This document shows positions 1-64,000 of a stretch of DNA of 64,000 nucleotides, piece after piece. The position numbers and the translations under genes were made by a program. The DNA comes from an uncultured Polyangiaceae bacterium (lineage in GTDB: Bacteria > Acidobacteriota > Thermoanaerobaculia > Multivoradales > JAHEKO01). The DNA lies in assembly GCA_964195975.1 (NCBI GenBank), contig CAXMQZ010000037.1:23721-87720 (forward strand), written 5' to 3'. The number at the start of each line of letters is the position of its first letter. Positions within the stretch are counted from its first letter, which is position 1. Below the pieces are notes generated by a model. That model was not told the DNA's origin and ran no database searches. It worked only from the letters and a program-made list of their open reading frames with translations.

Positions 1-966
1 GAAGTCGATGCGAGATGATTTTGGTGATCGGCACGCTCTCTTTGGGGATCAATCCGAGGGTGATGTCCAGGAAGTGTCTAGCCGAACAGCGTCCTATTTT
101 GAAAGTCAGGTTCTTGTCGTACGCCAGAATCGGAGAAAAAGCGAAGCTCGGCTCGGTATGCACCCCGACAACAGAGACGATTCCTCCTGGCCGCACCAGG
201 TCGACCGCCAGTCGACTAGCCGCTTGAGAGCCGACTGCTTCGAGCACGACGTCTGATCCTCGCGCTTCGGTCGCCTCCGCAACGATCTGGTGGGGCAGAT
301 GGGTCTCGAAATTGTAGACCTCAGCACCGAACAGCTCTGCTAGAGCGAGACGCTCAGCGATGCGATCAAAAGCGATGACCCGTTCAGCTCCCAGGAGTCG
401 AGCCGCCAGCGCCGCCATCAGGCCCACGGGACCGCACCCCAGAACCACGACGATTTTGCCTGGACCAACCTCTCCAGCCGCTGCGCCATAGTAGCCGGTC
501 GAGAAGACGTCTCCGGCCAGTAGAGCTTCTTCAGGCGTCACGCTCTCGGGGATTGCCACGAGGGTCGTATCCGCGATTGGCACTCGAACAAACTCAGCCT
601 GTGCACCATGAAGACCGCGACCTCGTTCTCGCCAACCAAAGAGCTCGCCCTGGACGCATCGCGCGGTAAGACCTCGCTGGCAGAAGAAGCATTCGCCGCA
701 ACTTGTTGTGAAAGGGCAAACGACCTTGTCGCCCGGTTTGAATCGGGTCACATCCGAACCGACAGCTAGAATCTCTCCGACAAATTCATGCCCCATGATT
801 GTTTCGAGGTCGAGGCCGGTCTCTCTACCGTGGTAGACGTGTAGGTCGGAGCCACAGACACCTGCTAGATGCACCTTGACGAGCGCATCGCCAGTCGCTT
901 CGATGGTCGGATCAGGGGCACCTTGGAAAGAGACCCTCTCGATGCCTTGAAATGTGATTGCTTTCA
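1..966 (-). CDS. Zn-dependent alcohol dehydrogenase (MDR superfamily), 3'-partial: C-terminus runs off the window start. Probable TTG/GTG start near 966
   Basis: Reverse translation gives ...KAITFQGIERVSF...DALVKVHLAGVCGSDLHVYHG...GHEFVGEILAVG...CGECFFCQ...VLGCGPVGLMA.... These are the GroES-like and Rossmann motifs of Zn-ADH. Absent from the ORF track because no stop lies inside the window. Confidence 0.7.
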
Positions 967-1093
967 AACCTTGGACCCGCAAATCTCTTCCCAGAGGATG
1001 CGCTGCGAGTTTACGGCCTCGGTCCGTCGGAAGCTAGCCTCGGTGGGGTAGAACCCACAGGGAGAGCTGAAATGGGCATGCTACACTGCCGCG

Positions 1094-2080
1094 ATGTTCA
1101 ACCTCGCTAGGACCATTGCTCTTACCGCACTCGGACTCTCAATAGTGGCTTGCGGCGAGAGCGACACCTCAGAGGCTCCCACTCCCTCTAGACAGTTCTT
1201 GAGTGTTGGAACCGCGCCGCCCGGAGGAGCTTTCTTCGTGGTTGGTGGAGCGTTGAGCGACGTAGTCCAACAAAACATGGCCGGCGAAGGATGGCAAGTC
1301 ACCGCCGAGGCGACCAAAGGAACCAAAGAGAATATTCGACGACTCTCTTCTGGGGAGCTCGACTTCGCATTGGCAAATGCGGCCATCACGTACTTTGCGG
1401 TTCGAGGTGAGGGCGATTGGGGTGCACCGCAGAAAGTCCAAACTGTGATGACGCTGGCTCCGAACGTAGCTCTTTTTATCTCTCCGAAAGGTAGCGGGAT
1501 CGAGCGGATAGGCGACCTGGCTGGAAAGCGAGTCGTGGTGGGTCCAGCCGGGGCAGGATTCGAATATTTTGTCGGGCCCATTCTCGAGGCCCATGGGGTG
1601 TCCTACGAGGATTTCAACCCGCTACATAATACCCAGGCCGGCGCGGTCGACATGTTGGCCGACAGGTCAGCGGCGGCGGCCTTCCTCGGTGGAGCGGTAC
1701 CCACAGCATCGATTACGCAAGCCTCGACGACTCAGGACATTCTCTTTGTACCGTTTGATTCTGAGGCGGTCGACTCACTCGTTGCCGAATACCCGTTCTT
1801 CGACAGGGTAACGGTACCAGCGGAAACCTACACCGGTCAGGATCAACCGTTTGACGGCATGAACGTCGGATCCATGCACTTGATAACCGCTGCAGACGCT
1901 GGCGAAGAGGTTGTCTATCAAGTCACGAAAACGATTTGGGAGCATCGCGACGAAGTGGTCGAGAGGCACGCTGCGGGGCGTGCGATCCAAGCTGGGGTGG
2001 TCGTTCGTGACACAGGAGTCGAGTTTCATCCGGGTGCGGTACGTTTCTATCGAGAGATAGGCATCTGGCCCGAGGACTGA
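1094..2080 (+). CDS. TRAP transporter solute receptor, TAXI family (lipoprotein)
   Basis: 328 aa. Lipobox-like signal LSIVAC. The overall architecture is consistent with TAXI-family periplasmic receptors, and it sits directly upstream of a fused TRAP permease. Confidence 0.8.
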   Translation: MFNLARTIALTALGLSIVACGESDTSEAPTPSRQFLSVGTAPPGGAFFVVGGALSDVVQQNMAGEGWQVTAEATKGTKENIRRLSSGELDFALANAAITYFAVRGEGDWGAPQKVQTVMTLAPNVALFISPKGSGIERIGDLAGKRVVVGPAGAGFEYFVGPILEAHGVSYEDFNPLHNTQAGAVDMLADRSAAAAFLGGAVPTASITQASTTQDILFVPFDSEAVDSLVAEYPFFDRVTVPAETYTGQDQPFDGMNVGSMHLITAADAGEEVVYQVTKTIWEHRDEVVERHAAGRAIQAGVVVRDTGVEFHPGAVRFYREIGIWPED

Positions 2081-2098
2081 GCTCCCCACCATTCAAAA

Positions 2099-4024
2099 AT
2101 GAGACTGGGGTCAAATCGGCAGGCCGTCGTGACGGCTTGTGCCGTAGTCTTGCCGATTTTTGTGCTCGTGGAGGTGAATTACCCCCACCTTTCTCCACAG
2201 TCCCAACTGGCTCTCTTTGCGCTATTGGGCTTTGTCTTGATCTATCTCGGCGGGGACTCCAGCCCGAAACGAAGCCTCGTGTCGCGGTCTGTCGATGTCA
2301 TATTTGCAATCGCTTCCGTCGTGACGTGTGGGTACATCGTTGTTCAAAATGAACCGTTGTTTTCGTCTTGGTGGTTTCAGGGCCAGTCGCTAGGCAACCG
2401 GGCTGGCGCAGAGGGCCCAGTCGACATTGCCATAGGGGTGGTCGGATTGGTGGTTGTTCTCGAGGCTGCACGGCGAGTTATGGGATGGACCTTGCCGATT
2501 CTGTCGAGTCTCTTTCTGATGTACGCCTGGCAGGGCTCGCTTCTACCCAATTGGTTGCTTCCACATCGGGGCTATTCGATCGAGAGGATTGTTTCCCAGA
2601 CGTTCCTTCACAGCCAGGGGGTCTTGGGCGTGGCGCTCAAGGTGATGTTCTCCTACGTCTTCCTATTCGTCCTGTTTGGTGCGATTCTCGAGGCTACCGG
2701 CGCCACTCGCTACATCATCGACATCGCAGGTCGTCTTTTTCGTAACACGGCAGGCGGACCGGCCAAGGTGGCCGTGCTGAGCAGTGGGCTCATGGGCTCG
2801 CTGTCTGGTAGCGCGGTCGCCAACACCGCTACGACTGGAACATTTACGATTCCGATGATGAAGAGTGCAGGTTTCCCGGCTCATCAGGCAGCGGGTCTGG
2901 AGGCCGCTGCCAGCTCTGGCGGCGCACTGGTGCCTCCGATCATGGGTGCCGGTGCTTACATGATGCTCGAGATCATCGATCCTCCTGTGACCTATCTGCA
3001 GATCATTCGTGCCGCGCTTCTTCCAGCGATGCTGTACTACCTGTCGATCTTTCTGATCGTGCATTTCAAGACCCGAGGTGTCGCGGGTCTGACCGCGAAC
3101 GACGATCCGGTGAAGCCTGTGAGGTGGCAGTGGGAGGGAGTCGTCTTCTTTTTCGGTCTTTGTAGTCTTGTCGGATTCATTATTGCTGGCCAGAGCATCT
3201 TCAGAGCTGTCTCTTTGGCGATGATAGTGGTCTTGCTTGCAAGCGCTGTCAACAACAGGACTCGAATAGGTCCTGGGGAGTTGCTCGAAGCCTTCAAGAA
3301 GTCTTCGCGGGGTGGAGTACCGCTTGTAGCTGCTGCATCGTGTGTCGGTGTAATCATCGGCGTCGTCACTCTGACAGGGATAGGAACCCGACTACCGGCT
3401 CTGATTCTTCCCTTGGCGCAACACCATTTGCTGTTGGCTTTGGGCGCGTTGATGGTTTCCTCGATTATTCTCGGAATGGGACTGCCGTCAGCGGTTTGCT
3501 ACCTGCTTCTCGCCACAATAGTCGGACCCGTCCTGGGCAAGCTGGGGGTGGCGCCGCTTGCCGCTCATCTATTCATCTTCTACTTCGGTCTGATGTCGAT
3601 GGTAACGCCACCGGTGGCGCTGGCGGCCTATGCTGCGAGCTCGCTGGCGGGTTCGAATTTTCTTCAAACCAGCTTTGCCGCGTTTCGCTTTGCCTTCGTA
3701 GGGATGCTCTTGCCCTACATCTTTGTTTATCGTCCTGAGCTGCTGATGATCGACAGTACAGGGGCGACCGCTACGCCGATGAGAATCGTGCTGGCATTTG
3801 CCATCGCGGCACTGGGACTGTTCCCATTTGCGGCCGCGATCGCTGGTCGGCTGAAGGGAACGTTGACAATGGGTGTCCGAGCTCTACTACTAGTCGCCGC
3901 CCTTGCAATCCTGTTCCCAGGGCCGCAGCAAGCTCAGATCGCCCCGGGGCTCTCAGGGATGGCCCTGGTAGGTCTCGCTTTGTTCGGTGCGGTGCTTTGG
4001 CAGCAGCGATCCGAGACAACCTAG
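2099..4024 (+). CDS. TRAP transporter fused 4TM/12TM permease
   Basis: 641 aa, highly hydrophobic polytopic membrane protein. It follows the TAXI receptor gene with an 18-bp gap. Confidence 0.85.
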   Translation: MRLGSNRQAVVTACAVVLPIFVLVEVNYPHLSPQSQLALFALLGFVLIYLGGDSSPKRSLVSRSVDVIFAIASVVTCGYIVVQNEPLFSSWWFQGQSLGNRAGAEGPVDIAIGVVGLVVVLEAARRVMGWTLPILSSLFLMYAWQGSLLPNWLLPHRGYSIERIVSQTFLHSQGVLGVALKVMFSYVFLFVLFGAILEATGATRYIIDIAGRLFRNTAGGPAKVAVLSSGLMGSLSGSAVANTATTGTFTIPMMKSAGFPAHQAAGLEAAASSGGALVPPIMGAGAYMMLEIIDPPVTYLQIIRAALLPAMLYYLSIFLIVHFKTRGVAGLTANDDPVKPVRWQWEGVVFFFGLCSLVGFIIAGQSIFRAVSLAMIVVLLASAVNNRTRIGPGELLEAFKKSSRGGVPLVAAASCVGVIIGVVTLTGIGTRLPALILPLAQHHLLLALGALMVSSIILGMGLPSAVCYLLLATIVGPVLGKLGVAPLAAHLFIFYFGLMSMVTPPVALAAYAASSLAGSNFLQTSFAAFRFAFVGMLLPYIFVYRPELLMIDSTGATATPMRIVLAFAIAALGLFPFAAAIAGRLKGTLTMGVRALLLVAALAILFPGPQQAQIAPGLSGMALVGLALFGAVLWQQRSETT

Positions 4025-4046
4025 TACTCCCGGCCGGGAGTACTAG
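4021..4046. terminator. Perfect palindrome TAGTACTCCCGG/CCGGGAGTACTA between convergent genes; candidate bidirectional intrinsic terminator
   Basis: Seen directly: ctagtactcccggccgggagtactag. The stem overlaps the TAG stop of the TRAP permease and the stop of rne on the opposite strand. Confidence 0.5.
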
Positions 4047-5977
4047 TCGCTACTCACGGGTTTTGAACCTGTTGGCGTCGCATCCGCCGCCGCTGTCTTC
4101 GACGGTCGCCGCGGTCGGCGTGGACGAGTTCGTCGACGTGGTTGCGCTTTCTTTTCTGGTGTCTTTTCTGGTGTCTTTTCTGGTGTCGAACTCGAATCGG
4201 GACCCGGGTCGAGGCGCTGGGTAGCCGATGCTTCAGAGGATTCAACGGGGACTGGGGTTGCAGGCTGTCGATCCGGGTCGGATTTGACCGCATCTGGCTT
4301 TTTCCCCCGTCTGGACCTACGGCGCGATCGAGGTGCTTCAGAAGGTTTTGGTTTGGTCTCCGAACGGTCGCTCGATTTGCGAGGAATTTGTGATTTCTGC
4401 GTTCGACTGCCTGAACCCGCCGAGTCTCCAATTGTCAGAGGCTGAGGATGCTTGCCTGTGGAGGGTTGATCGGGGCTTTCGAATTCCTTTGCAATCCACT
4501 CGACCTCTTCTTGAGAGCGATGAAGACTGGTCGAGGCAATTACCTCAATCCGGATACCAAACTCCCTTTCCAAGGAGACAAGCTCGAGGCGACGAGTGTT
4601 TTGAAAGGCATCGGCAAGCTCGGGGTGAAGTGAAATGCGAACAATTCCCTTGAAGCCTTCAGCAGCTCGGGCATCGATTCGCCGAAGAAGTCGAAGACTA
4701 ATCAGCTCAGGGCTGGCGATTCGACCGGTGCCTTCACAGGTCGGGCAGGATCTGTGAGTTCTGAGTAATAGAGCCTGTTGGACTCGCTGGCGATTGATCT
4801 CTAGCAGACCGTTCAGGCTGATCCGACTAATCGCGTGCCGAGCCTTGTCCGGCTTCATCGCCTCTTTCATCGATTTCTCGACCCGACTGCGGTTGCCACG
4901 CTTGTCCATATCGATGAAGTCGACAACAAGAAGGCCGCCCAGATCTCTCAAACGAAGCTGTCTGGCCACCTCCGCAGCAGCTTCTAGATTCGTGTTCAGA
5001 GCCGTCTCTTCTTGACTGGAGGCACGAGTCGAGCGCCCAGAGTTCACGTCGATTGCTGTCAGCGCCTCGGTTCGATCAATAACGATCGATCCGCCGCTCG
5101 GCAGGTCCACCTTTCTCTCGTAGATATTCTCGATCTGTGTGTCGAGGTCGTATCGAGCAAAAAGAGGTCTACGATCGGAATACCGGATCAAGCGAGTCTT
5201 GGTACGCGGCATGAAGGCTCGCATATACTCCTGTGCCTTTGTGTAGGCCTCATCGGTGTCGGTCAGGAGCTCTTGAACCGAGTTGTCCAGGTGGTCCCGC
5301 AACGCTCGAAGGATCAGGTCCTGATCGCTATAGAGCAACTGGATGTCTTGCCCCGTTCGAGCTTCGGTGCTGATTCTCTTCCAGAGACGAAGCAACGCGT
5401 TGAGGTCTTTGTTGAGGGCGGCCTTGTTCTGTCCAAGTGCATTGGTGCGAATAATGATGCCACTACCCTGGGGCCGGTCGAGCTTATTGACCAGGTCCTT
5501 TAGACGCCGACGGGTTTCCTCGTCTTCCACTTTCCGGGAGACTCCTTGCGAATCATTGAAGGGCGTCAGGACCATGTAACGGCCAGCGAGACTGAGGTTG
5601 GTAGTCAGAGCGGCTCCCTTGTTCCCCTCCGGTTCTCTTGTTGCCTGGACGACAATCGGGCGCCCGCGCTCGAGAACACCGTCGATACGTGGACGTATCG
5701 ACGGCTTTGGTTGTCGATAGTAGGCCGCCGGGACGACGTCCTGAATGGCGAGGAATCCATGGCGCTCGGCGCCGTAATCGATAAATGCTGCGTTCAGGCT
5801 CGGTTGAATCGAAACAATCGTGCCGCGATAGATATTGCCTCGTGTAAGTCCACGGTCGGCGACTTCAACTTGGTAGTTCTCGAGGGTCGATCCCTCGATA
5901 ATTGCAATGCGGATCTCTTCTGGAACCCGCGCATTGATAAGCATTCTTCTTGTCACAGTAACTCCATGATAAGTCAT
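4043..5977 (-). CDS. rne: Ribonuclease E/G family endoribonuclease with Pro/Glu/Lys/Thr/Arg-rich C-terminal tail
   Basis: 644 aa. N-terminus MLINARVPEEIRIAIIEG...RGNIYRGTIVSIQPSLNAAFIDYG is the S1 domain of RNase E/G, followed by a conserved catalytic core and a low-complexity basic tail. Confidence 0.85.
   Translation of the reverse strand: MTYHGVTVTRRMLINARVPEEIRIAIIEGSTLENYQVEVADRGLTRGNIYRGTIVSIQPSLNAAFIDYGAERHGFLAIQDVVPAAYYRQPKPSIRPRIDGVLERGRPIVVQATREPEGNKGAALTTNLSLAGRYMVLTPFNDSQGVSRKVEDEETRRRLKDLVNKLDRPQGSGIIIRTNALGQNKAALNKDLNALLRLWKRISTEARTGQDIQLLYSDQDLILRALRDHLDNSVQELLTDTDEAYTKAQEYMRAFMPRTKTRLIRYSDRRPLFARYDLDTQIENIYERKVDLPSGGSIVIDRTEALTAIDVNSGRSTRASSQEETALNTNLEAAAEVARQLRLRDLGGLLVVDFIDMDKRGNRSRVEKSMKEAMKPDKARHAISRISLNGLLEINRQRVQQALLLRTHRSCPTCEGTGRIASPELISLRLLRRIDARAAEGFKGIVRISLHPELADAFQNTRRLELVSLEREFGIRIEVIASTSLHRSQEEVEWIAKEFESPDQPSTGKHPQPLTIGDSAGSGSRTQKSQIPRKSSDRSETKPKPSEAPRSRRRSRRGKKPDAVKSDPDRQPATPVPVESSEASATQRLDPGPDSSSTPEKTPEKTPEKKAQPRRRTRPRRPRRPSKTAAADATPTGSKPVSSD
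4149..4190. repeat. 12-nt tandem repeat (about 3.5 copies) encoding (TPEK)n in the rne C-terminal tail
   Basis: Seen directly: tcttttctggtgtcttttctggtgtcttttctggtgtc. The translation contains TPEKTPEKTPEKK. Confidence 0.8.
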
Positions 5978-6632
5978 AACCAGCCGAGTTACGGCTGGCG
6001 GAGGCGAATTCTAGCGATTGAGGGATGGATGAGACGAATCGGGCCTCGCTCGACCTCCCGATCCTTGAATTCTAGCAGATCGATCGGGCAACGACACCCA
6101 AGCACCTCTCAATGGGAGTGCCAGGTTGCGCCAGCGGACTACGTCTAAGTATGCATGAGATGGGAAAAAACGGCTCTGGGGAAAGCCCAGAGGACGACCC
6201 AGGGTACGAAAAGAATCGAGCGGACTCGGATCTATCTGTCGCCGGTCTTCGTGGCAATCGCTCTATTTGGATTCGAATCGCAAAAGCCAGAAGAGGAGGT
6301 GTCGGTCGAGGAGCCGAGGCTCGTCATGGCAACGAGCAAAGGCCCATCCGAGCTTCTCAAACGCAAAATGCAGTGCTGGTACTGTCAATCTGAGGCGGTC
6401 CTATCGGAAATCAGGACTAGCTGGTCTGGTGTAGCCCTGGCGATTGGACAAGGAGGCAAGAATCGGATCGAGGAGCCTTGCCGCCGACTTCGAGCCGATG
6501 TCGATGCCTTGGTGGCTAGAGCACCTCCACCGGCACCCGATTCGATAACGCGGATTTACCTGTCGCGAGGTATCACACTGATTCGCAAGGCTACCGAGAA
6601 TTGTACGGAGAATCGGATCTTCGCGCTCTCGC
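5978..6632 (-). promoter_or_regulatory. Long intergenic region upstream of rne; candidate rne promoter and long structured 5' leader
   Basis: About 650 bp without a convincing gene between the rne start (5977) and rnd. In E. coli rne carries a long autoregulatory 5' UTR; conservation is not verifiable here. Confidence 0.3.
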
Positions 6633-6751
6633 ATGGCCTGTCGGAGGCTCGCCAGATGTTTAGAGAGGTCGACCACAGGCTGTCAGTTCTGGAGGCGGGA
6701 TCCTGCTACCTTTCGAGGGCGAACAGAGAGACTTGTGGCGAGTCTCGATAA
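6155..6751 (+). CDS. Hypothetical protein (one predicted TM segment); doubtful gene
   Basis: 198-aa ORF with no recognisable motifs. It overlaps the rne leader region and the 5' extension of the rnd ORF. Confidence 0.2.
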   Translation: MRWEKTALGKAQRTTQGTKRIERTRIYLSPVFVAIALFGFESQKPEEEVSVEEPRLVMATSKGPSELLKRKMQCWYCQSEAVLSEIRTSWSGVALAIGQGGKNRIEEPCRRLRADVDALVARAPPPAPDSITRIYLSRGITLIRKATENCTENRIFALSHGLSEARQMFREVDHRLSVLEAGSCYLSRANRETCGESR

Positions 6752-6785
6752 TCACCACCGCAGCACTGCTATTATCAGCGGCGCT

Positions 6786-7937
6786 TTGAAGCGTGCGCCA
6801 ACCTTTCCGGCAGACGGGCCGGTTTCGTTCGACTGGGTGAGCAGCCCACAGGCCTTGGAGAGTCTAGCCGAGATTCTCGGGGACTTGACGGAGTTTGCTC
6901 TTGATAGCGAATCCAATTCCGGGTTTGCCTACGAAGAAAAGCTCTGCCTGCTCCAAATCAATGCAGCCGATAGTCTTTGGCTTGTCGATCTGCGCGCGCT
7001 ACCGGCAGGGCAACAGGCCCTGGATCCCCTTCGAGCAATCATGGAGGATCCGAAGATCCGGGTGTATGTCCATGGTGGTGAGTTCGATGTCGGATGTTTC
7101 AAGCGTGATTACGACATAGGTCTGCGAGGCGTATGGGATTCCCAACAAGCGGCAAGCTATCTGGGCTGGGAAAAGACCGGCTATGGTGCGGTTGTCGAGA
7201 GAGTCCTGGGTCTGAAGCTGCCCAAGGAACATGCACACTACGACTGGAGCCGGCGGCCGATTGAAGGCGACGTGCTCAAGTATGCGCTCAACGATGTGCG
7301 GTTTCTACCTCGCGTATGTCACAGCTTGCAGCAGGAGATTCTCGAAGCCGATTTGGAGGAAGAAACCGACATCGCCTTTCGAGCGGTTGAAGAAGCAACG
7401 TGGAACGGTGGATACCAGCCGGCCGGCTTCTGGAGTCTCAAGGGGACCGGCAACATTCCAAGCGATTCAAAGCCGCTGCTTTTTGATCTGTACAGATGGC
7501 GTGATGACATTGGTCGTCGTTTGAACCTACCTCCTGGGAGGGCACTCCACACGGAGCTCATCCTGGCGCTGACCCGAAATCCCCCTTCGAACGCATCCGA
7601 GCTCAAACGCCTGGGTCTGCCGCGAAGGATAACGTCGAAGTGGTCTTCGGAGCTTCTCGATCGGATTGCCAAGGCCCGCCGCGAACCACCTGACTTGCCA
7701 GCGCGGCCGCCACGGCTCGTGTTGGGCCGAAGCCAGCAGAAGCGTGGAGATCGATTGAAACTATGGCGTCGACAAGAGGCCAAACACAGAACGGTTCCGT
7801 TGCAAGTTGTGTTACCTCTCGTGGCTCTGAAGTATCTGCAAAGAGAGGGTGCAGACGACCTCGAGGCTGTGCCTCAATTGGGTGCCAAGCGGATCGAGCT
7901 CTATGGCGACCAAATCAGGCAGCTCTGTAGAACTTGA
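6786..7937 (+). CDS. rnd: Ribonuclease D (DEDDy 3'-5' exonuclease plus HRDC); start uncertain (ORF opens at 6633, TTG near 6786 gives canonical length)
   Basis: ...FALDSESNSGFAYEEKLCLLQI...VYVHGGEFDVGCF...HYDWSRRPIEGDVLKYALNDVRFL shows the Exo I-III motifs. A C-terminal HRDC-like region is present. Confidence 0.8.
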   Translation: MKRAPTFPADGPVSFDWVSSPQALESLAEILGDLTEFALDSESNSGFAYEEKLCLLQINAADSLWLVDLRALPAGQQALDPLRAIMEDPKIRVYVHGGEFDVGCFKRDYDIGLRGVWDSQQAASYLGWEKTGYGAVVERVLGLKLPKEHAHYDWSRRPIEGDVLKYALNDVRFLPRVCHSLQQEILEADLEEETDIAFRAVEEATWNGGYQPAGFWSLKGTGNIPSDSKPLLFDLYRWRDDIGRRLNLPPGRALHTELILALTRNPPSNASELKRLGLPRRITSKWSSELLDRIAKARREPPDLPARPPRLVLGRSQQKRGDRLKLWRRQEAKHRTVPLQVVLPLVALKYLQREGADDLEAVPQLGAKRIELYGDQIRQLCRT

Positions 7938-7951
7938 TCTGCAGGCGATCT

Positions 7952-10900
7952 CTACTCGGCTTTGAGGGCTGGCAACAGTGGTATTCGGAGACTAGTGAGG
8001 ACGGCTCCGATACTGGCCAGGAGACCCACTCCGAACACTGTTGTCAGGATGGCGGCGAGAGACCGCCAGGGTACGGTGATATGACCTGTGATCAAGTGGG
8101 GCGCCACGGCCACAATGCCGGAGATTGCACCGATAAGTAGGCCGACGGCTAGTAAGAAAGCGTTTTCTGCCACGACCATCGAAGCAATCCTCGCCTTGCG
8201 ATATCCGAAGGCTCGCAGGGTAGCCAGCTCTCCTTGACGTTCGATCACATTTCGCAGCAGGACAACTGCAAGACCCAGGGTCCCCAGAATAAGACCGAGA
8301 CCACCAAGGGCTTCGAAGGTTGCGAGATACATGTTCTCAACAGCCTGGTAGCTGGCCAGTCGCTCAGAAGAAGATCCTGCATCGAAGCCAAAGGGTGTCA
8401 GAAGCTCTTCGAGATGATCGATGCTGCTCGACAGCTCGCTGTTCGGTGGAGAAGCCAGGAAATAGCCATATCCGGCCTGGCCCGGGAAGTGCTCTATGAA
8501 GTTATCTTCAGAAATCAATAGCTCGCTCTGAAAGATGCTGGCATCGAGAAGACCGACGATACGCAGATGAATCTCGGTGCCGCTGTCATCGTGCATGACG
8601 AGATCCTTGCCCAGGCCGAGATGGAGGATCCAAAGAACTGAGTTGTAGTCACCTACGGCGGGGATCGCCCCATCTTCGAACGTCGTCTGGAGCAGGGTCC
8701 ATGGATTGTCGACCTCCTCCAGTGAACTGCGGAATCGGAATGCATCCCGAGCCACAAAATCCTCGGGAACACCTAGTATGCGGGGCTTCTCGGGTTGGTA
8801 GAGATTGAGGCAGCTTACGTCCTCGCCCCGGAGTAGTCTCAGGCTCAAGACTTCGGGTGGAGGCTCAGGACTTTGTTGAGAATGGTCATCGGCAACGAGT
8901 CCTGTCCCCAGTTGTTCGAGATAGGTGGTCAGCTGAACGGGCAGCGAGATGTCGCTTTCGGCAACGAGAGTGAGTCCGCCGATCCCCGAGTGAAGATCGA
9001 GCGCGCCTGCCAGAGGGTTTTTGCGGTTGGCGGTGACGCTGACCAATACAAAAGAAGCGCTAGCCACGAGCGCCACGCTCAATAGGCTGCGACCAGAATG
9101 TCGGGCGCTATTTCTAGCGGCAATCTGAAGCATGGAGGTTCGACAAAAACGAGTCTCGGTTCGGCCCGACCTCCTACACCAAAGGGAGAAGCCAGCTATT
9201 CCGGCTGCGACCAGCGCCGCGCCGATGCCAAAAAACAGTGCTGGCGAGGAGTCTTGAGCAGCCGTGATGGAGGTGACAAAGAGACCCAGGGCGAGAGCCA
9301 GGCTGAGAGCCGTGACGATCAGGGGTCTGCGAGTTTGGCCAGATGTCTTCGTGGCAAGTTCGACCTCTCCAGCCAGAAGACGGCGGGCAGGAACTCGACT
9401 TATTCGGCGGACGGCCTTGAGGATCGCCGCAAGGACCAGCACGACGGATATCAAAGCTCCCATCAGTATGGTGACGGGCCGCACGTGAATCTCGAGAAAT
9501 GTGGATTCGACAACGGGCGCCCACCAGGTTTCCAGGCCCCTGAGCACCAGCCTGGCGTAGAAGAGCGCTAGGATTGCGCCACCCGCTGCCCCGATGGTTG
9601 CCAACAGTCCTCCCTCGAGCATCATTTTTCGCTGCAGCTGTCTGGGCTGATAACCAAGAGCCAACAGCAAGCCAGCCTCCCTACCTCGCTGTTCCACCAA
9701 GAGGGTGAACAGCAACACAACCAGTAGAACCGCAGCGACGATCAGAAACAGGCTGAAACCAGAGAAGAGGCCGGCAAAGTCGGAGGTGCCAGAGGCTGCA
9801 TCCAGGCCCTGTTGGCGGACTGGGAGCCAGCTGAATCCAGCCGCGATGGGCGAAAGGTCAGTCGGCAAGTCCCGTCGTAGGACTTGTTCGAGCTCGTCGA
9901 GTTTGGCACTGTCTCGAGGCAGCAGGCGAACCGAGGTGATCTGGCCATATCGACTCTTCCAGAGTTCCTGCCCCACGTCGATATCCACGAAGGCTTTGGG
10001 CGTGGCACCGTAGAGGTCCCAATACTCTTCGTCCTGAGGTCGGACAAGATCGAGATCGACCGGAAACGGTGGATCCCATGAGGCCATATCGTCCGCTCCA
10101 GTGACTCCAGGAACGTCGGGGGTGAGAGTTGAATCGGCTGCAAGACCCTCGAGCTCGACAATGGCCGTTACTTGAAAGGTGCGGGACTCGGTAACGAGCT
10201 CGTCCTTGGCACCCACCAGAAAATAGCTCATGCGGATTTCGTCACCGACATCAACATCGAGATCCTCAGCTGCCCACGTGTTGAGGACGATCTGATCTGG
10301 GGTCAGGACTATAGGCGAGGTTTCATCGGAGTATCGAAAAAGGCCAAGTGAGCTGGGCGCAGGTAGGGAAAGCGCCGTTACGGTGGAGTAGGGCAGGGTG
10401 TGCCCGGGTGACTCGATCTGGTTTGCCAGGTAGGTCAAAACGGGCCAGCTATCCGCCTCGGCCTCGGCAGCGAGACGATCGATCGCTGATGCAATACCGG
10501 GTCGGATCACGAGCTCACGACTCTCGATGGTCAGATAGGAATCCTGTTTCGTGATCTCGAGGCCCAGGTCTCCTACCTCCAGGACTCTCTCCAGAGCGGC
10601 GTCGAGAGCCGCGTGGATCTCTCGAGACTGTGAGACTGGAAGAAGTAGAGCATTGATCTGGTCGGGTCGATCCAGCCGGCGCTGCAACAGCGCGAGATCG
10701 ACAAATGCGTTGAGAGGTCGAGTCTGCTGCGGTCTTAGACCAAATCTTCCGGGCCCACGAGCTGGAATGACTCCGGCAACTGTGAGACGAAGCGTGTCCA
10801 AAAGGTCGGCGTCTTCTCGCCTTCCAAGCAGACTGACCCTGGGGACGTCGCTCGAGCGTCCAAAGGAGACAAGGACATCATCGCCAACCTCGACCCCCAA

Positions 10901-11350
10901 CTCTCGCTGCAAAGGCGCGTTGATCACCACCGACGGGAAGATCTGATCCAGCTGCTTTTCTAAAACGAAATTCGCGGTGGACCCGAAGTCGGGGAAGAGC
11001 TGCAGAAATTCTTCTTCGACCCCCAGGAGATCTACGCCTGATGCACGCCGCCCGGATGACGGGTTCTTGATCGATCCTCGAAGCAAGATCGAGCGCCCGA
11101 CCGATCCGGTCTCCAAATGGGACGAAACATCCGGCTGCTCGAGAATTCGGTCAACCAGAGCCACATCGAAGAAGCGATCATTGAGCAGAACCTGGTCTAT
11201 GTTCCCAAGCCTGTCGAGAGTAAGCCGGCGGAGACTCTCACGCATCGAATCGCCGACCAGAAGAGCGCCAGTTACCACCGCCGTCGTGATCGCCACTCCG
11301 GCAATCACTGCGAGATTCATCCGCCAGAAATAAATCAGATTTCTAAACAC
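7952..11350 (-). CDS. ABC transporter permease with two FtsX/MacB-type permease domains (YbbP-like)
   Basis: 1132 aa. Repeated blocks of four TM helices separated by large extracytoplasmic domains. It overlaps the upstream ATPase gene by 16 nt. Confidence 0.75.
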   Translation of the reverse strand: MFRNLIYFWRMNLAVIAGVAITTAVVTGALLVGDSMRESLRRLTLDRLGNIDQVLLNDRFFDVALVDRILEQPDVSSHLETGSVGRSILLRGSIKNPSSGRRASGVDLLGVEEEFLQLFPDFGSTANFVLEKQLDQIFPSVVINAPLQRELGVEVGDDVLVSFGRSSDVPRVSLLGRREDADLLDTLRLTVAGVIPARGPGRFGLRPQQTRPLNAFVDLALLQRRLDRPDQINALLLPVSQSREIHAALDAALERVLEVGDLGLEITKQDSYLTIESRELVIRPGIASAIDRLAAEAEADSWPVLTYLANQIESPGHTLPYSTVTALSLPAPSSLGLFRYSDETSPIVLTPDQIVLNTWAAEDLDVDVGDEIRMSYFLVGAKDELVTESRTFQVTAIVELEGLAADSTLTPDVPGVTGADDMASWDPPFPVDLDLVRPQDEEYWDLYGATPKAFVDIDVGQELWKSRYGQITSVRLLPRDSAKLDELEQVLRRDLPTDLSPIAAGFSWLPVRQQGLDAASGTSDFAGLFSGFSLFLIVAAVLLVVLLFTLLVEQRGREAGLLLALGYQPRQLQRKMMLEGGLLATIGAAGGAILALFYARLVLRGLETWWAPVVESTFLEIHVRPVTILMGALISVVLVLAAILKAVRRISRVPARRLLAGEVELATKTSGQTRRPLIVTALSLALALGLFVTSITAAQDSSPALFFGIGAALVAAGIAGFSLWCRRSGRTETRFCRTSMLQIAARNSARHSGRSLLSVALVASASFVLVSVTANRKNPLAGALDLHSGIGGLTLVAESDISLPVQLTTYLEQLGTGLVADDHSQQSPEPPPEVLSLRLLRGEDVSCLNLYQPEKPRILGVPEDFVARDAFRFRSSLEEVDNPWTLLQTTFEDGAIPAVGDYNSVLWILHLGLGKDLVMHDDSGTEIHLRIVGLLDASIFQSELLISEDNFIEHFPGQAGYGYFLASPPNSELSSSIDHLEELLTPFGFDAGSSSERLASYQAVENMYLATFEALGGLGLILGTLGLAVVLLRNVIERQGELATLRAFGYRKARIASMVVAENAFLLAVGLLIGAISGIVAVAPHLITGHITVPWRSLAAILTTVFGVGLLASIGAVLTSLRIPLLPALKAE

Positions 11351-12033
11351 CGGCCTTCTTGGAGCTCCATTCGGCGATCGAATCGGTTGGCTAGATCCAT
11401 GCTGTGGGTCACGACAAGGAGCATGTTGGACTCCCGACGGTGGAGATCGAACAGAAGGGTCGTGATCGAGTCGGCTGTGGTGCTATCGAGGCTCCCAGTG
11501 GGTTCGTCGCAGAGCAGCAAACGGGGTCGGGTCATCAAGGCCCTGGCGACGGCCACTCTCTGGCGCTCTCCGCCGGACAACTCGGCGGGCCGGTGATGCA
11601 GGCGATCCGACAGACCCACCCGTTCCACAAGGGATCGCGCCCAGTCGTCCTCTTCCTTGCTACAACGTCCGAAGGCGAGGGCGGGCATCAATACGTTTTC
11701 CAGAACGGAGTACTGAGGCAGGAGATGAGAATCCTGGAATACAAATCCAACCGTCCTGTTTCGAAAGTGGGCTAGATCGTAACCGGACAGGTCCGAGGTG
11801 TCTTGACCTGCAATCTCAACCCGACCCGAGGTCGCCGTATCGAGAGTCCCGATGATATGAAGCAGAGTGCTTTTTCCCGATCCTGAAGGACCGGTCAGTA
11901 CGACCTTTCCGGCGGCTTCGAGATCGAACGTGACTCCTCGGAGCACTTCAACCCTCTGAGATCCAAGCTCGAATGTTTTTGTGAGCTCCGAGATTCGAAG
12001 CCCAAGGTTTTCTTTCGATGGTTGTGTGTCCAT
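11335..12033 (-). CDS. ABC transporter ATP-binding protein (LolD/MacB/YbbA-like)
   Basis: Walker A GPSGSGKST, signature LSGGERQRVAVARAL, Walker B LLLCDEPTGSLD. Confidence 0.9.
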   Translation of the reverse strand: MDTQPSKENLGLRISELTKTFELGSQRVEVLRGVTFDLEAAGKVVLTGPSGSGKSTLLHIIGTLDTATSGRVEIAGQDTSDLSGYDLAHFRNRTVGFVFQDSHLLPQYSVLENVLMPALAFGRCSKEEDDWARSLVERVGLSDRLHHRPAELSGGERQRVAVARALMTRPRLLLCDEPTGSLDSTTADSITTLLFDLHRRESNMLLVVTHSMDLANRFDRRMELQEGRCLEI

Positions 12034-12349
12034 AGGACTATTTAGATCCTGAGGTCGAAAGTTGTTTCGGCCAGGGAGTCAAAGAGAGCGTATCGCCTGG
12101 GTTGGATGTTTTCCACTCGTCGAGTTGGACCTGTAGTCACCATCGCCTAGACGCCAATCCGATTTCTGTGGCCGTGACGCCAATGAGAGCTCCCTGCTGT
12201 GAGACTACCTACGGGTTTCGAGTGCGTGAGTTGCCTACCGCGCAGGCTATTCTTTTTCGATAAGATTCCCTACTTCCGTACCACAGATATCGGGCATACT
12301 AGGGGAACCCTCATTATCGCCAAATCTCGAAGCGAAAAACGGAACCATT

Positions 12350-14812
12350 ATGAACGCCCAGCAAGAGATTGAACCCTACGATCCTTCCTCGATCGAGTCG
12401 AAATGGCAGCAGCGGTGGGAAGAGCAGGGTCTGTATCACGCGAATGTCGACCCAGATCGTCCGAAGTTCTACGCTTTGACGATGCTGCCCTACCCGTCAG
12501 GTGAGCTTCATGTCGGGCATTGGTACTCCGTGACTCCGCCAGACGCTCGGGCGCGGTTCAAGCGGATGCAGGGTTTCAATGTGATGTTTCCGATGGGCTT
12601 CGATGCTTTTGGGCTGCCGGCGGAGAACGCTGCGATCCAAAGAAAGATTCACCCTCGAGAGTGGACCTACGGGAACATCGACCGCATGCGGGAGCAATTT
12701 CGCCGTATGGGAGCCATGATCGATTGGCGACGCGAAGCAGTGTCGGCCGATCCAGAGTACTTCCGCTGGACTCAGTGGTTCTTCTTGAAGCTGTTGGAGC
12801 ATGACCTGGTCTACCGGCAGAAAGCTCCGGTCGACTGGTGTCCGAGCTGCAATACGACGTTGGCTCGCGAACAGGTCTGGGGCGACGACCGGAGGTGTGA
12901 GCGCTGTCGAACGCCTGTGATCCGCAAGGAGCTGGAGCAGTGGTTTTTTCGCACTACCCGATATGCCGACGAGCTACTGGATTTTTCGGAGATCGACTGG
13001 CCGGAAAGAGTGCGAGTGCTACAGACAAACTGGATCGGTCGATCTGAGGGTGCCAATGTCGTCTTCCAGACTGAGACCGAGGACGAGATCGAGGTCTTTA
13101 CCACCCGACCCGACACCCTCTGGGGTGCAACCTTCATGGTGCTCGCACCAGAACATCCGTTGGTGCCCAGTCTTACCACCGAGGATCAGCGCGACGCTGT
13201 CGAAACCTATGTCCTTGATGCGAGTCGACAGACGGCTATTCAGCGTGAGTCGGCCGATCGGGAAAAGACCGGTATTTTTACCGGATCCTATGCCATCAAC
13301 CCGGTTACCGATGAGCGCATTCCTATCTGGATCGCCGATTATGTTCTGACCAGCTATGGCACCGGAGCGATCATGGCCGTGCCGGCCCACGATCAGAGAG
13401 ATTTCGAATTTGCTCGAAAGTACGATCTGGAGATTCGACCGGTGATTCAACCTGTCGATGAACCTCTCATCGACGGGCATCAGATGGAATTTGCCACGAC
13501 GCACCATGGAACCATGGTTCACTCTGGACCTCTCGATGGCACCCCAGCCAACGAGGCCGTGGAGGCCGCTATCACGTATTTGGAAGAGAAGGAAGCCGGA
13601 GTCGGGGCAGTGGGCTATCGACTTCGGGACTGGCTGATCTCACGACAGAGATACTGGGGCACTCCTATTCCGGTCATCTACTGCAAGAGCTGCGGACCTG
13701 TTGCGGTGCCCGAAGACGAGCTTCCTGTAGAGCTTCCGGAGGATGTCGAGTGGTTGCCCACTGGTGAGAGCCCACTCAAGCTTCATCCAAGCTGGAGATT
13801 CACCTCTTGCCCAAAATGTGGCGAAGAGGCAGAGCGCGAAACCGACACGATGGACACGTTTGTCTGTTCGTCTTGGTATCACCTGAGATATCTGAGCCCC
13901 CAGTATTCGGAGGGTCCATTTGATCCTCGGGAGTACGACTATTGGATGCCGGTGGACAGCTACACAGGAGGGATCGAGCACGCGACGATGCACCTGATCT
14001 ACACCCGTTTCTTTCATAAGGCTTGTAGGGACATGGGTATCGTCAAAGGCGATGAGCCGATGCAACAGCTCCGCAATCAAGGTCTGGTGCTCGGCGAGGA
14101 TTCCGAGAAGATGTCGAAGAGCCGCGGCAATGTCGTCGCGCCTGATGAGCTCGTCGACCGCTATGGCGCGGATGCGGTTCGCAGCTACTTGATGTTTTTT
14201 GCTCGTTGGGATCAGGGCGGACCTTGGAGCAGCTGTGGCATTGAAGGCACCTGGAGATGGCTCAAACGATTCTGGAACCTCGTGCTGGAGCCGGTCGAGG
14301 AATCTTCCGCCGATTCAGAGACGAGCCGGCAGCTGCGGAGAAAGGTCCATCAGACTCTGGCCCAAGTCACCCACGCCTTCGAGTCCTATCAGTTCAACAC
14401 GATCGTTGCTGCCCTGATGGAGCTGATGAACGAGATGATTCGCGCCCGCAGGGTGGGTGGAGCAGATAAGGAAGCATGGGATGAAGCTGTAGACATCTAC
14501 CTTCGAATGATGGCTCCCATTACTCCTCACATCTCGGAGGAGCTCTGGCAACGTTTGGGAAAATCAGGGTCGGTTCATGTCCAGAGTTGGCCTGAGGTCG
14601 ATGAGCTCGCACTCGTCGAAGACGAGATTACTCTAGTCGTTCAAGTAAACGGAAAGGTGCGAGATCGCCTCGTCATGCCTGTGTCGGCAACCGACGACGA
14701 AGCCAAGGAGAGGGCCCTTCAGAGTGAAGGAGCCCTGCGGTTTACCGATGGAAAGACCATTCGCAAGGTCATCGTGGTTCCAGGGCGCCTGGTCAACATC
14801 GTCGCCAACTGA
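12350..14812 (+). CDS. leuS: Leucine--tRNA ligase
   Basis: 820 aa. HIGH-type motif ELHVGHWYS, KMSKS motif EKMSKSRGN and the CP1 editing region are all present. Confidence 0.95.
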   Translation: MNAQQEIEPYDPSSIESKWQQRWEEQGLYHANVDPDRPKFYALTMLPYPSGELHVGHWYSVTPPDARARFKRMQGFNVMFPMGFDAFGLPAENAAIQRKIHPREWTYGNIDRMREQFRRMGAMIDWRREAVSADPEYFRWTQWFFLKLLEHDLVYRQKAPVDWCPSCNTTLAREQVWGDDRRCERCRTPVIRKELEQWFFRTTRYADELLDFSEIDWPERVRVLQTNWIGRSEGANVVFQTETEDEIEVFTTRPDTLWGATFMVLAPEHPLVPSLTTEDQRDAVETYVLDASRQTAIQRESADREKTGIFTGSYAINPVTDERIPIWIADYVLTSYGTGAIMAVPAHDQRDFEFARKYDLEIRPVIQPVDEPLIDGHQMEFATTHHGTMVHSGPLDGTPANEAVEAAITYLEEKEAGVGAVGYRLRDWLISRQRYWGTPIPVIYCKSCGPVAVPEDELPVELPEDVEWLPTGESPLKLHPSWRFTSCPKCGEEAERETDTMDTFVCSSWYHLRYLSPQYSEGPFDPREYDYWMPVDSYTGGIEHATMHLIYTRFFHKACRDMGIVKGDEPMQQLRNQGLVLGEDSEKMSKSRGNVVAPDELVDRYGADAVRSYLMFFARWDQGGPWSSCGIEGTWRWLKRFWNLVLEPVEESSADSETSRQLRRKVHQTLAQVTHAFESYQFNTIVAALMELMNEMIRARRVGGADKEAWDEAVDIYLRMMAPITPHISEELWQRLGKSGSVHVQSWPEVDELALVEDEITLVVQVNGKVRDRLVMPVSATDDEAKERALQSEGALRFTDGKTIRKVIVVPGRLVNIVAN

Positions 14813-14814
14813 GG

Positions 14815-15306
14815 ATGAAATTGGACAAGAATCGAGAACCGTCGCTTCAAGAGCGCTATGCGCCAAACAACAAGTGTTTTGGCTGCGGCCCCTCAAACGC
14901 GCAGGGTTTGAGAATACGCAGCTTTCCAATCGAGGGCTCTCCGCACAGCGAAGTCGTCGCCGAATGGACACCTCGGCCCTGCTACGAGGCATTCGACAAT
15001 ATTCTCAATGGCGGCATCATCGGAACGCTCATGGATTGCCATAGCAATTGGACCGCTATCTGGCATTTGATGTGTCGTGACGATCTGGATAAGGCACCTC
15101 ACACGGTCACAGCGGATTTTCACATCATGCTGAGACGCCCAACACCAACTGATCGTCCGGTCAGACTCATAGCTCAGGCTGTGGAATCCGATGGTCCTCG
15201 GGTGAGGGTCGAGTGCAAGCTGCTGTCGGGCGAGACGGTAACGGCCTCATGTACAGGGAATTTTGTAACGGTAGGGCCTGGTCATCCTGCATATCGGCGC
15301 TGGTAG
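14815..15306 (+). CDS. PaaI-family hotdog-fold thioesterase
   Basis: 163 aa. The N-terminal ...NNKCFGCGPSNAQGLRIRSF motif is, as far as I recall, characteristic of PaaI/4HBT-type thioesterases. It begins 2 nt after the leuS stop. Confidence 0.55.
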   Translation: MKLDKNREPSLQERYAPNNKCFGCGPSNAQGLRIRSFPIEGSPHSEVVAEWTPRPCYEAFDNILNGGIIGTLMDCHSNWTAIWHLMCRDDLDKAPHTVTADFHIMLRRPTPTDRPVRLIAQAVESDGPRVRVECKLLSGETVTASCTGNFVTVGPGHPAYRRW

Positions 15307-15316
15307 GCGAGATCGA

Positions 15317-15784
15317 TCAGATAGCAGTTTCGCTGCTGTTTTCCGACGCGACGATTTTGTCCGCAATAGAGGTTGGGATCGCTATCGGGCGTAGGCCCTC
15401 CGGATCGTCCATGACGCAGCAAACCGATGCTGTCTGACCACGCGCGATGAGTTCCCCGTCGACTGTGAAGGTGATCTCGTAGCTCATCGATCGGCGGCCT
15501 ACTTTGAGTATCTGGACCCGAATCTCCAGGACGTCGCCAAGTCGTGCCGGACGGAAGTACTGACACTTGGCCTCCACCCGAGGCCACCCGATATGAAGTC
15601 CATCGATCTCCATATGGACTTCGGCACCCAGGACGCGGAGAAGCTCGTGCTCGGCGGTCTCCATGAAGACGAAGAAACGGGAGAAGTGAACGATCCCGCC
15701 CATGTCGGTGTCGGCAAATTCGACTCTACGGGACGTGTGGATCTCCGATACAGGAAATACGACATCTCGATCGGAATCAGGCAT
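15317..15784 (-). CDS. YbgC/4HBT-family acyl-CoA thioesterase (hotdog fold); start at internal Met (MPDSDRD...)
   Basis: C-terminal 155 aa ...VVFPVSEIHTSRRVEFADTDMGGIVHFSRFFVFMETAEHELL... resembles YbgC-type thioesterases. The upstream 67 codons of the ORF are Arg/Ser-rich and overlap the GT4 gene, so the internal ATG is used. Its start overlaps the GT4 stop (ATGCCTGA). Confidence 0.55.
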   Translation of the reverse strand: MPDSDRDVVFPVSEIHTSRRVEFADTDMGGIVHFSRFFVFMETAEHELLRVLGAEVHMEIDGLHIGWPRVEAKCQYFRPARLGDVLEIRVQILKVGRRSMSYEITFTVDGELIARGQTASVCCVMDDPEGLRPIAIPTSIADKIVASENSSETAI

Positions 15785-17093
15785 GAATAGCCCCCTCCTT
15801 GCTACGGCTGAGAATGTGCTCGTAGACCGCGAGAGTACGGCGGGCCATCGCTTCAGCGTTGTAGATCTGCTCGACTGCACGTCGTCCCTGCTTCCCGAGC
15901 TCGAACCTCTGGAATTGATTGTCCCCGAGCTCGCGAATCGTCTCGGCCAGGGCCTCGCTGGAATTTGGCTGAACGAGGAGGCCACCTCCCGAATTCTCGA
16001 TCAGCTCGGTGAAGGCGCCATGATTTGGCTGGACCACCGGTGTGGAAGCGGCCCAGGCTTCGAGGACAAACAGACCCTTCGGCTCCCGGTAGGTCGTCGG
16101 GACGGACAAAATATCGATATCGTGCAGCATCGCAATCTTCTGGGCTCGGTCGACCTCGCCGAGACTCTCGACGCTACCGTCGGCGATCCAGGGAGACAGT
16201 TTGCTGAGCTGCTCCTCGAAATAGACTTTGTCTCTGCTGCTCAGATAGCCAGCCAGCTTGAGCTTGAAGCGTTCGCCGCCGGGTTCCCGCTTGATCTGGT
16301 CGAAGGCATCGCAAAGAAGATGCAGTCCTTTTTCCGGACACAGCCGAGCGAGGTACCCGATGGTTACCGTGTCGAGATCGGTCTCGGTCTCTTCGGCTAC
16401 TTCGAAGTCGTCCAGGTGGATTCCCAGAGGTACGACTTGAATCCGTTCTGATGGCACTTGGAGTAGCCTCGTCATTTCCGAGGCGTAGTAGCGACTCGTA
16501 GCGACAAAGCCATCGATCTGATTTGCGTGAGCAACCATCTCGCGATGGACTCCGCGACGAAAATCGTCGGTCAATTCGGCGAGGTAGAGATCTTCCCCGG
16601 TAAGCCCACAAACCACAGGAACATCGAGCTCCTGTCGAATTGCGCCGCCGATGCCAAGAAACATGGCGTTGGTAATTTGAACCAGATCCGGTTTGAAAGT
16701 CTCCACAAACTCGAGCAACCGATGCAATTCCTTCTGCTGATACCCATCCTCTGCTTGTAGCACCGATAGAGTGAGGGCTCCGAGCAACCCGGCATCGGTC
16801 GAGCCGGCAAATCGAGACACCCAGCGGAGTAAACCTGGGCGGTCGAGGAGCCTGTCGAGAAAGCGAGGCGACCGCCTGAATAGTGAAGATTTCTGTTGCA
16901 GATAGACGTTGACCGCTCCGTAGAAGACCGGTTCGAGGCTGACGTCCTTCTCATCAGTTTTCATCGGTGTATAGGTCGGGATGAGAGCGACATCATGGCC
17001 TTTGTCGATCAAGGCCGAGGCAAGAGTGTTGTCATGTAGACAACTCCCGCAATACATACCGGCCGCGCCGGCGGCTATGTAGGCAATCTTCAC
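15777..17093 (-). CDS. Glycosyltransferase family 4 (GT-B, group 1)
   Basis: 438 aa. The EX7E region ...EPKGLFVLEAWAASTPVV is present. An N-terminal Rossmann-like domain is present. Confidence 0.8.
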   Translation of the reverse strand: MKIAYIAAGAAGMYCGSCLHDNTLASALIDKGHDVALIPTYTPMKTDEKDVSLEPVFYGAVNVYLQQKSSLFRRSPRFLDRLLDRPGLLRWVSRFAGSTDAGLLGALTLSVLQAEDGYQQKELHRLLEFVETFKPDLVQITNAMFLGIGGAIRQELDVPVVCGLTGEDLYLAELTDDFRRGVHREMVAHANQIDGFVATSRYYASEMTRLLQVPSERIQVVPLGIHLDDFEVAEETETDLDTVTIGYLARLCPEKGLHLLCDAFDQIKREPGGERFKLKLAGYLSSRDKVYFEEQLSKLSPWIADGSVESLGEVDRAQKIAMLHDIDILSVPTTYREPKGLFVLEAWAASTPVVQPNHGAFTELIENSGGGLLVQPNSSEALAETIRELGDNQFQRFELGKQGRRAVEQIYNAEAMARRTLAVYEHILSRSKEGAIHA

Positions 17094-18568
17094 GATTTGG
17101 ACTTCGTCTCAGTCAATCCGTCTGAGAAAAACCTGTTCACCACTCGAGGTTCTGGCTTCGGGCTCAAAAGCGATCCCACAATCATCGCGACAATCGCGGC
17201 CGCGAGTATGACAGCCACGGGCATAATCCCTGTACTCGCAACGGTGTAGCCGGGAGTGGCCCAGGCTTGGGACAGGAAATAGGTCCAGAGGACTGCGACG
17301 GTCAAAAGGACCGCCCAGGCTCCTTGTTTGGTGCTTCGTCGCCAGTACAGGGCCGCGACTACGATCGGAAAGAGGGAGGCGAAACCGGTAAACGACCAAA
17401 TACCAAGACGAAAAATACTCCGGTTTGAGACGAGCGAAAGCAAGTAGGTAGCCACCAGGAGCGCTACCACGAACCAGCGGCCTGTTCGTACGACACTTCG
17501 TTCTTCCGCTCCCTCGGTGGAAGCATGTCTCTTCACGATGTCCTGAGTGAAGAGTGTGCTGAGCGATAGGATTTGCGAGTCCAATGACGACATCACGGCT
17601 GCAAAAACACCTGCACCGAGCAGTCCCGCGAGCACTTTTGGGGCGAACTCCGAAATCATACGCAAGAGAACGGCATTGGAGGCTGGACCTTGTAGGTCAG
17701 GTACTGCGGCGCTTCCGGCTACGCCCAGAAGCACGCTGGGCACCCAAACGATGGCGATGCAGATTGGGTAGGCCACGATCGCGAGCTTGAACGTTTCTAC
17801 TCGCTGGGCGGTGAGCCAGTGCATGAAAATGTGGGGAAACATTCCGATCGACAGAGGTATGAATGTATAGCTGATCAATGTAGTGGCCGGGATCCTGCTG
17901 CCGTGCATCAACAAGGCTGGATCGACGCTCTTCAGGGCGCCATCGAGACCGCCCAGGTGACGAAAGATGATGACAACGGAAACGGCACCCAGAGTCATGA
18001 AAACCAGTGCCTGGAGTGTGTTGGCCCATGAGGTCGATCGGACACCCCCAACGACGACATAGATTGCTACGACAAGACATATCAGCAGGCTGCCGAGCCA
18101 TTGCGGCACCAAACCGTCGGTGATCGCTTCGAAGGTAATACCGGCTCCCATGACACCGATGAGGAGGTAGGGAACCAAGAGGGCGACAAGCAGTACGAAG
18201 AGTCCGACCCCTAGGCTTGGAGAATCCCATCGCTCGCGAAAAAACTGAACTTGGGTCACGAAACCGTGACGTTTTCCGAGTACCCACAGGCGCGTACCGA
18301 CAAACATAAACACGACTGGCACGACGAAGGCGGAGCTCGAGGCCATCAGGCTAAATACTCCGATTCCCTGGTGATAAGCCTCGCCCGAAGCTCCTAGCAT
18401 GGCAAAGGCGGTCATGTGAGTGCCAAACAGAGTCATCAGGAGCACAAATGGACCGATGGTCCGACTTGCCAGGAAGTAGTCCTCGCCGGTGCCACGGAAG
18501 AGACGATGGCCGAGCAATCCGACGCTCAAGACGAGGACGAGATAGAGAACGAGAACTGCGAGAGTCAT
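17090..18568 (-). CDS. Sodium:solute symporter family (SSS) transporter
   Basis: 492 aa polytopic protein with SSS-like topology. A DUF3311-like small partner sits immediately upstream with a 4-nt overlap. Confidence 0.8.
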   Translation of the reverse strand: MTLAVLVLYLVLVLSVGLLGHRLFRGTGEDYFLASRTIGPFVLLMTLFGTHMTAFAMLGASGEAYHQGIGVFSLMASSSAFVVPVVFMFVGTRLWVLGKRHGFVTQVQFFRERWDSPSLGVGLFVLLVALLVPYLLIGVMGAGITFEAITDGLVPQWLGSLLICLVVAIYVVVGGVRSTSWANTLQALVFMTLGAVSVVIIFRHLGGLDGALKSVDPALLMHGSRIPATTLISYTFIPLSIGMFPHIFMHWLTAQRVETFKLAIVAYPICIAIVWVPSVLLGVAGSAAVPDLQGPASNAVLLRMISEFAPKVLAGLLGAGVFAAVMSSLDSQILSLSTLFTQDIVKRHASTEGAEERSVVRTGRWFVVALLVATYLLSLVSNRSIFRLGIWSFTGFASLFPIVVAALYWRRSTKQGAWAVLLTVAVLWTYFLSQAWATPGYTVASTGIMPVAVILAAAIVAMIVGSLLSPKPEPRVVNRFFSDGLTETKSKS

Positions 18569-18768
18569 CGATCGGCCGGTTCTGTGGCACCCAGGCGCCG
18601 GACCAAAAAGGCCATGGCGAGGGAGATCAAAAGACAGTAGCCGATATGATAGGCGAGACCGACAGGGATTCCACCTAGTACGGTGTCATATCTCCGCCAG
18701 AGCCAGAAATCGTTGTGAAGGAGGTAGAGCACCGCCAACATGAACGCAACAGTGAGACTTCTATTCAA
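18565..18768 (-). CDS. DUF3311-like small membrane protein (SSS-transporter partner; YhdT-like)
   Basis: 67 aa with two TM helices. ATGA overlap with the symporter gene. YhdT/PanF-like small subunits typically sit upstream of SSS transporters. Confidence 0.5.
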   Translation of the reverse strand: MNRSLTVAFMLAVLYLLHNDFWLWRRYDTVLGGIPVGLAYHIGYCLLISLAMAFLVRRLGATEPADR

Positions 18769-20030
18769 GACGTGGTCTCCGCCGCTGCCATCTGGGAAGT
18801 TGGCGAAACGGTCTCATCGAGCCCCTTGAGAAGGTCGTCCACCGGTCGGGTGAAGACATGCCCCATCAGTAGATCGACAAGTTGTCCCTTGCACTCAGGG
18901 TAGCGTCTCAAGAATTTTGAAAAACTGAAATCGGGATCGTAGAAAGCGGATACCAGCTTGCGCATCGCTTCGGCACCTCTTCTGAGCTCAGGCTCGAAAG
19001 CACGAAGCTTGTCGATATCGATCTCGGGCTCGGACAGAGCCGCGCAGATACATTCGGCAGCCATCGCGCCTGACTTGAGAGCGAGAAACACACCCGTGGA
19101 ATATATGGGATCGACAAAACCCCCTGCGTCGCCGACTAGGACCCAACTGTCACCAACCATGGACTCGACACTGTAGGAATAGTCCTTGGCTACCAAAACG
19201 GGTCGGGCCTGTCGCGCACCCTCGAGCCGTGGACTCAAGGCGGGGCACCGTTCCAGCTGGAGTTGGAAAACACTCTGTGGATCTCCGTTGGCCCCTCGTG
19301 CCAGGTAGTCGACAGGGCCTACCACCCCTACACTGACTCGATCGTCGGGTAGTGGGATGAACCAGAACCACGCCTTGTGGTCGGTCGTGTGGAGAATGAG
19401 GGTCGCCCCGGCATCGCGCCCGCAATCACGTTGCGCCCCTTCGAAATGAGTGTAGTAGGCGGCATGGCGTAGGGTGGGATCTGGAACCAGGAGCTCGAGC
19501 TGCCGAGCAAGGAGGGCTCTTTGACCGGTTGCATCTACAACGATTCGGGCGTCGAGCTCTCCTACGGTCCCGAATTCGTCTTCGAAGCGAACACCTGTGA
19601 TCCGATCATCCTTCTCCAGATAGCGTTTCGCCCAACAACCTCGTCGGATTTCTGCGCCTCTTGTTGCTGCCTGATTGATAAGCATTTGGTCGAAGCGGCT
19701 TCGCAACACTTGCCAGGTCCGTGAGCTCTCTACCGGATCGTGATCCTCGAAATAGAACGGTGTCGTTGCTTTGCCGTTGCCGGCAAAGAACTGGACACTA
19801 CCCTTGACTGGAAATGAGCTCGTTTTCATAGTCTCGAGAACTCCCAGCTTCTGAAAAATCTGATAACAGGCCGGCATCAGAGACTCACCTATGCTAAAGG
19901 TGGGCTGAGAAGAGCGTTCCAATACGACAACTCGGTAGCCTTGCTGAGCAACAAGATTTGCAACCGTGGCGCCTCCAGGACCGCCTCCGACAACGATTAC
20001 GTCATAGTTTTCGTGTGCTTCGATGGCCAT
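18765..20030 (-). CDS. FAD-dependent oxidoreductase of the flavin-dependent halogenase family (tryptophan-halogenase-like)
   Basis: GxGxxG VVGGGPGGA, GDAGGFVDPIYSTG and the halogenase signature WxWxIP (KAWFWFIPLPDD) are present. Confidence 0.65.
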   Translation of the reverse strand: MAIEAHENYDVIVVGGGPGGATVANLVAQQGYRVVVLERSSQPTFSIGESLMPACYQIFQKLGVLETMKTSSFPVKGSVQFFAGNGKATTPFYFEDHDPVESSRTWQVLRSRFDQMLINQAATRGAEIRRGCWAKRYLEKDDRITGVRFEDEFGTVGELDARIVVDATGQRALLARQLELLVPDPTLRHAAYYTHFEGAQRDCGRDAGATLILHTTDHKAWFWFIPLPDDRVSVGVVGPVDYLARGANGDPQSVFQLQLERCPALSPRLEGARQARPVLVAKDYSYSVESMVGDSWVLVGDAGGFVDPIYSTGVFLALKSGAMAAECICAALSEPEIDIDKLRAFEPELRRGAEAMRKLVSAFYDPDFSFSKFLRRYPECKGQLVDLLMGHVFTRPVDDLLKGLDETVSPTSQMAAAETTS

Positions 20031-20032
20031 GG

Positions 20033-22243
20033 TCAGAATTTGTACTGTAGCCCGAGAATCGCGGAGAAGGGGCGGCCCGGTATGACGGAGAAGCCGCCGA
20101 AACCTCTGGTTTCGTACTCGGTGTCGGCGACATTATCCAGATTCAGCGACAGACGCCAATCACCAAGCACATAGGCGGCAACCAGGTCCAGAAGCGCATA
20201 ATCATCAAGCTCTGTTTCGTTGTCCTCGGCAATAAATTGATTGCCGACATAGCGAATACCCCCGCCCACGGTGAGTCCGCTGTCAAACTTCTGCGTCATC
20301 CAGAGCTTGGCCAGATGCTCGGGTGAAAAGGTGCTTCTGTTACCTGACCGATCCACCGTTACAAAGGCTGGAGGAAACGTGGGGATCACTACAGTCTCTG
20401 CAAATCTCGTGAGCTCTGAGACCGAGTAGGCGTAGGAAAAGAGGCCGGTCAAGCCGCTGCTCAGATGCGCTGTGACCTCGAGCTCGATCCCTCGAGACCG
20501 TTGATCACCAGACTGTTGAGTAAATCCATTATCGTCCGGGATCGCGATGTTCTCGCGCTCGAGCTCATACAAAGCGATTGTCAGACGAGCACGTCCGTCG
20601 AACAGTTCGTTCCGAATGCCGACTTCGATCTCTTGACTCTCTTCGGCGCTGCGTTCTCCGACGACCCTGGGGGAAGGTGGGGCGAAGGCGCGCGAAAAGT
20701 TGCCGTACAGCGAGATCCTCTCGGTGGGTCGATAGACCGCTCCGAACATCGGACTGACCTGACCGTCGTTACGTGAAGTATCTGTCACGTCGTCCTCGAA
20801 ATCGATCGAGTCGTAGCGGGCGCCCAGAAGTAGTTGGAATTTGGAGTTGAAGGCCATCTCGTCGATGGCGTAGGGAGCGATAACTCGAGTCTGAGAGTTC
20901 CCCGACGCCGATACATTCGGCAGCTGAAAGAGAGGCTCCATCGCTGTCTCGATCGGATCGTTTATCGATATCGGCGGCAGCAGTGCCACATCGAGCCCAT
21001 AGATGTCGTCAAATCGCGACAGCTCGATCCCAGTCAGCAATCTGTGTCGAATTGGACCTGTTTGCGCCATGAGCACGGTCTCGAATTGATTGCCAAAAAA
21101 GTCCTGCTTGTCATCGAGCTGGAGCAGAGACCGTGTGACCAGGTCTGCGGATGGCACTTGGCCTGGAATCACGAAGCCCAGTAATGTGCCATCGGTATCC
21201 CAGTCGAGCTGCCGGAAGTAGGTCTTGTTTCGAATCGCGAACGTTTCCGAGAAGCGATGCTCGACATCCACTTGGCCCCGATGAATTTTTTGTTGGGAGA
21301 AATCGAAGGGAGATCCATAGGAGGTCTCTCGATCGACCTCCGATCGATCCAGAGCGGTGACAGGAATGCCTGCGTCTGGGCTGTAGTCGGAGTCGACGTA
21401 TTCGTAATTCACATTCAGAGTCGTGTTCGGGCCCGGTCTCCACGAAAAAGCTGGATTGAGAGCCCCCGTGCTGCCCTCGGTGTTGTCTCGGTAGCCGTCG
21501 GTGTCTCGATAGAGACCGTTGAACCGGAATGCGAACTCGCCGTTTTCCGAGGCACGGTTGATGTCTAGAGCCCCCTCGTAGGTGCTAAAACTTCCGGCCG
21601 AACCTGAAAAAGTTCCAAAGTTGGCCAGGGCGGGCTGTTTGCGCACAATGTTGACCGCTGCAGCAAGTGGGTTCGGACCGTACAAGAATCCAGCGGGCCC
21701 CTTGAGCATCTCGATTCGTTCAGTGTTGTAGAGCTGGTAGAAGGTGACTTCTGGCTCGGGCGCTCCATCAGTAAGAATCAGACTACTCGACAGCGAGTCG
21801 AATCCACGAACCACGAAGAAGTCGAAAACGCCCGAACCAGTCTGTGGGTTCACGCCACTGATGTTTTCTAGCGCATCTCCCAATACGATCGAGTTCTGCT
21901 CTTGCATCAGAGCTTTGCTGACCGCACCTACGTTGAATGGTGTCCAAACCAGATCGATCGGAAGCTTGGTCGAAATGGTATTCGATGAAGGGATCAGCGG
22001 CATTGGCGCTTCCACAACCACTGTCTCCTTCTGAGTCGCTACGGGCTCGTCCTCGGAGATGTTCCCGGAATCCTGATTCTCGGGAGCGATCTCGGCCGCA
22101 TCGGCCTCAACGGCACTTGCGAGAACCGAGTTGGCGAAAAGGACGCCGACTAGCGTACAGGTAACCAGAATCCTCAACAGGGATCCTGGTCCTCTGTAAA
22201 TACTCTGCGGAGATGATTCTGGGTTCATGATTTTTCTCTTCAA
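20033..22243 (-). CDS. TonB-dependent outer-membrane receptor
   Basis: 736 aa. N-terminal signal peptide, plug/barrel architecture, C-terminal ...LGLQYKF terminal aromatic. Its start lies 3 nt from the stop of the halogenase-like gene. Confidence 0.85.
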   Translation of the reverse strand: MKRKIMNPESSPQSIYRGPGSLLRILVTCTLVGVLFANSVLASAVEADAAEIAPENQDSGNISEDEPVATQKETVVVEAPMPLIPSSNTISTKLPIDLVWTPFNVGAVSKALMQEQNSIVLGDALENISGVNPQTGSGVFDFFVVRGFDSLSSSLILTDGAPEPEVTFYQLYNTERIEMLKGPAGFLYGPNPLAAAVNIVRKQPALANFGTFSGSAGSFSTYEGALDINRASENGEFAFRFNGLYRDTDGYRDNTEGSTGALNPAFSWRPGPNTTLNVNYEYVDSDYSPDAGIPVTALDRSEVDRETSYGSPFDFSQQKIHRGQVDVEHRFSETFAIRNKTYFRQLDWDTDGTLLGFVIPGQVPSADLVTRSLLQLDDKQDFFGNQFETVLMAQTGPIRHRLLTGIELSRFDDIYGLDVALLPPISINDPIETAMEPLFQLPNVSASGNSQTRVIAPYAIDEMAFNSKFQLLLGARYDSIDFEDDVTDTSRNDGQVSPMFGAVYRPTERISLYGNFSRAFAPPSPRVVGERSAEESQEIEVGIRNELFDGRARLTIALYELERENIAIPDDNGFTQQSGDQRSRGIELEVTAHLSSGLTGLFSYAYSVSELTRFAETVVIPTFPPAFVTVDRSGNRSTFSPEHLAKLWMTQKFDSGLTVGGGIRYVGNQFIAEDNETELDDYALLDLVAAYVLGDWRLSLNLDNVADTEYETRGFGGFSVIPGRPFSAILGLQYKF

Positions 22244-22282
22244 ACGGCTGAATAGCCCGGGAGGTACGGTGGTTGTGGTGGA

Positions 22283-23614
22283 TTAGGTGTATCTTCCGCC
22301 GCGGTGCTCTGGGTCATAGAACTCTGGCAGCAGCGTATCGACCCGGAGGAGCCCTTTTGTAGTCAGACAAATCTGGTCTCCGTCGACATACAACATCCCT
22401 CGGCTCTCAAAGCTGCGAAGCTGATCGGAGAAAGCATCGACAACATCGACGTCGAACTTGGAAGTGAAGTATTCGGCGTTCACACGACCAAGCTTGAGTT
22501 GCAGAATCAGCTCACGAATAAGCTGCTCTCTTGCGGAGGTCGAATAGGCCCGTGCTATCGGCAACTCAGGCACGTCGATCCGCGACAGATATTCACCCCA
22601 ACTGTCGACATTCTGAAAGTGGACTCCGCCGATGTGCGAAAACGAGGCTACTCCTGTGCCCAGCAAGTCGCATCCATGCCAGACCGAATCGCGATAAACA
22701 AAGCGGGCTCGCGCAGGGTCACGCACCATGGTGTAGGCGCTCGAGACCTGGTATCCGACCTTCGCCAGTTCCTGAAAGGCGTAGTCGTGCCAGGCTCGTT
22801 TGTCATCCCAGTCCGCCAGAGGTTGATCGAATGAGCCCTCGAGGATATTGCGCGAGTATCGGGTGTTGAAAGGCAGCTCCAACTGGTAGATGGTGACGCT
22901 GTCCGGTGCCAAGTCGACCGTTCTGGCCACCGAGTGGCGCCACGTATCCCAGGTTTCACCCACCATTCCCGCGATGAGATCGATATTGAGCTGATCGAAA
23001 TCGAGCTCATCGATCCAGGGGAGGCATCGGTCGATTTCCTTGGAGACGTGGGCACGCCCATTGGCGCTCAATATGGAGTCGTCAAAGCTCTCGATCCCGA
23101 GACTCAAGCGAGTTACACCGATGTCGCGAATTGCTTCCAGCTTGGAGCGAGTCAGAGTTCCCGGTTCGCACTCGAAAGTCACCTCTTCAACGCCAGTCCA
23201 GGGGATTGCTTCCTTGAGTCGAGCTGCCAAGGCTCGGAGGTGAGTGGAGCTTATGAACGACGGAGTTCCTCCTCCGAAATATACAAACTTGGGTTGTCTG
23301 TCGCGAATCGCGGTATGGGTGCTGAAAAGCTCGACTTCGGTAGCCAGGGCATCCAGGTAGCGACCAATCTCGTCGGAGCTCTTGTCGGTAAAGACCTTGA
23401 AGTAGCAGAATTTGCAGCGTTTGCGGCAAAACGGGATGTGGAGATAGAGACCGAAGTCTCTTGCAGTTTCTGGTTCGCGATCAAGGGCTTCAAGGGCCAC
23501 ATTCAGCCCATCATGGCGCCAATGGGAGTAGGGAGGATAATTCGACACGAAGACACTGCCGACCTCGGTCTCGGTGTGGGTAGGTGGCGTGGTCGCTGAC
23601 TCTGGTTGGCTCAT
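22283..23614 (-). CDS. Radical SAM enzyme of the HemN/HemW/HutW (coproporphyrinogen-III-oxidase-like) family
   Basis: CxxxCxxC as HIPFCRKRCKFCYF, followed by GGGTPS. Length 443 aa with a HemN C-terminal domain. Confidence 0.8.
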   Translation of the reverse strand: MSQPESATTPPTHTETEVGSVFVSNYPPYSHWRHDGLNVALEALDREPETARDFGLYLHIPFCRKRCKFCYFKVFTDKSSDEIGRYLDALATEVELFSTHTAIRDRQPKFVYFGGGTPSFISSTHLRALAARLKEAIPWTGVEEVTFECEPGTLTRSKLEAIRDIGVTRLSLGIESFDDSILSANGRAHVSKEIDRCLPWIDELDFDQLNIDLIAGMVGETWDTWRHSVARTVDLAPDSVTIYQLELPFNTRYSRNILEGSFDQPLADWDDKRAWHDYAFQELAKVGYQVSSAYTMVRDPARARFVYRDSVWHGCDLLGTGVASFSHIGGVHFQNVDSWGEYLSRIDVPELPIARAYSTSAREQLIRELILQLKLGRVNAEYFTSKFDVDVVDAFSDQLRSFESRGMLYVDGDQICLTTKGLLRVDTLLPEFYDPEHRGGRYT

Positions 23615-24738
23615 AATTTACGTACCGGTTCTGCGAAAGCGAAGAGAGTACCATCGACCGTGCCTATTATCAGATATCCCGCCGCGACGCTGGGCGAGGC
23701 GGTCATTGACTCGCCGGTGTCGAAGTTCCATACGACGGAACCGGTCTCCAGGTTTAGAGCCAGGAGCTGGCCGGCCTGGGTTGCGATGAATACTCGATCC
23801 CCTACAATTACGGGGGAAGAGTCAATCCGGTCGCCGGTTGTGTACGTCCATCGGATCTCTCCGGTCTTGGGGTTCAGGGCGTACACGTTCTTGTCGCGGC
23901 CACCGAGGACAGCCAGCTGCTGCGTAACTGCAGCCGAGGCGTAGAAGGGAAAGTCTCGTTCGGGATTGTCGTAGGTCCAGGCCAATTCGCCTTTCGCCAG
24001 ATCGATCCCCAGAATCTGGCTCTCGAAGTTGCCAACTACCGAGATATTTCCTACAACAGCTGAGCTAGCCCCTACATACCCGCCGAGAGATATTCGCTTG
24101 ATCTCCTGACCGTCGTTCAACCGCACGACCCGAAGATATCCGTCGCACCCAGCCGAGATTGCGTTCTGTTGCCAGATTGCGGGGGTCGCGTTTACATAGC
24201 CCTCGGTTTCAAGCCTCCAGCGCAGCTCTCCCGACTCGGGATCTAGGCAGTAGAGGTAGTTGTCATAGGAGCCAAAGAGCAGGCATCCGCTGCCGAGATT
24301 AGGCGAGGAGGTAATTCCAGCGTCGGTCTCGAAAACCCATTTTTTTGTGCCTGAGGTGGCGTCCAGGGCGTGGAGGAGTCCTGATTCGTTGCCAAAGAAG
24401 ATGGTGCCGTCGGACACCAGGGGTGAAGATTTGATTTCTGAATCGCTCTCGAATCGCCATCGCTCTCGGCCTGAGCGCAGATCCAACGCCCAGAGCGTTC
24501 CGTCCATGTCACCGGTGTAGACGCTGTTGCCAGAGATTGCGACTGTGGCTTCGAAACCGGACTCATCGTGAAAGACCCAGCGAGGCGCGAGATCTTCAGG
24601 CAGGTTGCTTTCGGTAAACCCGCTGAGCTGAGGGTTGTGGCGGAAACTGGCCCAGTCGCCTTCATTGCCGTGCTGAGCCTCGTCGGCAATCACCGAGTGG
24701 GCAGGACCCCCAAGGATGATGAGAGCCAATGTGAGCAT
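23611..24738 (-). CDS. PQQ-repeat beta-propeller protein (BamB-like), secreted; start at internal Met MLTLALIILGG
   Basis: Repeated ...G.l.AlD..tG...W modules (WALDLRSGRERW, LHALDATSGTKKW, LYCLDPESGELRW, VYALNPKTGEIRW, LLALNLETGSVVW). Confidence 0.7.
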   Translation of the reverse strand: MLTLALIILGGPAHSVIADEAQHGNEGDWASFRHNPQLSGFTESNLPEDLAPRWVFHDESGFEATVAISGNSVYTGDMDGTLWALDLRSGRERWRFESDSEIKSSPLVSDGTIFFGNESGLLHALDATSGTKKWVFETDAGITSSPNLGSGCLLFGSYDNYLYCLDPESGELRWRLETEGYVNATPAIWQQNAISAGCDGYLRVVRLNDGQEIKRISLGGYVGASSAVVGNISVVGNFESQILGIDLAKGELAWTYDNPERDFPFYASAAVTQQLAVLGGRDKNVYALNPKTGEIRWTYTTGDRIDSSPVIVGDRVFIATQAGQLLALNLETGSVVWNFDTGESMTASPSVAAGYLIIGTVDGTLFAFAEPVRKL

Positions 24739-24787
24739 CTTGAGGCTTTGCCTCGAGAGCAAGTATTGCCCACAGGTTTCGAGAAGG

Positions 24788-26002
24788 TCAGTATGCCGAT
24801 TCATAGATCTCGAAAAGCTCCGCCTGGCTCACGGGTCTGGGATTAAATCGTGCCGTCCACTCGAGGACGGCCGCCTCAGCCAGTGCTTCCAGATCCCCGC
24901 GCGAGACACCGAGATCGTGCAGGCTGTCCGGCAGCTCGAGAGTCTGACGAAGCTGCTCGATATAGGTAGCCAGGGTGTCTCCAGGTTCATCTTTTCGGTT
25001 CAGTCCGGCGAGGTCGTTTAGAGTTGAGTAGTCGTCGGCTACCACGCTGCTGTTAAAGCGGACGACATGCGGCAATAGAACACCAATAGCCTGTCCATGA
25101 GAAATTCCGTACGTCGCAGTCAATGGGTTTGCGCAGGCATGCGCGGCGCCGAGCATCGACTGCTCGATCGCGGCGCCCGCTAGGTGTGCCCCCAAGAGCA
25201 TCTCTCCTACATCTGCTAGGTCGGCTTCTTTCGACAGAGGCGATTGGAGGCTCGAATGGAGAAGCTCCCAGGCTCGCATCGACCAGACTCTCGAGATTGG
25301 GTTTCTACGTGTGCTGACATGACTTTCGATTGCATGGCTGAGGGCATCGATGCCGGCCGCGGCCGCCACTCGAGTGGGCGCGGAAGCGATCAATCCAGGA
25401 TCGAGGACCACTGTACGGAACAGGGCCTGCGGATCACCGCAGGCCATTTTGCGCCCCGATTCGGAGTCTGAGATCAGGGCAAACGACTGCGCTTCGCTGC
25501 CCGTTCCGGCGGTCGTCGGAATTCCGATCGAAGGCAACATTGAAGCATGGGTCTGGCCATAGCCCCAATAGTCGGTTATGGATCCGCCATTGGTGAGCAA
25601 GAAGTTGATGGCTTTGGCGCAGTCCATGCTACTGCCGCCGCCCAGTCCAACAATGCAGTCCGGCTCGAAGTCCGCAACCTGTCTCGCAGCGGCTTCTACC
25701 AGGTCGGTAGTAGGATTCTCGGTGGCACCATCATAAAGACGGACTTCAATCGAGCCTGTAGAGAGCGTTTCGAGTGCCCTTTGTACATGACCAGCCTGGT
25801 GCACCCCCTGGTCGGAAACGACCAGCACCCTCTTGGCGGCGAGATCCTCGACAATGGTTCCTAGCTCGCCTAGGCGACCCTCGCCAAAAAAAACCCGGAT
25901 AGCTCCCACATCGGCTTCCCAGTGGTACCGAGGACCGGTGCCGAGATAGCGGCTCCGCGCGGCCTCAGAATCGGTATCGAGACCGTTTCGTCGTTGTTTG
26001 TT
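24788..26002 (-). CDS. Iron-containing (group III) alcohol dehydrogenase; start at internal ATG 4 nt after the upstream stop (GAGG RBS)
   Basis: GGGSSMDCAK motif and ...RVLVVSDQGV.... The ORF-track N-terminal extension overlaps the upstream gene by 59 nt and is probably not translated. Confidence 0.8.
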   Translation of the reverse strand, partial: NKQRRNGLDTDSEAARSRYLGTGPRYHWEADVGAIRVFFGEGRLGELGTIVEDLAAKRVLVVSDQGVHQAGHVQRALETLSTGSIEVRLYDGATENPTTDLVEAAARQVADFEPDCIVGLGGGSSMDCAKAINFLLTNGGSITDYWGYGQTHASMLPSIGIPTTAGTGSEAQSFALISDSESGRKMACGDPQALFRTVVLDPGLIASAPTRVAAAAGIDALSHAIESHVSTRRNPISRVWSMRAWELLHSSLQSPLSKEADLADVGEMLLGAHLAGAAIEQSMLGAAHACANPLTATYGISHGQAIGVLLPHVVRFNSSVVADDYSTLNDLAGLNRKDEPGDTLATYIEQLRQTLELPDSLHDLGVSRGDLEALAEAAVLEWTARFNPRPVSQAELFEIYESAY

Positions 26003-26009
26003 CATTGCC

Positions 26010-27488
26010 TCAGACGCCGCCGCTCGCGGCTGAGTCGCCGACGTTTGTCGGCGACCCGCTGGATTCATGGGGTCCCTGAAGCGCTCTCTGACGGTAGAGA
26101 TGCTCGAACAGATTGCCTTCGTGCGGCTGATCCCAGGCGACTTCGCAGGTCGAGTAGGCGCCCAGGTTCAAGCGTTCGATGTTCGGTGCGGTCATCAACT
26201 CCTGTCGGAATTGGGGGTCCTCGGTGAGTGCGGTTACGACCAAGCTCGACCCCATGTTTTCGACGATGGCACTCTGTCTCATCTCGACTACTGTGACGAA
26301 AGGGAATAGGTATTCGGCCTTGGCCAGGGGGTGGTCTGGGTCGCTGCAATAGATCACGGTAGGCAGCAAGAAAGCGCAGCCATCTACGTGGGCGACACGA
26401 TCTCCGCGGCGAAGCTTGGAGGTAATGTCCTCGGCTCCCGGTTGTCGCAGCTGCGAATCGATCTGAGCCGACAAACGATCGGCGATCCGGGCGTCGGGAA
26501 AGGCCGCCAGCCGGGCGTCGGGGTCGTCGAGGGGGAGGGCCTGGATTTGGACCAGGCGCTCGGCCAGGGCTTCGGCTATCTCTCTGCCGGACTTCGCGGT
26601 CCAGACACCTGACGCGTTGATGCACGACCTACCACCGTTCTTGGCCACAGAATCAACCGTTAGATCGAGATACTCCTGCCAACGGTCCGCTCCATCCTCT
26701 CCCAAGATCACCTTGCTCCAGCCTGGGCCGTGAATTTGGACTCTCGGATCGCCTTCCCACGGCTCTACGGTTGCTCGGTCTCCGAACAGCATCGACCGAC
26801 CACATCGTAGAAGGATCTCACCGACCCCCGAGTAGTCTGTCGGGTAAAAACTGATGGCTTCGGGTGCGCAACCGGCCGCTAGAAACGACTGTGCTATCCG
26901 GAACGGGGACCACGGTTCACGGCTGCCAGGTTTGAGCACCAATGGGACTTTCAACGGGATGGCTGGAATCCAGAGCGAGTGAACTCCCGGTGAGTTGCTT
27001 GGCAGAATGACTCCGAGGGAGTCCGTTTCACGACGGAAGGAAAGACAGCGGCCTTCCTGTAGCGTCCACCCTTGATCTATGACCTCTGGCTCGATCCCCC
27101 TCGTCAGCCCACCCAAGACTGTCTCCATCTCGGCCATCACGAAACGGATCTTCTCCATATTCGATCGGACGAGCGCCTGTGGCATGCCGGTAGTCGAAGA
27201 AAGCTGCTCGACATAGAGATCGGGTGATTGAGACGATGTGCCGACTGGAAGCTCCGAGTCCATGAAGAATCCTGCCGCTTTGCGGCAGATTTCCAGGAGC
27301 TCTCTTGCGCTGAGACTTTCGAGTGCCTGCCTGTTGGATCGAGTCGATCCGAGATCTCGAGCTATCAGGCCCGAATTGGCCATGCTGACCTCAGCCACGA
27401 CGTCACCCGTTCGGACGTCTGTCAGGGAGTTGGTCGCAAGGCTCGTATAGGAGGTGCCTGCTCTGAGCAGCGGGATCTGGATCATCAA
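26010..27488 (-). CDS. Aldehyde-dehydrogenase-superfamily protein, LuxC-like acyl-CoA/acyl-protein reductase candidate
   Basis: 492 aa. ALDH-like core ...ILPSNSPGVHSLWIPAIPLKVPLVLKPGSREP... with a candidate catalytic Cys in NGGRSCINASG. It is paired with an adenylating enzyme immediately upstream. Confidence 0.5.
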   Translation of the reverse strand: MMIQIPLLRAGTSYTSLATNSLTDVRTGDVVAEVSMANSGLIARDLGSTRSNRQALESLSARELLEICRKAAGFFMDSELPVGTSSQSPDLYVEQLSSTTGMPQALVRSNMEKIRFVMAEMETVLGGLTRGIEPEVIDQGWTLQEGRCLSFRRETDSLGVILPSNSPGVHSLWIPAIPLKVPLVLKPGSREPWSPFRIAQSFLAAGCAPEAISFYPTDYSGVGEILLRCGRSMLFGDRATVEPWEGDPRVQIHGPGWSKVILGEDGADRWQEYLDLTVDSVAKNGGRSCINASGVWTAKSGREIAEALAERLVQIQALPLDDPDARLAAFPDARIADRLSAQIDSQLRQPGAEDITSKLRRGDRVAHVDGCAFLLPTVIYCSDPDHPLAKAEYLFPFVTVVEMRQSAIVENMGSSLVVTALTEDPQFRQELMTAPNIERLNLGAYSTCEVAWDQPHEGNLFEHLYRQRALQGPHESSGSPTNVGDSAASGGV

Positions 27489-28600
27489 TACACTCCAACC
27501 ACAACCGATTCTTCAAAACGGGAGAAGAGACGCAAGTTGCTGACACCGTCCCAAGGGTAGGGCTCGATCGGCTCGGCTCGCTCGCCCTCGTCTCGCTCCA
27601 GAAACCGAGGCATCAGAAACTCTTTGGTAAGAGTTGTCAGCATGACGCGGCCGGTCTGGCCATATGGGACCGTCTTGCCCGTGTCTTCAGGGTCGACCAA
27701 TTCAAAGACGGCTCGAGGCGAGGGCGGGTAGTAGGTGATCTTGTAGTCATCATGGCGGTCGAATGGCTTACAACAAGCCAAGCCCATAAGAGTATTTCCG
27801 TAGGTAGGGATGAAATCTACTCCTGGCACCAGCTCTTCACGTGCAAACCGGTGGAATTGAGCGTTCATCTCCGTGCCGCCACAGAAGATGCCGGTAATTC
27901 CCATCTTGGTGAGGGAGATTTTTTCGCAAACAGCTTCAAGCAGCTTTGGAGTCGTGAAAATGCAAGTGACGTTTTCATGGGATCTAAGAATCTTGAGTCC
28001 CTGGTCGACGATATGGTCCTTGTAGTCTTGGAGATCTTGATGACGGCCCAAACGGATCAACCGGTTTACCCAACGAGGGTCGAGATCGACATGAAAGGAA
28101 ACCCCACCCCGATGTTGAGCCAGATGTTCGATCGCCAATCTCAGCCGTCTTGGTCCGGTGGGTCCTAGCATCAGCCAATCGGCGCCAGATGGGAACGTAG
28201 TGCTGTCGAGGGTGTCACTGAACATCTCATAGTCGGTTTGGAAGTCCCGAATATTGATCCGTGACTTGGGAAGGCCGGTCGAGCCACCGGTTTCGAAGAC
28301 ATAGAGAGGCTCGTCTTGCAACGCCTTCGGCACCCATCTTCGAATCGGACCGCCACGGAGCCACTCGTCTTGAAAGTGTCCCAGAACCTTCAGATCGCCA
28401 TAGTTATGGATGACTTCCCGAGGGTCGAAATCTAGCTTGCCAGCAAAGTCGAGCCAGAAGGGACAACCTGTTTCCGGACCGAAATGCCAAAGAATCATCT
28501 CTCGTACATGCTCGTCGAGAGTCTTCTTTGCGGCCTCGATCCGAGTCTGGAGAGCCGTAGGATCCTTGTTCGTAGCGGGGTCACTGTGATGATCGGTCAT
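27485..28600 (-). CDS. LuxE/PaaK-like acyl-adenylate-forming enzyme (acyl-protein synthetase family candidate)
   Basis: 371 aa. The adenylation motif ETGGSTGLPK matches the (S/T)(S/G)G(S/T)TGxPK consensus. Its length fits LuxE rather than full ANL ligases. Confidence 0.5.
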   Translation of the reverse strand: MTDHHSDPATNKDPTALQTRIEAAKKTLDEHVREMILWHFGPETGCPFWLDFAGKLDFDPREVIHNYGDLKVLGHFQDEWLRGGPIRRWVPKALQDEPLYVFETGGSTGLPKSRINIRDFQTDYEMFSDTLDSTTFPSGADWLMLGPTGPRRLRLAIEHLAQHRGGVSFHVDLDPRWVNRLIRLGRHQDLQDYKDHIVDQGLKILRSHENVTCIFTTPKLLEAVCEKISLTKMGITGIFCGGTEMNAQFHRFAREELVPGVDFIPTYGNTLMGLACCKPFDRHDDYKITYYPPSPRAVFELVDPEDTGKTVPYGQTGRVMLTTLTKEFLMPRFLERDEGERAEPIEPYPWDGVSNLRLFSRFEESVVVGVY

Positions 28601-28687
28601 GGCGTGCAGAGTCCTCTAGTTTGAAATCCAAGATGCCAGTGTGATCACTGGGAGTGATTATTTCAAGCTGTGTGGCAGTTCCAGGGT

Positions 28688-30247
28688 TCACCCTTTTGCG
28701 GTAGCCCTGAGCTCCTCTTGAGTGACGACACGCTGGTAGGCAATGTAGTACTTGTAGATATTGCTGACGTACTGCACGGTTTCGCGACCGATGTCATGGG
28801 CGGCTGCGACCTCGACATTGCGGAACCATTTGTTCGGATCCAGGCCCATCTTGGCGGTTTTCGCTCTGACTTTCGCGATTCGACTCGGCCCTGCGTTGTA
28901 GGCCGCAAAGGCGAGCAGGGTGCGATTCACCTCGTTGATCTCGGGGTCGGAGAAGTAGCGGTCGGAGAGAAACCTAAGGTATTTGACCCCTGCGTGAACA
29001 TTATTCTCGATCTTGTCGATCTCCTCGACGCCGACGTTTGGATCGGAGGCAGTGCTCCTTAGCAGTTGCATGATTCCAATTGCGCCTGCACGACTCCGCT
29101 TGCTCTGGTCTAGACCCGATTCTTGGTAGGCCTGGGCAGTGATCATCAGGTGGTCAAACCCAAAACTGTCGGCGTATTTCTGAAACAGCCCGATTGTCTC
29201 GTCGAATTGGGCCATTTTCTCTGGTGTCAGAGAGTTTTCGACCCAGGAGGTATCTTTGAGGTAACGATTGAGGAGGATATTGCCTAGAAGTGTCCCCTTC
29301 TTTCGTACTTTTACGAAGTCGTTCATCAGGTGTTTCAGCTCCGGACTATCCTTACGGATCGCCCAACTGATCTGATCTCCGGAATGAATCGTGATTCCGG
29401 GGTGAACCTGAATATTATCGAGAACCTGTTTCCAAAAATCTGCCAGATAGCTATCCGCTATTGTTATATCAACCAATCCGGCGTTGACCATCTCGAGAAT
29501 GTCTTCGGTCTCGAGGAGCTCGTCGGCTGGCTTCAGACGGACCGGTTTCAGACCTGATTTCTCAAAGAATGACTCATTGAGCTCTACGAGGTGTTCCCAG
29601 TAGCTGCTCGAGCGTCGGATATAAACAGTTTTCCCGGCCAGGTCCTCGAGAGACTCCAGCGCCGGACCCCCAGGACCGGTCACTACGACTTCGCTGACGT
29701 CGGTTAGGAAAGGTTCCAGGAATTCGACGTGCTGCTTTCTCTCCGGTGTCGGGGTCAGATTTGTGGCAGCAATATCGCCTCGGCCCGCCACGAGATCGGG
29801 TATCACGCGATCGCGAGTTGTCGGTATCACGAGTACATAGATCTTTAGATTGCCTGTCTTTCTCTTTTTGTTGATCTCTTCCTCGAGCTGGGTAAGCAGC
29901 TCGTATGTCACTCCGCGTTGAGTGGCACCATCCAAGAAGTACGACATCTTGTTGGGAGTGACCAGAGCCCGGATAACCCGTCGTTCGACCATCCCTGGGA
30001 AGTCTCCCGCCCAGGAGGTTTTCATGACCTCACCGACGGGTAGATTGGAGCCGCCGGCCAGGTCTGCGATCGAGAGAAGCTCCCCGTCGGCTACCAACTC
30101 GGGGTGCTTGGTCAAAGATCGGTCCGAGTCGCTGGTCCCGGATTTCGAGCATGAAGTCGAGACCAGGAGGGTGAGGCAGAAGAGGAAAAGGGTCGAAAAC
30201 ACAGTTTTTGTCATTTGAACCCCGAGTTTGAGCCTGGTTTTTTCCAA
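28688..30247 (-). CDS. mltF: Membrane-bound lytic murein transglycosylase F-like (SBP_bac_3 domain plus SLT domain), lipoprotein
   Basis: 519 aa. Lipobox LVSTSC, an N-terminal family-3 solute-binding fold and a C-terminal SLT catalytic motif ...RAGAIGIMQLLRSTA... Confidence 0.8.
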   Translation of the reverse strand: MEKTRLKLGVQMTKTVFSTLFLFCLTLLVSTSCSKSGTSDSDRSLTKHPELVADGELLSIADLAGGSNLPVGEVMKTSWAGDFPGMVERRVIRALVTPNKMSYFLDGATQRGVTYELLTQLEEEINKKRKTGNLKIYVLVIPTTRDRVIPDLVAGRGDIAATNLTPTPERKQHVEFLEPFLTDVSEVVVTGPGGPALESLEDLAGKTVYIRRSSSYWEHLVELNESFFEKSGLKPVRLKPADELLETEDILEMVNAGLVDITIADSYLADFWKQVLDNIQVHPGITIHSGDQISWAIRKDSPELKHLMNDFVKVRKKGTLLGNILLNRYLKDTSWVENSLTPEKMAQFDETIGLFQKYADSFGFDHLMITAQAYQESGLDQSKRSRAGAIGIMQLLRSTASDPNVGVEEIDKIENNVHAGVKYLRFLSDRYFSDPEINEVNRTLLAFAAYNAGPSRIAKVRAKTAKMGLDPNKWFRNVEVAAAHDIGRETVQYVSNIYKYYIAYQRVVTQEELRATAKG

Positions 30248-30422
30248 TTTATGAGTGTAAATCTAGCAGACCGAGGCCTCGAGAGCTGGCGCGGAGCCCG
30301 TGATGTGACAAAACGGGTGGGTGAGATGCCTTTCACTGACCTGGGTGAGGACTTCGAGTAACATCCCACTTCTGAGAACGTGACAAGCAAGCCGACCGAC
30401 CGCGTCACTGAGAGCCCAGGCC

Positions 30423-31220
30423 ATGACCAAGAAATGCAAGATTTCGATTCGCAATGGACGGAAAGAGATTTCTCATTTGGCAGTGCGGATCGCTGAACCA
30501 GAGGGTGGTAGCGAGCTGCCAGTCGCACTGCTGTTTTTACATGGCTTCGGTTCGGGCCAGGAAGGCGACAAGGCCGGTTTCTTCCGGCAGAAGGCACTTC
30601 AAAGTGGTCTCACCTTCTGTTCCTTTGATTTTCAGGGACATGGTGATTCAGGTGGGGAGATGAACGGACTGACGCTGTCTCGTAATCTCGAAGACGTGCG
30701 GCGAGTCCATGCCGTTCTGAGATCACGTGGGCATCGTCGGATCGTTCTTCTCGGATCTTCGATGGGTGCTCTGACTGGCCTCTGGTATTCGGCCCTACAC
30801 CCCACGGAATTGGTCGCCGGACTTCATATTTCTCCGGCGCTCGGGCTCGAAGAGGGCCTGGCTGGTTGGGCCGGAGAAGAGGGGCTGAGACGATGGGAGG
30901 ACGACGGTAGTCTCGAAGTCGAGAACGAAAATGGCTCCTGGGATCTGGATTGGAGTTTCATGCTCGATCTCTGCTCCTACCACGATCATAAGCTCCTCGA
31001 TCTCTATCGCACCCCGTGCTTGATTTTGCAAGGCCAGCAGGACGATCGCGTCGATTGGACTCGAGTTCAAGACTTTGCTGCTGAATGTCCGTATCGAGAT
31101 ATCGAGTTCCATCTTTTTGCCGATGGAGACCACCGACTGGTAGATCGAAAAGATCGGCTGTGGGAGTTGATGGTCGGCTACCTACGTGGCAAGGGATATC
31201 TCAACGGCGAAGCCTACTGA
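30423..31220 (+). CDS. Alpha/beta hydrolase (dienelactone-hydrolase/peptidase S9-like fold)
   Basis: HGFGSG oxyanion region, nucleophile elbow GSSMG, C-terminal ...DGDHRL. Confidence 0.75.
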   Translation: MTKKCKISIRNGRKEISHLAVRIAEPEGGSELPVALLFLHGFGSGQEGDKAGFFRQKALQSGLTFCSFDFQGHGDSGGEMNGLTLSRNLEDVRRVHAVLRSRGHRRIVLLGSSMGALTGLWYSALHPTELVAGLHISPALGLEEGLAGWAGEEGLRRWEDDGSLEVENENGSWDLDWSFMLDLCSYHDHKLLDLYRTPCLILQGQQDDRVDWTRVQDFAAECPYRDIEFHLFADGDHRLVDRKDRLWELMVGYLRGKGYLNGEAY

Positions 31221-31249
31221 CGCCGAAACTGCCATTTGACAAGGTTTTC

Positions 31250-31999
31250 TTATTTGAGACGCAGGACAAGCTGACGGTTTTGTCTTTCGAGAACTACCTG
31301 TTGCGGGTCGATCTCGCGGACCATGAATCCGCTGATCGACTCGCCGATTCCAACCACACGGCCGTTTAGCAGCGCAAAAGGTCCGGACTCCGACCAGGCG
31401 ATGCCGCCGAGTTCGATCGAGACGTTCCCGCCAAGATCGACATATCGAATGTACGACTCGGTGATTGGATCCGTGTCGACCTGATAGGAAGTCGGTTCAG
31501 GTGCGCCGAGTGCTGTCGAGTCTTCGCCACTGAATTCCCTCGGTCGGGCGGAGCCATTTTCGGTGGTGGCCACGTCGCTTCGAGTGACAGAGTTCGTGGG
31601 AGACAGAGTCGGGGCCGTATCTGTTGCCGCCTTCGGAGAACTAGTGCTTTTGCCCGAAACATCTGCCGTCTGCGCGGTCGTCGCTGCGCCGGTTTCAATA
31701 GCTGGGCTCGAGGCTTCGATACCAGGCTGAACCCCAGACCCTAGAGCGTCATTGGATCCAGAGTCGGAGGGCTCCAAGAGAGCACTCTCGGTAGTAGCTG
31801 AAGGTAGTCGCCAGGCGAAACCCAGCAGGGCGATCACGCTGACTGCAAGAGCGACTGCCAGGACCAATACGGCGAGTGAAAGCCAGACACTCTTCTCTTT
31901 GGGTCGAGCAGCCGGCGCTAGGGGAACACCTTTCTTTGCCGCTTCTTGTCGAACCGCCTCCTCTCGTGCTCGCTGCAGGGCCTCATTGATCAAGCTCAC
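31250..31999 (-). CDS. GspB/ExeB-like protein (N-terminal MSLINEALQRA, single TM, low-complexity periplasmic region)
   Basis: The N-terminus resembles GspB MSYILDAL.... It is translationally coupled to the ExeA-like ATPase gene by a 4-nt overlap. Confidence 0.45.
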   Translation of the reverse strand: MSLINEALQRAREEAVRQEAAKKGVPLAPAARPKEKSVWLSLAVLVLAVALAVSVIALLGFAWRLPSATTESALLEPSDSGSNDALGSGVQPGIEASSPAIETGAATTAQTADVSGKSTSSPKAATDTAPTLSPTNSVTRSDVATTENGSARPREFSGEDSTALGAPEPTSYQVDTDPITESYIRYVDLGGNVSIELGGIAWSESGPFALLNGRVVGIGESISGFMVREIDPQQVVLERQNRQLVLRLK

Positions 32000-32808
32000 C
32001 GGAAGTGTCCCTCCAGCTCCTTGATGGCCCGACGAAGGTGTCGCGCGGTCAGGTGATCCTCGCCCTCGACATATCCACAGAGAAGAGCTTTGTCACAGAC
32101 GGCATTGATCAACCGAGGAACGCCCTCCGAGTAGCGATGAATTCGTCGGAGGGCAGACCGGCTGAAGGTGGGTCTGCCGTTAGCGCCGGCCACTCGCAGA
32201 CGATGCCAGATGTATTGTTCTGTCTCGGTGAGGTTTAGTGGCGTCAGGTGGTAGCGAACCGTGATGCGCTGGCGCAGTTGGCGCAGCCCTCGGTCGTCAA
32301 GCATCCTGCGGAGCTCGGGCTGACCGATCAATACGATTTGGAGTAGTTTTTGCCGGTCCGTCTCCAGGTTTGATAGAAGCCGCACTTGCTCCATGAGCTC
32401 GACGCTCAGATCTTGTGCTTCGTCTATCAGCAAGACGACATTGTGTTCCTCTTCGACTTGCTCGAGTAGGAACCGATTCAGGGTTTCGAGCCAAACTACG
32501 CGGTCGTTTCGTGAGGCTGACAGCCCGAATTCGGCCAGCACCGAGCGCAAAAGTTGAGGTCCAGTCATGCATGGGTTGAGGATGAGCGCAGTTCGATAAC
32601 CGTCGCCGAGCTCTTCGAGCAGCGCCCTGCACAGAGTCGTCTTTCCCGTTCCAACTTCACCGGTGATTTGGATAAAGCCCTTTCGCTCACGGATGCCAAA
32701 AACCAGGTGATCAAAAGCCTCCTGGTGACGTCCGCTGAAGAAAAGAAAGCGCGGATCGGGAGTGATATTGAATGGCGACTCGTAGAAGCCGTAAAACTGC
32801 TGGTACAT
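31996..32808 (-). CDS. ExeA/GspA-family AAA ATPase (short form without peptidoglycan-binding domain)
   Basis: Walker A GEVGTGKTT, Walker B LLIDEAQDL, and the family-typical N-terminus MYQQFYGFYESPFNITPDPRFLF. Confidence 0.75.
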   Translation of the reverse strand: MYQQFYGFYESPFNITPDPRFLFFSGRHQEAFDHLVFGIRERKGFIQITGEVGTGKTTLCRALLEELGDGYRTALILNPCMTGPQLLRSVLAEFGLSASRNDRVVWLETLNRFLLEQVEEEHNVVLLIDEAQDLSVELMEQVRLLSNLETDRQKLLQIVLIGQPELRRMLDDRGLRQLRQRITVRYHLTPLNLTETEQYIWHRLRVAGANGRPTFSRSALRRIHRYSEGVPRLINAVCDKALLCGYVEGEDHLTARHLRRAIKELEGHFR

Positions 32809-32991
32809 AGCTGAATGGTTGGGCCGGTCTGCAACTCGGCGCCGGGGTTCAGTCTAGCACCGAACACCGACGTGCTACTCTCGGCACTCGCCAGCCGCGC
32901 GACTTGACCCGCATGATTCACGAGCCGCGGGGCTCATGAATAAGGCGGGCTAGATATTCAGAACCACAAACGAAGTGTTGAGGCGACCAAG

Positions 32992-33561
32992 ATGACTCGA
33001 TATTCCGCATCGAAGCTTTGTGGAACGATTTTTGTGCTGCTCATCCTGGCTGCGTACGGGTCACCTGCGGTCGGCGCCGTAGCCCAGTCCTCCGGTGACG
33101 ACTACGACCCTGAGGGGCGTATCGAGGAGCTGGGGCTCGTCCTACCTGAGCTTCCCCCTTCGATCGCGAACTACGTCAGGACCGTGCGTACGGGCAATTT
33201 GGTCTTTACCGCCGGCCACGGCCCATTGCAAGCCGATGGCACCTATTTGAGCGGGAAGCTTGGGAGCAATTTGGATGTTGAACAGGGCTATGGCGCGGCT
33301 CGGCTGACGGCTGTTGCGCTTCTCTCATCGCTAAAGGCTGAGATTGGTGATTTGAACCGAGTTCGGCGAATCGTGAAGGTGACCGGGATGGTCAACTCGA
33401 CCCCCGATTTCACAGATCAGTCCAAGGTGATAAACGGTTGTTCGGATTTACTGGTAGAGATCTTCGGAGATCGTGGTCTCCATGCTCGTGCGGCGGTGGG
33501 TATGGCGTCTCTGCCAAGGGGGTTTGCGGTAGAGATCGAAATGATTGTCGAGGTGGAATAG
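32992..33561 (+). CDS. RidA/YjgF-family protein with N-terminal signal peptide
   Basis: 189 aa. The C-terminal 130 aa ...GNLVFTAGHGPLQADG...AARLTAVALL...AVEIEMIVEVE has the chorismate-mutase-like RidA fold. A predicted signal peptide precedes it. Confidence 0.7.
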   Translation: MTRYSASKLCGTIFVLLILAAYGSPAVGAVAQSSGDDYDPEGRIEELGLVLPELPPSIANYVRTVRTGNLVFTAGHGPLQADGTYLSGKLGSNLDVEQGYGAARLTAVALLSSLKAEIGDLNRVRRIVKVTGMVNSTPDFTDQSKVINGCSDLLVEIFGDRGLHARAAVGMASLPRGFAVEIEMIVEVE

Positions 33562-33566
33562 GGCTG

Positions 33567-34985
33567 ATGCCAATGAAATTCGCCTGGATGACGGACATGC
33601 CCATTTCCTGTTCGAGACGGGTTTCTGTTGCTTTGCTGCTTATTTGCGCCGCTAGCGCGGGGTTTCCTCTATCGTTGAGAGGCGAAGACCAGGACGTCCG
33701 ACAGGGTCGCGTGATCAAGGGCCCTGGACAAGTCATTCCGTGGAGAGAGAGGGTTCAGGTAGTCAATGACTCATTAGCCGAGCGGCTGAGCTCGTTGCTG
33801 CCCGTCCTGATGAGAGAGGTCGGCATCGACATGTGGCTGGTCGTAAACCGGGAGTACGCAGAGGATCCGGTCTATTTCAGTCTCGTGCCGGCACCGGTCT
33901 TTGCGGCGCGCCGGACAACGATGCTGGTTTTCTTCGATCGAGGTGATGGGCAAGAGATCGAGCGTCTCACAGTGAATCGATATCCTCTTGGGGAGCTTTA
34001 CCAACCCGCCTGGGAAGGGGGAGATCTCGAGGAGCAGTGGAATCGTTTGGCGCAGATCATTCGCGAGCGTGATCCGAAAAGGATCGGTATCAATGTCAGT
34101 CGTCATTGGCCGGTAGCAGATGGTCTGACTGCCGGCCTACGGGTCCGGCTTGAAGAGGCTGTGGGTCCGGATATCGAGTCTCGTTTCGTCAGCAGCGAAA
34201 ATCTTGTAATTCGTTGGCTGGAGTCCAGATCGGATCTCGAGTTGCAGCGTTATCCGCACATTGTCGAGCTCGCCAGAGGCGTAATTTCCGAAGCCTTCTC
34301 TGGAAGTGTGATCACGCCAGGCGTTACGACCACGGATGATGTCGCTTGGTATATCCGCCAACGCTTTTCAGATCTGAATCTCCCGATTTGGTTCATGCCA
34401 GATGTCAACGCGCAACGATCCTCGATCGCCTGTGAGCGGGACTCGCCTTTTTGTGGGATCCAAGACACGGTGATTCGCCCGGGAGACGTCTTGCACACCG
34501 ATGTTGGTATCTGCTACCTGAGGCTGTGCACCGATACTCAAGAGATGGGGTATGTGTTGCGTCTGGGGGAGAGCACGGTTCCGGAGGGGCTTGCAAAGGC
34601 CCTCGCCGTAGGGAATCGATGGCAGGATCTACTTACCCGGGAGTTCGTCACTGGCCGCACCGGGAACGAGATTTTGGCAGCGGCAAAGGGCTCGGCAGAG
34701 GCGGAAGGGATCCACTCGGCAGTCTACTCCCATCCATTAGGAGTGTTTGGGCATGCTCCAGGCCCTACGATCGGAATGTGGGATAACCAAGGACCCGTCG
34801 CAGATAGAGGCGATTGGAAGCTGTTGCCGAGCACTGTCTACGCTATCGAAGGCAATGTGATGGTGGGCGTACCCGAGTGGGACGGGCATCTGGTTCAAAT
34901 CAAGCTCGAACAGAGCGCGGTGTTCAACGGCGAGGCTGTGGACTACCTCGCAGGCCGACAGACAGAGTGGCATCTGGTGCATTGA
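33567..34985 (+). CDS. M24-family metallopeptidase (Xaa-Pro aminopeptidase/creatinase-like), secreted; start at internal ATG after the RidA stop
   Basis: Signal peptide MPMKFAWMTDMPISCSRRVSVALLLICAASAG followed by a pita-bread fold (...HTDVGICY..., ...HPLGVFGHAPGP...). The ORF-track start at 33438 overlaps RidA. Confidence 0.7.
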   Translation: MPMKFAWMTDMPISCSRRVSVALLLICAASAGFPLSLRGEDQDVRQGRVIKGPGQVIPWRERVQVVNDSLAERLSSLLPVLMREVGIDMWLVVNREYAEDPVYFSLVPAPVFAARRTTMLVFFDRGDGQEIERLTVNRYPLGELYQPAWEGGDLEEQWNRLAQIIRERDPKRIGINVSRHWPVADGLTAGLRVRLEEAVGPDIESRFVSSENLVIRWLESRSDLELQRYPHIVELARGVISEAFSGSVITPGVTTTDDVAWYIRQRFSDLNLPIWFMPDVNAQRSSIACERDSPFCGIQDTVIRPGDVLHTDVGICYLRLCTDTQEMGYVLRLGESTVPEGLAKALAVGNRWQDLLTREFVTGRTGNEILAAAKGSAEAEGIHSAVYSHPLGVFGHAPGPTIGMWDNQGPVADRGDWKLLPSTVYAIEGNVMVGVPEWDGHLVQIKLEQSAVFNGEAVDYLAGRQTEWHLVH

Positions 34986-35047
34986 GTTCCAAGGAATCCG
35001 ATCGTTCGTCACCTTCTTCGTCTGGGGTTTCTGGACGAAGCGACCCG

Positions 35048-37231
35048 ATGTTGGATCTTCCCCTGAGTCCCGGGTCATCGTCGGAGGACTCTCCCCCTGG
35101 CTTCCCACCTGCGCCAACGACCCAAAGGGCTCGAACCAGGAAAACTGGTCGTCAGAGAGGCAGGAGAAGGCTCGGCCGCCCAGTCAACAAGAAGAAGCGG
35201 GTCTTGATTGTAGGGCTGGTTGCCTTAGCAGTCGCGGCAGCGTATCTCGTGTTCTGGCCCAAGCCACCACAGGCTGCTTTCTCGCCAGTACCGTTTTCCT
35301 CCGGTCCTCAGCGAGTGTCCATAGGTGGAGACATGAAGGAGATCACCCTATCCAATATCGGTGAGCGACCGATGGCGATCTCGTTGGTGACAATCACGGA
35401 TGATCCCGGGACCGAGTTCGAGCTCGTTAATGACACCTGTACCGATCGGCTGCTGGAACCCCAGCAGAGCTGCGTAGCCGCAGTGGTTTTTAGCCCGGGA
35501 GAGATGGGGGACAGAGGCGCTGCTCTCGAAGTCCATGCCGAGATGCCGGACTCACCCGCTCGTCTCGAGCTTACCGGAGAGGGGGTTGCGCCGCTTGTTG
35601 AGCTGTCTCCGTCGACTCTGTCTTTTGGCTCTCAGGATGTTGGTACAACATCGGGTGCCAAGACTATTACGGTGAGCAACTCCGGGACAGCGCCCCTCGA
35701 GATCGAGGGGTTGAGTCTCGAGGGTGGCGGCGCCAGAGACTTTCGTCGCCGGAGCGACAAATGCTCGAAACAGACGCTGCAGCCCGGGTCAGAGTGTACG
35801 GTTCAGTTTGCGTTCGCCCCGCGGGCGGCGGGTGCGCGATCAGTGGAGTTGAGGATCAGTAGCGATGCGCTCCATCCTCCACCGGCTTTGGCTATCTCGG
35901 GTGAAGGGATATGGACCGGCGCAGCCTTTGCTGTCGATCCCAAGAGCCTCCAATTCGGAGATCACATTGTCGGATCAGGTCTGGAGAGGCAGAAGGTCGT
36001 GGTTACAAACCGTCAAAGCTCAGTCCTGCGTGGTCTTGAAGTCGAGCTGGTAGGAGAGAATGCCGGTTTTTCCGTGACCAAGGAGTCGTGCTCGGGACGG
36101 TCGATTGATCCAGGTGAAAGCTGTGTGATCCAGGTCGGGTTCGCCGCTCCAGAAGAAGGTGATTTCAACGGCTTGTTGCAGCTCGGTAATGATCGTCTTG
36201 GACTCCTGGGACTCGAGGTCGAAGGACGTGGTGTGGCACCTCGATGGGTTTTGAGTACGGACGCTCTGGATCTTGGCCAAGTAAGAGTCGGTTCTAAGAG
36301 TGATCCGCTTGGAGTCGAGCTGGCGAACGAAGGAAGTGCAGCGGCAAAGGTGTCCAAGGTGGAGATCATAGGAGCAGATGCCAAGCAATTCAAAAAAGGG
36401 AGTGATTCCTGCACGGAGAAATCGATCGAGCCCGGAAGCTCATGCTTGGTCGAAATTGCATTTCTTGGTGATAGAGAGGGACCGCACCATGCAGAAGTTC
36501 GCATCCATACTGCTGCCGGTATCAGTCCCCAGACATTCGTTCTGTCTGCGTTGGCGGCAGCTCCTCGTTTGACTCTCGATCTCGAAATGGCCGAGTTCGG
36601 TCAGGTTCACCGCACGACTCTTCAAGAGCTGATCGTGACCGCGTCCAACCCTGGAACTGCTCCGCTCCAGCTCGACAGCTTCACAATAGAGGGTGAATCG
36701 GCCGGCAGTTTCAGGATTTTGGGTGGAACTTGCTTCCCTCAGGCTACGGTTCCACCGCGGCAGCGCTGCACCGTTAGAATTGGTTTCGATCCGGTGACCA
36801 AAGGACGTAGTACAGCTCGTCTCGAGATTCAGCATGACGGTTTTTCCGGACCTAGGTCTGTTCCTTTGTCAGGTACCGGGCTACCTCCTCCAGCGCCTGA
36901 GATCTATCTCTCGACGCGACGGTTGGATTTCGGTCCTGAGCCCGTCAGAGAACGCAGCCCGATTCTGACGGTTACGATAAATAGCGCCGGAACAGGCCAA
37001 CTTCGACTCGAAGACTTCCTGGTCGATGGGGACGATGCCGGCAGTTTTCAGATCATTCCGGCCACCTGCCATGCGGCGCCATCGCTTCTGCCAGGAAGTA
37101 GCTGTGCGGTTGGCGTTCGGATGACTCCAGCAACTGCGGGACCGAAGAGGGCTCGGCTGGTTGTTCGACACAATGCGGGGCCAAGAGCCAGCACCGTAGA
37201 CCTGGTTGGTGAAGGTCTTGGTGGTTCCTAG
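35048..37231 (+). CDS. Large surface/periplasmic protein with about six tandem choice-of-anchor-D-like beta-sandwich repeats, each with a conserved Cys pair. N-terminal Arg-rich cytoplasmic tail plus a single TM anchor
   Basis: Repeating ...F...VG..S.......N.G...L.I..........F........C....L.PG.SC.V.V.F.P...G...A.L.I... modules. Anchor KKKRVLIVGLVALAVAAAYLVFW. The ORF-track start (34814) overlaps the M24 gene. Confidence 0.55.
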   Translation: MLDLPLSPGSSSEDSPPGFPPAPTTQRARTRKTGRQRGRRRLGRPVNKKKRVLIVGLVALAVAAAYLVFWPKPPQAAFSPVPFSSGPQRVSIGGDMKEITLSNIGERPMAISLVTITDDPGTEFELVNDTCTDRLLEPQQSCVAAVVFSPGEMGDRGAALEVHAEMPDSPARLELTGEGVAPLVELSPSTLSFGSQDVGTTSGAKTITVSNSGTAPLEIEGLSLEGGGARDFRRRSDKCSKQTLQPGSECTVQFAFAPRAAGARSVELRISSDALHPPPALAISGEGIWTGAAFAVDPKSLQFGDHIVGSGLERQKVVVTNRQSSVLRGLEVELVGENAGFSVTKESCSGRSIDPGESCVIQVGFAAPEEGDFNGLLQLGNDRLGLLGLEVEGRGVAPRWVLSTDALDLGQVRVGSKSDPLGVELANEGSAAAKVSKVEIIGADAKQFKKGSDSCTEKSIEPGSSCLVEIAFLGDREGPHHAEVRIHTAAGISPQTFVLSALAAAPRLTLDLEMAEFGQVHRTTLQELIVTASNPGTAPLQLDSFTIEGESAGSFRILGGTCFPQATVPPRQRCTVRIGFDPVTKGRSTARLEIQHDGFSGPRSVPLSGTGLPPPAPEIYLSTRRLDFGPEPVRERSPILTVTINSAGTGQLRLEDFLVDGDDAGSFQIIPATCHAAPSLLPGSSCAVGVRMTPATAGPKRARLVVRHNAGPRASTVDLVGEGLGGS

Positions 37232-37238
37232 AAGAGAA

Positions 37239-37270
37239 GAGGGCCACCCTTCGCAAAAAGGATGGCCCGT
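37239..37270. terminator. Imperfect hairpin GGGCCACCC-N11-GGATGGCCC between convergent genes (anchor-D protein and cspA); candidate bidirectional terminator
   Basis: Seen directly: 9-bp stem with one mismatch, located between the stops at 37231 (+) and 37295 (-). Confidence 0.35.
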
Positions 37271-37294
37271 GGAACTGAAGTGCTGACCTGGAGA

Positions 37295-37507
37295 TCAGTC
37301 GGCGACCCGGACCACGTTGCTTGCGGCCGGGCCCTTGTCTGCTTGGACGATCTCGAACTGCACCCGCTCACCCTCGGCCAGGGTCCGGAAACCCTCCGAG
37401 ACGATCGAGCTGTGATGCACAAAGCAATCCTGATCACCTTCCTCGGGCGTGATGAATCCAAAGCCCTTTGCATCGTTGAACCACTTGACTCTTCCGTAAA
37501 TAGTCAC
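37295..37507 (-). CDS. cspA: Cold-shock protein (CspA family), GTG start preceded by AAGGAG
   Basis: [35 protein letters not shown]... contains the RNP1/RNP2 motifs. The upstream part of the listed ORF is not CSD-like. Confidence 0.9.
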
Positions 37508-37835
37508 ACTACTGCTCCTTCGGGTTCGTTGTCGCTTCGGCGGGTCCCATGCCCGCCGTGCAGCAACGGTTTCGGCTGATCGGCGTTCCTGGGCGATGCT
37601 CGAGGGACGAACGCCATCTACAAATCCCCCTTCGCTCACAAACACCCTGCTAGCTAGGCGAACCTACTTTCGATTGTTGGGGTTCAATTCTTAGGAATAT
37701 CGGTTGGCTGTGCCACGAGCGGCTTGCCAAAAGACTTTTGAACGGTAGCAGATCCGACAAGGGTAGTCGAGGCCTGTTTTGGCACGTCTCGGCTGGATGT
37801 CGAGCGTTGAGTGGCTAGATGTGGCATCGTGTCGA

Positions 37836-38420
37836 TCACGGATAAAGACGTTGAACCGACCAGCCCTCGCAGCCCTTTTTATATAGAAATCGATCGTGTA
37901 GCCGATGTAGTTGATTGTGCCAAACCTCCATCCTCTCCGGTACGAGTCGGTATCCGCCCCAGAACTCAGGCCGGGGGATCGCTTTGTTGAGAAAGCGGGT
38001 CTTGATCTTGAGATAACGAGCCAGCAATTCTTGTCGGGAGCTCAACGGCTGACTCTGTTTGGATGTCCAAGCGGCGACCTGACTCCCGCGTGGTCTTGAA
38101 TCGAAGTATGCGTCTGATTCCTCATCACTGACTCGCTCGATACCTCCCTCGATTCTGACCTGAGTGTCCATCCATGGCCAATAGATACATAACGCGGCAC
38201 GGGGGTTGGCATCGATGTCGCGGGCCTTTCGACTCTCGAAGTTGGTGAAGAAGACAAAACCGCGATGGTCTACGTGCTTTAGAAGAACGGCTCGTGCAGA
38301 AGGTCGAGCTTCAGTGTTTGCGGTCGCGAGGGTAGCAACCGTTGCATCGGCACCGTCGTGTCGTTGGGCCCTCTCGAAGAGGTCAATAAACTCTTGAATT
38401 GGATCCGGAGGGGCGCGCAT
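37836..38420 (-). CDS. pdxH: Pyridoxamine 5'-phosphate oxidase
   Basis: ...TLATANTEARPSARAVLLKHVDHRGFVFFTNFESRKARDIDANPRAALCIYW...RIEG...FWGGYRLVPERMEVWH..., ending in the characteristic ...RLYP. Confidence 0.85.
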   Translation of the reverse strand: MRAPPDPIQEFIDLFERAQRHDGADATVATLATANTEARPSARAVLLKHVDHRGFVFFTNFESRKARDIDANPRAALCIYWPWMDTQVRIEGGIERVSDEESDAYFDSRPRGSQVAAWTSKQSQPLSSRQELLARYLKIKTRFLNKAIPRPEFWGGYRLVPERMEVWHNQLHRLHDRFLYKKGCEGWSVQRLYP

Positions 38421-38564
38421 CTCGTGCTCGAGCTTGGTTCGCGAGCACAAGGCTCGAATTCGAGCTTCGAGGCTAACACAGCCAAATACGCCCAGCTGGG
38501 TTCGGTTTCGGGTCCGAAGTCACTCGGGCTGGGCGTACCGCAAATACTGAGGATGTTCAGGGCG

Positions 38565-39068
38565 TTATCCACCGCCTGGGTCAATGCGAGGCGGTTTGCT
38601 ACCTCTGTGGTGTTTCGGGCCGGAGAAATCTCTAGCCGCCTGCAGGGCCTCGAAACGCTCCCGCTGTTCGGCGGTCAGAATCGAGTCGAGATCCGACGTG
38701 ACTTGGTCTCTCTCCAGTCGGGAGGCTTCGAGCTCAGTGTAGATATCGAGCGCTATCTGTCCTAGAACCTCCAGGTCGGGAGAGCTTTGATCAGCTATCT
38801 CCTTGAACCGAGCTCGCAGTTCCATGATCTGATCCCGCCTCGAGGTTCTACGATTTTGTTGGTCATCGATGATCTGAAGCCATTGCTCGGTTTGGATTGC
38901 GTCAAGCTCCAGATACTGAGTAATTCTCTCGAGCCTCCGAGAGTGGTTCCAATCGCCGGTCCACTCTTGATCAAAAGCTCTGTCGAGCGGCTGAGCCGAT
39001 AGGACGTATGCAACACAGCCGATCATCAATGCGGCGATCGCTCCGAGGATGATTGATCTCTTGGTCAT
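38565..39068 (-). CDS. Spy/CpxP/ZraP-like periplasmic protein (LTxxQ motif), start at internal Met MTKRSIILG
   Basis: Signal peptide, then a helical protein with LTAEQRERFEALQ (LTxxQ). The upstream 44 codons of the ORF lack an RBS context. Confidence 0.45.
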   Translation of the reverse strand: MTKRSIILGAIAALMIGCVAYVLSAQPLDRAFDQEWTGDWNHSRRLERITQYLELDAIQTEQWLQIIDDQQNRRTSRRDQIMELRARFKEIADQSSPDLEVLGQIALDIYTELEASRLERDQVTSDLDSILTAEQRERFEALQAARDFSGPKHHRGSKPPRIDPGGG

Positions 39069-39262
39069 TTCCTGGTCTCCTTTGTATTCACGTTCTGAGA
39101 GTCTGAGTTTTGTCTTGATAAGGTCACTCCAACGCTTCTGATAGATGAAACCCGGAGGATTCGAGTTTCTTGCGCAGCAGGGCTGTCGAGGGAAACTCAC
39201 TCCGATAAACTACCTGGCAGGTTCAGTCGGGTAGTCAAACTGACAAGAGATCAATTTTAGAG

Positions 39263-40648
39263 ATGAAGCAATCAGAGATGGCTCGCGAGCGTATGTCGTC
39301 GGTCGATCGGGCGTGGTTGGGGATGGATCATCCGACCAACCTGATGATGATCAACGGCCTCCTCTTTTTTGATCGGTCGCTGAGCCGCGAGGAAGTGCAG
39401 CCGGTGCTGGAGGAACGATTGCTCGTCGTGTCGAGATTTTCGCATCGCGTCACCGCAGCCACAGGACGGTCGGGTCACGAGTGGGAGTCTGTGTCGCCAG
39501 ACATGAGCTATCACCTTGTCGAGCATGAGCTCGACGCACCGGGTGATGATCGCCATCTCCAGGACCTGGTCAGCGGTTGGATGAGCACGTCTCTGGATCG
39601 ATCGAAGCCGCTATGGCGTCTTCACCTGGTACACGGTTATCAACAGGGTGCAGTGCTGCTTTGGCGACTTCATCACTGCATCGGTGATGGTCTGGCGCTC
39701 ATGCTGGTGCTCCTGTCGCTGACAGAGCCGTCCCCAGATGGACAACCCAGCATGGATTCGAATCCCTTGCGGCGTTTTTTTGGTCCCGAGCCCCTCAGTC
39801 CTGAAACTGCAAAGGGGATTCTCCAAGAGGTCATGCCTGCGGCAGCCAAAATCCTTACGGCTCCGGCCGAGCAGCTTGGCACCCTGAGCTGGTGGAAAAA
39901 AGGCGGAGCCTCGGTCCCTGCTCTGAGTCGACTCGTTTTGAGACCTCCAGACTCGAAGACTCTTTTCAAGGGCGAACTCGGAGCCGAGAAAAGTGCGGTC
40001 TGGTCCGATTCCATACCTTTGAGCGATGTCAACCGTATCCGTGGGGCGTTAGGCGGCACAGTCAACGACATCCTCACCAATGCCGTTGCTGGTGGCTTGA
40101 GACGCTACCTCGAATCTCGCGGTGGTCTTAGAAATCGCCTGAACATAAGGGCCGTCGTGCCGGTGAGTCTGAGGCCGGTGGAGGGAATGGCATCTTTGGG
40201 GAATCAGTTTGGTCTGGTTTTCCTATCGCTGCCCGTGGGTATAGCCGATCCCCGCGAGCGGTTGGCAGAGCTGGGTCGTCGTATGAATCGACTGAAGCGC
40301 TCTTTCGAGCCGGTTGTAGCCCTCAAGCTCCTGGGCTTGATCGGCTCGCTCCCACCCACTCTTCGGGAATTGGCAATCAGAAATTTTGGCGCCAAGGCCA
40401 CCGCAGTGCTTACCAATGTTCCGGGTCCTCTGAAAACCATGTACTTCGCCGGTAAACCCATCAGGAGCTTCTTGTTTTGGGTCCCCGGGAGATTTGGTAT
40501 CGGGATCAGTATCGGGAGCTATGACGGTCAGGTGCGCGTCGGCATCGCCACTGATACGGGTCTGGTCCCAGATCCTGAAGCGATCGTTGCTGGATTTCAC
40601 CAGGAGTTCAGCGCCATGCTGCGACTCGCTGCAACCCAGGAGGTCTGA
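39263..40648 (+). CDS. Wax ester synthase/acyl-CoA:diacylglycerol acyltransferase (WS/DGAT)
   Basis: Catalytic HHxxxDG motif LHHCIGDG about 130 aa from the N-terminus. 461 aa with a C-terminal DUF1298-like region. Confidence 0.8.
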   Translation: MKQSEMARERMSSVDRAWLGMDHPTNLMMINGLLFFDRSLSREEVQPVLEERLLVVSRFSHRVTAATGRSGHEWESVSPDMSYHLVEHELDAPGDDRHLQDLVSGWMSTSLDRSKPLWRLHLVHGYQQGAVLLWRLHHCIGDGLALMLVLLSLTEPSPDGQPSMDSNPLRRFFGPEPLSPETAKGILQEVMPAAAKILTAPAEQLGTLSWWKKGGASVPALSRLVLRPPDSKTLFKGELGAEKSAVWSDSIPLSDVNRIRGALGGTVNDILTNAVAGGLRRYLESRGGLRNRLNIRAVVPVSLRPVEGMASLGNQFGLVFLSLPVGIADPRERLAELGRRMNRLKRSFEPVVALKLLGLIGSLPPTLRELAIRNFGAKATAVLTNVPGPLKTMYFAGKPIRSFLFWVPGRFGIGISIGSYDGQVRVGIATDTGLVPDPEAIVAGFHQEFSAMLRLAATQEV

Positions 40649-40690
40649 CTCGATCGAATCGAGTCATCTCGACGACTTCTCGAATACCGT

Positions 40691-41921
40691 GATAGAGACA
40701 CTCAGCAGTATTGAGTTCTGGAAGCACCTGAGCATCCCGTTTGTGGCTGCTCTGGTCGGGTGGAGCACCAACTGGGTGGCCATCAAGTTGACTTTTCTTC
40801 CTTTGGAGTTCAGGGGAATTCGACCGATATTTGGTTGGCAGGGGATCATTCCTTCCAAAGCCGAAAAGATGGCGTCCACCTTCGCTGAGTCCACCATGTT
40901 CCGACTCGGAACCCTCAGTGAGATCTTCCATCAAATGGATCCCGATGCCATCGCCGACCATATCGCTGAGGAGATCTCCCCACATCTGGACGCCTATATC
41001 GAAGAGGTTCTCTTCTACGGCGGCAATGGAACGATCTGGCGGGCACTTCCTGAGATCGTCCGAAGGCGAATCTTCGATCGAGTCCGAGCTCAAATGCCAC
41101 AGCTGGTGCACGATCTGATGATCGATGTCGATGAGCAGGTCGATGACCTGTTGGATTTCAAGCATATGCTGGTGACGCAGTTGGTCGAAGACAAAGCTCT
41201 TTTGAATCGGTTGTTTCTCGAGGCTGGCAGTGAGGAGTTCAAGTTCATTATCAGGTCAGGCCTATATTTCGGTTTCCTGTTTGGTCTGGTGCAGGTTGCA
41301 GTGTGGTGGATCTACAAGGGTTGGTGGGTTCTGCCACTGTTTGGTGGCTTGGTCGGATTCCTCACGAACTGGATCGCCATCAACTTGATTTTCCGTCCCT
41401 TGAATCCCAAGAAGATCGGTCCATGGACCGTGCAGGGTTTGTTTCTCAAGCGCCAATCCGAAGTCGCCGCAGTCTGGTGTCGCCTCGTAACTAGGGAAAT
41501 TGTCACAATTCGACAGATCATCGAATCGATGCTGTACGGGCCTCGGTCGGATGCGACGCAAGCCCTGATCAGGCGCCACATCCAAAGTGTCGCCGACGAA
41601 GCGTTGGGAGCTCTTCGCCCGGCAGCTCGGCTCACGGTCGGCAGCGAGAGACTCGAAAGTATTCGCGAAGATGTGGGCGATAAGGCCGTCGAGATATCGA
41701 TCGAACCCTTCAAGAACTGGAGATTTATCGAGGACCGTGCGAGCCTCCTGGAGACTCTTCTCAACGAACGCATGGCGAGTTTGCCACCCGAAGAGTTCCA
41801 GGATCTGCTCAGACCCTGCTTTCAGGAAGATGAGTGGAAGCTGATCCTGATGGGTGGTGTATTGGGTTTGCTCGCGGGAACAGCGCAGCTGATACTCGTA
41901 TTTGGAGGCTTTGCGTCTTAG
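40691..41921 (+). CDS. DUF445-family membrane protein; start uncertain (ORF opens at 40494, overlapping WS/DGAT; GTG near 40691 proposed)
   Basis: TM helices at both ends flanking a helical cytoplasmic domain (...LPLFGGLVGFLTNWIAINLIFRP...). The architecture is typical of DUF445. Confidence 0.5.
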
Positions 41922-41923
41922 GT

Positions 41924-44011
41924 TCAGCTGGACGGTGTCTCTGATTTGGGCTTGCGGCGAAGAATCCATAACAGCATCGATGCGGCGCCAATCAAAAGCA
42001 TCACACCGCGCCGCGGACTGCCCAGGATCAGGTCTCCTGTGCCGGCCAGCGAACCGAATAGGACGAAGAGGGCGGCTCCAAACCTCAACGCAGTACCAGC
42101 CATCGACTCGGGAGGTGTTGGACTCCAACGGGCCCAGGCCTTTGAAGGGGGTCGTACCAGAGTGGCAAATCGCCTCAGCGTAGCGTCGTCGTTTCGAGGG
42201 CCGAAAAGCGAGACTGGAATCCATGTGGCCAAACTGACTCCGGCGATCATCATGATCTTGCTCCATCCCGGCACTGCGGTTACGAAGAACGGATTGGGCC
42301 CTCCAAACAGGGTTTCGGTGCCAAAGACTTCGAGCCCCACACCAAGAAGCGTCGTGACACCCATGGCTGCGAGCTCGGCATAGGCAGTCACTCGTGGCCA
42401 GAACCATCTCAGGGCGCTCACCGAACCCAGCCCTGCACCGAGCGTGACCAGAAACCGCCAAACGGAAGCGATATTTTGAATCTGCAGTGCGACCAGCCCT
42501 GCGATGACCGCGATCAGGAGCACGCTGAGTCTCGAGACAAAAACGTAGTGTTGTTGACTCTGATCCGGGCGAATAAAGCGACGATAGAGGTCCTGGACGA
42601 GATACGAGGCGCCCCAGTTCACATGCGTGTCAATGGTGCTCATGAAGGCAGCCAACAGACTTGCCACGACAAGGCCGAGGAGGCCACTCGGAAGCACCTC
42701 TCTCATCACGAGAGGGTAGGCCATCTCGCGATCGAGCAACTCGATGCGGAAGCCGGAGAAGTGCACTCCCGGATCCTGGCCCGGACATGAAAGGCGAAGA
42801 TCGAAGACTCCGGTGTCATCGAAGCCGCGAAAGGACGCCATGTGTTTGCCTGGGCCGACTTTCTCGAGCGGTCGGCTCTGTCCTGCCAGATCCGCGTCGC
42901 AGTTGTCAGGTAGCCCAAGAAAGACCAGTGTGCCACCGGTCGCGAGATCGAGGGTCGATGGGGAAACCAGGGCAGTGTGGGTACCCTCAGGATCGATGGG
43001 CCCTTGAATCTCCAGTCTTGCATCGGGGTTCCCGGGCAGTTGGGGGAACAAGATCAATGATCCCAGTCCAATCAAGATCCACGGCCAGGGTCTGAACGCG
43101 TTGTGCACCACCGCGAACCAGATCATGGCGCCTTCGGCCTGAGCCTCGTCGCGGCATGCTGCCATTCGCTGTACGAAGTATCCGACGCCTTCTGCCCATC
43201 GCCACCAACCCGCAATGAGTAGAGTCAAGAAAAATATCGGGGGAAGGGTAGGGTGATCCGAGGGCGGTATCAGGTCCAGAACGTCGGCCAGCGATCGATC
43301 GCCGGTGGTCTCGACCGCTGTAGCGACTGCGCCCAAGAGGCCTGAGGGTGCCTCTGTTTCTGTTGGTGCATTACCGAGACCGCCGAATTGACTGACCAGC
43401 AAGACCGCTAGAACTATGGCTCCGACGGCGCTGAGTCCAAACTGAACGAGATCGGTGACCACAACACTTCTGAATCCACCCATCAGCGTGTAGCTCACCG
43501 AAACCGCAATACAGATAGAGATGACGACGATGGGCTCGACCTCGAAAAAGGCTCGACTGATCTTTACCATGGCGGCGATGACCCAGGCCATGGTCAGACA
43601 GTTGATGAAGAGACCGAAGTACAGAGCTTTGATCATGCGAAGTGCCGCCGCGGGTCTTCCGCTGTAGCGAATCTCGGTTATCTCGGCATCTGTAATGACA
43701 CCGGAGCGACGCCACATTCGCGCGAAGAAAAAAGCCGCTGTCAGATGAGCGATAGCGACGGCCCACCAGATCCAATTTCCGCTGACTCCGTCTGTTGCAA
43801 CTATGCCGGTAACCAGCAGCGGCGTGTCAGCTGCGAAGGTCGTTGCGACCATCGAGGTGCCCGCGACCCACCAGGCGAGTTTCCGATCGCCAACAAAAAA
43901 GCTTTCGGTACTCCGGCCAGCTTGCTTTGAGAAGAAGACCCCGGCACCAAGGGCGAAGGCCATATAGGCGGCTATGATCGAGAGATCGAGAAGGGATAGG
44001 CCGTCGGGCAC
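41924..44011 (-). CDS. Sodium:solute symporter family transporter with a large (about 150 aa) soluble insertion
   Basis: 695 aa. SSS-like N-terminal helices, an inserted hydrophilic segment ...FPQLPGNPDARLEIQGPIDPEGTHTALVSPSTLDLATGG...RLSCPGQDPGVHFSGFRIELLDREMAYP..., then further helices. Confidence 0.7.
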   Translation of the reverse strand: MPDGLSLLDLSIIAAYMAFALGAGVFFSKQAGRSTESFFVGDRKLAWWVAGTSMVATTFAADTPLLVTGIVATDGVSGNWIWWAVAIAHLTAAFFFARMWRRSGVITDAEITEIRYSGRPAAALRMIKALYFGLFINCLTMAWVIAAMVKISRAFFEVEPIVVISICIAVSVSYTLMGGFRSVVVTDLVQFGLSAVGAIVLAVLLVSQFGGLGNAPTETEAPSGLLGAVATAVETTGDRSLADVLDLIPPSDHPTLPPIFFLTLLIAGWWRWAEGVGYFVQRMAACRDEAQAEGAMIWFAVVHNAFRPWPWILIGLGSLILFPQLPGNPDARLEIQGPIDPEGTHTALVSPSTLDLATGGTLVFLGLPDNCDADLAGQSRPLEKVGPGKHMASFRGFDDTGVFDLRLSCPGQDPGVHFSGFRIELLDREMAYPLVMREVLPSGLLGLVVASLLAAFMSTIDTHVNWGASYLVQDLYRRFIRPDQSQQHYVFVSRLSVLLIAVIAGLVALQIQNIASVWRFLVTLGAGLGSVSALRWFWPRVTAYAELAAMGVTTLLGVGLEVFGTETLFGGPNPFFVTAVPGWSKIMMIAGVSLATWIPVSLFGPRNDDATLRRFATLVRPPSKAWARWSPTPPESMAGTALRFGAALFVLFGSLAGTGDLILGSPRRGVMLLIGAASMLLWILRRKPKSETPSS

Positions 44012-44047
44012 GATGCGATCATTCCTGGCGATTGGAACAGGACGGGC

Positions 44048-45568
44048 TCACTGCGGTCGAGCCCGCCCCCGTCGGATCCCGACAAGACTTGCCAGGAACC
44101 GCCAGTCTTTTCGTCCAGCGAGCCCGGTCAGGGTCGCCAGGGTTGCGAAAACCGGAAGATAAATCGCGACCTTGATCAGAAGATCGAAGGCGGCCGAGGC
44201 ATCGATCATTCTTGCCGCCAACAGTGCCGGGATGCTGGCCAGAGCGGCAACCGTGAGTGTGCGGCAGTAGAAACCAAAAGGGAACACCTCTCTCAGCGGT
44301 ACGTTTAGAACTTGACTGAGAGCAAGCAGGACATAGAGCCAGGCTATGAACGTTGCGATCAAGGTAGATATGGCGGCACCGACCATTCCCAGCCAGAGGA
44401 CAAAAGGCACACTCAAGATCAGATTTATGACGGCTGATAGTCCTGCCCAAGCCGTAATGACACGAGTCTTGTTGATCGCTTTTAGGACTGCACTGTAGTC
44501 AGCCACTCGCTGAAAGAGGGTCAGAGAATAAATGCTGAACACGATTGCTGCGCCTTCGTACTCCCGTGAAAAGAGCAGCACGATGAGCTCCCGCGAAATC
44601 AGAACGAACATCACCATCAGAGGTAGGACCATCACGCTCACCTTGGTGATCGACTTCGTCCAAAGTGACAAAAGCTCCTCTTTGTTGCCTTCCAAGTAGG
44701 AGGTGACCAAAGGGATCATCATCACCGAGGCGACCGAGGTGGCAATCATCGGTACGAGAGGTATCTCCCAGGCCCCAACTGAGTATTCCGCAAACACGAC
44801 CACCGGGAGCAGAAACATTACGACGTACTTGTCGATGAATTGGTTGATCTTCCAAAGCAGGTCTGCGATTCCAAGGGGCACCGAGTAGCCCAGGACCTGC
44901 CAAACCATATCGCCGGGTAGAGTTGCACCTGTCTTCTCGAGCTCATGCGAGAAACAGATACTGGTCACGATGACCCGAAAGACGCCATAACCAACGAGTG
45001 CATAGCAGACAGTCTGTATTGGCCGACCTAGGGCAGCAGGAACGACCATGGCTGCAAACAACACAAAACTGAACAAAATCGTAACTCGGGCCGCCTGCTT
45101 GGTCTTTCCGAGTGCGATCAGAACGTTTTGGATGGGATAGGTGGGCAGCTCAATGATGACCAGAAAGGCCAACGGGATCATCAGCCCGACAACGTCGTAG
45201 CCCCGTGAGGAAGCGATCAGGCCGATCAGCAAGAGCAGCAGAGCACCACCGACCGCGATGTAGAATAGGATCCTGCTGATCAAGAAAACGAAAGCGCGAT
45301 GTGCATCCTCCTTCACGATCCCGAGGTAGTAGAAGACACTACCGGGTAGACCGAGTTGGGCCAAAGAGGTGACTGCCAAATAAGTCAGGAGAGCAAAGCT
45401 GAGCAGGCCAAAATCTGGTTTGGGCAGCAACCGGGCGAGAATAGCGATCCCAGCGATACGCGTGATCCCACCGACCGCTTTGCTGACAACGAGAATGCTG
45501 GCTTTCGAGGCGAGCGCGGTCTTCTCCGAGGGACCTGAGCTCTGATCAGCTGGGGACGAAGTGGTCAA
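44048..45568 (-). CDS. MOP-superfamily flippase (Wzx/polysaccharide biosynthesis protein family)
   Basis: 506 aa with about 14 TM helices. N-terminus ...ASILVVSKAVGGITRIAGIAILARLL... is typical of the Wzx/PST family. Confidence 0.7.
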   Translation of the reverse strand: MTTSSPADQSSGPSEKTALASKASILVVSKAVGGITRIAGIAILARLLPKPDFGLLSFALLTYLAVTSLAQLGLPGSVFYYLGIVKEDAHRAFVFLISRILFYIAVGGALLLLLIGLIASSRGYDVVGLMIPLAFLVIIELPTYPIQNVLIALGKTKQAARVTILFSFVLFAAMVVPAALGRPIQTVCYALVGYGVFRVIVTSICFSHELEKTGATLPGDMVWQVLGYSVPLGIADLLWKINQFIDKYVVMFLLPVVVFAEYSVGAWEIPLVPMIATSVASVMMIPLVTSYLEGNKEELLSLWTKSITKVSVMVLPLMVMFVLISRELIVLLFSREYEGAAIVFSIYSLTLFQRVADYSAVLKAINKTRVITAWAGLSAVINLILSVPFVLWLGMVGAAISTLIATFIAWLYVLLALSQVLNVPLREVFPFGFYCRTLTVAALASIPALLAARMIDASAAFDLLIKVAIYLPVFATLATLTGLAGRKDWRFLASLVGIRRGRARPQ

Positions 45569-45651
45569 CGCGGGGCGGCCTCTTGGGCTCGCTTTTCAGC
45601 TGCATGTAGGGGAGAAGTGTCGCTAGGCTCGATGCTCCCCATTCGAACCAC

Positions 45652-46629
45652 CTACCTCGCCTCGAGGGCGTTGCGGTCACAAGTATACCAAGCATGGGTT
45701 CTGCCAAGACCTTCATTCAAATTCACCTGCGCCGTGAAATCCGTGGCCTTTTGTAGCTTCTTCGGGCTGCACACGAACCCCTCCGACAGGATCTCGCGAT
45801 ACTTCGATGGTGTCAGCAACGGGTTGAGACCGAGCTTCGCAGCGGGTACTCCAAGGGCCATGACCAACCAAAGAATGTTTCGAGGCACCCGAGTTGGCCG
45901 GTAGGTTTTATGGCAGGTCCGTGCCAGCACGCTTAGGAAGTCGTCGGCTGTGTGTGGCTCGTTGTGAGCGACAAAAAACACCTCCGACAGGGCCTGTGGG
46001 TGACAACCGACGATCTCGATAGCTCGAACCAGATCGCTGATGTAGAGGAATGAGAACGCCGAGTCAGGCTTGGCCAGCACCGGGAAGAAGCCACGCCAGG
46101 CGCAGCGGAAAAGAGAGAGAAAGTCCCGATCGCCGGGACCGTATACTGCGCTGGGTCGCAGGATCGTATAGGCGAGGCCGTCGATTCTGCGGACTGCCTG
46201 CTCACCGGCCAGCTTACTCTTGCCGTAGTCAGTTATCGGGTCAGGGATATCTGTTTCGGTCCGAGGCTTTTGTAGAGTTCCGGTGCCGGCAGCGGCCTGA
46301 CTCGATACATGGACGAGTCGAGCTCCGCTAGCCCGAGCCGCCAGCGCCACTTGTTCTGCTGCCCCCGCATTTGCGGGCAGATAGTCCTTCAAGCTCGGCG
46401 CACGGGTTTTCCCGGCTAGGTGAATCACCAGGTCGCAGCCATTGAAGGCCACGGTCAGCTCGTTGCGCTGCAGCGGGCTGACGACAGGCTCCGACTCTGC
46501 CGGAGGCGCTCTTGTGGTCTCGGGCCGCAGAATCGCGCGAACCTGCCAACCAGCTCTCGCCAGATGCAGAGAGAGGTGTCGCCCAATAAAGCCGGTCGAG
46601 CCCGTGACAGCAACTTTGCCTTCCATCAC
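45652..46629 (-). CDS. NAD-dependent epimerase/dehydratase-family (extended SDR) protein
   Basis: Rossmann motif VAVTGSTGFIGRHL. 325 aa with a YxxxK region. In this context it is a candidate 3-ketosphinganine-type reductase (inference). Confidence 0.8.
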   Translation of the reverse strand: MMEGKVAVTGSTGFIGRHLSLHLARAGWQVRAILRPETTRAPPAESEPVVSPLQRNELTVAFNGCDLVIHLAGKTRAPSLKDYLPANAGAAEQVALAARASGARLVHVSSQAAAGTGTLQKPRTETDIPDPITDYGKSKLAGEQAVRRIDGLAYTILRPSAVYGPGDRDFLSLFRCAWRGFFPVLAKPDSAFSFLYISDLVRAIEIVGCHPQALSEVFFVAHNEPHTADDFLSVLARTCHKTYRPTRVPRNILWLVMALGVPAAKLGLNPLLTPSKYREILSEGFVCSPKKLQKATDFTAQVNLNEGLGRTHAWYTCDRNALEAR

Positions 46630-46689
46630 AGCTGTTCTTGAAAGATCCGATAGGTTTTGTAGACAATGCCACCCGCGACCCTGATTTCG

Positions 46690-47913
46690 CTAGATGACAC
46701 CCAAGGACTTCCCGACGCGGTCGAAGGCGAACAGGATCTCTTCGATGTCGTCGTGGCTATGTCTGGCAGTAATGCTCGTCCGGACAATACACTCACCGTC
46801 GGGCACGCCTGGTGGTACTGCAGGCGACGTGAAGATCCCCTCGTCCCACAGCGCTTGCCAGAAGCGAAATGTCTTTGATTCCTCGCCTATCAGAACCGGC
46901 ACAATCGGGGTCTCGGAACCGAGGGTGTCGAAACCCAGTTCATGCATGCTTTTGCGGTAGAACTTGACATTCTGCTGTAGCTTTTCGCGTCGCCAGGTCT
47001 CTTTTTGAATTAATTCGAGGGCCTTGGTAGTGGCAGCGATCTGCATTCCGGGGAGCGCAGCCGTAAACATGAAGGGTCGCGCGACGCAGCGAACATAGCC
47101 CACGATATCGGTGTCTCCGCCGATAAACCCTCCTACCGAGCCGAATGCCTTGGAGAAGGTGCCCACGACGAGGTCTACACCCTGTTCCTGACCAAGATGC
47201 TCCGCAGTGCCACGACCTGCCTTGCCAAGGACTCCGGTTCCGTGTGCATCGTCGACTAGAAGGCCAGCATCGTACCGCTCGGCCAGCTCTACGAGTCGAT
47301 CCAACGGCGCGATGTGACCGCTCATGGAGAAGACACCATCGGTGACGATGAGCCGCCCACCGGGGCGATCGGAGTCCTTCTCGAGGAGGTGCGCGAGCTG
47401 GTCTATGTCGTTGTGTCGATATTTTCGGATCTTCGAGAATGAGAGTCTCGAGCCGTCGTAAAGACTGGCATGATTCTCACGATCAAAGTAGAGAATATCC
47501 TTTCGACCTCCGAGGGCGCTCAAGGCGCTCAGGCAGCCTTGAAATCCGGTGCTGAAGGTGAGAACACTCTCGACCTGAAGAAACTCGGCCAACTGTTCTT
47601 CTAGACGGTCATGCAACACCAGGGTTCCGGTGAGAAACCGTGAGCCGGTACAGCTCGTGCCATAGCGATCGAGAGCGCGGCGTGCGGCGGCCTTGACTCT
47701 CTCATCGCAAGCCAGGCCAAGATAGTCGTTGGAGCATGCAACAAGCTTCTCCTCTCCTTCGACCATCCATCGAACACCAGCATTGGTTTCGACTTGGCGA
47801 AAGTAGGGTTTGAAACCGGCCGCGGCAAGGTCTGCCAAGCGGACGTACTGCTGTGCTTTCTCGAACACGGCCTTGGGCCGTCTCGAGTCGTCGACTGTCT
47901 CAGGAATCACCAT
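46690..47913 (-). CDS. Alpha-oxoamine synthase family PLP enzyme, serine-palmitoyltransferase-like
   Basis: 407 aa. The PLP-lysine region GTFSKAFGSVGGFIGG is FSK...GGF as in SPT, unlike GTLGKA of BioF/Kbl. Confidence 0.7.
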   Translation of the reverse strand: MVIPETVDDSRRPKAVFEKAQQYVRLADLAAAGFKPYFRQVETNAGVRWMVEGEEKLVACSNDYLGLACDERVKAAARRALDRYGTSCTGSRFLTGTLVLHDRLEEQLAEFLQVESVLTFSTGFQGCLSALSALGGRKDILYFDRENHASLYDGSRLSFSKIRKYRHNDIDQLAHLLEKDSDRPGGRLIVTDGVFSMSGHIAPLDRLVELAERYDAGLLVDDAHGTGVLGKAGRGTAEHLGQEQGVDLVVGTFSKAFGSVGGFIGGDTDIVGYVRCVARPFMFTAALPGMQIAATTKALELIQKETWRREKLQQNVKFYRKSMHELGFDTLGSETPIVPVLIGEESKTFRFWQALWDEGIFTSPAVPPGVPDGECIVRTSITARHSHDDIEEILFAFDRVGKSLGVI

Positions 47914-47961
47914 TGGACACCACCCTTGTTCTATGTTTTCACTAATAAACGTCGGGAGAGA

Positions 47962-48585
47962 CTAGCTGTCAGCCTCCAGTGCGTCGATTCGATTCCTGAG
48001 ACGCTCGATGACAGTTTCTACCGACGAGACTCTCAACATTCTCGCAAATTGTTTTCGATAATTCTTAATCGTATCCACTCCATCCACAACGTAGTTGGTG
48101 ATCACCCAACTATCTTCGGATGGAATCAAATAGTAGTCGAGCTCAATGTCATCCTCACCATAGCGCGCGATCGTTCGCACAGTTGCTGTCTCGCCATCGA
48201 TATCCTCGCCTACGTACTCAAAACTATCGGCGCGATACCTTCCAAGTTTTCTTACCGACGAGACTCGAAGAAGCTCCCTGAAGACCTCTTTGAAGGTCTC
48301 GCAATCATCGCCAGCGGCAGGATCACAGAGACCGTCGATCGCCTCATTCGCAATGGTCGAAAAAGAGGTCATCTGATCCATAACATCGAAAACCTGTTCG
48401 TTCACGTCCGAGTCGGCTCTGCCGGAGTCTTTCGAATAGAGATCCAGGATCTCATCGTTCGACTCTCGAATTACCTGTAATGGTCCTTCTTGGGCAACAG
48501 CCGGAGAAATTGAGACCAACAGGAGAGTTACCGTGGCGGCATACCGCAACAGATCTACAATTTTAGCTGATTTCGACCGTTTCAT
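47962..48585 (-). CDS. Secreted hypothetical protein, possibly MlaC/Ttg2D-like lipid-binding periplasmic protein
   Basis: Signal peptide MKRSKSAKIVDLLRYAATVTLLLVSISPAVAQ. About 200 aa of mixed alpha/beta composition. Context only; no diagnostic motif. Confidence 0.35.
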   Translation of the reverse strand: MKRSKSAKIVDLLRYAATVTLLLVSISPAVAQEGPLQVIRESNDEILDLYSKDSGRADSDVNEQVFDVMDQMTSFSTIANEAIDGLCDPAAGDDCETFKEVFRELLRVSSVRKLGRYRADSFEYVGEDIDGETATVRTIARYGEDDIELDYYLIPSEDSWVITNYVVDGVDTIKNYRKQFARMLRVSSVETVIERLRNRIDALEADS

Positions 48586-49981
48586 GATCAATCCACTCCA
48601 GGTAGAGCTCAATGCGCCCCAATGTCAACGCTATGCGGGCCAGGGCGAGCTGATACTGAGCTTCTTGCTCGATGACTATCGCACCGAGCTCGTAGTATTG
48701 GCCGTAGGCGTCTACCAGCCGGTCGACGCTACCAAGACCGAGGTCCCAATTATCACCGCTTAGTCTCAGCCAGCGTTTTGCCGCCTTCTTGGATCTCTTG
48801 GCAGCATCGAGTAAATCTGAGAGAGCCTTTGCTTCCGCATAGGCTCGGGTGACCTCGATAATCAGTCGATCTTCGAGAACCGACAGTTGCTCGATGGCTT
48901 CCTGCCGCTCGACAGATGATTGGCTGATGGCCAGTCGGTGATCGGCAAACTTGAGGTTCCACCGAAGACCCAAGAAACCACCGATTGTCCGCAGGTTGAA
49001 TGGATCCAGAATGAAAGGATTTCTGATATCGGTTCGGTTTGGAGCGCGAGCGTAGGCCCCACCCAAAGCGAGAAAGATGTCGGGCCACCTGGACGCCTCG
49101 GCTAGCGCCAATTTACTATCGAGTGCGCCGAGGCCGGCACGGGCTTGTTGGATCGGCGGACTCGAATCCATTGCCATTGTGATTAGTGAGTCCAACATGT
49201 CCTCGTCTGGTAGCCCCGGTGTCCCCGCAGGAGCGAAGCTATCCGAATCGAGCTTGCCCCAGTCGAGCAGGACCTCCAACGATGCACCCGCAATCTCCTG
49301 ATTCTTGACACTCTGTCTGCCCGCGGCTCTAATCCCGTACTCGAAGCTCTGCACTTCGAATAGGCGTGTGTCATCTACGTCGGAGTCGGGGTCATTCGCA
49401 GCTCGCTCGACCTCCTCGAGCAATCTCTCGTAGTCCTTTTGCAAATCCTCGGCCAGATTGACACCACGATTTGCCGATTCAAACCCCCAAAACGCCTGCA
49501 CGACTTGGAATCCGAGCTTCGCAGCTGTGAAATCTCTACCGAACTCCCGTACGAGAACACCCTGCTCGGCCGCGGCTCGAGCGGAGGCGATCTTTCCAAA
49601 AGTCGTAAGCGGCTGGGCGATCCTAAGGTCGAATCGATAAAATACCCCCAGATTGTTGAGGTCTTCGTTGGAGTCCGGTGACTCGAAGATGTTTCCTTTT
49701 GCTTGCGGGACCAAACCCGTCTTGAAGTCGAGATCGATACTGGGTAGTTTTGTGTTCTTGACTTCCTTGACGTCGAGCTCGGCACGCTGCACTTTGTAGC
49801 GCTCGGCCTGAACGACTGGATGGGTCGCAAGGGCGTGTTCGACGGCTTCGCGTAGGGTATGGCGTGCGGAGTCGTCAACCGCGTCGGTCGTCTGGCTGTG
49901 GGTCACTTCGGGGATTAAAAGGCACAAGAACAGTACTGTCCACGGTAGCGACCGCGGGCTGTTTGACAATGAATTGTGCAC
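48563..49981 (-). CDS. TolC-family outer-membrane efflux channel
   Basis: 472 aa. Signal peptide plus an internally duplicated helical/beta structure. The N-terminal ...LREAVEHALATHPVVQAERYKVQRAELDVKEVK is the typical OEP start. Confidence 0.75.
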   Translation of the reverse strand: MHNSLSNSPRSLPWTVLFLCLLIPEVTHSQTTDAVDDSARHTLREAVEHALATHPVVQAERYKVQRAELDVKEVKNTKLPSIDLDFKTGLVPQAKGNIFESPDSNEDLNNLGVFYRFDLRIAQPLTTFGKIASARAAAEQGVLVREFGRDFTAAKLGFQVVQAFWGFESANRGVNLAEDLQKDYERLLEEVERAANDPDSDVDDTRLFEVQSFEYGIRAAGRQSVKNQEIAGASLEVLLDWGKLDSDSFAPAGTPGLPDEDMLDSLITMAMDSSPPIQQARAGLGALDSKLALAEASRWPDIFLALGGAYARAPNRTDIRNPFILDPFNLRTIGGFLGLRWNLKFADHRLAISQSSVERQEAIEQLSVLEDRLIIEVTRAYAEAKALSDLLDAAKRSKKAAKRWLRLSGDNWDLGLGSVDRLVDAYGQYYELGAIVIEQEAQYQLALARIALTLGRIELYLEWIDHETVEIS

Positions 49982-50080
49982 TCTTAGGACGGACCCTGGA
50001 CTTAGTTCAACACTTGGAGTCGAGCGGGGTGGCTCAGATCTTCTACGAGCGGGACGGCGTTCCAGCTTCGCGCGATCGGA

Positions 50081-50764
50081 TCACCGTGTGGTCCGTACTC
50101 TTCGTTCCCTGGAGATACGGGTTCCAAACGCCATGTCCCAGATGACGCTGCTGACACCGAACCCGCGGTCGGGATCATGGTAATGGTGCACCACATGGTG
50201 TTCTTGGAGACGCTTCCAGATAGGGTGGCGAAGCGGCGCATGATAAACGGCGTAATGGATCATGTCGTAGGCTAGATAGCCGACCAGAAACCCGGCTGAT
50301 GCAGCATAAAAGACACCACCATTTCCGAGGGTCAGCCGAAATAGCAGGTAGAAAGGAATCACCAGAATCACTGCCAGGAGCGGTGGCATCACAAGCCGTT
50401 TCTGATCGTTTGGGTAGTCGTGGTGAATACCGTGTAGCAGGAAGTGCCACCTTTTCCCCAGATCGCTCGAGGGTTCGTAGTGAAATACGAACCGGTGAAG
50501 CAAGTATTCGGACAAGGTCCAAAAGAAGACGCCACCCGTAAAGAAGAGAAGCAGCTGCGCGGGCTGGTTGCCTGAAAATTGTGCGGCTTTATACAGACAA
50601 AAGCCGACTATCGGAACCCAAAAAATCAGAGGGTAGGACCAGTGGACGTATGACTGAGCGTCGAGCGTTGGGTTTTTGAAGAGTCGGATCGACTCCTTCG
50701 CGTTTGAAACATACATTTTGGACACTTGGATCTCACCTCCGCGGAGACCGGCGCATCCCTCCAC
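50081..50764 (-). CDS. Fatty-acid hydroxylase superfamily (sterol desaturase/FA2H-like di-iron membrane enzyme)
   Basis: Four His boxes: HRFVFHY, HGIHHDYP, HYAVYH, HHVVHHYH. Confidence 0.8.
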   Translation of the reverse strand: MEGCAGLRGGEIQVSKMYVSNAKESIRLFKNPTLDAQSYVHWSYPLIFWVPIVGFCLYKAAQFSGNQPAQLLLFFTGGVFFWTLSEYLLHRFVFHYEPSSDLGKRWHFLLHGIHHDYPNDQKRLVMPPLLAVILVIPFYLLFRLTLGNGGVFYAASAGFLVGYLAYDMIHYAVYHAPLRHPIWKRLQEHHVVHHYHDPDRGFGVSSVIWDMAFGTRISRERRVRTTR

Positions 50765-50841
50765 AAACGCGCCCTACTTTGCCGTCTTATGCCTGGACAA
50801 AACGGCTGACAACGTCGAAGTATACTGTACTCGATGAGAGG

Positions 50842-51813
50842 CGAACCGTGTTAGAGATCCTGACCCGGCTCAAAGCGGACCTGCAGCGTGTAGGGAAGCC
50901 TCGAGAGGTTGAAGGTGTTCTGGATCGCTTTCTCATCCGACCTTGCGGGTATGTAATAGCGCGATGGCTGACGCCGAGTTGGGTAAGCCCCAATTTTCTG
51001 TCGTTGTTGGCCTTAGCCTTCGGATGGCTCACCGCTTACTGTCTCTTTGAAACGGCCAGATTGGGAAACCTTCCCGTCTACTCCGGGCTTGCCGCTCTGT
51101 CGATGGTACTTCACTCTGCTTTCGACAGCGCCGACGGTCAGCTGGCCCGTGCTAGAGGGACGACCAGTGAGTTTGGCCGCATACTCGATGGGATATGTGA
51201 CTATCTCAGTTTTGCAGCTATCTATCTGGCTATCGGTCTCGGTCTGGGAGTCAGAGCAGGAACGGGAATGACTCCCTTCGTTCTTTCAGCGGTGGCGGCG
51301 GGTCTATCGCATGGCCTTCAGTGCGCTGTGGTCGAGAATCAACGCAATCTGTACCGACACTACGTACATGGCGCCGAGCTTCCCTTCGACGCTTCAGAGC
51401 CCGAACCAGGTGCGCAGATCGAGAGCGAGTTGGGCTTCCTACAACTCATACACGGGGCCTACTCCAAGCTTCAGATGGTTTTTGGGGGCTCGAGTCTTCG
51501 CTTGTGGCGCAAGGTCGACGGCTGGCAGCAGAGCCATTCTAGCGACTCGGATCGAATCGTTGGCCTGATAGTTGCTAATAACTTGAAGCGATTGCCTTTG
51601 TGGGCCCTGCTGGCGCCAAATTCTCACAAAGTAGGGATGATCGTCGGAGCTTTTATTCCAGTAGGAAGCAGTACGGTTTTCGGAGAACTGGGTCTGTTTT
51701 GGTACTTTCTCTATGTCGTTGTAGGTCTGAATCTACTGATGATCGTAATGATTTTCACCCAATCATTGGTAGATCGCCGAACCTGGGTTGCGCTAATGGA
51801 AGATTCCCACTGA
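50842..51813 (+). CDS. CDP-alcohol phosphatidyltransferase family protein; start uncertain (ORF opens at 50704, overlapping the hydroxylase; GTG near 50842 with GAGAGG upstream)
   Basis: Signature D-x2-DG-x2-AR-x8-G-x3-D-x3-D as DSADGQLARARGTTSEFGRILDGICD. Confidence 0.75.
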   Translation, partial: RTVLEILTRLKADLQRVGKPREVEGVLDRFLIRPCGYVIARWLTPSWVSPNFLSLLALAFGWLTAYCLFETARLGNLPVYSGLAALSMVLHSAFDSADGQLARARGTTSEFGRILDGICDYLSFAAIYLAIGLGLGVRAGTGMTPFVLSAVAAGLSHGLQCAVVENQRNLYRHYVHGAELPFDASEPEPGAQIESELGFLQLIHGAYSKLQMVFGGSSLRLWRKVDGWQQSHSSDSDRIVGLIVANNLKRLPLWALLAPNSHKVGMIVGAFIPVGSSTVFGELGLFWYFLYVVVGLNLLMIVMIFTQSLVDRRTWVALMEDSH

Positions 51814-51814
51814 A

Positions 51815-53152
51815 GTGCTCGGGCGCGATGGCTCGACTAGCCGGAACAAGTCTCGGACGATGAGATCAATCGTCACTGTTACAACTCCCCGTGCCTTCGA
51901 CGAGCTCGGCGGACTCATGTTGTGGCAACGTGTGATCAGGACTCTGGGACATCTAGGCTCAGAGTCGGTTCAACTGATCATCGTTCCCGAATTGTCTGAG
52001 TTGGGATTGAAAGAGAGTGTGTGGCAAGAGTCGTATCTCGATGATGGCGATATCCAGGCCGTTGCGGGGAAGTCTCTGACTTCGGTCGATCTCCTCGAGA
52101 TGGCCGGGGAGGGCGAGGGGCCGATTCTTGTCGTGCCCGGAGAATCCGTTTTTGACCCGCGGATCCTCGAATTCTGTTTGAACCAGACCGCTCCGGTTGC
52201 CTGCGTCGACCGAGATCCGCCGGCAGAGTGGCGAGCACTGGTGGAAAACGCCCCACGGGTCGGCGATGCTCGATTCTGTGGTCCCGTGGTAGTAACAGAT
52301 GAATGGCTGAATCGGTATCCAGGGGACTTTCCTGACGCTGTCGCAAAGACTATTGCGCATGGATCACTGCCGACAGTTGACGTCGACTCCTTGCCGACAA
52401 GAGCAGGGAATCTACGACGAGATGTCAGACCCTTTTGGTTCCCAGCGCCAGATTCCAAAGACAGAAGCTTGGCAAGGCGTCTGCTGTTGTCTTCGACTCA
52501 GAAGGGCTCACTCGACCTTCCTGCAATGGTTCATGCTCCGATTGAGAAGCTCGTGGCCTGGAGCCTGGCGGGGACCAAGATCACTCCCAACATGGTCACT
52601 GTTCTGACTACTCTGGTTGCCTGGGTTGCCACCGTCATGTTTATCCGGGGCCATCTTGTCACCGGTCTCGTACTTGCTCTGATGGTTGGAGTATTGGATG
52701 GTGTTGACGGCAAACTGGCGCGTCTACGATTCGAGTTCTCCAGATTCGGCGAGCTCGAGCACTGGCTGGATTTTCTGTACGAATGGTCGTGGTGGGTCGC
52801 GCTGGCCTACTACTTCTCGAGCTCTGGTCTGCTCCCACAAGCCTGGCGCGTTCTTGGACTGCTAGCCTTCTTCGAAGTTGTCGATGGCTTGGCCAAGGCG
52901 ATCAGTATTGTCTCGTTTGGGCGTCTCATCGACGAAATATCTCCGTTTGAAAGGATGGTGCGAATCTTTGGTGGTAGGCGTAACGTATATATTTGGCTCA
53001 TGGTTCTCGGAACGGTCTTGGGAAAGCCTGCAGCGGCCTTTGAGATTTTGCCAATCTGGCAGGGAGCTACCGCGATTCTTCACTGGATAAGACTCCCCTG
53101 GCTTTTTGCCAATTCTCGTAAAGAGCAGCGGATAGGTGGAATCACCGGATGA
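51815..53152 (+). CDS. Two-domain protein: N-terminal ~230-aa soluble domain (possibly degenerate nucleotidyltransferase-like) fused to a CDP-alcohol phosphatidyltransferase membrane domain
   Basis: C-terminal domain has LDGVDGKLARLRFEFSRFGELEHWLD (CDP-OH_P_transf-like). The N-terminal domain lacks a clear GxGTR motif. Confidence 0.6.
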   Translation: MLGRDGSTSRNKSRTMRSIVTVTTPRAFDELGGLMLWQRVIRTLGHLGSESVQLIIVPELSELGLKESVWQESYLDDGDIQAVAGKSLTSVDLLEMAGEGEGPILVVPGESVFDPRILEFCLNQTAPVACVDRDPPAEWRALVENAPRVGDARFCGPVVVTDEWLNRYPGDFPDAVAKTIAHGSLPTVDVDSLPTRAGNLRRDVRPFWFPAPDSKDRSLARRLLLSSTQKGSLDLPAMVHAPIEKLVAWSLAGTKITPNMVTVLTTLVAWVATVMFIRGHLVTGLVLALMVGVLDGVDGKLARLRFEFSRFGELEHWLDFLYEWSWWVALAYYFSSSGLLPQAWRVLGLLAFFEVVDGLAKAISIVSFGRLIDEISPFERMVRIFGGRRNVYIWLMVLGTVLGKPAAAFEILPIWQGATAILHWIRLPWLFANSRKEQRIGGITG

Positions 53153-55563
53153 TGGACCGGTTGTGGCGGATTGTCTCGCGGGTCTCAGCAGAACATACCT
53201 GGTGGGTGCTGGGCATGACCCTGTTGGTCAGTATTCCTGCCTTCTTGTCGGTAAAGAATATCGGGCTCGACACCAACCTGAAGCGACTTCTTCCTGAGCA
53301 TGCGCCGTCGGTCCGGTGGAGCCGCGAGCTCGAGGAGTCGGTCGGAGACGGGGGGTACTTCGCGATCCTAATAGAGGGAGATGATCGTCAAGTATTGATC
53401 ACTACGATCGAAGAAATAGCCGACAGGGTAGGGGATCTCCCCTCGATTCAATCAGTTGATTATCGAAACCCCAAAGAGTTTGTCGACGAGTATCGCTACA
53501 CCCTGCTACCCAACTCACTTCTCGAGGAGCTCAGAGACGAGATCGAGCGGTGGGAGATCGAAGTCAATCCGTTTCTACTCGACCTGGATGCCCCCGAGAC
53601 CTCCGATACCCAAGCTGATGACGACGAGGAGGATGCCGATCGCTTGGAGAAATTCCTGACTCACTACGTGCATATGGACGAATATCAGGCCGACTCGGAG
53701 GGTCGTATTTTTGGCATGATCATTAGACCCAAGGAAGGTATCTCGAATCTAGCCAGCCTGAGAGAGCTGTACGGTGAGCTTCAGAGGATCACTGCCGAAT
53801 CGGTCGAGGGGAAGGGGTTGTGGTGGGGCATCGGAGGTAATCTTCGTACGCGGGTCGACGAGTTCGATCTGATCGTCTCGGATCTAGGAAGGGCCGGATG
53901 GGTCTCGGCAATAGCGATTCTGCTGACTTTGGCGATCAGCTTTCGGTCCTTCAAAGTCCTGCCAGTTATCCTCTACCCTTTGGCGATGGGTCTTCTGTGG
54001 TCGTTCTGCTTTGTCCCGACTTTGGTGGGAGATCTGAATACTATTACCGCGTTTCTCTTGTTGGTGTTGTTTGGCATGGGCGTGGACTATGCAATCCACC
54101 TCGTGAGCCGATTTGAGGTCGAATTGACCTCGCGGTCTCCCGAAGAGGCGCTAGAGGAGACCCTTCGATCGACAGGTAGATCGGTAGCGACCTCCGGTGC
54201 GACTACGGCCATAGCTCTACTGATTCTGTCGGTGTCCGATTTTAGGGGTTTTTCGGACTTTGGCATCATCGGCGGAACCTCGATCGGAGTCATCACATTG
54301 GCAATGCTTTTTGTATGGCCGGCCTGTGCCGTCGCCGGCGTCAAGCTCGGACTCGTCTCGGCGGGAAAGCCCTCGACCGAGGGATGGGCTCTACCGCTCC
54401 CAGGGCCTATCGTAATAGTTGGGGTGTTAACGCTTGTTGGCCTATCGATATTCGCCGCTCGGGAGTACCTTCAGTTCGACTACGACTTCACCAAATTAAG
54501 CGCCACTATCCCGGGCAAGGAAGAGATCAACGAGAAACAGAGAAAGGTCTATCCTGCCACCTCTGCACCTGCGGCTCTCTATGTAGCCAGAGACCTCGAA
54601 GCTCTCGATCAGATTATGGCTTTGCTGGAGAAAAAGCGCGACGAAGCAGCCGATTCCCCGACTATTGGCACGATCAACAGCATCAGAAATTTCGCTCCGA
54701 GCCGTTCGCAGTTCGACCGTCGACTCGAGACTATCGCCGAGATGCGGGATTCACTCCAAGGTCGGTGGGTAAGAAAGATCGACGATCCTGATCGAAAGGA
54801 GATCATTGAAGACTTTCTGGCATTCGAGCCACCGAACAACCCCCCACGCATCGACGAGGTTCCAGTATCGATCAGCCGAGAGCTGATGGCTCGCGATGGC
54901 TCTGGAGCGTTGGTGACCGTCGACACCGATGGGCGCAGTCGGGATGGCAGGATGGCCATGGCGTTTACCAGGGACCTTTATGAGATCGACCTTCCTGAGG
55001 GCGTGCGGGGACCCACAGGTGAAAAACTCGTACTTGCGGAGATACTTTTCCTGGTCACCGGCGAGAGTGCCTGGATTGTGGCTCTCACTTTTGGAGGGAT
55101 TTTTATCCTGGTCCTCCTGGATCGGAGATCGGTCATCCAGACAGTCTGGGTCTTGGTGCCGCTGGCGGCTGGCATTCTTCTGACTCTGGGAGCCATGGTA
55201 GTACTCGGCTGGAAGCTGAATTTCTTCAATCTGGTCGTACTGCCAACGATGTTAGGAGTTGGGGTGGATCATGGTGTGCACTACTACCGGCGATGGCGGG
55301 AGGTCGACGGCGACACCCGTTCGACCCACTACGAGTTGTTTGGACCCATCACGATCGCGTCGGTAACCACGATGATGGGTTATCTCGGCATGGTGCTCGC
55401 ACACCACCCAGGCTTGCGCTCGATCGGACTGCTCGCGCTTGTCGGATTGACGGCTACCTGGTTTACAGCTCTGGTGCTGCTACCGGGTCTTCTTTGCTGG
55501 CAGAGGGGTTGTATGCCAGGTCTTCTTCGATTGCAGAAGAGTCCTAGGACTGAAAGTTCGTAA
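53149..55563 (+). CDS. MMPL/RND-superfamily exporter (HpnN/MmpL-like lipid transporter)
   Basis: 804 aa with two 6-TM bundles, each preceded by a large periplasmic domain. 4-nt overlap with the upstream gene. Confidence 0.8.
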   Translation: MMDRLWRIVSRVSAEHTWWVLGMTLLVSIPAFLSVKNIGLDTNLKRLLPEHAPSVRWSRELEESVGDGGYFAILIEGDDRQVLITTIEEIADRVGDLPSIQSVDYRNPKEFVDEYRYTLLPNSLLEELRDEIERWEIEVNPFLLDLDAPETSDTQADDDEEDADRLEKFLTHYVHMDEYQADSEGRIFGMIIRPKEGISNLASLRELYGELQRITAESVEGKGLWWGIGGNLRTRVDEFDLIVSDLGRAGWVSAIAILLTLAISFRSFKVLPVILYPLAMGLLWSFCFVPTLVGDLNTITAFLLLVLFGMGVDYAIHLVSRFEVELTSRSPEEALEETLRSTGRSVATSGATTAIALLILSVSDFRGFSDFGIIGGTSIGVITLAMLFVWPACAVAGVKLGLVSAGKPSTEGWALPLPGPIVIVGVLTLVGLSIFAAREYLQFDYDFTKLSATIPGKEEINEKQRKVYPATSAPAALYVARDLEALDQIMALLEKKRDEAADSPTIGTINSIRNFAPSRSQFDRRLETIAEMRDSLQGRWVRKIDDPDRKEIIEDFLAFEPPNNPPRIDEVPVSISRELMARDGSGALVTVDTDGRSRDGRMAMAFTRDLYEIDLPEGVRGPTGEKLVLAEILFLVTGESAWIVALTFGGIFILVLLDRRSVIQTVWVLVPLAAGILLTLGAMVVLGWKLNFFNLVVLPTMLGVGVDHGVHYYRRWREVDGDTRSTHYELFGPITIASVTTMMGYLGMVLAHHPGLRSIGLLALVGLTATWFTALVLLPGLLCWQRGCMPGLLRLQKSPRTESS

Positions 55564-55603
55564 CGAGATTCTCTGTTCGGGACGGGGACCTGGCACAGTT
55601 CGA

Positions 55604-56554
55604 CTATTCGGATTCTTGCCGTCGAAAGGAATCCGTAGCTGATGCCCTCCGCACGCACGAGATCGTGCACCGGTCTTCGCAGCCCTTTCGAGTATAGAAC
55701 TCTCTCAGGCGATGATCTTTGGTGTACTCGCTCAACGGGATACCAGGATCATTTCGTCGCTGACTGCAGTATGAGACGATCCCGTCCTCATCTACATAGA
55801 GATACCGGGCGCCAGCGCGGCATTTCCAGGGAGCCGAACCGTCTCTAATGATCTTCGACTCCCAGCCTTCACCAACGTGGTGGAGAAGGCTCTTACGGCT
55901 TCGCCCATGAATCTCTTGATAGAAATCCGCCAGACTGTCGCCGAGAAGACCGGGGTCGAGTTGGCCCTCCTGGTCATGCATCAGGCCGACGGTCATATAA
56001 AAGCCCATTTCTTGAACACCCTGCACGACCTCACGTGTTTCCTCGAGGTTGCTGGATCCGAGCACGGCGTTGACGGTCACCTTGAACTTGGCATGATCGC
56101 GCAGCAGGGCCAGACGCTCCTTTAGACTCGACCAGGATTTTTCGGAAACTTCGTTGGGCTCCAGGTTGTCGATTGAGACCTGTAGGATCGTGAGCCCGGA
56201 GTCGTTGAGTCGCTCGATCCAGCGTGAAGTCAAGGTGTATCCGTTCGTGATCGACGTACAAACCATCCCGCGCGATACTGCGTAGCGGATCAATTCGTCC
56301 AACATTGGATGGAGAAGAGGCTCACCGCCCGTCAGGGTCAATACAACTGTGCCTGCATCGGCAATTTGATCGATGCGCTCGATCAAGTCTCTGGTGTCGA
56401 CTGGCGGAGAAACGTGGTCAAACTCGTTACAGTACCCGCAGGCAAGATTGCAGCGACGGGTGACAACTAGTTGGACAAGGACAGGTTTTGAAGGCGAAAG
56501 TATTGCCGCGCCCGCTCGGGCCAGGGAGCGAATAGGTGGGTTGGGTAGAAGCAT
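55604..56554 (-). CDS. Radical SAM enzyme with C-terminal Cys-rich (twitch/SPASM-like) region, function unknown
   Basis: CNLACGYC (CxxxCxxC) and GGEPLL. C-terminal cysteines ...WKCRAGARY...SYCSQ...KGCEDRCTISC. Confidence 0.75.
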   Translation of the reverse strand: MLLPNPPIRSLARAGAAILSPSKPVLVQLVVTRRCNLACGYCNEFDHVSPPVDTRDLIERIDQIADAGTVVLTLTGGEPLLHPMLDELIRYAVSRGMVCTSITNGYTLTSRWIERLNDSGLTILQVSIDNLEPNEVSEKSWSSLKERLALLRDHAKFKVTVNAVLGSSNLEETREVVQGVQEMGFYMTVGLMHDQEGQLDPGLLGDSLADFYQEIHGRSRKSLLHHVGEGWESKIIRDGSAPWKCRAGARYLYVDEDGIVSYCSQRRNDPGIPLSEYTKDHRLREFYTRKGCEDRCTISCVRRASATDSFRRQESE

Positions 56555-56569
56555 CGGTGGTAGGTCTGG

Positions 56570-57343
56570 CTAGTCTGAGGTCGATCGAACGGATAGCTCG
56601 GTCAACAGATCGCGGGCGTCGGATGTTGCCAGGCGAAGATCGTCCGGTGTGTCGATATCGATCCACATGCGTGGTCCAGGGAGAGTCGCAGCCAGGACCA
56701 ATCCCTTGGAAGCGCAGTGCCGAACACCGTCGGAGAGTGAGAACCGGGAATTTGCCTGTGCGGTCTCGAGACCCTCTGCAAGAGTTTTGGTGCAATAGAA
56801 AAGCCCGGAATCACCGGCATCCCACGACGTAAGCTCTTTACCGATGGCGACTACGTGACCGGCTTCGGTTTGTACTTTTGTCAGATCATCGAGATCGACG
56901 ATCGATCCCGGAAAGGGATCCACGGCCAGAGTGATCTTGTCTGCGTCCATGTCAAAATCGATCAGGTACCTGATCATCTGGGGAGAGAACAAGTGGTCAG
57001 CCATAGAAAGTAGGAACGGTCGCGGCGAGAAGGATCGAGCGAGGGCCAAAGCCGTGACACCGTTTCCCTTCTCCCAACCCTGGACGGTCACGAACTCGAT
57101 ATCGATCCCAAGTCGTTCAGCAATATCCAAGTAGTTATTACGCACCATGTCGGCTTTGAACCCGAGCCCGACTCGGAACTCGCGCACTCCGGCGGCGTAG
57201 AATGCATTCAGACTCCACTCCGCAATGGTTGCCCCATGAAGTGGCATGCATGGCTTCGGTAGTTTCTCGTCCACTCCTCGCAGCCGGGTGCCTTCACCGG
57301 CAGCGAGAATGGAGACGGGTAGGGGTAGAGCAGTCTCCATCAC
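56570..57343 (-). CDS. Nucleotidyltransferase (sugar/alcohol-phosphate cytidylyl-/guanylyltransferase fold); candidate CTP:inositol-1-phosphate cytidylyltransferase
   Basis: ILAAGEGTRL (GxGTRL) motif near the N-terminus. 257 aa. Adjacent to inositol-3-phosphate synthase. Confidence 0.65.
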   Translation of the reverse strand: MMETALPLPVSILAAGEGTRLRGVDEKLPKPCMPLHGATIAEWSLNAFYAAGVREFRVGLGFKADMVRNNYLDIAERLGIDIEFVTVQGWEKGNGVTALALARSFSPRPFLLSMADHLFSPQMIRYLIDFDMDADKITLAVDPFPGSIVDLDDLTKVQTEAGHVVAIGKELTSWDAGDSGLFYCTKTLAEGLETAQANSRFSLSDGVRHCASKGLVLAATLPGPRMWIDIDTPDDLRLATSDARDLLTELSVRSTSD

Positions 57344-57445
57344 GCGATTACCTGCCCTTCCAGCTTTTCGCTGGTGGTGGCTTGGGCCTTCGGCGATTCA
57401 AAATCGGTCTCGCCTATTAGCCCGCGCGGTCGTGAATCATGCGCG

Positions 57446-58591
57446 CTAGGACTCTTTGACGTCTACGAGAGGTGTGGCCTGCACTGCTGTTTCGATGACA
57501 TCATCCGCCAGAAAATCCTCCAGAGCTCGTTTTGCTTCAGAGTCTGAGATTTGCTGGGGCGGATGCTTCATCGTGTAAGCAGACGCTGCGATGAGAGGAC
57601 CCGATATCCCTCTGTCCAGAGCCACCTTGGCGCAGCGGATAGCGTCGACTACCACACCCGCTGAGTTAGGTGAGTCTTCGACACTGAGCCTGGCCTCCAA
57701 GTGCATTGGAACGCCGCCAAATCCTCTTCCCTCGACCCGGATAAAACAGACTTTGTTGTCCTTTTGCCAGGGAACATAGTCCGATGGGCCGATGTGGATT
57801 TGATCGTCGGGGAGCCGGATTGCAAGCTCCGCCTGAACCGACTCGGTCTTGGATTCCTTCTTGCTTCGCAACCGAGTCCTCTCGAGCATATTGAGGAAGT
57901 CGGTGTTGCCGCCGGTGTTGAGCTGATAGGTACGATCGATCCGCACTCCTCGATCTCCCATCATCTTCGCCAGGGTACGATGCATGATAGTCGCACCGAA
58001 CTGGCTCTTGATGTCATCACCAACGATTGGAATACCCTTTTCGCTAAACCGGGCGGCGTACTCTGGATCCGAGGCGATAAAGACCGGAACACAGTTGACC
58101 ATGGCAACGCCGGCCTCCAGACATGCTTCGGCATAGGCCCGAACGGCCTGCTCTGAGCCCACCGGCAAATACGAGATGAGAACCTCGGCGCCTGACTCCT
58201 TCAGGGCTTTGGCTACATCTACGGGTTCGGCATCTGCCACCCGAAAGGCCTGGTTCTCCGGATAGTTCGCCATGTGGTCTGCGACGCCATCCAAGACTGG
58301 GCCCATCTGGACCATGATTTCCTGCGAATTGACGGATGGCTCGAAGACCGTCGTGCAATTCGGCTCAGCGAATACGGCTTGATTGATGGATCGACCAACC
58401 TTTCTTCGATCAACATCGAAGGCAGCAACAGGTCGAATACTCCCGACGCTGTAGGAACCAATTACTTCACGCATCAGTCCGATCGGTTCTTCGTTGTTGT
58501 TCTTTTTGTAGTGGTCGATTCCCTGCAGGAGGGCGCTAGCGCAGTTTCCAACACCAGCGACTGCAATACGTACGTCGTTCTTCATCTTCAA
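57446..58591 (-). CDS. ino1: myo-Inositol-1-phosphate (inositol-3-phosphate) synthase, archaeal/bacterial type
   Basis: NAD-binding IAVAGVGNCASALLQG, ...NGSPQNTF-like core ...YQLNTGGNTDFLNML.... 381 aa. Confidence 0.85.
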   Translation of the reverse strand: MKMKNDVRIAVAGVGNCASALLQGIDHYKKNNNEEPIGLMREVIGSYSVGSIRPVAAFDVDRRKVGRSINQAVFAEPNCTTVFEPSVNSQEIMVQMGPVLDGVADHMANYPENQAFRVADAEPVDVAKALKESGAEVLISYLPVGSEQAVRAYAEACLEAGVAMVNCVPVFIASDPEYAARFSEKGIPIVGDDIKSQFGATIMHRTLAKMMGDRGVRIDRTYQLNTGGNTDFLNMLERTRLRSKKESKTESVQAELAIRLPDDQIHIGPSDYVPWQKDNKVCFIRVEGRGFGGVPMHLEARLSVEDSPNSAGVVVDAIRCAKVALDRGISGPLIAASAYTMKHPPQQISDSEAKRALEDFLADDVIETAVQATPLVDVKES

Positions 58592-58741
58592 GTCACCTGT
58601 TGTCGATTTCTATCGGAGTGGCCGGCCCCCACGACCACCGGCTTTGCCCTCAGGAGCCCAGTTGGAATCCAGAGTGCGACGGTAAAGACTACCACGGAGT
58701 GAGCTCTTCGCGCTGGGAATGTCGCTTTCTCCACATTGCGA

Positions 58742-61729
58742 CTAGAACTTGGGCTTCAATATGATTCCTTCGCCATGGCGTCCATCGAGAGCGATCGTCA
58801 GCGGCGAATTCAGCCTTAGATGTTTGAGGTGAGTCGTCTCGGTTTCTGCTTGGCACTCATCGAGCCAGCTCCAGTCGAGAAACTGACCGTTTTTTTCACT
58901 AGATTCTTCCGCACCTGGTGGCAAAGTGAGGTATCCGATCCTTAAGGACGAAATGTTTTGAAAGAAATGAGTTCCCTGAGACGGCTCGACATCGTATCCC
59001 TCTGGTGATGCTTCTACGATTGCGCCGACATTTGAGATCTGTCCCCACTGTACCGGAATTCCGAGCCATGGATCTGCTGTCCCCCAGCGTCCGGGACCAA
59101 TCAGCAAATAACGACGGTTTTCGGTTTCGAGCATCTTGTTGATATGGCCTACTTGCGCCGCGATGTCCTTGTTCTGTGCAGCTTCCCAGTTTTCGCGTCG
59201 GACATAGACGATATCCTCGATCTCGTCCTCGATCCCATGCCCTAGGCTCGAGTGTGAAACACAGAGCTCCTGACCTGGGTCATAGGACAGCTGCGCGATC
59301 TCCTTTTCGGCAGACCGGCTTACAAAGGGTCGTACCTGCAGAAGATAGAGTACGGGGCGCTTCCTGGGGTGGCCCGGAAGCACAGGTTTGCCCCAATCAC
59401 CCATGTCGCAAGCGAACTCGATCTCGACTGGAGATCCTAGTCCCAGTTGCGAGATCATGAGGAGGTGCTCGAGAGCGTCCGCCAATGGGATTGCCCCGTG
59501 GCGCAGGATGTTGTTGAAGGTGACGACTCGGGGCCCAGAGTGCTGCAGGTCGTCACGGATGGTCTGATCTTCGGGGCTGTACACGCTTCCAACAACCTGG
59601 AGAGTCCCGTCATCTTCAGCCTGGGCCAGGTCGTGGAACTTGATGTTGGCATAAGGATCGGTCAGCGGTAGACAACAAGTCGAATCAACATCGAGGGCGT
59701 AGAACCCCCGTTGGGTGGTGTCGAGAAACGTCTTTGAAGTGGCGTCCTGAGCCAGAACTCGTGGATATCTAGGGCTGAACCGCAAGGCAAGTCCACCGTC
59801 GACAACCAACCGACCGAGCCCCAGTCCGACATGGGCTACACCATCTTCCGGACTCTGAGGCCCTATGGGGTAGAAATTGTGAGACTGTGCGACGCCGGCG
59901 AAATGCGGATAGAAAAGAGAACCATGCTGCTGGCCGACAAGACGCTGGACAATGACGGCCATTTTCTCTTCCTCGAGCCGGTGACCCGTGCTGGCCAGAT
60001 ACGCATTGGCGTTGCCATAAAACGTCGATGCGTAGACGAGCTTGATTGCACTGCAAAGCTCAGCCAAGCGCTGCTCCGGATCTCGGCTCTGATTTGGGAT
60101 CATTACGGTTGTGTAGATCCCCGCGAGCGGCTGATGCATCGAGTCTTCGAGAAGGCTTGATGACCGTATCGCAAGCGGCCCACCCATGTGGTGGGCCACA
60201 TAAGTGAGATCGTTTCTCAGGTCATCGTCGAGTCGACCTGCAACAAACCGCTTAGCGATCTCAAGATCATCATCGCTCGCGTAGGCGAATTCCCTGAGGT
60301 TGTTGTTCTCGACGAATTCATCGAAGAATTCAGTGGTGATGATTACGCTTTTGGGTATGTGTATTTCGAGACCCTCGATCTCTGCAGAGCCGCTTTTGGC
60401 GAGGGTCATGTTCAGAAACGCGAGTCCGCGAGCCTTGCCGCCGATCGAGCCTTGGCCGATTCTCGAGATGATGTCGCGATCGAACTCTTTCCGGTTGAAG
60501 TCCGCGATGACTCGTCGGTAGGTGCTGTGGTAGGACTCTTTGAGCGCGTTGGTCAGATACTTACGCAAATCCTCGGTTGAGCCGAACTCGGACGCCTGAC
60601 GTGGCCTCAGACGTTCGGCCAGTTCGAATTCACTACGGGCCATCAGCCAAATTGAGAAATGATTGTGGGCAGCGTGATACTTGAGACACTCCTCTGGAAC
60701 GACCGCCAGATGGCGTTCCAAGTCACGGACATCCTTGGCGCGAGCAATCTCCTCGCTGCCATCCGATGAACGGAAGACAAAATCGCCAAATCCGAGGTTA
60801 CTCCTGAAGAAACTGCGGATGTCGGCTAGCAGGCTCTCGGAATTCTTGTCGACAAAGATAGCGCCGAGCTCCTTTGCTCGGGCGGCATTGCTCTTCTCGG
60901 CTGACTGGAGCAGGATGGGTAGATCCCGATCATGCTCTCGCGTAAAGCGGGCGAAATCGAGACCCCCGACAGGGTCGAGTTTTCCCTCGCGCGGAATTCG
61001 AATATCGCTTACGATGCCCAGAATATTTCGACGGTAGCGTTTGAACAGTTGTACACCCTGCTCATACGAAGTGGCGTGAAGAATCTTTGGACGCGATCGC
61101 ATGTACATTCGACGATGAAGCTCGTTGACACCTTCGGCGTAGAGCGAGTGAGACTGAGCCATCAACTCCTTGTACAGCATCCCCAGAAGAGCGGAGTAGT
61201 ACCTGGGCGAGTCTTCCAGAACCAGAATGACCCGGACATGACCATGTTGAATATCGTGATCGACGTTTTGTCGATCTTCAAAATACTTGATGATTGCCAC
61301 CAAGATCTGGGAGTCTCCAGACCACAGAAAGACTCCATCGACAGCGTCTCGATCGAGAGCACTGTGTGCCAGGTCGAGCTCGCGACGGTCGAGTGCCAAC
61401 AACACGACGGGTCGCCCCGGGCGGAGCTCCTTGATCTTGCGGGCAAGTGCATTGACCCCCATGTCGATCACACTCGTCATAACCAGAATCAGATCGAACC
61501 TCTGGTCATCGAGCCTTTTCAAGGCTTGCTCACCCGAGGGCACGTGGGTCACCCGAGGAGGGCCGGACAGGCTTACATCGCGATACTCGAAGAAGACCTG
61601 TTCTGTGAGTTGCCCGTCTTCCTCGAGAATAAAGGCATCGTACGGCGAAGACACGAGCAGCACCTCACGCACTCGAAAGGGCATGAGGTCGTGAAACCGG
61701 CGGTGTTGAAAAGTGCGTTGTAGCGGCAT
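58742..61729 (-). CDS. Multidomain protein: pseudo-receiver + receiver (REC) + PEP-synthase/PPDK-type N-terminal ATP-grasp (PPDK_N) domain + degenerate swivel-like C-terminal region
   Basis: REC2: ILVLEDS...IVSDIRIP...PILLQSAE. PPDK_N: GGKARGLAFL, AIRSSSLLEDS, MAVIVQRLV, GVAHVGLGLG. The C-terminal LLIGPGRWGTADPWLGIPVQWG resembles the PEP-utilising mobile domain but lacks the His. Confidence 0.65.
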   Translation of the reverse strand: MPLQRTFQHRRFHDLMPFRVREVLLVSSPYDAFILEEDGQLTEQVFFEYRDVSLSGPPRVTHVPSGEQALKRLDDQRFDLILVMTSVIDMGVNALARKIKELRPGRPVVLLALDRRELDLAHSALDRDAVDGVFLWSGDSQILVAIIKYFEDRQNVDHDIQHGHVRVILVLEDSPRYYSALLGMLYKELMAQSHSLYAEGVNELHRRMYMRSRPKILHATSYEQGVQLFKRYRRNILGIVSDIRIPREGKLDPVGGLDFARFTREHDRDLPILLQSAEKSNAARAKELGAIFVDKNSESLLADIRSFFRSNLGFGDFVFRSSDGSEEIARAKDVRDLERHLAVVPEECLKYHAAHNHFSIWLMARSEFELAERLRPRQASEFGSTEDLRKYLTNALKESYHSTYRRVIADFNRKEFDRDIISRIGQGSIGGKARGLAFLNMTLAKSGSAEIEGLEIHIPKSVIITTEFFDEFVENNNLREFAYASDDDLEIAKRFVAGRLDDDLRNDLTYVAHHMGGPLAIRSSSLLEDSMHQPLAGIYTTVMIPNQSRDPEQRLAELCSAIKLVYASTFYGNANAYLASTGHRLEEEKMAVIVQRLVGQQHGSLFYPHFAGVAQSHNFYPIGPQSPEDGVAHVGLGLGRLVVDGGLALRFSPRYPRVLAQDATSKTFLDTTQRGFYALDVDSTCCLPLTDPYANIKFHDLAQAEDDGTLQVVGSVYSPEDQTIRDDLQHSGPRVVTFNNILRHGAIPLADALEHLLMISQLGLGSPVEIEFACDMGDWGKPVLPGHPRKRPVLYLLQVRPFVSRSAEKEIAQLSYDPGQELCVSHSSLGHGIEDEIEDIVYVRRENWEAAQNKDIAAQVGHINKMLETENRRYLLIGPGRWGTADPWLGIPVQWGQISNVGAIVEASPEGYDVEPSQGTHFFQNISSLRIGYLTLPPGAEESSEKNGQFLDWSWLDECQAETETTHLKHLRLNSPLTIALDGRHGEGIILKPKF

Positions 61730-61736
61730 CCAGAGC

Positions 61737-63203
<1,467 letters not shown>

Positions 63204-63278
63204 TTAGACATCGGTAGGGTAGTGGTAGAGGCGAAAATTGTTGCTTGTAATCAGGGTGCCAGGGGTCGAGATTTTGTG

Positions 63279-64000
63279 ATGATACGAAGGATCGTCGACA
63301 CGTGTGGGGTTTGGACAGTGGTACCCGTCTCAGTGTTGCTTCTGGCCAGCTGTCAATCCGACGGGGAGAGGTCTGTAGAGCCGTCGATCTCTCCTACGGC
63401 TCGGATCGATATCGTCGAGGCTTTGCGAGCCGATCTTGCCGCCAAGCGTAGTCCATCCGACGGTGGGGGAACGGTCCGGTTCGACGGCGAACCGGAGGTG
63501 GCCACGGTCGGTGTCCCGGGACAGTGGAAGTTCGTATTCAACGTAGGTCCCGAAGGCATCGAAGAGGGCGGTCACATTCTCTTCCAGGTGCCTCCGTTCT
63601 GGGGATGGAGCACGCCCCAGGTTCTGTCGCCTGACCGCCTCGGCTACACCACTGTGTCTGACGGACCAGAGGACGTCGATCTGGACCTAGCCACGATCGA
63701 TCAGGGCTTGCTCTCAATCGAGGTGCAAAACGAGCCACTGGTGGAGGGTGATCGCATCGAAATTCATTATGGCGCAGGGCCCGCTGGCGCCATGCCCGAC
63801 TCCTACTCTGAAAGTCGGTCTTGTTTCTTTCTGGGAGTCGATGGGGATGGTGATGGCATCCGAGCACTGCTGGATGATCAGCCATGTCTCGAGGTCGCGC
63901 CAGGACCGGCATCTGTCCTTGTCCTGACCCTTCCAACTACGGCTACGGTGGGAGAGACCGTCGGTTTGGCGATAGCCATACTCGACCAACGAGGTAATCG
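63279..64000 (+). CDS. Hypothetical lipoprotein, 5'-partial view (continues past the window end)
   Basis: MIRRIVDTCGVWTVVPVSVLLLASCQSDGE... has a signal peptide and lipobox. No stop before the window end, hence absent from the ORF track. Confidence 0.4.
   Translation, partial: MIRRIVDTCGVWTVVPVSVLLLASCQSDGERSVEPSISPTARIDIVEALRADLAAKRSPSDGGGTVRFDGEPEVATVGVPGQWKFVFNVGPEGIEEGGHILFQVPPFWGWSTPQVLSPDRLGYTTVSDGPEDVDLDLATIDQGLLSIEVQNEPLVEGDRIEIHYGAGPAGAMPDSYSESRSCFFLGVDGDGDGIRALLDDQPCLEVAPGPASVLVLTLPTTATVGETVGLAIAILDQRGN

Follow-up and report, generated by a model that had tools for sequence, protein, structure and literature searches.

The locus at 15317-28600 of the window (the whole stretch of DNA analyzed, 64,000 nucleotides) raises the question of whether eleven closely packed genes of diverse predicted function act together and, if they do, on what. 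We consider it highly probable that the run is a selected, functionally linked cluster. That it is a conserved operon-like unit spread over three compartments and acting on a small carboxylic acid, by way of aromatic-acid tailoring, is a more tentative reading, and the tailoring mechanism itself is held slightly more loosely still.

The earlier note had described eleven tightly packed genes on the minus strand (here G1 to G11, numbered downward from 28600), and this was borne out by the reading frames and their junctions. All eleven are co-directional, homologues were found for every one, and together they form the longest same-strand series in the window, elsewhere in which the strand flips every one to five genes. 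Spacing at the ten junctions runs from -17 to +39/54 nt, with 1-8-nt overlaps at five or six; most coordinates given previously held, with small corrections at three. At G1/G2, the minus-strand sequence TTGATG (27488-27483) gives a 4-nt overlap if the start is TTG 27488, or 1 nt (TGATG) if it is ATG 27485, the latter being seen in the gene calls of the related loci L002, L083, L084 and L085. The G2 stop at 26010 and the G3 ATG, which lies at 26005 rather than at 26002, are separated by a 4-nt spacer. The interval 24739-24787 between G3 and G4, formerly taken as a gap, is probably coding, since the G4 frame reaches ATG 24804 and overlaps G3 by 17 nt, an overlap (YATGAAxCxGCxTAYTGA) also present in L001, L084, L085 and L086. 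ATGA at 23614-23611 joins G4 to G5. The sole real intergenic gap of the run lies between G5 and G6, and measures 39 nt with TTG 22243, in agreement with the 22244-22282 reported before, or 54 nt with ATG 22228. A 2-nt spacer separates G6 from G7. The G7/G8 junction, given as a gap at 18765/18768, is not one if TTG 18768 is the start, as in the L084 gene call, since the genes then share TTGA. G8/G9 and G9/G10 meet at ATGA and GTGA, respectively, and G10 and G11 overlap by 8 nt (ATGCCTGA), with AAGGAGG upstream of ATG 15784.

Inside the run neither promoter-like matches (5, against 6.6 expected in shuffled sequence) nor terminator-like matches (9, against 14.1) were in excess. The promoter or operator of the run is likely to reside in the 87 nt 5' of G1 (28601-28687, minus strand). 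This region contains a palindrome, ATCACTcccAGTGAT, at 28658-28644; it gave no sigma-70-like match, no stable structure (z = 0.01) and no Rfam match.

Comparative synteny had been put forward as a test of the unit, and gene order proved to be strongly conserved, in support of a functional unit. In GTDB species genomes at least 588 stretches, of 600 candidates listed, encode a relative, which makes the family widespread, and the order G1 to G11 recurs in L005, L008 and L042 (proteins 46-65% identical) and in L084. Among 82 related loci (Acidobacteriota, Poribacteria, Latescibacterota, KSB1), G4 adjoins G5 in 76. Counting only loci with enough flank, the 17 from Acidobacteriota keep, in the same order, G2 (14), G3 (16), G4 (15), G6 (14), G7 (14), G9 (12), G10 (15) and G11 (10). 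The 34 Poribacteria loci have G3 (33), G4 (33) and G7 (24). In this phylum G3-G4-G5 is linked without intervening genes to a ligase and a halogenase that form a pair, none of G6 and G9-G11 occurs, and some loci have no halogenase within 10 kb. In the 7 Latescibacterota loci G4-G5 is linked again, in a different arrangement, with G6, G7 and G9 (G4 7, G6 7, G7 6, G9 5). [quoted passage not shown]

The run is also modular. L085 and L086 have G1-G5 plus two extra propellers alone, the cluster ending there, and the core is joined by between one and three additional secreted propellers. Sister clusters replace or add a PaaK-like aryl-acid ligase, whose gene overlaps that of the halogenase, and have a binding protein of the TAXI-TRAP type in place of the transporter, and these exchanges suggest that carboxylate uptake is a constant need. 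In L001 and L002 an ABC ATPase and an 1100-aa FtsX/MacB permease directly follow the thioesterase; in the window such an ATPase and FtsX/MacB-type pair lies at 7952-12033, 3 kb downstream of the end of the run. Flanking genes are common only to the closest relatives, L083 and L084, and the sharing of both cluster and flanks by L084 (LeuRS 77% and G5 71% identical) fits vertical descent.

What, then, do the products do? All of the domain labels of the earlier note were reproduced by Pfam. G1 (27485-28600), of 371 aa, is predicted to be an adenylate-forming enzyme of the EhpF/GriC type and the first half of a two-component carboxylate reductase. Residues 29-371 align with residues 24-369 of the 369-residue chain of EhpF (PDB 3hgu; E 9e-42), and like this full-length homologue G1 is without the ANL C-terminal domain; Pfam AMP-binding scored 39.8 bits, and an A3-like motif, ETGGSTGLPK, was read in the sequence. 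Of its 371 positions, 200 show conservation of 93% or more in 17 homologues drawn from several phyla; identity across phyla was 72-75% in one comparison and 74-89% in another, and the top database matches (74-83% identical) are named, where at all, hypothetical protein or generically as PaaK-like or acyl-CoA synthetase. G2 (26010-27485) is a divergent ALDH-fold protein (Pfam Aldedh 43.6 bits) and the putative EhpG/GriD/LuxC-like partner of G1; the Cys of its motif NGGRSCiNAS, conserved in 28 homologues, is read from the motif, without alignment to a characterized ALDH, as probably catalytic. We thus assign G1/G2 provisionally as a two-component carboxylate reductase of the EhpF/EhpG (GriC/GriD) type. 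G3 (24788-26005) is a cytoplasmic, iron-containing group III alcohol dehydrogenase (Fe-ADH 160.7 bits, ADH_Fe_C 132.8 bits), with its best NCBIfam matches, ErcA and FucO, all under cut-off. Conservation across 61 homologues covers GGGSxMDxAK, DAlsHAiES, GAAHAcANPL and HGqA, of which the last three are read as probable metal-binding residues.

No gene is more closely tied to G3 and G5 than G4 (23611-24804), and translational coupling to both is predicted from the 17-nt and ATGA overlaps. G4 encodes a Sec-exported, 8-blade PQQ-like/BamB-like beta-propeller (Beta-prop_ACSF4 249 bits, PQQ_2 140 bits). Most of the ~70 homologues with a readable N-terminus have a signal peptide with an AxA site before a conserved DWxSFRGN, and those with this Sec signal and AxA site have no lipobox; given this SPase-I type of signal, the protein is probably soluble in the periplasm. 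The protein labeled a PQQ propeller in the earlier note is better described as a secreted BamB-like scaffold and is not a quinoprotein dehydrogenase: its closest PDB entries are the designer 'Cake' propellers, 3hxj and BamB, and PQQ dehydrogenases match weakly. Conservation in G4 falls mainly on the Trp and Gly residues that recur in the blades of the scaffold, and on a GCD.

G5 (22283-23614; Pfam Radical_SAM and HemN_C) is a HemN-like, class C-type radical SAM enzyme of an uncharacterized subfamily. It matches HemN (1olt, E 2e-33) and NocN (E 1e-31) in the PDB and carries the cluster motif CRKRCKFC and GGGTP. No NCBIfam cut-off was reached (HutW 186.8 against 400 bits, STM4012 186.5, HemN 174 against 325, HemW 140.8 against 205). 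With 176 of 443 positions at least 93% conserved in 78 sequences, and 57-62% identity across phyla, G5 makes up a highly conserved subfamily of its own. Its GRAH presumably stands at the position of NRxQ in HemN, and its YRDSVW at what we take to be the position of RNFQGY in HemN and HNxxYW in HemW.

The remaining genes encode a receptor, a halogenase, a transporter and two further enzymes. G6 (20033-22243; Plug and TonB_dep_Rec_b-barrel) is a TonB-dependent outer-membrane receptor of the siderophore-receptor subfamily, and alone clears a subfamily-level NCBIfam cut-off (TIGR01783, 276.1 against 223.5 bits); its best equivalog, Fiu, remained below cut-off (194 against 686 bits). G7 (18765-20030), by motifs and PDB matches, is a flavin-dependent halogenase of the phenol/pyrrole ('variant B') type. 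Its full-length matches are 8zop, CndH (3e1t), ChlB4, Mpy16, PltA and Bmp2 (E 8e-57 to 8e-45), its nearest relatives are phenol/pyrrole halogenases, and every flavin-dependent halogenase motif is retained and conserved in 44 homologues (GGGPGG, FPVKGS, WFWFIP, GDAGGFVDP), the Lys of FPVKGS aligning to CndH FPIKRG. G8 (18565-18768) is a 67-aa small membrane protein, a DUF3311-like symporter accessory subunit (26.6 bits, just below the cut-off of 30); L084 has a 63-aa frame at its position, and tblastn matches of 54-62% were found in L008, L030 and L083. G9 (17090-18568) is an inner-membrane transporter of the sodium:solute symporter family (SSF 148.8 bits), under cut-off for NCBIfam PanF, PutP and MctP. 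G10 (15777-17093) is a GT4 glycosyltransferase of GT-B fold by four Pfam families (Glycos_transf_1, Glyco_trans_1_4, Glyco_transf_4, Glyco_trans_4_4), with only generic GT4 enzymes as PDB matches. G11 (15317-15784), scanned with Pfam only, is a hot-dog fold thioesterase of the YbgC/4HBT type (4HBT_2 51.6 bits, 4HBT 50.6 bits) in which the motif FADTDMGGIVHF was read. No NCBIfam equivalog cut-off was reached by G1-G7, G9 or G10.

The observations comprise which genes are present, their conserved order, their catalytic motifs and where in the cell each product resides; what class of substrate is acted on, in which sequence the steps occur, which way flux runs and what G4 does are inferred from these. 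The substrate itself is purely inferred, given that G1-G5, G7, G9 and G10 matched no NCBIfam equivalog, and is most probably an electron-rich aromatic (phenolic, catecholic or pyrrolic) acid. Our best guess, held tentatively, is that an aromatic carboxylate is taken up and is reduced, given a C1 unit, halogenated and glycosylated. The acid or its iron complex would enter through the receptor G6 in the outer membrane and the symporter G8/G9 in the inner one, G7 would halogenate the ring with FADH2, O2 and halide, and G1 would adenylate the carboxylate, the acyl group being reduced to the aldehyde by G2 and the aldehyde to the alcohol by G3. G10 may then glycosylate a hydroxyl group, G11 may remove a thioester, and the secreted G4 could serve as a periplasmic binding or scaffold protein for the compound. 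These findings are consistent with the earlier proposal that a lipid or an aromatic compound is taken up and tailored, and the aromatic option is the better supported, given the EhpF homology of G1, the halogenase type of G7, the YbgC/4HBT type of G11 and the PaaK-like ligase of the sister clusters. Several points, the modularity of the run among them, count against the scheme. Its transporters all import, an uncommon trait in a biosynthetic cluster; vertical inheritance and the very high conservation of G1 and G5 across phyla would suit central or cofactor metabolism better than a strain-specific natural product; and we know of no role for a BamB-like propeller in small-molecule metabolism.

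It was also reasonable to consider that G1-G5 are self-contained and that G6-G9 and G10-G11 are separate functions packed behind them, with one promoter possibly reading through all three. The minimal L085 and L086 clusters, the Poribacteria loci without G6 and G9-G11, and the position of the only real gap, just before G6, favor this, but we consider it unlikely: Acidobacteriota hold the modules together in order down to 46-60% protein identity while the flanks change, and the linkages found in Latescibacterota and Poribacteria are repeated and independent, which argues for shared function. Uptake followed by catabolism or assimilation of an exogenous compound would make use of the fact that all transporters in and around the clusters (TonB-dependent receptor, SSS symporter, TAXI-TRAP) are importers. 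The secreted propellers would bind or process the compound outside the cytoplasm, G3, G2 and G1 would run oxidatively from alcohol to aldehyde, acid and activated acid, and G5 would carry out an oxygen-independent radical step. An Fe-ADH, an ALDH and an acid-activating enzyme form a classic degradative series, and the best NCBIfam match of G5 is to ChuW/HutW, the only known catabolic HemN-like enzyme. On the other hand, that match is far under cut-off, GT4 glycosyltransferases are anabolic, EhpF/GriC-type enzymes without the C-terminal domain are known only from reductive, ATP-consuming carboxylate reduction, and G7 retains all its halogenating motifs in a family for which we know of no catabolic role; this explanation we regard as distinctly unlikely.

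An envelope lipid pathway of the LuxCDE type seemed quite improbable. In it G11 would free a fatty acid, G1/G2 would reduce it to the aldehyde and G3 to the fatty alcohol, G5 and G7 would modify the chain, G10 would yield an alkyl glycoside or glycolipid, and delivery of the product to the outer membrane would be left to a MacB/DevCA-like ABC exporter together with the periplasmic propellers. G1/G2 can be read nearly as readily as a LuxE/LuxC-like pair working on a fatty acid; in size (371 and 491 aa) and fold they correspond to LuxE and LuxC, and the thioesterase, the GT4 and the ABC pairs are in keeping with it. However, no LuxE or LuxC Pfam match appeared even at E = 1, whereas EhpF, an enzyme with an aromatic diacid as substrate, matches at E 9e-42; phenols and pyrroles are the substrates of the closest relatives of G7, Poribacteria and minimal versions are without thioesterase, GT4 and ABC pair, and a siderophore-type receptor and symporter have no place in such a scheme. 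Very improbable, finally, is cofactor maturation, in which the G4 propeller, or some other exported protein, would be modified by G5 and G7 prior to leaving the cytoplasm, or G1-G3 and G5 would make a small cofactor bound by the secreted propellers, by analogy with QhpD/QhpG and PQQ. The G4-G5 linkage, the tightest of all, the additional propellers beside the core, and sub-threshold matches of G7 to the Trp-modifying maturases QhpG (143.6 bits), LodB and GoxB speak for it; but the G4 signal peptides are Sec-type and not twin-arginine, G7 carries the halogenase WxWxIP and Lys motifs, conservation in G4 is mostly that of its scaffold, and to our knowledge no HemN-like enzyme modifies a folded protein.

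For aromatic-acid tailoring, the reading we favor, no characterized pathway matching the run was found, and it contains no gene for a scaffold-forming enzyme, a carrier protein, a flavin reductase or an exporter; parts of it do resemble known systems. LuxCDE fatty acid reductase shares the logic of thioesterase, adenylating synthetase and ALDH-fold reductase at similar protein sizes, but LuxD is an alpha/beta hydrolase whereas G11 has a hot-dog fold, and the run has no luciferase. BamB and 3hxj are the natural structures nearest to G4 by sequence and are similar in size; the BamB NCBIfam model gave 156 bits against a cut-off of 285, and the genetic coupling of G4 is to cytoplasmic enzymes rather than to BAM genes. 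The variant-B halogenases CndH, PltA, Bmp2, Mpy16 and ChlB4 share FAD motifs, catalytic Lys and WxWxIP with G7, but most take carrier-protein-bound substrates, and no carrier protein gene was found in the run or between ligase and halogenase in sister loci. CxxxCxxC, GGGTP and HemN_C are common to G5 and the HemN-like class C set (HemN, HemW, ChuW/HutW, NosN/NocN, TbtI, C10P, Jaw5), members of which, in roles other than haem synthesis, use two-SAM chemistry to pass a methylene group derived from SAM to sp2 carbons (PMC6050322).

The closest parallel to G1/G2 is ehpF/ehpG, neighboring AMP-binding and ALDH-family genes in phenazine operons (PMC11278526). EhpF of the Pantoea phenazine pathway aligns with G1 end to end, both without the ANL C-terminal domain. 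In the run an ALDH-fold gene with a conserved Cys follows G1 with stop and start overlapping, and the two genes are ordered like ehpF-ehpG. GriC/GriD of the Streptomyces grixazone pathway is, like EhpF/EhpG, an ATP- and NAD(P)H-dependent two-component aryl carboxylate reductase, converting 3-amino-4-hydroxybenzoate to the aldehyde via the acyl-AMP (PMC10179220). Unlike both, the run has no phenazine or 3,4-AHBA biosynthetic gene nearby, and conservation of the G1 family across phyla is far above that expected of a natural-product tailoring enzyme. Related clusters, compared here by description, are the putative biosynthetic clusters of the 'Halo_AMP' pseudoclass from sponge microbiomes, which come from Acidobacteriota, Latescibacterota and Poribacteria, phyla shared with relatives of the run; their halogenases point to Bmp2 and their ligases to phenylacetate-CoA ligases, and they are uncharacterized, with no MIBiG match or assigned product (Loureiro et al., bioRxiv 10.64898/2026.08.03.742642). 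Their detection rule places the two core domains within 5 kb, whereas in the run they are 7.4 kb apart, and their focus cluster CC A has P450s, of which the run has none. Beyond that preprint, the present analysis adds the Fe-ADH-propeller-HemN core, the putative EhpF/EhpG assignment and a distribution outside sponges.

The eleven-gene minus-strand run that the earlier note had proposed was confirmed by listing the ORFs and reading each junction in the sequence; it extends from 28600 to 15317 and is the longest same-strand block of the window. The domain labels given to its genes (G1 to G11 in order of transcription) were reproduced by Pfam, and sharper assignments were drawn from motifs and from matches to solved structures, which suffice to settle the folds. 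The ten junctions span -17 to +39/54 nt, with overlaps of 1-8 nt in five or six of them. At the G1/G2 junction, TTGATG, the stop codon of G1 overlaps either a TTG or an ATG start, and the 1-nt TGATG form appears in the gene calls of four relatives. The short spacer reported between G2 and G3 does exist (4 nt), but the start of G3 is the ATG at 26005 and not at 26002. ATGA overlaps join G4 to G5 and G8 to G9, a GTGA overlap joins G9 to G10, and the G7/G8 overlap is TTGA provided that the TTG at 18768 is the start. G6 and G7 are separated by 2 nt, and G10 and G11 share an 8-nt overlap, ATGCCTGA, with AAGGAGG ahead of it.

The interval 24739-24787, previously taken for a gap, is most likely coding, with the G4 frame open to an ATG at 24804, so that G3 and G4 share the final 17 nt of G3. 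This overlap (24788-24804 in the window) was also found in four related loci from other genomes, at 8863-8879 in L001, 8832-8848 in L084, 13721-13737 in L085 and 14525-14541 in L086, and its sequence, YATGAAxCxGCxTAYTGA, is of constant length and nearly identical in its letters across phyla, the same bases encoding the last residues of G3 (YE[SA]AY-stop) and the first of G4 (M[KN][RPL]..). The sole true gap of the run is the 39-54 nt ahead of the receptor gene G6.

Scans of the run for promoter and terminator consensus sites gave matches no commoner than in shuffled sequence, although the sigma-70 and intrinsic-terminator models may not suit this phylum, and neither 14000-31500 nor any of seven related loci gave a credible Rfam match to a riboswitch or other RNA. 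The 87 nt that precede G1 showed no significant fold (z = 0.01), no stable predicted RNA structure and no promoter-like match; they contain a palindrome, ATCACTcccAGTGAT, at 28644-28658, which is a possible operator. No E. coli-type Fur box was present in the run, the best matches in the window (13-14 of 19 positions) lying elsewhere, and this consensus is a weak test for the phylum. The junctions of the run in the window leave no room for a hidden precursor peptide or carrier protein gene.

G1 (27485-28600, minus strand, 371 aa) is a homologue of EhpF, and its alignment with the EhpF structure 3hgu (E 9e-42) extends to the C-terminal end of each protein (371 and 369 aa, respectively); like EhpF, G1 is an ANL adenylating enzyme without the C-terminal domain. 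G2, which overlaps G1 by 1 nt, is a divergent ALDH-fold protein (Pfam Aldedh, 43.6 bits) with a motif, NGGRSCiNAS, that is kept in 28 homologues and by motif reading holds the putative catalytic Cys. An EhpF-like ANL N-domain enzyme with an adjacent ALDH-fold partner is what characterizes the EhpF/EhpG-GriC/GriD group, to which we provisionally assign the pair. In phenazine operons ehpF and ehpG are adjacent, in an arrangement identical to that of G1 and G2 (PMC11278526), and GriC/GriD convert 3-amino-4-hydroxybenzoate to the aldehyde via an acyl-AMP (PMC10179220).

Across phyla the identity of G1 is 72-75%, as against 46-52% for G3, G4 and G7 in the same genome pairs, and given how uneven the per-gene identities are within those pairs, the high values reflect constraint rather than recent block transfer. 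Database matches to G1 from KSB1, Thermoanaerobaculia and Poribacteria (proteins P0123-P0242) are 74-89% identical, and 200 of its 371 positions are nearly invariant, making it far more conserved than the neighbouring genes. The named matches carry only the label 'hypothetical protein' or generic PaaK-like or acyl-CoA-synthetase labels, and this absence of specific names, taken with the conservation, points to a selected pathway that is so far unassigned.

G3 is an iron-type alcohol dehydrogenase in which the nucleotide motif and, by motif reading, the putative metal-binding motifs are conserved. G4 is a PQQ-like eight-blade propeller with a mature protein of about 355 aa. Most G4 homologues with a readable N-terminus show a Sec signal peptide with an AxA site just ahead of a conserved DWxSFRGN, and most lack a lipobox Cys, features that predict a soluble periplasmic protein. 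PQQ-dependent dehydrogenases are eight-blade quinoproteins of about 550-600 aa that score above the TIGR03075/03074 cut-offs, and G4 was rejected as one (89.5 vs 480 and 48.8 vs 833 bits, respectively); its matches to PDB quinoproteins reached 30-60 bits and covered single blades only. BamB was rejected as well (TIGR03300, 156.5 vs 285.2 bits; an AxA site without Cys). The CxxCH haem motif is absent from G4 and from the larger propellers of L084 and L085. Two extra Sec-exported PQQ-like propellers (about 730-750 and 480-500 aa) lie upstream of G1 in many relatives (L084, 1415-5097; L085, 6284-9969; L086, 4982-8742; L002, 1543-5221); they are missing from the window, where an MltF-like gene (28688-30247) abuts G1.

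G5 carries the CxxxCxxC motif of radical SAM enzymes as CRKRCKFC (PF04055, 72.9 bits) together with a HemN_C domain (PF06969, 30.1 bits) and matches the HemN and NocN structures, which places it in the HemN-like superfamily (class C type). The NCBIfam equivalogs HemN, HemW, HutW-ChuW and STM4012 were each rejected (174 vs 325, 140.8 vs 205, 186.8 vs 400 and 186.5 vs 380 bits, respectively). The subfamily formed by G5 and its relatives is extremely conserved, with 176 of 443 positions at least 93% conserved over 78 sequences. An exact look-up of the G5 protein of the window gave no record, and the nearest homologues of G5 come from Acidobacteriota, chiefly Thermoanaerobaculia MAGs. Radical C1 transfer is documented for non-haem HemN-like enzymes (PMC6050322).

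The receptor G6, with plug and barrel, exceeds the cut-off for TonB-dependent siderophore receptors (TIGR01783, 276.1 vs 223.5 bits) and reaches no specific equivalog (Fiu, 194 vs 686 bits); none of the ten proteins scanned passes an NCBIfam equivalog cut-off, G6 alone passing at the subfamily level. Haem uptake with ChuW-type degradation was considered and rejected, the receptor being of siderophore rather than haem type (70.7 vs 316.9 bits) and G5 falling far under the HutW cut-off. G7 aligns over its full length with phenol/pyrrole-type flavin-dependent halogenases, and its motifs GGGPGG, FPVKGS (with the catalytic Lys, aligned to FPIKRG of CndH), WFWFIP and GDAGGFVDP, kept in 44 homologues, correspond to the set GxGxxG, Lys, WxWxIP and GDAxxFxDP expected of a flavin-dependent halogenase, which G7 is thus predicted to be; no flavin reductase gene was recognised within the run. 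G8 is a small membrane protein resembling DUF3311, G9 is a sodium:solute symporter, and Pfam assigns G10 to the GT4 glycosyltransferases and G11 to the YbgC/4HBT-type hot-dog thioesterases.

Several neighbouring genes deserve mention. A second hot-dog ORF (14815-15306, plus strand, 163 aa, CFGCGPSN, weak score) converges on G11 with 10 nt between the stop codons, and is conserved with leuS in L084. An ABC ATPase (232 aa) and a MacB/FtsX-type permease (1132 aa) occupy 7952-12033 on the minus strand; in L001 and L002 such a pair directly follows the thioesterase of the cluster on the same strand, and in the window leuS and the small hot-dog gene lie between it and G11 on the other strand. This pair is a possible candidate for the missing exporter. 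On the plus strand, 11 kb past the end of the run, 1094-4024 encodes a TRAP binding protein of the TAXI type together with a fused DctQM permease. This binding protein shares 68% identity with one that adjoins receptor and radical SAM genes in L025, and is of the same family as one found after the halogenase in Poribacteria.

When one genome per species was scanned, at least 588 of 600 candidate stretches held relatives, and the best 80 of these belong to Acidobacteriota, Poribacteria, Latescibacterota, KSB1 and unclassified MAGs. We searched the related loci by tblastn with all eleven window proteins and grouped them by the taxon in the record titles. In 76 of 82 loci G4 immediately precedes G5, and 64 of the 82 contain G3. 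Among the 17 acidobacterial loci with enough flank, G2 is present in 14, G3 in 16, G4 in 15, G6 in 14, G7 in 14, G9 in 12, G10 in 15 and G11 in 10, in the same order. The 34 comparable loci of Poribacteria hold G3 (33), G4 (33) and G7 (24), and G6, G9, G10 and G11 in none, and the seven of Latescibacterota hold G4 (7), G6 (7), G7 (6) and G9 (5) in a different arrangement. L084, the nearest of the relatives that are fully resolved, shares all eleven genes as well as the flanks (the MltF-like gene upstream, the small hot-dog gene and leuS downstream), and its identities to the window (77% for LeuRS, 71% for G5) fit vertical descent. The flanking genes are common only to the window, L083 and L084, and the full order was found in L005, L008 and L042 at protein identities of 46-65%. 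Synteny, which the earlier note had named as a check on its operon, is therefore conserved in Acidobacteriota down to 46-60% identity, beyond the conservation of the flanks, and the comparative data bear out an operon call made from sequence alone.

G3-G4-G5 form an invariant core to which the G1/G2 reductase is usually added, and the minimal form of the cluster (L085 and L086) consists of the two larger secreted propellers and G1-G5, with nothing else. Clustering of all ORFs in the loci revealed two further recurrent partners, namely a PaaK-like aryl-acid ligase, whose gene overlaps that of the halogenase in Latescibacterota and in Poribacteria comes after the radical SAM gene, and a TAXI-TRAP binding protein encoded immediately after the halogenase. 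A halogenase, an acid-activating enzyme and an importer are a frequent add-on to the core, the type of importer (receptor and symporter versus TAXI-TRAP) varying by phylum. The glycosyltransferase and thioesterase are largely acidobacterial additions, with a GT4 homologue also in single Latescibacterota and unclassified loci. In Poribacteria the ligase and halogenase are 21-5461 nt apart, with variable insertions and no conserved small gene. PIN-like, DUF488, helicase or giant TPR genes are inserted there in L039, L044, L045, L050, L057, L070, L077 and L080, and the cluster seems to be an insertion hotspot in this phylum. Eight Poribacteria loci (e.g. L056, L060 and L066) have, by sequence reading, a 2-oxoacid:ferredoxin oxidoreductase alpha/beta pair upstream of the Fe-ADH, and two CBS-domain-looking proteins and a DppA-like peptidase ahead of the core on the same strand; these genes may link the core to 2-oxoacid or aryl-acid metabolism.

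We class the run as a conserved accessory-metabolism operon or putative biosynthetic cluster. It behaves as a selected functional unit that is also modular, and synteny supports a single, probably co-expressed unit combining uptake and tailoring; that it is a set of juxtaposed modules is an alternative we keep alive. What fits best is the uptake and tailoring of an electron-rich aromatic carboxylic acid, given that importers are recurrent and interchangeable, that adenylating enzymes of two aryl-acid kinds occur, that the halogenase is of the phenol/pyrrole type, that the thioesterase comes from the hydroxybenzoyl-CoA thioesterase superfamily, and that the receptor is of a siderophore (catecholate-like) type. 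The acid would be halogenated, modified by radical C1 transfer in analogy to non-haem HemN-like enzymes, reduced through the aldehyde to the alcohol and glycosylated, and binding or presentation of the compound in the periplasm would fall to the secreted propeller. The substrate, the order of the steps and the direction of flux are what we infer from the observed gene content, order, motifs and localisation, and uptake followed by catabolism is a second live alternative.

The run contains no scaffold synthase, carrier protein, flavin reductase or exporter, which together with vertical inheritance and very strong conservation argues against a classical biosynthetic cluster and leaves these alternatives, and two others, in contention. 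In one, the genes form a LuxCDE-like lipid or glycolipid pathway, a reading favored by the ABC/FtsX pair after the thioesterase in L001 and L002, but neither LuxE (PF04443) nor LuxC (PF05893) gave a Pfam match at E up to 1, on which ground we rejected a LuxCDE assignment of G1 and G2. In the other, the product is a cofactor bound to the propellers. We consider it rather unlikely that the core makes or recycles a widely shared periplasmic small molecule, cofactor-like or a redox-shuttle aryl alcohol/aldehyde, that is propeller-bound, with the halogenase, receptor, symporter, glycosyltransferase and thioesterase added in particular lineages; the core would then be a new part of the near-central metabolism of Acidobacteriota, Poribacteria, Latescibacterota and KSB1 and not a strain-specific natural product. 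More generally, the core may represent unassigned metabolism common to several candidate phyla.

There is nothing out of the ordinary in the operon call, but the cluster is widespread and uncharacterised, and its conservation is unusual. The phyla that carry it abound in sediments, soils and marine sponges and are almost entirely uncultured. The predicted activities of the run would join chemistries that are separately valuable, namely ATP-dependent carboxylate reduction, radical C1 transfer and enzymatic halogenation, and a role for a secreted propeller in small-molecule metabolism would be new. If halogenated aromatics are the product, the cluster is a candidate for the origin of orphan organohalogens found in sponges and sediments; should the core make a cofactor-like compound common to these phyla, it would fill a gap in their physiology.

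We found no characterised pathway in the literature that unites these parts, and only one paper, a preprint from 2026, in which a HemN-like enzyme and a halogenase are connected with these phyla. In that work sponge metagenomes were mined for pairs of halogenase and AMP-binding genes, termed Halo_AMP, in which PQQ-like, radical SAM, TonB, glycosyltransferase and thioesterase genes are frequent, the phyla are the same and no product is known (Loureiro et al., bioRxiv 10.64898/2026.08.03.742642). The G3-G4-G5 core, the EhpF/EhpG assignment, the periplasmic location of the propeller and the occurrence outside sponges are not described for Halo_AMP, and the family highlighted there has P450s, whereas the window run has none. 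The Halo_AMP rule calls for Trp_halogenase and AMP-binding Pfam domains within 5 kb; both are present in the window, but 7.4 kb apart (G7 end 20030, G1 start 27485), so that this rule would miss the window; the sister loci with a PaaK-like ligase beside the halogenase would come closer to it.

Follow-up and report, generated by a model that had tools for sequence, protein, structure and literature searches.

Three coupled genes on the minus strand of the window (the whole stretch of DNA analysed, 64,000 nucleotides) probably encode a route that spends ATP and NAD(P)H to convert a carboxylic acid, likely an aromatic one, into a primary alcohol. The route would be of the EhpF/EhpG (GriC/GriD) type. 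The three genes stand at the core of a so far uncharacterised cluster common to several bacterial phyla, and if the reading is true, then an acid-to-alcohol module of the EhpF/EhpG kind is set in that cluster. An earlier note on this DNA had seen here an acyl activation-reduction pair related to LuxE and LuxC, followed by an alcohol dehydrogenase and yielding an alcohol. The mechanism stands in large part, with an EhpF-like first protein and an EhpG-like second one that has the Cys it needs and lacks the Glu; the assignment to the LuxCE family does not.

Arrangement of the three genes

The minus-strand open reading frames described in the earlier note are all present, and three of them, here called A, B and C, are co-oriented and translationally coupled. 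Each has thousands of homologues, and their synteny is conserved, so they are not chance reading frames. B lies directly 3' of A as had been said, but the 4-nt overlap claimed for the pair holds just for the listed TTG start of B (27488). The junction reads GGAGTGTATTGATG, and a start at the ATG of 27485, which leaves a 1-nt overlap (TGATG) and has a GGAG ribosome-binding site, is to be preferred. Independent gene calls likewise give a B of 491 aa and the same 1-nt overlap, which recurs beyond the window in loci of Acidobacteriota, Firmicutes, cyanobacteria and Streptomyces.

Gene C (24788..26005, minus strand) follows 4 nt after the stop of B, not 8 as given before. Its reading frame is open as far as 26068, but the evidence favours the ATG at 26005, which has GAGG just upstream and gives a protein of 405 aa. 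This is a complete iron-type (group III) alcohol dehydrogenase, as the earlier note had it: the Pfam models Fe-ADH (160.6 bits) and ADH_Fe_C (132.6 bits) match far above their cut-offs, the cofactor and metal motifs are in place (GGGS, DALSH and the two-His pattern of metal ligands), and the top matches in PDB are methanol dehydrogenase, ADH2, FucO and DhaT.

An EhpF-like and an EhpG-like protein

The product of gene A (27485..28600, minus strand; 371 aa) is predicted to be a free-standing EhpF-type adenylating enzyme, comprising the ANL N-terminal domain only. As judged by alignment, it is a full-length homologue of crystallised EhpF, from the D-alanylgriseoluteic acid phenazine cluster of Pantoea agglomerans (PDB 3hgu, 3l2k). 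The two are equal in length and align end to end (residues 29-371 on 24-369 of 3hgu, E 9.4e-42), both finish at GVY, and both lack the usual ANL C-terminal domain. A profile of the A family finds EhpF at 4.6e-106, with PaaK the runner-up at 2e-9. The P-loop ETGGSTGLPK reported before is indeed found, at residues 103-112, and the motif (F102-K112 in A) is invariant among 30 homologues. Identity is low, about 31-36% to EhpF itself and 32-36% to EhpF- and GriC-type proteins, and RefSeq calls the relatives of A either 'arylcarboxylate reductase', as in Streptomyces, or 'phenazine biosynthesis protein'. Across phyla, A is conserved at 72-83% identity, which is unusually high and far above what is usual for enzymes of secondary metabolism. 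The AlphaFold2 model of A is poor (pLDDT 62).

Gene B (26010..27485, minus strand) encodes what is, by sequence comparison, a very divergent reductase of ALDH fold, EhpG-like. The ALDH gene that comes after ehpF carries the name ehpG (PMC11278526). By BLASTP, B shows homology along its whole length to the product of such a gene on an E. coli plasmid (NZ_CP076707; 26% identity, E 3e-43), and it is 28% identical to the partner protein of Anaerocolumna (E 2e-74). Gene order and tight coupling are shared with ehpF/ehpG as well. The AlphaFold2 model of B (pLDDT 85.8) has a complete ALDH fold, with a TM of about 0.74. The segment GGRSCINASG, put forward earlier for its candidate Cys nucleophile, bears this out: C288 is the same residue in all of 27 homologues, and in the alignment it falls on the catalytic Cys of methylmalonate-semialdehyde dehydrogenase. 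The oxyanion Asn (N164) and the cofactor Lys (K185) are also retained and conserved. The hydrolytic (general-base) Glu is absent; in place of ELGGK, B has QIHGPGWSK.

It is conceivable that the trio runs the other way, as an oxidative catabolic module in which C oxidises an alcohol, B, an ordinary ALDH, takes the aldehyde to the acid, and A, a PaaK-like CoA ligase, activates the acid. Pfam places A in AMP-binding alone (39.8 bits) and B in Aldedh alone (43.5 bits), JGI labels the homologues of A 'PaaK-like' and those of B 'acyl-CoA reductase-like ALDH', PaaK is the closest family to A after EhpF, and the cluster has importers (a TonB receptor and an SSF symporter) in the style of a utilisation locus. 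I nonetheless consider this direction unlikely. A stops where EhpF stops, and because the C-terminal domain is wholly absent, A should be unable to carry out the usual thioester-forming half-reaction. B is without the general base for thioester hydrolysis, and the tight coupling of A and B, together with natural fusions of an EhpF-like domain to a Zn-ADH or a class-III aminotransferase, suits the production of an aldehyde better. Genes for an ADH or an aminotransferase also adjoin the A-B pair in other loci. The earlier note had set against its own proposal the case that A was a CoA ligase of the PaaK/F390 type and B an ordinary NAD-ALDH; the missing domain argues against the first, and B departs from ordinary ALDHs.

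Proposed reaction and known systems

I propose that A activates a free carboxylate by adenylation, with acyl-AMP and PPi as the products, and that the acyl group then moves onto Cys288 of B, its translationally coupled ALDH-fold partner. Because B lacks the hydrolytic Glu, the thioester would not be hydrolysed but reduced with NAD(P)H to the aldehyde, which the iron-type dehydrogenase C would turn into the alcohol. The mechanism of EhpF/EhpG is itself a structure-based proposal. It counts against the reductive route that A, with the C-terminal domain, has also lost the Lys of that domain that is used in adenylation. The acid is possibly imported, and an ATP-costly reduction of an imported acid is odd for catabolism, which counts against the route as well.

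The EhpF/EhpG (GriC/GriD) family is little-studied. There are clear differences between the window and the Pantoea system: no phenazine genes accompany the window's cluster, the neighbours are wholly different (propellers, a HemN-like radical SAM protein, a TonB receptor, a halogenase-like enzyme and an SSF symporter), and an Fe-ADH comes after B, so the product is probably an alcohol. The same two-protein logic, an AMP-binding enzyme with an ALDH-like one, is seen in the grixazone pathway of Streptomyces griseus, as far as the published description goes: GriC generates an acyl-AMP, which GriD then reduces to the aldehyde (PMC10179220, citing Suzuki et al. 2007). The substrate of GriCD is 3-amino-4-hydroxybenzoate and the pathway ends at the aldehyde, whereas the window adds an Fe-ADH.

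Carboxylic acid reductases (CARs) of a single polypeptide, such as those of Nocardia and Mycobacterium, carry out the same net reaction, from acid, ATP and NADPH to aldehyde. They combine adenylation, carrier and reductase domains, and in vivo an ADH step is often next. In contrast, A and B are two separate proteins with neither carrier domain nor phosphopantetheine, and B has an ALDH fold and a Cys nucleophile where CAR has a terminal reductase domain of the SDR type.

Aromatic or fatty substrate

By analogy, the route most likely takes an aromatic or heteroaromatic acid as its substrate rather than a fatty acid. Aromatic carboxylates figure in all annotated contexts of the enzyme pair: a phenazine cluster, 3-amino-4-hydroxybenzoate (3,4-AHBA), MqnD/MqnE/MqnC on the route to 1,4-dihydroxy-6-naphthoate, DAHP synthase with PabB, UbiD with LpdD, and an O-methyltransferase of aromatic type. 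The window's own cluster offers a hint of the same kind in its halogenase-like enzyme, which has WxWxIP. Small aliphatic compounds are the usual substrates of FucO/Mdh-type Fe-ADHs and SSF carriers transport small solutes, so an aromatic acid is no more than the best guess.

The earlier note had a fatty substrate in mind, with LuxE- and LuxC-like proteins making a fatty aldehyde and the ADH turning it into a fatty alcohol destined for wax esters or ether lipids. The logic of LuxE/LuxC in luminous bacteria is the same, in that the acyl group goes from an adenylating protein (about 370 aa) to a Cys in a reductase of ALDH fold (about 480 aa) and the latter releases the aldehyde, and the sizes of A and B fit. 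Nor is the LuxC idea absurd, as some homologous partners do match the Pfam LuxC model (with 35.5 bits in the Anaerocolumna locus and 19.9 bits for the EhpG-like protein). The window's operon terminates, moreover, in a GT4 glycosyltransferase and a thioesterase of the YbgC/4HBT type, gene J (15317..15784, minus strand; Pfam 4HBT_2 51.6 bits, 4HBT 50.6 bits). Of the two hotdog thioesterases noted before, this one is solid and the other (14815-15306) reaches just 16.9 bits, below the cut-off. A wax ester synthase is likewise encoded at 39263-40648, as had been said (Pfam WS_DGAT_cat and WS_DGAT_C).

Yet the fatty route is quite improbable. Neither PF04443 (LuxE) nor PF05893 (LuxC) matches A or B, even with the E-value limit relaxed to 10. 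The acylation site of LuxE is a Cys close to the C-terminus, and the final 90 residues of A contain no Cys. There is no LuxD-type acyltransferase and no luciferase. The wax ester synthase gene is 11 kb off, on the opposite strand and beyond unrelated genes, and neither it nor either thioesterase occurs in any of 95 related loci (1.7 Mb in total). What is conserved around the trio is a halogenase, a radical SAM protein, propellers and importers, with no lipid enzymes among them, and the annotated contexts of the family are aromatic throughout.

A cluster shared by several phyla

The A-B-C trio stands within a conserved cluster in about 70 genomes of at least six phyla, with synteny spanning Acidobacteriota, Poribacteria, KSB1, Calditrichia, Latescibacterota and Gemmatimonadota. 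The usual order is secreted PQQ-like propellers, A, B, C, a further propeller, a HemN-like radical SAM protein, a TonB receptor, a halogenase-like flavoenzyme and a DUF3311-SSF symporter. Propeller genes are the most constant neighbours (172 genes in 69 of 81 loci), typically two of them immediately upstream of A in the same orientation, and all those of related loci have signal peptides. The window lacks the two upstream genes, both of which its nearest relatives have. In the reductase reading, the secreted propellers are given no part.

In the window, C overlaps by 17 nt with gene D (23611..24804, minus strand), a secreted PQQ-like/BamB-like beta-propeller with a visible N-terminal signal peptide (Pfam Beta-prop_ACSF4 249 bits, PQQ_2 139.8 bits); a propeller is conserved here, 3' of C, in 31 of the 81 loci. 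D in turn overlaps by 4 nt with gene E (22283..23614, minus strand), a radical SAM protein of the HemN/class C methyltransferase type (Pfam Radical_SAM and HemN_C). Its top PDB matches are HemN (1olt, 1.6e-33) and NocN (9.7e-32), and its CxxxCxxC, at residue 63, is found in 29 of 29 family members. Gene F (20033..22243, minus strand) encodes a TonB-dependent receptor of siderophore type, with Pfam Plug and beta-barrel and 276 bits to NCBIfam TIGR01783 (cut-off 223.5).

Gene G (18765..20030, minus strand) encodes an enzyme resembling flavin-dependent halogenases, with PDB matches to 8zop (196 bits), CndH (3e1t), ChlB4, Bmp2, PltA and CmlS. It has GGGPGG, and its WxWxIP, WFWFIP at residue 221, is kept in 10 of 10 homologues. 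The Lys of its FPVKGS aligns with a Lys in the 8zop chain, from which I infer that it may be the catalytic Lys of halogenases. The gene is present in a minority of loci (10 of 81).

The constancy of the propellers could point to a different role for the cluster, in which the cytoplasmic enzymes (A, B, C, the radical SAM protein and the halogenase-like enzyme) process no nutrient but supply the propellers with a small aromatic cofactor or ligand, newly made or salvaged, or modify the propellers themselves, with the TonB receptor recapturing the molecule. G resembles QhpG, LodB and GoxB, which mature protein-derived quinone cofactors, the receptor is of siderophore type, and the propellers' signal peptides and the unusual conservation of A are in keeping with the idea. 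Still, it is very improbable. The propellers resemble BamB and are only faintly similar to true PQQ dehydrogenases; G scores 196 bits against halogenases in PDB and 22 bits against QhpG; the window has the enzymes but not the two upstream propellers; and the cluster holds no exporter gene.

The reductase reading can be set beside a pseudoclass described from sponge metagenomes, 'Halo_AMP', which pairs a flavin-dependent halogenase with an AMP-binding enzyme, often near PQQ-like proteins, radical SAM proteins, TonB-dependent transporters, glycosyltransferases and thioesterases, in hosts that include Acidobacteriota, Latescibacterota and Poribacteria (bioRxiv 10.64898/2026.08.03.742642). These are treated there as peptide-like biosynthetic clusters, and the ALDH/ADH pair and acid reduction go unmentioned. 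The likeness is one of description, and just 10 of the 81 related loci have the halogenase.

Beyond G lies a small membrane ORF (18565..18768, minus strand) with 4-nt overlaps to G and H; it is DUF3311-like (26.6 bits, below the 30-bit Pfam cut-off), and a DUF3311 gene has the equivalent position in two other loci (L001 and L091). Gene H (17090..18568, minus strand) is a PanF/PutP-like sodium:solute symporter (Pfam SSF 148.8 bits; NCBIfam panF 135.9 and PutP 120.4 bits, both below cut-off). It is retained 3' of G in several phyla, and an SSF gene 30% identical to it adjoins a haloarchaeal A-B pair. Gene I (15777..17093, minus strand), the GT4 glycosyltransferase (Pfam Glycos_transf_1 and Glyco_transf_4), overlaps by 4 nt with H and by 8 nt with J. 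Its membership of the cluster is lineage-limited: it comes after SSF in L091 and L092, and after G in L041.

A probable two-protein acid reductase

Eleven tightly packed genes run along the minus strand from 28600 to 15317 (window ORFs), and the first three encode an adenylating enzyme, A (27485-28600), a protein of the ALDH fold, B (26010-27485), and an iron alcohol dehydrogenase (ADH), C (24788-26005). They are best explained as a two-protein carboxylic acid reductase of the EhpF/EhpG type plus an iron ADH, which together would convert an acid, probably an aromatic one, to the corresponding alcohol. What has been observed here is homology, the conservation of motifs, the coupling of genes and synteny.

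The earlier note described the sequence correctly save for small details of coordinates. A is, as it said, a protein of 371 aa with the P-loop ETGGSTGLPK, which lies at residues 103-112. The start at 27488 that it took for B is a TTG, the one an ORF finder returns, but GGAGTGTATTGATG and independent gene calls favor the ATG at 27485, which gives a protein of 491 aa and a junction with A that overlaps by 1 nt, TGATG. An iron ADH does follow B, at a spacing different from the 8 nt first given: in its longest form the ORF shares 59 nt with B, and the ATG at 26005, preceded by GAGG, lies 4 nt after the stop codon of B and yields 405 aa, a normal size for the protein.

In the PDB, A aligns with EhpF (3hgu, 3l2k) from residues 29-371 against 24-369 (phmmer, E 9.4e-42), and the two share a terminal GVY. 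A profile of the wider A family finds EhpF at 4.6e-106, followed by PaaK at 2e-9. The sole match of A in Pfam (hmmscan, E ≤ 10) is to AMP-binding, PF00501, at 39.8 bits; it ends at position 374 of the 384 in the profile, and there is no AMP-binding_C. A keeps the P-loop and lacks the C-terminal domain of ANL enzymes, with homology to EhpF along its full length. EhpF itself is reportedly an atypical ANL enzyme without that domain, and the paper on its structure is said to have proposed that EhpF and EhpG reduce phenazine-1,6-dicarboxylate to the aldehyde by way of an acyl-adenylate. Across 30 homologues of A at least 166 positions are invariant, including F102-E-T-G-G-x-x-G-x-P-K112, and the C-terminus, ESVVVGVY, is kept family-wide. 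The structure model of A (pLDDT 62) is too poor for inspecting the substrate pocket.

B finds only Aldedh (PF00171, 43.5 bits) in Pfam at E ≤ 10. In a phenazine cluster on an E. coli plasmid, an EhpF-like gene is followed by one annotated as an "aldehyde dehydrogenase family protein", whose product matches B over its full length (26% identity, E 3e-43); a study of Proteus names this gene pair ehpF and ehpG (PMC11278526). The cysteine in GGRSC288INAS of B is invariant among homologues and aligns with the catalytic cysteine of an ALDH, and the oxyanion asparagine (LPSN164SPG) and the lysine of LKPG are retained. The general-base segment of ordinary ALDHs, ELGGK, is replaced by QIHGPGWSK, as it is by QGPGRAK in the EhpG-like protein and by YGPGQSI in a haloarchaeal homologue. 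B thus combines an ALDH fold and a nucleophilic cysteine with the loss of the hydrolytic glutamate, the combination associated with LuxC-like reductive chemistry; judged by these motifs, it is what an enzyme would need in order to reduce a thioester and not hydrolyze it. The AlphaFold2 model of B is confident (pLDDT 85.8) and shows a complete ALDH fold with a TM of about 0.74; a fold search with it returned only ALDHs of a generic kind, at 14-17% identity, with no nearer functional relative among them.

C scores above the Pfam cut-offs for PF00465 (160.6 bits) and PF25137 (132.6 bits), the N- and C-terminal domains of iron ADHs, and its motifs, GGGS for the cofactor at residue 122 and DALSH and H...H for the Asp/His metal ligands, are those of a group III iron ADH. 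Its PDB matches show a resemblance to methanol dehydrogenase, FucO and DhaT, and no NCBIfam equivalog reaches its cut-off with C.

A and B had first been read as LuxE- and LuxC-like. The analogy holds as to mechanism and protein size and has a faint basis in sequence, but both proteins fail the Pfam tests: at E ≤ 10, A has no match to PF04443 (LuxE) and B none to PF05893 (LuxC). Nor do the 60 PDB chains that match the profile of the A family best include one named LuxE. LuxE is reported to have an acyl-accepting cysteine close to its C-terminus, and no cysteine is found in the last 90 residues of A. Because of the failed Pfam tests and the missing C-terminal cysteine, A and B are filed here under EhpF/EhpG. 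A pair from an Anaerocolumna MAG (L094 5776-8294) passes the Pfam LuxC cut-off in its ALDH-like member, with 35.5 bits against a cut-off of 21, while the EhpG-like protein reaches 19.9 and the haloarchaeal homologue 15.9. With the Anaerocolumna partner, B shares 28% identity (E 2e-74). Since its homologous partners match the LuxC model, the family to which B belongs must be said to border on LuxC.

Related pairs and the likely substrate

If A and B do reduce an acid, which one? By analogy, GriC and GriD of Streptomyces griseus are the experimentally supported precedent. According to PMC10179220, which cites Suzuki et al. 2007, 3-amino-4-hydroxybenzoate is converted by GriC to its acyl-AMP, from which GriD produces the aldehyde by reduction. 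Like an enzyme of the EhpF/GriC type, A has an EhpG/GriD-like partner immediately adjacent, and the arrangement of an A-like gene beside an ALDH-like gene recurs in the phenazine clusters of E. coli and Proteus and in loci of Streptomyces, Firmicutes, cyanobacteria and haloarchaea. The 1-nt overlap, too, is found between an EhpF-like gene and the ALDH-like gene after it, which encodes about 470 aa, in three distant lineages: an Anaerocolumna MAG, a cyanobacterium and a third MAG.

Searched exhaustively, 1.84 billion representatives yielded only 1486 EhpF-like proteins at E ≤ 1e-3, 253 of them at E ≤ 1e-30. There are two natural fusions among EhpF-like proteins (P0301 and P0331), one of 824 aa with an N-terminal class-III aminotransferase and the other of 725 aa with an N-terminal Zn-dependent ADH, both enzymes of the sort expected to consume an aldehyde product.

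The readable contexts of such pairs all point to aromatic carboxylates. Plasmid relatives of A found by tblastn (32-36% identity) are annotated as "arylcarboxylate reductase", "phenazine biosynthesis protein" or "AMP-binding protein". On Streptomyces plasmids the pair adjoins DAHP synthase and PabB, and a lone "arylcarboxylate reductase" sits among MqnD, MqnE and MqnC, on the route to 1,4-dihydroxy-6-naphthoate. The cyanobacterial pair is accompanied by two Zn-ADHs and an O-methyltransferase, and a third MAG pair (L093 7026-9766) is followed by genes for LarC-like (Ni_insertion), LarB-like (AIRC) and Phenol_MetA_deg outer-membrane proteins. On a haloarchaeal plasmid an A-like gene stands directly between the gene of an SSF symporter and an ALDH gene, the symporter being 30% identical to H, the SSF symporter of the window (17090-18568). 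The Anaerocolumna pair is flanked by three radical SAM genes, a second AMP-binding gene, an aminotransferase, UbiD and an LpdD chaperone; that locus looks like a pathway from an aromatic acid to an amine.

The alternative, put forward in the earlier note, is that the trio makes fatty aldehyde and fatty alcohol that feed wax esters or ether lipids. A wax ester synthase is indeed encoded at 39263-40648, and of the two hotdog thioesterases named with it (15317-15784 and 14815-15306) the first is solid and the second weak. The WS/DGAT gene is read from the other strand, at a distance of 11 kb and with unrelated genes between, and neither it nor either thioesterase occurs in any of 95 related loci (1.7 Mb), which extend only about 10 kb to each side. 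Only the GT4 glycosyltransferase gene (15777-17093) recurs, after the SSF gene in the closest lineage alone and after the halogenase-like gene in one other locus (L041), that of "Acidobacteria bacterium Mor1" (CP011806), a carrier of the cluster. I consider the fatty alcohol reading very unlikely. For the acid reductase, the chemistry, its direction and the class of substrate are what I infer.

A is exceptionally well conserved. It is 74-100% identical to its best 120 database matches, and its subfamily maintains 72-83% identity across at least six phyla, always paired with an ALDH-fold protein and usually in the company of an ADH as well. To my knowledge, carrier-free two-protein carboxylic acid reductases have barely been studied, only GriC/GriD and EhpF/EhpG having been described. 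If the proposed chemistry is true, A, B and C would constitute a compact biocatalyst from acid to alcohol.

The cluster and its secreted propellers

A scan of one genome per species gave 562 stretches matching A, from which 80 loci were kept, belonging to Acidobacteriota/Thermoanaerobaculia, Poribacteria, KSB1, Calditrichia, Latescibacterota, Gemmatimonadota and Cytophagia. A consensus order emerges when the ORFs of 81 loci are clustered all against all and the proteins of the window are used as tblastn queries: a propeller of about 740 aa, a propeller of about 485 aa, A, B, C, D (a secreted PQQ-like propeller, 23611-24804) and E (a HemN-like radical SAM enzyme, 22283-23614), and then a propeller of about 410 aa, a TonB receptor (20033-22243 in the window), the halogenase-like G (18765-20030), DUF3311 and SSF. 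The propellers, all with signal peptides, are the cluster's most faithful companions: the family is represented in 69 of the 81 loci by 172 genes, compared with 64 loci for B, 36 for C, 31 for D, 29 for E, 14 for the TonB receptor and 10 for G, all of these locus counts being lower bounds because many contigs are truncated. In Poribacteria a conserved cytoplasmic propeller-like protein of 233 aa intervenes between A and B. It is found at L011 11193-11894 and in 33 other, mostly poribacterial, loci, and bears a weak likeness to Vgb_lyase-like beta-propellers.

In the nearest relatives, L091 and L092, the flanking genes are those of the window. Here A is separated from MltF/abhydrolase by two secreted PQQ-like propeller genes of about 736 and 490 aa (L091 5208-8878, L092 5200-8882); in the window the spacer from MltF to A is 87 nt alone (28601-28687). 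No copy of the two genes exists in the 64-kb window, where only D matches them.

Might the cluster degrade heme, with E acting as a ChuW-like enzyme behind the TonB receptor? E, HemN-like or class C methyltransferase-like, scores 187 bits where the ChuW/HutW cut-off is 400, and the receptor passes a siderophore-receptor model and is not of the heme type. I rejected this possibility.

G, encoded in the same operon, is clearly predicted to be a flavin-dependent halogenase-like protein. Its GxGxxG reads GGGPGG and its WxWxIP reads WFWFIP, the latter motif present in 10 of 10 homologues, and the lysine of FPVKGS aligns with a lysine in the 8zop halogenase chain, and I take it to be the active-site lysine of a halogenase. 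A QhpG-like maturase of a protein cofactor was also considered, but G scores weaker on QhpG/LodB maturase models and halogenases match it far better. In the PDB, G is matched best by halogenases whose pyrrole or phenol substrates are bound to a carrier (CndH, Bmp2, PltA); no carrier protein is encoded near G.

The cluster type probably overlaps with a class called "Halo_AMP" in a 2026 preprint on sponge metagenomes (bioRxiv 10.64898/2026.08.03.742642), defined by a halogenase and an AMP-binding enzyme and often accompanied by PQQ-like proteins, radical SAM enzymes, TonB transporters, glycosyltransferases and thioesterases. Both occur in the same phyla. Acid reduction, which I propose for the window's cluster, is absent from the preprint.

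What could unite these genes? One idea, highly speculative and with only the slimmest chance of being right, is that the cluster is a widespread, unrecognized system in which cytoplasmic enzymes make or remodel a small (hetero)aromatic ligand or cofactor for the co-encoded, secreted "empty" PQQ-like propellers. The enzymes would be the acid reductase A/B, the ADH, the HemN-like radical SAM enzyme and the halogenase-like flavoenzyme, and the molecule, such as a polycarboxylate resembling PQQ or a phenazine, would enter through the TonB receptor. If this were true, it would be a new ligand or cofactor pathway common to Acidobacteriota, Poribacteria, KSB1, Calditrichota, Latescibacterota and Gemmatimonadota. 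Sponge symbionts and sediment bacteria commonly carry the conserved cluster, which ties secreted propellers to radical SAM chemistry and a halogenase-like enzyme; the putative acid reductase step offers a first concrete biochemical handle on it.

Two observations concern the surroundings. A search of the window and of seven related loci brought up no riboswitch or RNA leader that might hint at the ligand. Its only hit was in L062, a KSB1 MAG, where an Acido-Lenti-1 RNA (13662-13706, minus strand; 43.3 bits, which exceeds the gathering score) is located between the ADH and radical SAM genes, at the place that D has in other genomes. In the window itself, the plus strand at 34814-37231 encodes an 805-aa protein with Ig-like domains of the ASH/HYDIN/Cep192 type, in a neighborhood (M24 peptidase, YjgF, AAA_22 ATPase) that is conserved in related loci of Acidobacteriota.

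Follow-up and report, generated by a model that had tools for sequence, protein, structure and literature searches.

A conserved TolC-like, MlaC-like, and MMPL gene trio as a candidate route of specialised lipids to the outer membrane

For hopanoids (PMC12324291), sterols (PMC10942540), and aryl polyenes (PMC8253772), delivery by an RND transporter acting with a periplasmic carrier and an outer-membrane partner was proposed or, in part, demonstrated. Hopanoid transfer to the outer membrane requires HpnN, and participation of HpnM and HpnS was proposed from synteny and AlphaFold 3 predictions (PMC12324291). Heterocyst glycolipids are exported by the TolC-like protein HgdD (PMC6161253). Little is known so far of the transporters of bacterial sphingolipids; an MmpL protein encoded next to spt in Myxococcus was hypothesised to act in this role (PMC11087976; bioRxiv 10.64898/2026.04.12.717747), and a preprint predicts taxon-specific alternatives to a route employing LptFG paralogues (bioRxiv 10.64898/2026.04.12.717747). 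Here, we describe a gene trio encoding a TolC-family outer-membrane factor (OEP), a secreted MlaC-like lipid carrier, and an MMPL transporter, which is a good candidate for how inositol lipids and sphingolipids get to the outer membrane.

The trio was found in a 64,000-nucleotide stretch of DNA, referred to as the window, from an uncultured bacterium recorded as Polyangiaceae and probably belonging to the Acidobacteriota. Its genes belong to two divergent operons, separated by a single 133-bp region and each mixing transport and biosynthetic genes. The minus-strand operon includes the OEP gene (48563..49981, 472 amino acids) and the MlaC-like gene (47962..48585, 207 amino acids), and the plus-strand operon includes the MMPL gene (53149..55563, 804 amino acids). 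OEP and MlaC-like genes are translationally coupled by a 23-nt overlap, the ATG of the latter (48585) lying inside the final OEP codons and the OEP stop ending at 48563, and the MMPL gene overlaps the preceding CDP-alcohol phosphotransferase gene by 4 nt. These three genes and that of a MOP flippase, together singled out by the initial annotation, lie exactly where it had placed them, and the 23-nt overlap it reported is real. Base composition is uniform through the region, which gives no sign of a foreign insert. The window also encodes a MacB-type ABC transporter (7952-12033), located 37 kb away and without an adjoining adaptor gene.

All three proteins belong to recognisable families. The OEP (PF02321, 114.5 bits, two repeats) carries a signal peptide, and a canonical lipobox was absent from its N-terminus. 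Its AlphaFold2 model (pLDDT 82.9) shows TolC protomer topology with 4 strands and helices of 66-69 residues, and matched TolC, OprM, and CusC in Foldseek with E values of about 1e-17. The MlaC-like protein (PF05494, 79 bits, cutoff 26) has an N-terminal signal peptide, ending ...AVAQ, and belongs to a small subfamily of 54 representatives (E<=1e-30) among 1.84 billion proteins. The initial annotation had suggested a comparison with MlaC and HpnM. The fold was borne out, since the top 12 Foldseek matches of the AlphaFold2 model (pLDDT 84.7) were all MlaC/Ttg2D structures with TM scores of 0.6-0.77; orthology to HpnM was not, considering that the HpnM model, the sole NCBIfam match of the protein, scored 41 bits against a cutoff of 160.

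The HpnN-like MMPL/HAE3-type RND transporter (PF03176, 111.9 bits) has 12 transmembrane segments and two periplasmic loops of about 200 amino acids each. Its best solved-structure matches are the HpnN entries 5khn and 6wu0, and its scores against the NCBIfam models of HpnN (TIGR03480, 225 bits, cutoff 752) and BstA (163 bits, cutoff 1400) stay below the cutoffs, as does that against ACR_tran (15.9 bits, cutoff 28). The subfamily is discrete: its members show 38-74% identity with scores of 589 bits or more, and the next matches reach 216 bits at most. Asp313 in TM4 and Asp707 in TM10 are invariant. The possibility that the MlaC-like protein and the MMPL transporter are orthologues of HpnM and HpnN was rejected, their scores being far under the equivalog cutoffs.

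Conservation of the trio was assessed in a non-redundant set of 40 related loci, all of them MAG or metagenome contigs, which together represent five phyla or more. It lies beside lipid-biosynthesis genes in Acidobacteriota, Aminicenantes, Rokubacteria, Kapabacteria/Chlorobiota, and Spirochaetota, where its neighbours encode Spt, a GNAT-like acyltransferase, an SDR, CDP-OH transferases, an NTP transferase, MIPS, and glycosyltransferases. In 34 of the 40 loci (33 of the 37 having enough upstream DNA) the MlaC-like gene is immediately preceded by the OEP gene, and an MMPL gene of the same subfamily is present within 10 kb in 31, directly downstream in 15. All three genes overlap one another in locus L022, and in L042 the OEP, MlaC, CDP-OH transferase, MMPL, and MOP genes form a single co-directional run. 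Look-ups anchored on MMPL recovered MlaC in three of three cases and a clear OEP in two. The arrangement, taken by the initial annotation as meaningful, recurs in 40 independent loci, which is beyond chance.

It could still be argued that the TolC-like protein works with unrelated pumps from other loci and that the MlaC-like protein and MMPL work independently of it. A single TolC protein often serves many pumps whose genes lie apart from its own (review PMC8277102), and the window itself offers the MacB-type transporter as a possible client. However, we disfavour this reading as very improbable, given the distance of the macB-like genes and their lack of an adjoining adaptor gene, the 23-nt overlap, the adjacency of OEP and MlaC-like genes across phyla, and the correlated divergence of the three proteins, whose pairwise distance matrices correlate with r of 0.92-0.97.

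What the trio might carry is suggested by the biosynthetic genes. On the minus strand, an alpha-oxoamine synthase (46690..47913, 407 amino acids; PF00155, 188 bits) is most likely a serine palmitoyltransferase (Spt), its best NCBIfam match being the serine palmitoyltransferase model NF047600 with 412 bits, short of the cutoff of 640. An SDR/epimerase-family reductase (45652..46629, 325 amino acids; PF01370, 95.9 bits) is a candidate ceramide or ketosphinganine reductase (CerR-like). The operon starts with the gene of a fatty-acid/sphingolipid hydroxylase family protein (50081..50714, likely ATG at 50714; PF04116, 67.2 bits), kept in L001, L004, L040, and L042. On the plus strand, a first CDP-alcohol phosphotransferase (50848..51813, likely GTG start at 50848, about 321 amino acids; PF01066, 49.5 bits) weakly matches NCBIfam models of archaetidylinositol-phosphate and PIP synthases, and a second (51815..53152, 445 amino acids; PF01066, 34.8 bits) has a DIPPS-like C-terminal domain and matches IPCT/DIPPS and archaetidylinositol-phosphate synthase models. 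Beyond the MMPL gene, a further minus-strand operon encodes myo-inositol-1-phosphate synthase (MIPS; 57446..58591, 381 amino acids; PF01658, 123.1 bits), a nucleotidyltransferase (56570..57343; NTP_transf_3, 39.9 bits), and, last, a radical SAM enzyme (55604..56554, 316 amino acids; PF04055, 74.1 bits). The nucleotidyltransferase is a candidate CTP:inositol-1-phosphate cytidylyltransferase, with homologues alongside the core trio in L011, L017, L030, L034, L040, L042, and L043. For the radical SAM enzyme NCBIfam gives weak sub-threshold matches alone, among others to PqqE, viperin, MoaA, and BlsE models; its gene adjoins that of MMPL in L001, L004, L040, and L005.

The predicted product of this locus, which encodes an Spt-like enzyme, an SDR, and a fatty-acid hydroxylase as well as MIPS, a cytidylyltransferase, and two CDP-alcohol phosphotransferases, is most likely an inositol-phospho-(sphingo)lipid, an inositol-phosphoryl (hydroxy)sphingolipid or related inositol lipid being the most probable cargo of the trio. 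It is tempting to speculate that an SSF sodium:solute symporter (41924..44011, minus strand, 695 amino acids; PF00474, 122.8 bits), whose gene ends the minus-strand operon and keeps this position in L004 and L040, imports inositol or a precursor. Sphingolipid or inositol-lipid genes accompany the trio in 29 of the 40 loci. None were seen in the remaining 11, two of which adjoin PKS/NRPS genes, implying that the cargo is not uniform. Hopanoid genes were absent from the scanned window ORFs.

In 14 loci the gene order Spt, GNAT-like gene, SDR is kept. In the window, the 368-amino-acid GNAT-like protein of L040 matched in tblastn with residues 347-368 alone (...VYKTYRIFQEQL, followed by the stop), corresponding to a 22-codon remnant (46629..46694, minus strand), and a blastn alignment with L040 skipped about 1.04 kb at this gene. 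Judged from these alignments, the GNAT-like (bCerS-like, ceramide-synthase-like) acyltransferase gene retained by relatives is deleted in the window save for its 3' end, and the window's own pathway is possibly altered or decaying.

This loss bears on an alternative in which the trio serves to rid the cell of an amphiphile through the TolC-like duct rather than to build the outer membrane. Possible substrates are free sphingoid bases, lyso-lipids, toxic intermediates of the pathway, and signalling or surfactant lipids destined for secretion, and the MlaC-like protein would catch the substrate in the periplasm and feed it to the duct. Single-chain sphingoid products, which loss of the N-acyltransferase-like gene would leave, would fit a duct better, and the OEP is predicted to be a full-length TolC-type duct. 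Moreover, amphiphiles including glycolipids leave by TolC ducts, as in DevBCA-HgdD (PMC6161253), and some loci adjoin PKS/NRPS genes. Still, we regard such efflux as rather unlikely. Most relatives retain the full Spt, GNAT-like, and SDR set, expected to yield two-tailed ceramides, and characterised HpnN-type RND proteins carry membrane lipids to the outer membrane (literature in PMC12324291 and PMC10942540). Furthermore, no adaptor gene that could seal the inner-membrane pump onto the duct was found: the HlyD/MFP family was absent from the top families of 127 neighbouring ORFs and from precomputed Pfam lists of nine contigs. The initial annotation had named conserved synteny with adaptor genes of drug efflux as evidence against lipid export; no such synteny was observed, and drug-pump regulators were not among the neighbours of the trio. 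Counting against lipid trafficking, L042 carries the gene of an AcrB-type RND protein 2.7 kb upstream of its OEP gene.

On balance, OEP, MlaC-like protein, and MMPL probably form a conserved adaptor-less trans-envelope cassette trafficking the specialised lipid made by the neighbouring biosynthetic genes. The lipid would be assembled at the cytoplasmic face of the inner membrane and flipped by the MOP protein, in some relatives by an MprF-like membrane protein, or by the RND transporter itself. The HpnN-like MMPL, driven by the proton motive force, would then pull it out of the periplasmic leaflet and hand it to the soluble MlaC-like carrier, from which it would reach the TolC-family protein, acting as outer-membrane receptor or exit site. 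The lipid may pass through the TolC duct or merely dock there, and anterograde movement, delivery to the outer leaflet, and contacts among the three proteins would all be part of this route. To our knowledge, the TolC lumen is hydrophilic and no lateral gate is known, so that a two-tailed lipid entering the outer membrane by way of TolC would be without precedent. Direct docking of an HpnN-type transporter to TolC is disfavoured by the mismatch between the HpnN dimer and the TolC trimer.

The MOP/PST-family (Wzx-like) flippase (44048..45568, minus strand, 506 amino acids; Polysacc_synt_3, 46.5 bits, cutoff 23; Polysacc_synt, 33.4 bits) is a candidate inner-membrane flippase. A homologue occupies the same place in L004 and L040, directly follows MMPL in L042, and is close to the core trio in L007, L017, L039, and L014; L001 and Kapabacteria-type loci encode an LPG_synthase_TM protein (MprF-like membrane domain) instead. 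Since linkage is limited to about eight loci, the flippase is an occasional accessory rather than a core part, and of the four-gene export set put forward by the initial annotation comparative genomics supports the TolC-like, MlaC-like, and MMPL components.

Nor is MMPL obligatory. In three Rokubacteria loci with an Spt-SDR-OEP-MlaC arrangement no MMPL gene was found within 10 kb, which makes OEP and MlaC the tightest unit, and in one Desulfopila MAG this pair adjoins a 7xMCE LetB-like protein. Both observations would suit a retrograde, Mla-like function, in which the TolC-like and MlaC-like proteins clear the outer membrane of specialised lipid that is misplaced or in excess and return it to the inner membrane, with uptake by MMPL or another complex. 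The MlaC fold of the carrier points the same way, as canonical Mla is generally regarded as retrograde (Mla scheme in PMC12324291), which counts against export. Nevertheless, we consider retrograde transport improbable: RND/MMPL transporters are proton-driven exporters and the relay aspartates are invariant here, the ORFs scanned in the loci included none for MlaA, MlaD, MlaE, or MlaF, and embedding in, and translational coupling to, biosynthetic operons suits product delivery over housekeeping.

The proposed export cassette shares features with several known systems. Like tripartite RND or ABC pumps with TolC ducts (AcrAB-TolC, DevBCA-HgdD; PMC6161253, PMC8277102), it co-encodes a TolC-fold factor with an inner-membrane transporter, and DevBCA-HgdD, which exports heterocyst glycolipids, is a precedent for lipid export via a TolC-like protein (PMC6161253). 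However, it lacks a membrane-fusion protein, its RND component is of the MMPL/HAE3 rather than the AcrB type, and the gene of a soluble lipid carrier occupies the position expected for the adaptor gene. As in Mla (MlaFEDB-MlaC-MlaA/OmpC), a soluble MlaC-fold carrier would operate between an inner-membrane machine and an outer-membrane complex, but the former is a proton-driven RND protein instead of an ABC/MCE complex, the latter is TolC-like instead of MlaA-porin, and the direction is probably anterograde. The LptFG-paralogue transporter of Caulobacter crescentus is likewise encoded in a sphingolipid locus and was proposed to transport sphingolipids to the outer membrane, by an ABC/Lpt bridge in place of RND, MlaC-like, and TolC-like proteins (bioRxiv 10.64898/2026.04.12.717747).

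Further parallels are found among RND-based routes. ApeM-ApeL-ApeN of aryl-polyene clusters (PMC8253772) combine a dedicated RND transporter, periplasmic chaperone, and outer-membrane receptor conserved in a lipid cluster, with a LolA-like carrier and LolB-like receptor where the trio has MlaC-like and TolC-like proteins. BstA-BstB-BstC of Methylococcus capsulatus (PMC10942540) also comprise an MMPL-type protein, a periplasmic carrier, and an outer-membrane-associated protein encoded beside lipid-biosynthesis genes, and BstA is the second-best NCBIfam match of the window's MMPL; their carrier is a PhnD-like binding protein, their outer-membrane partner TPR-like, and their cargo sterols. HpnN-HpnM-HpnS of Burkholderia and other Pseudomonadota share the combination of HAE3/MMPL RND transporter and secreted MlaC-like protein in a specialised-lipid locus without MFP, and HpnN is the nearest solved structure to the window's MMPL. 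Their proposed outer-membrane partner is an MlaA-like lipoprotein, whereas here it is a TolC-family trimeric duct, and the hosts here are Acidobacteriota, Rokubacteria, Kapabacteria, and Spirochaetota MAGs. The TolC-family protein would be the counterpart of MlaA-OmpC, HpnS, BstC, or ApeN in the analogous systems. The proposed route thus resembles HpnN/HpnM/HpnS, BstABC, and ApeLMN, and its novelty lies in the TolC-family protein at the outer-membrane end.

The initial annotation placed a MOP-type flippase, an MlaC-like protein, a TolC-like protein and an MMPL transporter in the window, and open reading frames and Pfam profile scores bear out both their positions and their families. The minus strand encodes the MOP/PST flippase (44048-45568; Polysacc_synt_3, PF13440, 46.5 bits, cutoff 23; PF01943, 33.4 bits, cutoff 28.2), the MlaC-family protein (47962-48585; PF05494, 79 bits, cutoff 26) and the OEP/TolC-family protein (48563-49981; PF02321, 114.5 bits, two repeats), and the plus strand encodes the MMPL-type RND transporter (53149-55563; PF03176, 111.9 bits). 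At the level of Pfam profiles and folds, these are members of the MOP, MlaC, OEP/TolC and MMPL families. The 23-nt overlap reported between the TolC-like and MlaC-like genes is real, with the MlaC ATG at 48585 lying within the last OEP codons. A 133-bp region (50715-50847) separates two divergent operons. The minus-strand operon comprises, in this order, genes for a fatty-acid hydroxylase, the TolC-like protein, the MlaC-like protein, a serine palmitoyltransferase (Spt)-like alpha-oxoamine synthase, an SDR reductase, the MOP flippase and an SSF symporter, and the plus-strand operon two CDP-alcohol phosphotransferase genes and the MMPL gene, which the second of them overlaps by 4 nt. A third operon, encoding myo-inositol-1-phosphate synthase (MIPS), a nucleotidyltransferase and a radical SAM enzyme, converges on the MMPL gene. 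Base composition is even over the region. Scanning 41.5-59 kb for promoters and terminators was uninformative on operons, since promoter-like sites did not exceed the shuffled expectation and terminator-like matches were mostly intragenic.

The MlaC-like protein has a recognizable Sec-type signal peptide, its mature part spanning about residues 33-207, and a profile from its alignment (A1) matches the MlaC/Ttg2D entries of the PDB. Its AlphaFold2 model (pLDDT 84.7) agrees with this, as the top 12 Foldseek matches in the PDB are all MlaC/Ttg2D structures (TM 0.6-0.77). The protein is thus predicted to be secreted and to have the MlaC fold with its lipid pocket, as is characteristic of the family. 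Comparison with HpnM, by contrast, gave 41.4 bits against a TIGR03481 cutoff of 160, and orthology was rejected; hopanoid genes are absent, with no hopanoid-biosynthesis family scoring above its curated cutoff in any window ORF scanned. Homologs are scarce. A word-indexed search returned 29 clusters, and an exhaustive profile search among 1.84 billion proteins returned 54 representatives at E<=1e-30. Long matches had been considered as OEP-MlaC fusions and hence as evidence of interaction, but the two proteins in question (P0219 and P0244) contain no OEP part; they are secreted proteins of 610-625 amino acids, with two tandem MlaC-like domains and Thr-rich linkers between them.

MlaA, MlaD, MlaE and MlaF had no match in the window ORFs scanned or in the gene annotations precomputed for nine related contigs, and they were absent among the top families of 127 neighbor ORFs. 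Because no genes for these components were found and the partners are instead an OEP and an MMPL protein, the cassette formed by the TolC-like, MlaC-like and MMPL genes does not appear to be part of an Mla system. An exception is a locus of a Desulfopila MAG (L034:3934-8246), in which a 927-amino-acid protein with seven MCE (MlaD) domains, resembling LetB/PqiB, and a PLP enzyme precede the OEP-MlaC pair. No MMPL gene was found near the pair in this locus, and here it may work with an MCE tunnel.

The TolC-like protein has a signal peptide and lacks a canonical lipobox at its N-terminus. A phmmer search against PDB sequences gave no match, so the protein is divergent in sequence and a fold search was needed. 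Its AlphaFold2 model (pLDDT 82.9) shows the four strands and long helices of a canonical TolC protomer, with helices at residues 130-195 and 345-413 (66 and 69 residues) and strands at 81-126 and 301-340, and Foldseek matched it to TolC, ST50, OprM and CusC (E ~1e-17). The two OEP repeats above cutoff and the protomer fold of the monomer model are those of an outer-membrane factor of the TolC family. In two distant loci, one from Aminicenantes (L017:7851-8594) and one on a metagenome contig (L042:4009-4776), a DUF3047 gene lies immediately beside the OEP gene, and its product may be an additional component.

The nearest solved relative of the MMPL protein is the hopanoid transporter HpnN, followed by Dispatched and MmpL4/5. 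A hydropathy map shows a 12-TM RND topology with two large periplasmic loops, at about residues 36-240 and 438-626. The reading of aspartate relay residues in such transporters is established for MmpL3 and HpnN; here, Asp313 (TM4) and Asp707 (TM10) are invariant in 21 sequences, as would be expected of an active proton-coupled transporter. Profile, topology and the acidic residues of TM4 and TM10 together place the protein in the MMPL/HAE3 family, and ACR_tran scored 15.9 bits, under its cutoff of 28; the protein is MMPL-type and not AcrB-type (HAE1/HME). Orthology with HpnN was rejected (TIGR03480, 225 bits versus a cutoff of 752; NF052374, 128 versus 1100). Judged by sequence comparison, then, the window proteins are not orthologs of HpnM, HpnN or BstA. 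The MMPL proteins form a discrete subfamily of about 80 clusters with 38-74% identity and scores of at least 589 bits, beyond which the next matches reach at most 216 bits and about 25% identity. A Myxococcales MMPL protein (P0126; 25% identity) is an outgroup; spt, OEP and MlaC genes are all missing from its short contig, which therefore says little about context.

Among GTDB species representatives, 32 loci were recovered, all from MAGs, of Acidobacteriota (including Thermoanaerobaculia and Aminicenantes), Rokubacteria, Kapabacteria and Chlorobiota, Spirochaetota and the one Desulfopila MAG; the nearest named relatives of the window are Acidobacteriota MAGs. With metagenome contigs added, 40 nonredundant loci, none of them from a cultured host, were available for counts based on tblastn. 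In 34 of the 40, the TolC-like gene immediately precedes the MlaC-like gene on the same strand, and adjacency of the two holds in 33 of the 37 loci with sufficient upstream DNA. An MMPL gene of the same subfamily is found within 10 kb in 31/40 loci, directly downstream in 15. All three genes overlap one another in a Kapabacteria-type locus (L022), and on metagenome contig L042 the OEP, MlaC, CDP-OH transferase, MMPL and MOP flippase genes form one codirectional run. Reverse look-ups anchored on the MMPL gene recovered MlaC-like genes in three of three cases and clear OEP genes in two of three. Since Rokubacteria loci have the order Spt-SDR-OEP-MlaC without an MMPL gene nearby, the OEP-MlaC pair is the tightest unit. 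For the three proteins, the matrices of pairwise distances correlate with one another (r=0.92-0.97), which fits coinheritance, a signal to which shared organismal phylogeny contributes as well. The export set described by the initial annotation thus stands as a recurring trio beside lipid genes, but its fourth member, the MOP flippase, accompanies the trio in only about eight loci. Locus L001 and five Kapabacteria-type loci instead encode an MprF-like LPG_synthase_TM protein, which suggests that an unrelated protein replaces the flippase step there.

Drug efflux was rejected as the main explanation of the cassette. No membrane-fusion (HlyD/AcrA-type) adaptor gene was detected in the window ORFs scanned, and HlyD/MFP families were absent from the top 25 families of the 127 neighbor ORFs (25 loci) and from the Pfam annotations precomputed for nine related contigs; synteny with drug-efflux adaptor genes, which would have spoken against lipid export, was therefore not observed in relatives. 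With neither an MFP nor an AcrB-type RND protein, the cassette is not a classical tripartite pump. As a counterpoint, an AcrB-type RND gene lies 2.7 kb upstream of the OEP gene in L042. The window also encodes a MacB-type ABC transporter (7952-12033, minus strand; a 1,132-amino-acid FtsX/MacB_PCD permease and an ATPase), 37 kb from the TolC-like gene, and no adaptor gene was found beside it.

The neighborhood points to a lipid cargo. Sphingolipid genes (Spt, the putative ceramide-synthase-like GNAT gene, SDR), inositol-lipid genes (MIPS, NTP transferase, CDP-alcohol transferases) or both were present in 29 of the 40 loci, and a Pfam census of the 127 neighbor ORFs was led by CDP-OH_P_transf, glycosyltransferases, NTP transferases and radical SAM proteins. 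A CDP-inositol ("alternative") inositol-lipid pathway proposed for Bacteroidetes employs MIPS, an NTP transferase, a CDP-alcohol phosphotransferase and a HAD hydrolase (PMC9246714), and the bacterial ceramide route proceeds via Spt, an acyltransferase and a reductase (PMC11087976). The window encodes MIPS, the NTP transferase and two CDP-alcohol transferases, as well as the SDR and the Spt-like protein (412 bits to NF047600, cutoff 640); no HAD hydrolase was found in it. Kapabacteria-type loci have the full inositol set, including HAD, together with LPG_synthase_TM beside the trio. Because this enzyme set fits the two schemes in part, the product is, from gene content alone, most likely either a (hydroxy)sphingolipid with an inositol-phosphoryl head group or a related inositol lipid.

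A 368-amino-acid GNAT-like gene, whose putative identity as bCerS derives from synteny and a weak GNAT match, is intact between Spt and SDR in the close relatives L004 and L040, in L001 and in many other loci. In the window, about 1.04 kb is missing at this site and a remnant of the last 22 codons (46629-46694, minus strand, ending in VYKTYRIFQEQL and the stop codon) is left; all other cluster genes are full length, and tblastn found only this remnant in the window. The gap may be an assembly artifact, or the acyltransferase may be encoded elsewhere in the organism. It may also reflect a recently damaged pathway or a single-chain product in this organism.

Recognizable sphingolipid or inositol genes are absent in 11 loci, two of which are near PKS/NRPS genes, so that lipids of more than one class are probably carried by the cassette. 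In these two loci (L026:2019-14189 and L041:1-15400), the trio lies beside PKS/NRPS, phosphopantetheinyl transferase, radical SAM/SPASM and B12-radical SAM genes, which suggests a different lipid cargo. MMPL neighbors also differ in one Acidobacteriota group (L028:529-5479 and equivalents in L018, L021, L025, L027, L031 and L037), where a ~1,000-amino-acid M14 carboxypeptidase-like protein, a DUF547 protein and a GT2 glycosyltransferase are encoded in place of CDP-alcohol transferases; given these flanks, the head group may differ, perhaps yielding a glycosyl-ceramide.

The radical SAM gene (55604-56554, minus strand), third in the operon with MIPS and the NTP transferase, adjoins the MMPL gene in L001, L004, L040 and L005. 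It gave weak subthreshold NCBIfam matches, and since several of these are enzymes acting on nucleotide substrates (viperin, MoaA, BlsE), one might speculate that it modifies CDP-inositol. A WS/DGAT acyltransferase, a DUF445 protein and the unusually long (695 amino acids) SSF symporter (39263-44011) are collinear with the cluster in L004 and L040 and may be part of the same lipid locus; the symporter, of the sodium:solute type, could import inositol. Beside MIPS, a 995-amino-acid protein with receiver-like and PPDK_N (PEP-utilizing, ATP-binding) domains is encoded (58742-61729, minus strand), an arrangement kept in L040. A separate minus-strand run (18765-28600) encodes a Trp-halogenase-like flavoprotein, a TonB-dependent receptor, a HemN-like radical SAM protein, a PQQ/BamB-like beta-propeller, an Fe-alcohol dehydrogenase, an aldehyde dehydrogenase and an AMP-binding enzyme, and may form a pathway for fatty alcohols or aldehydes that is linked with the WS/DGAT gene.

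As far as sequence analysis reaches, these data support the lipid export proposed by the initial annotation, and a dedicated anterograde lipid route is the best reading of the cassette. In such a route, the lipid would be flipped by the MOP or MprF-like protein or by the RND transporter itself, extracted by the proton-driven MMPL protein, taken over the periplasm by the MlaC-like carrier and received at the outer membrane by the TolC-family protein, either with passage through the duct or by docking only. We tentatively suggest, as a possibility that we would not yet call probable, that the TolC-like and MlaC-like proteins, whose genes are translationally coupled, make up an outer-membrane terminus for lipid traffic not recognized before, in which an RND pump without an adaptor loads a soluble MlaC-fold chaperone and the chaperone passes a membrane lipid on to a TolC-family protein, providing a surface route for inositol lipids and sphingolipids in several diderm phyla that are largely uncultured (Acidobacteriota, Rokubacteria, Kapabacteria/Chlorobiota and Spirochaetota). 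Against such a route, the TolC lumen is hydrophilic, the oligomeric states of an HpnN dimer and a TolC trimer are mismatched, and TolC is not known to have a lateral gate.

How sphingolipids and inositol lipids of bacteria reach the outer membrane is a recognized gap in knowledge (PMC11087976; bioRxiv 10.64898/2026.04.12.717747). A 2024 paper noted that no flippase or transporter had then been identified for these lipids (PMC11087976), and a 2026 preprint, for which the mechanism is "a mystery", describes Lpt paralogs in Caulobacter and expects other means in other taxa (bioRxiv 10.64898/2026.04.12.717747). The TolC-like, MlaC-like and MMPL genes provide a concrete three-protein candidate for this step, which, if true, would be a second, unrelated answer beside the Caulobacter Lpt-paralog system. 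Pairing of a TolC-family protein with a lipid chaperone and not an adaptor would widen the view of outer-membrane factor roles and affect the annotation of "efflux" genes in environmental genomes.

The cassette extends a recurring design of RND pump, periplasmic carrier and outer-membrane partner, with parallels in HpnN/HpnM/HpnS for hopanoids (PMC12324291), BstA/B/C for sterols (PMC10942540) and ApeM/L/N for aryl polyenes (PMC8253772), and DevBCA-HgdD is a precedent for lipid export via a TolC-like protein (PMC6161253). It differs from the Mla system, where MlaFEDB and MlaA take the place of the OEP and MMPL partners, and from the classical tripartite pump, whose MFP and AcrB-type RND protein it lacks. 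What is new relative to these systems is the predicted tight coupling of a TolC-family outer-membrane partner to an MlaC-fold carrier without an adaptor, along with the tie of the cassette to inositol-lipid and sphingolipid loci in largely uncultured phyla.
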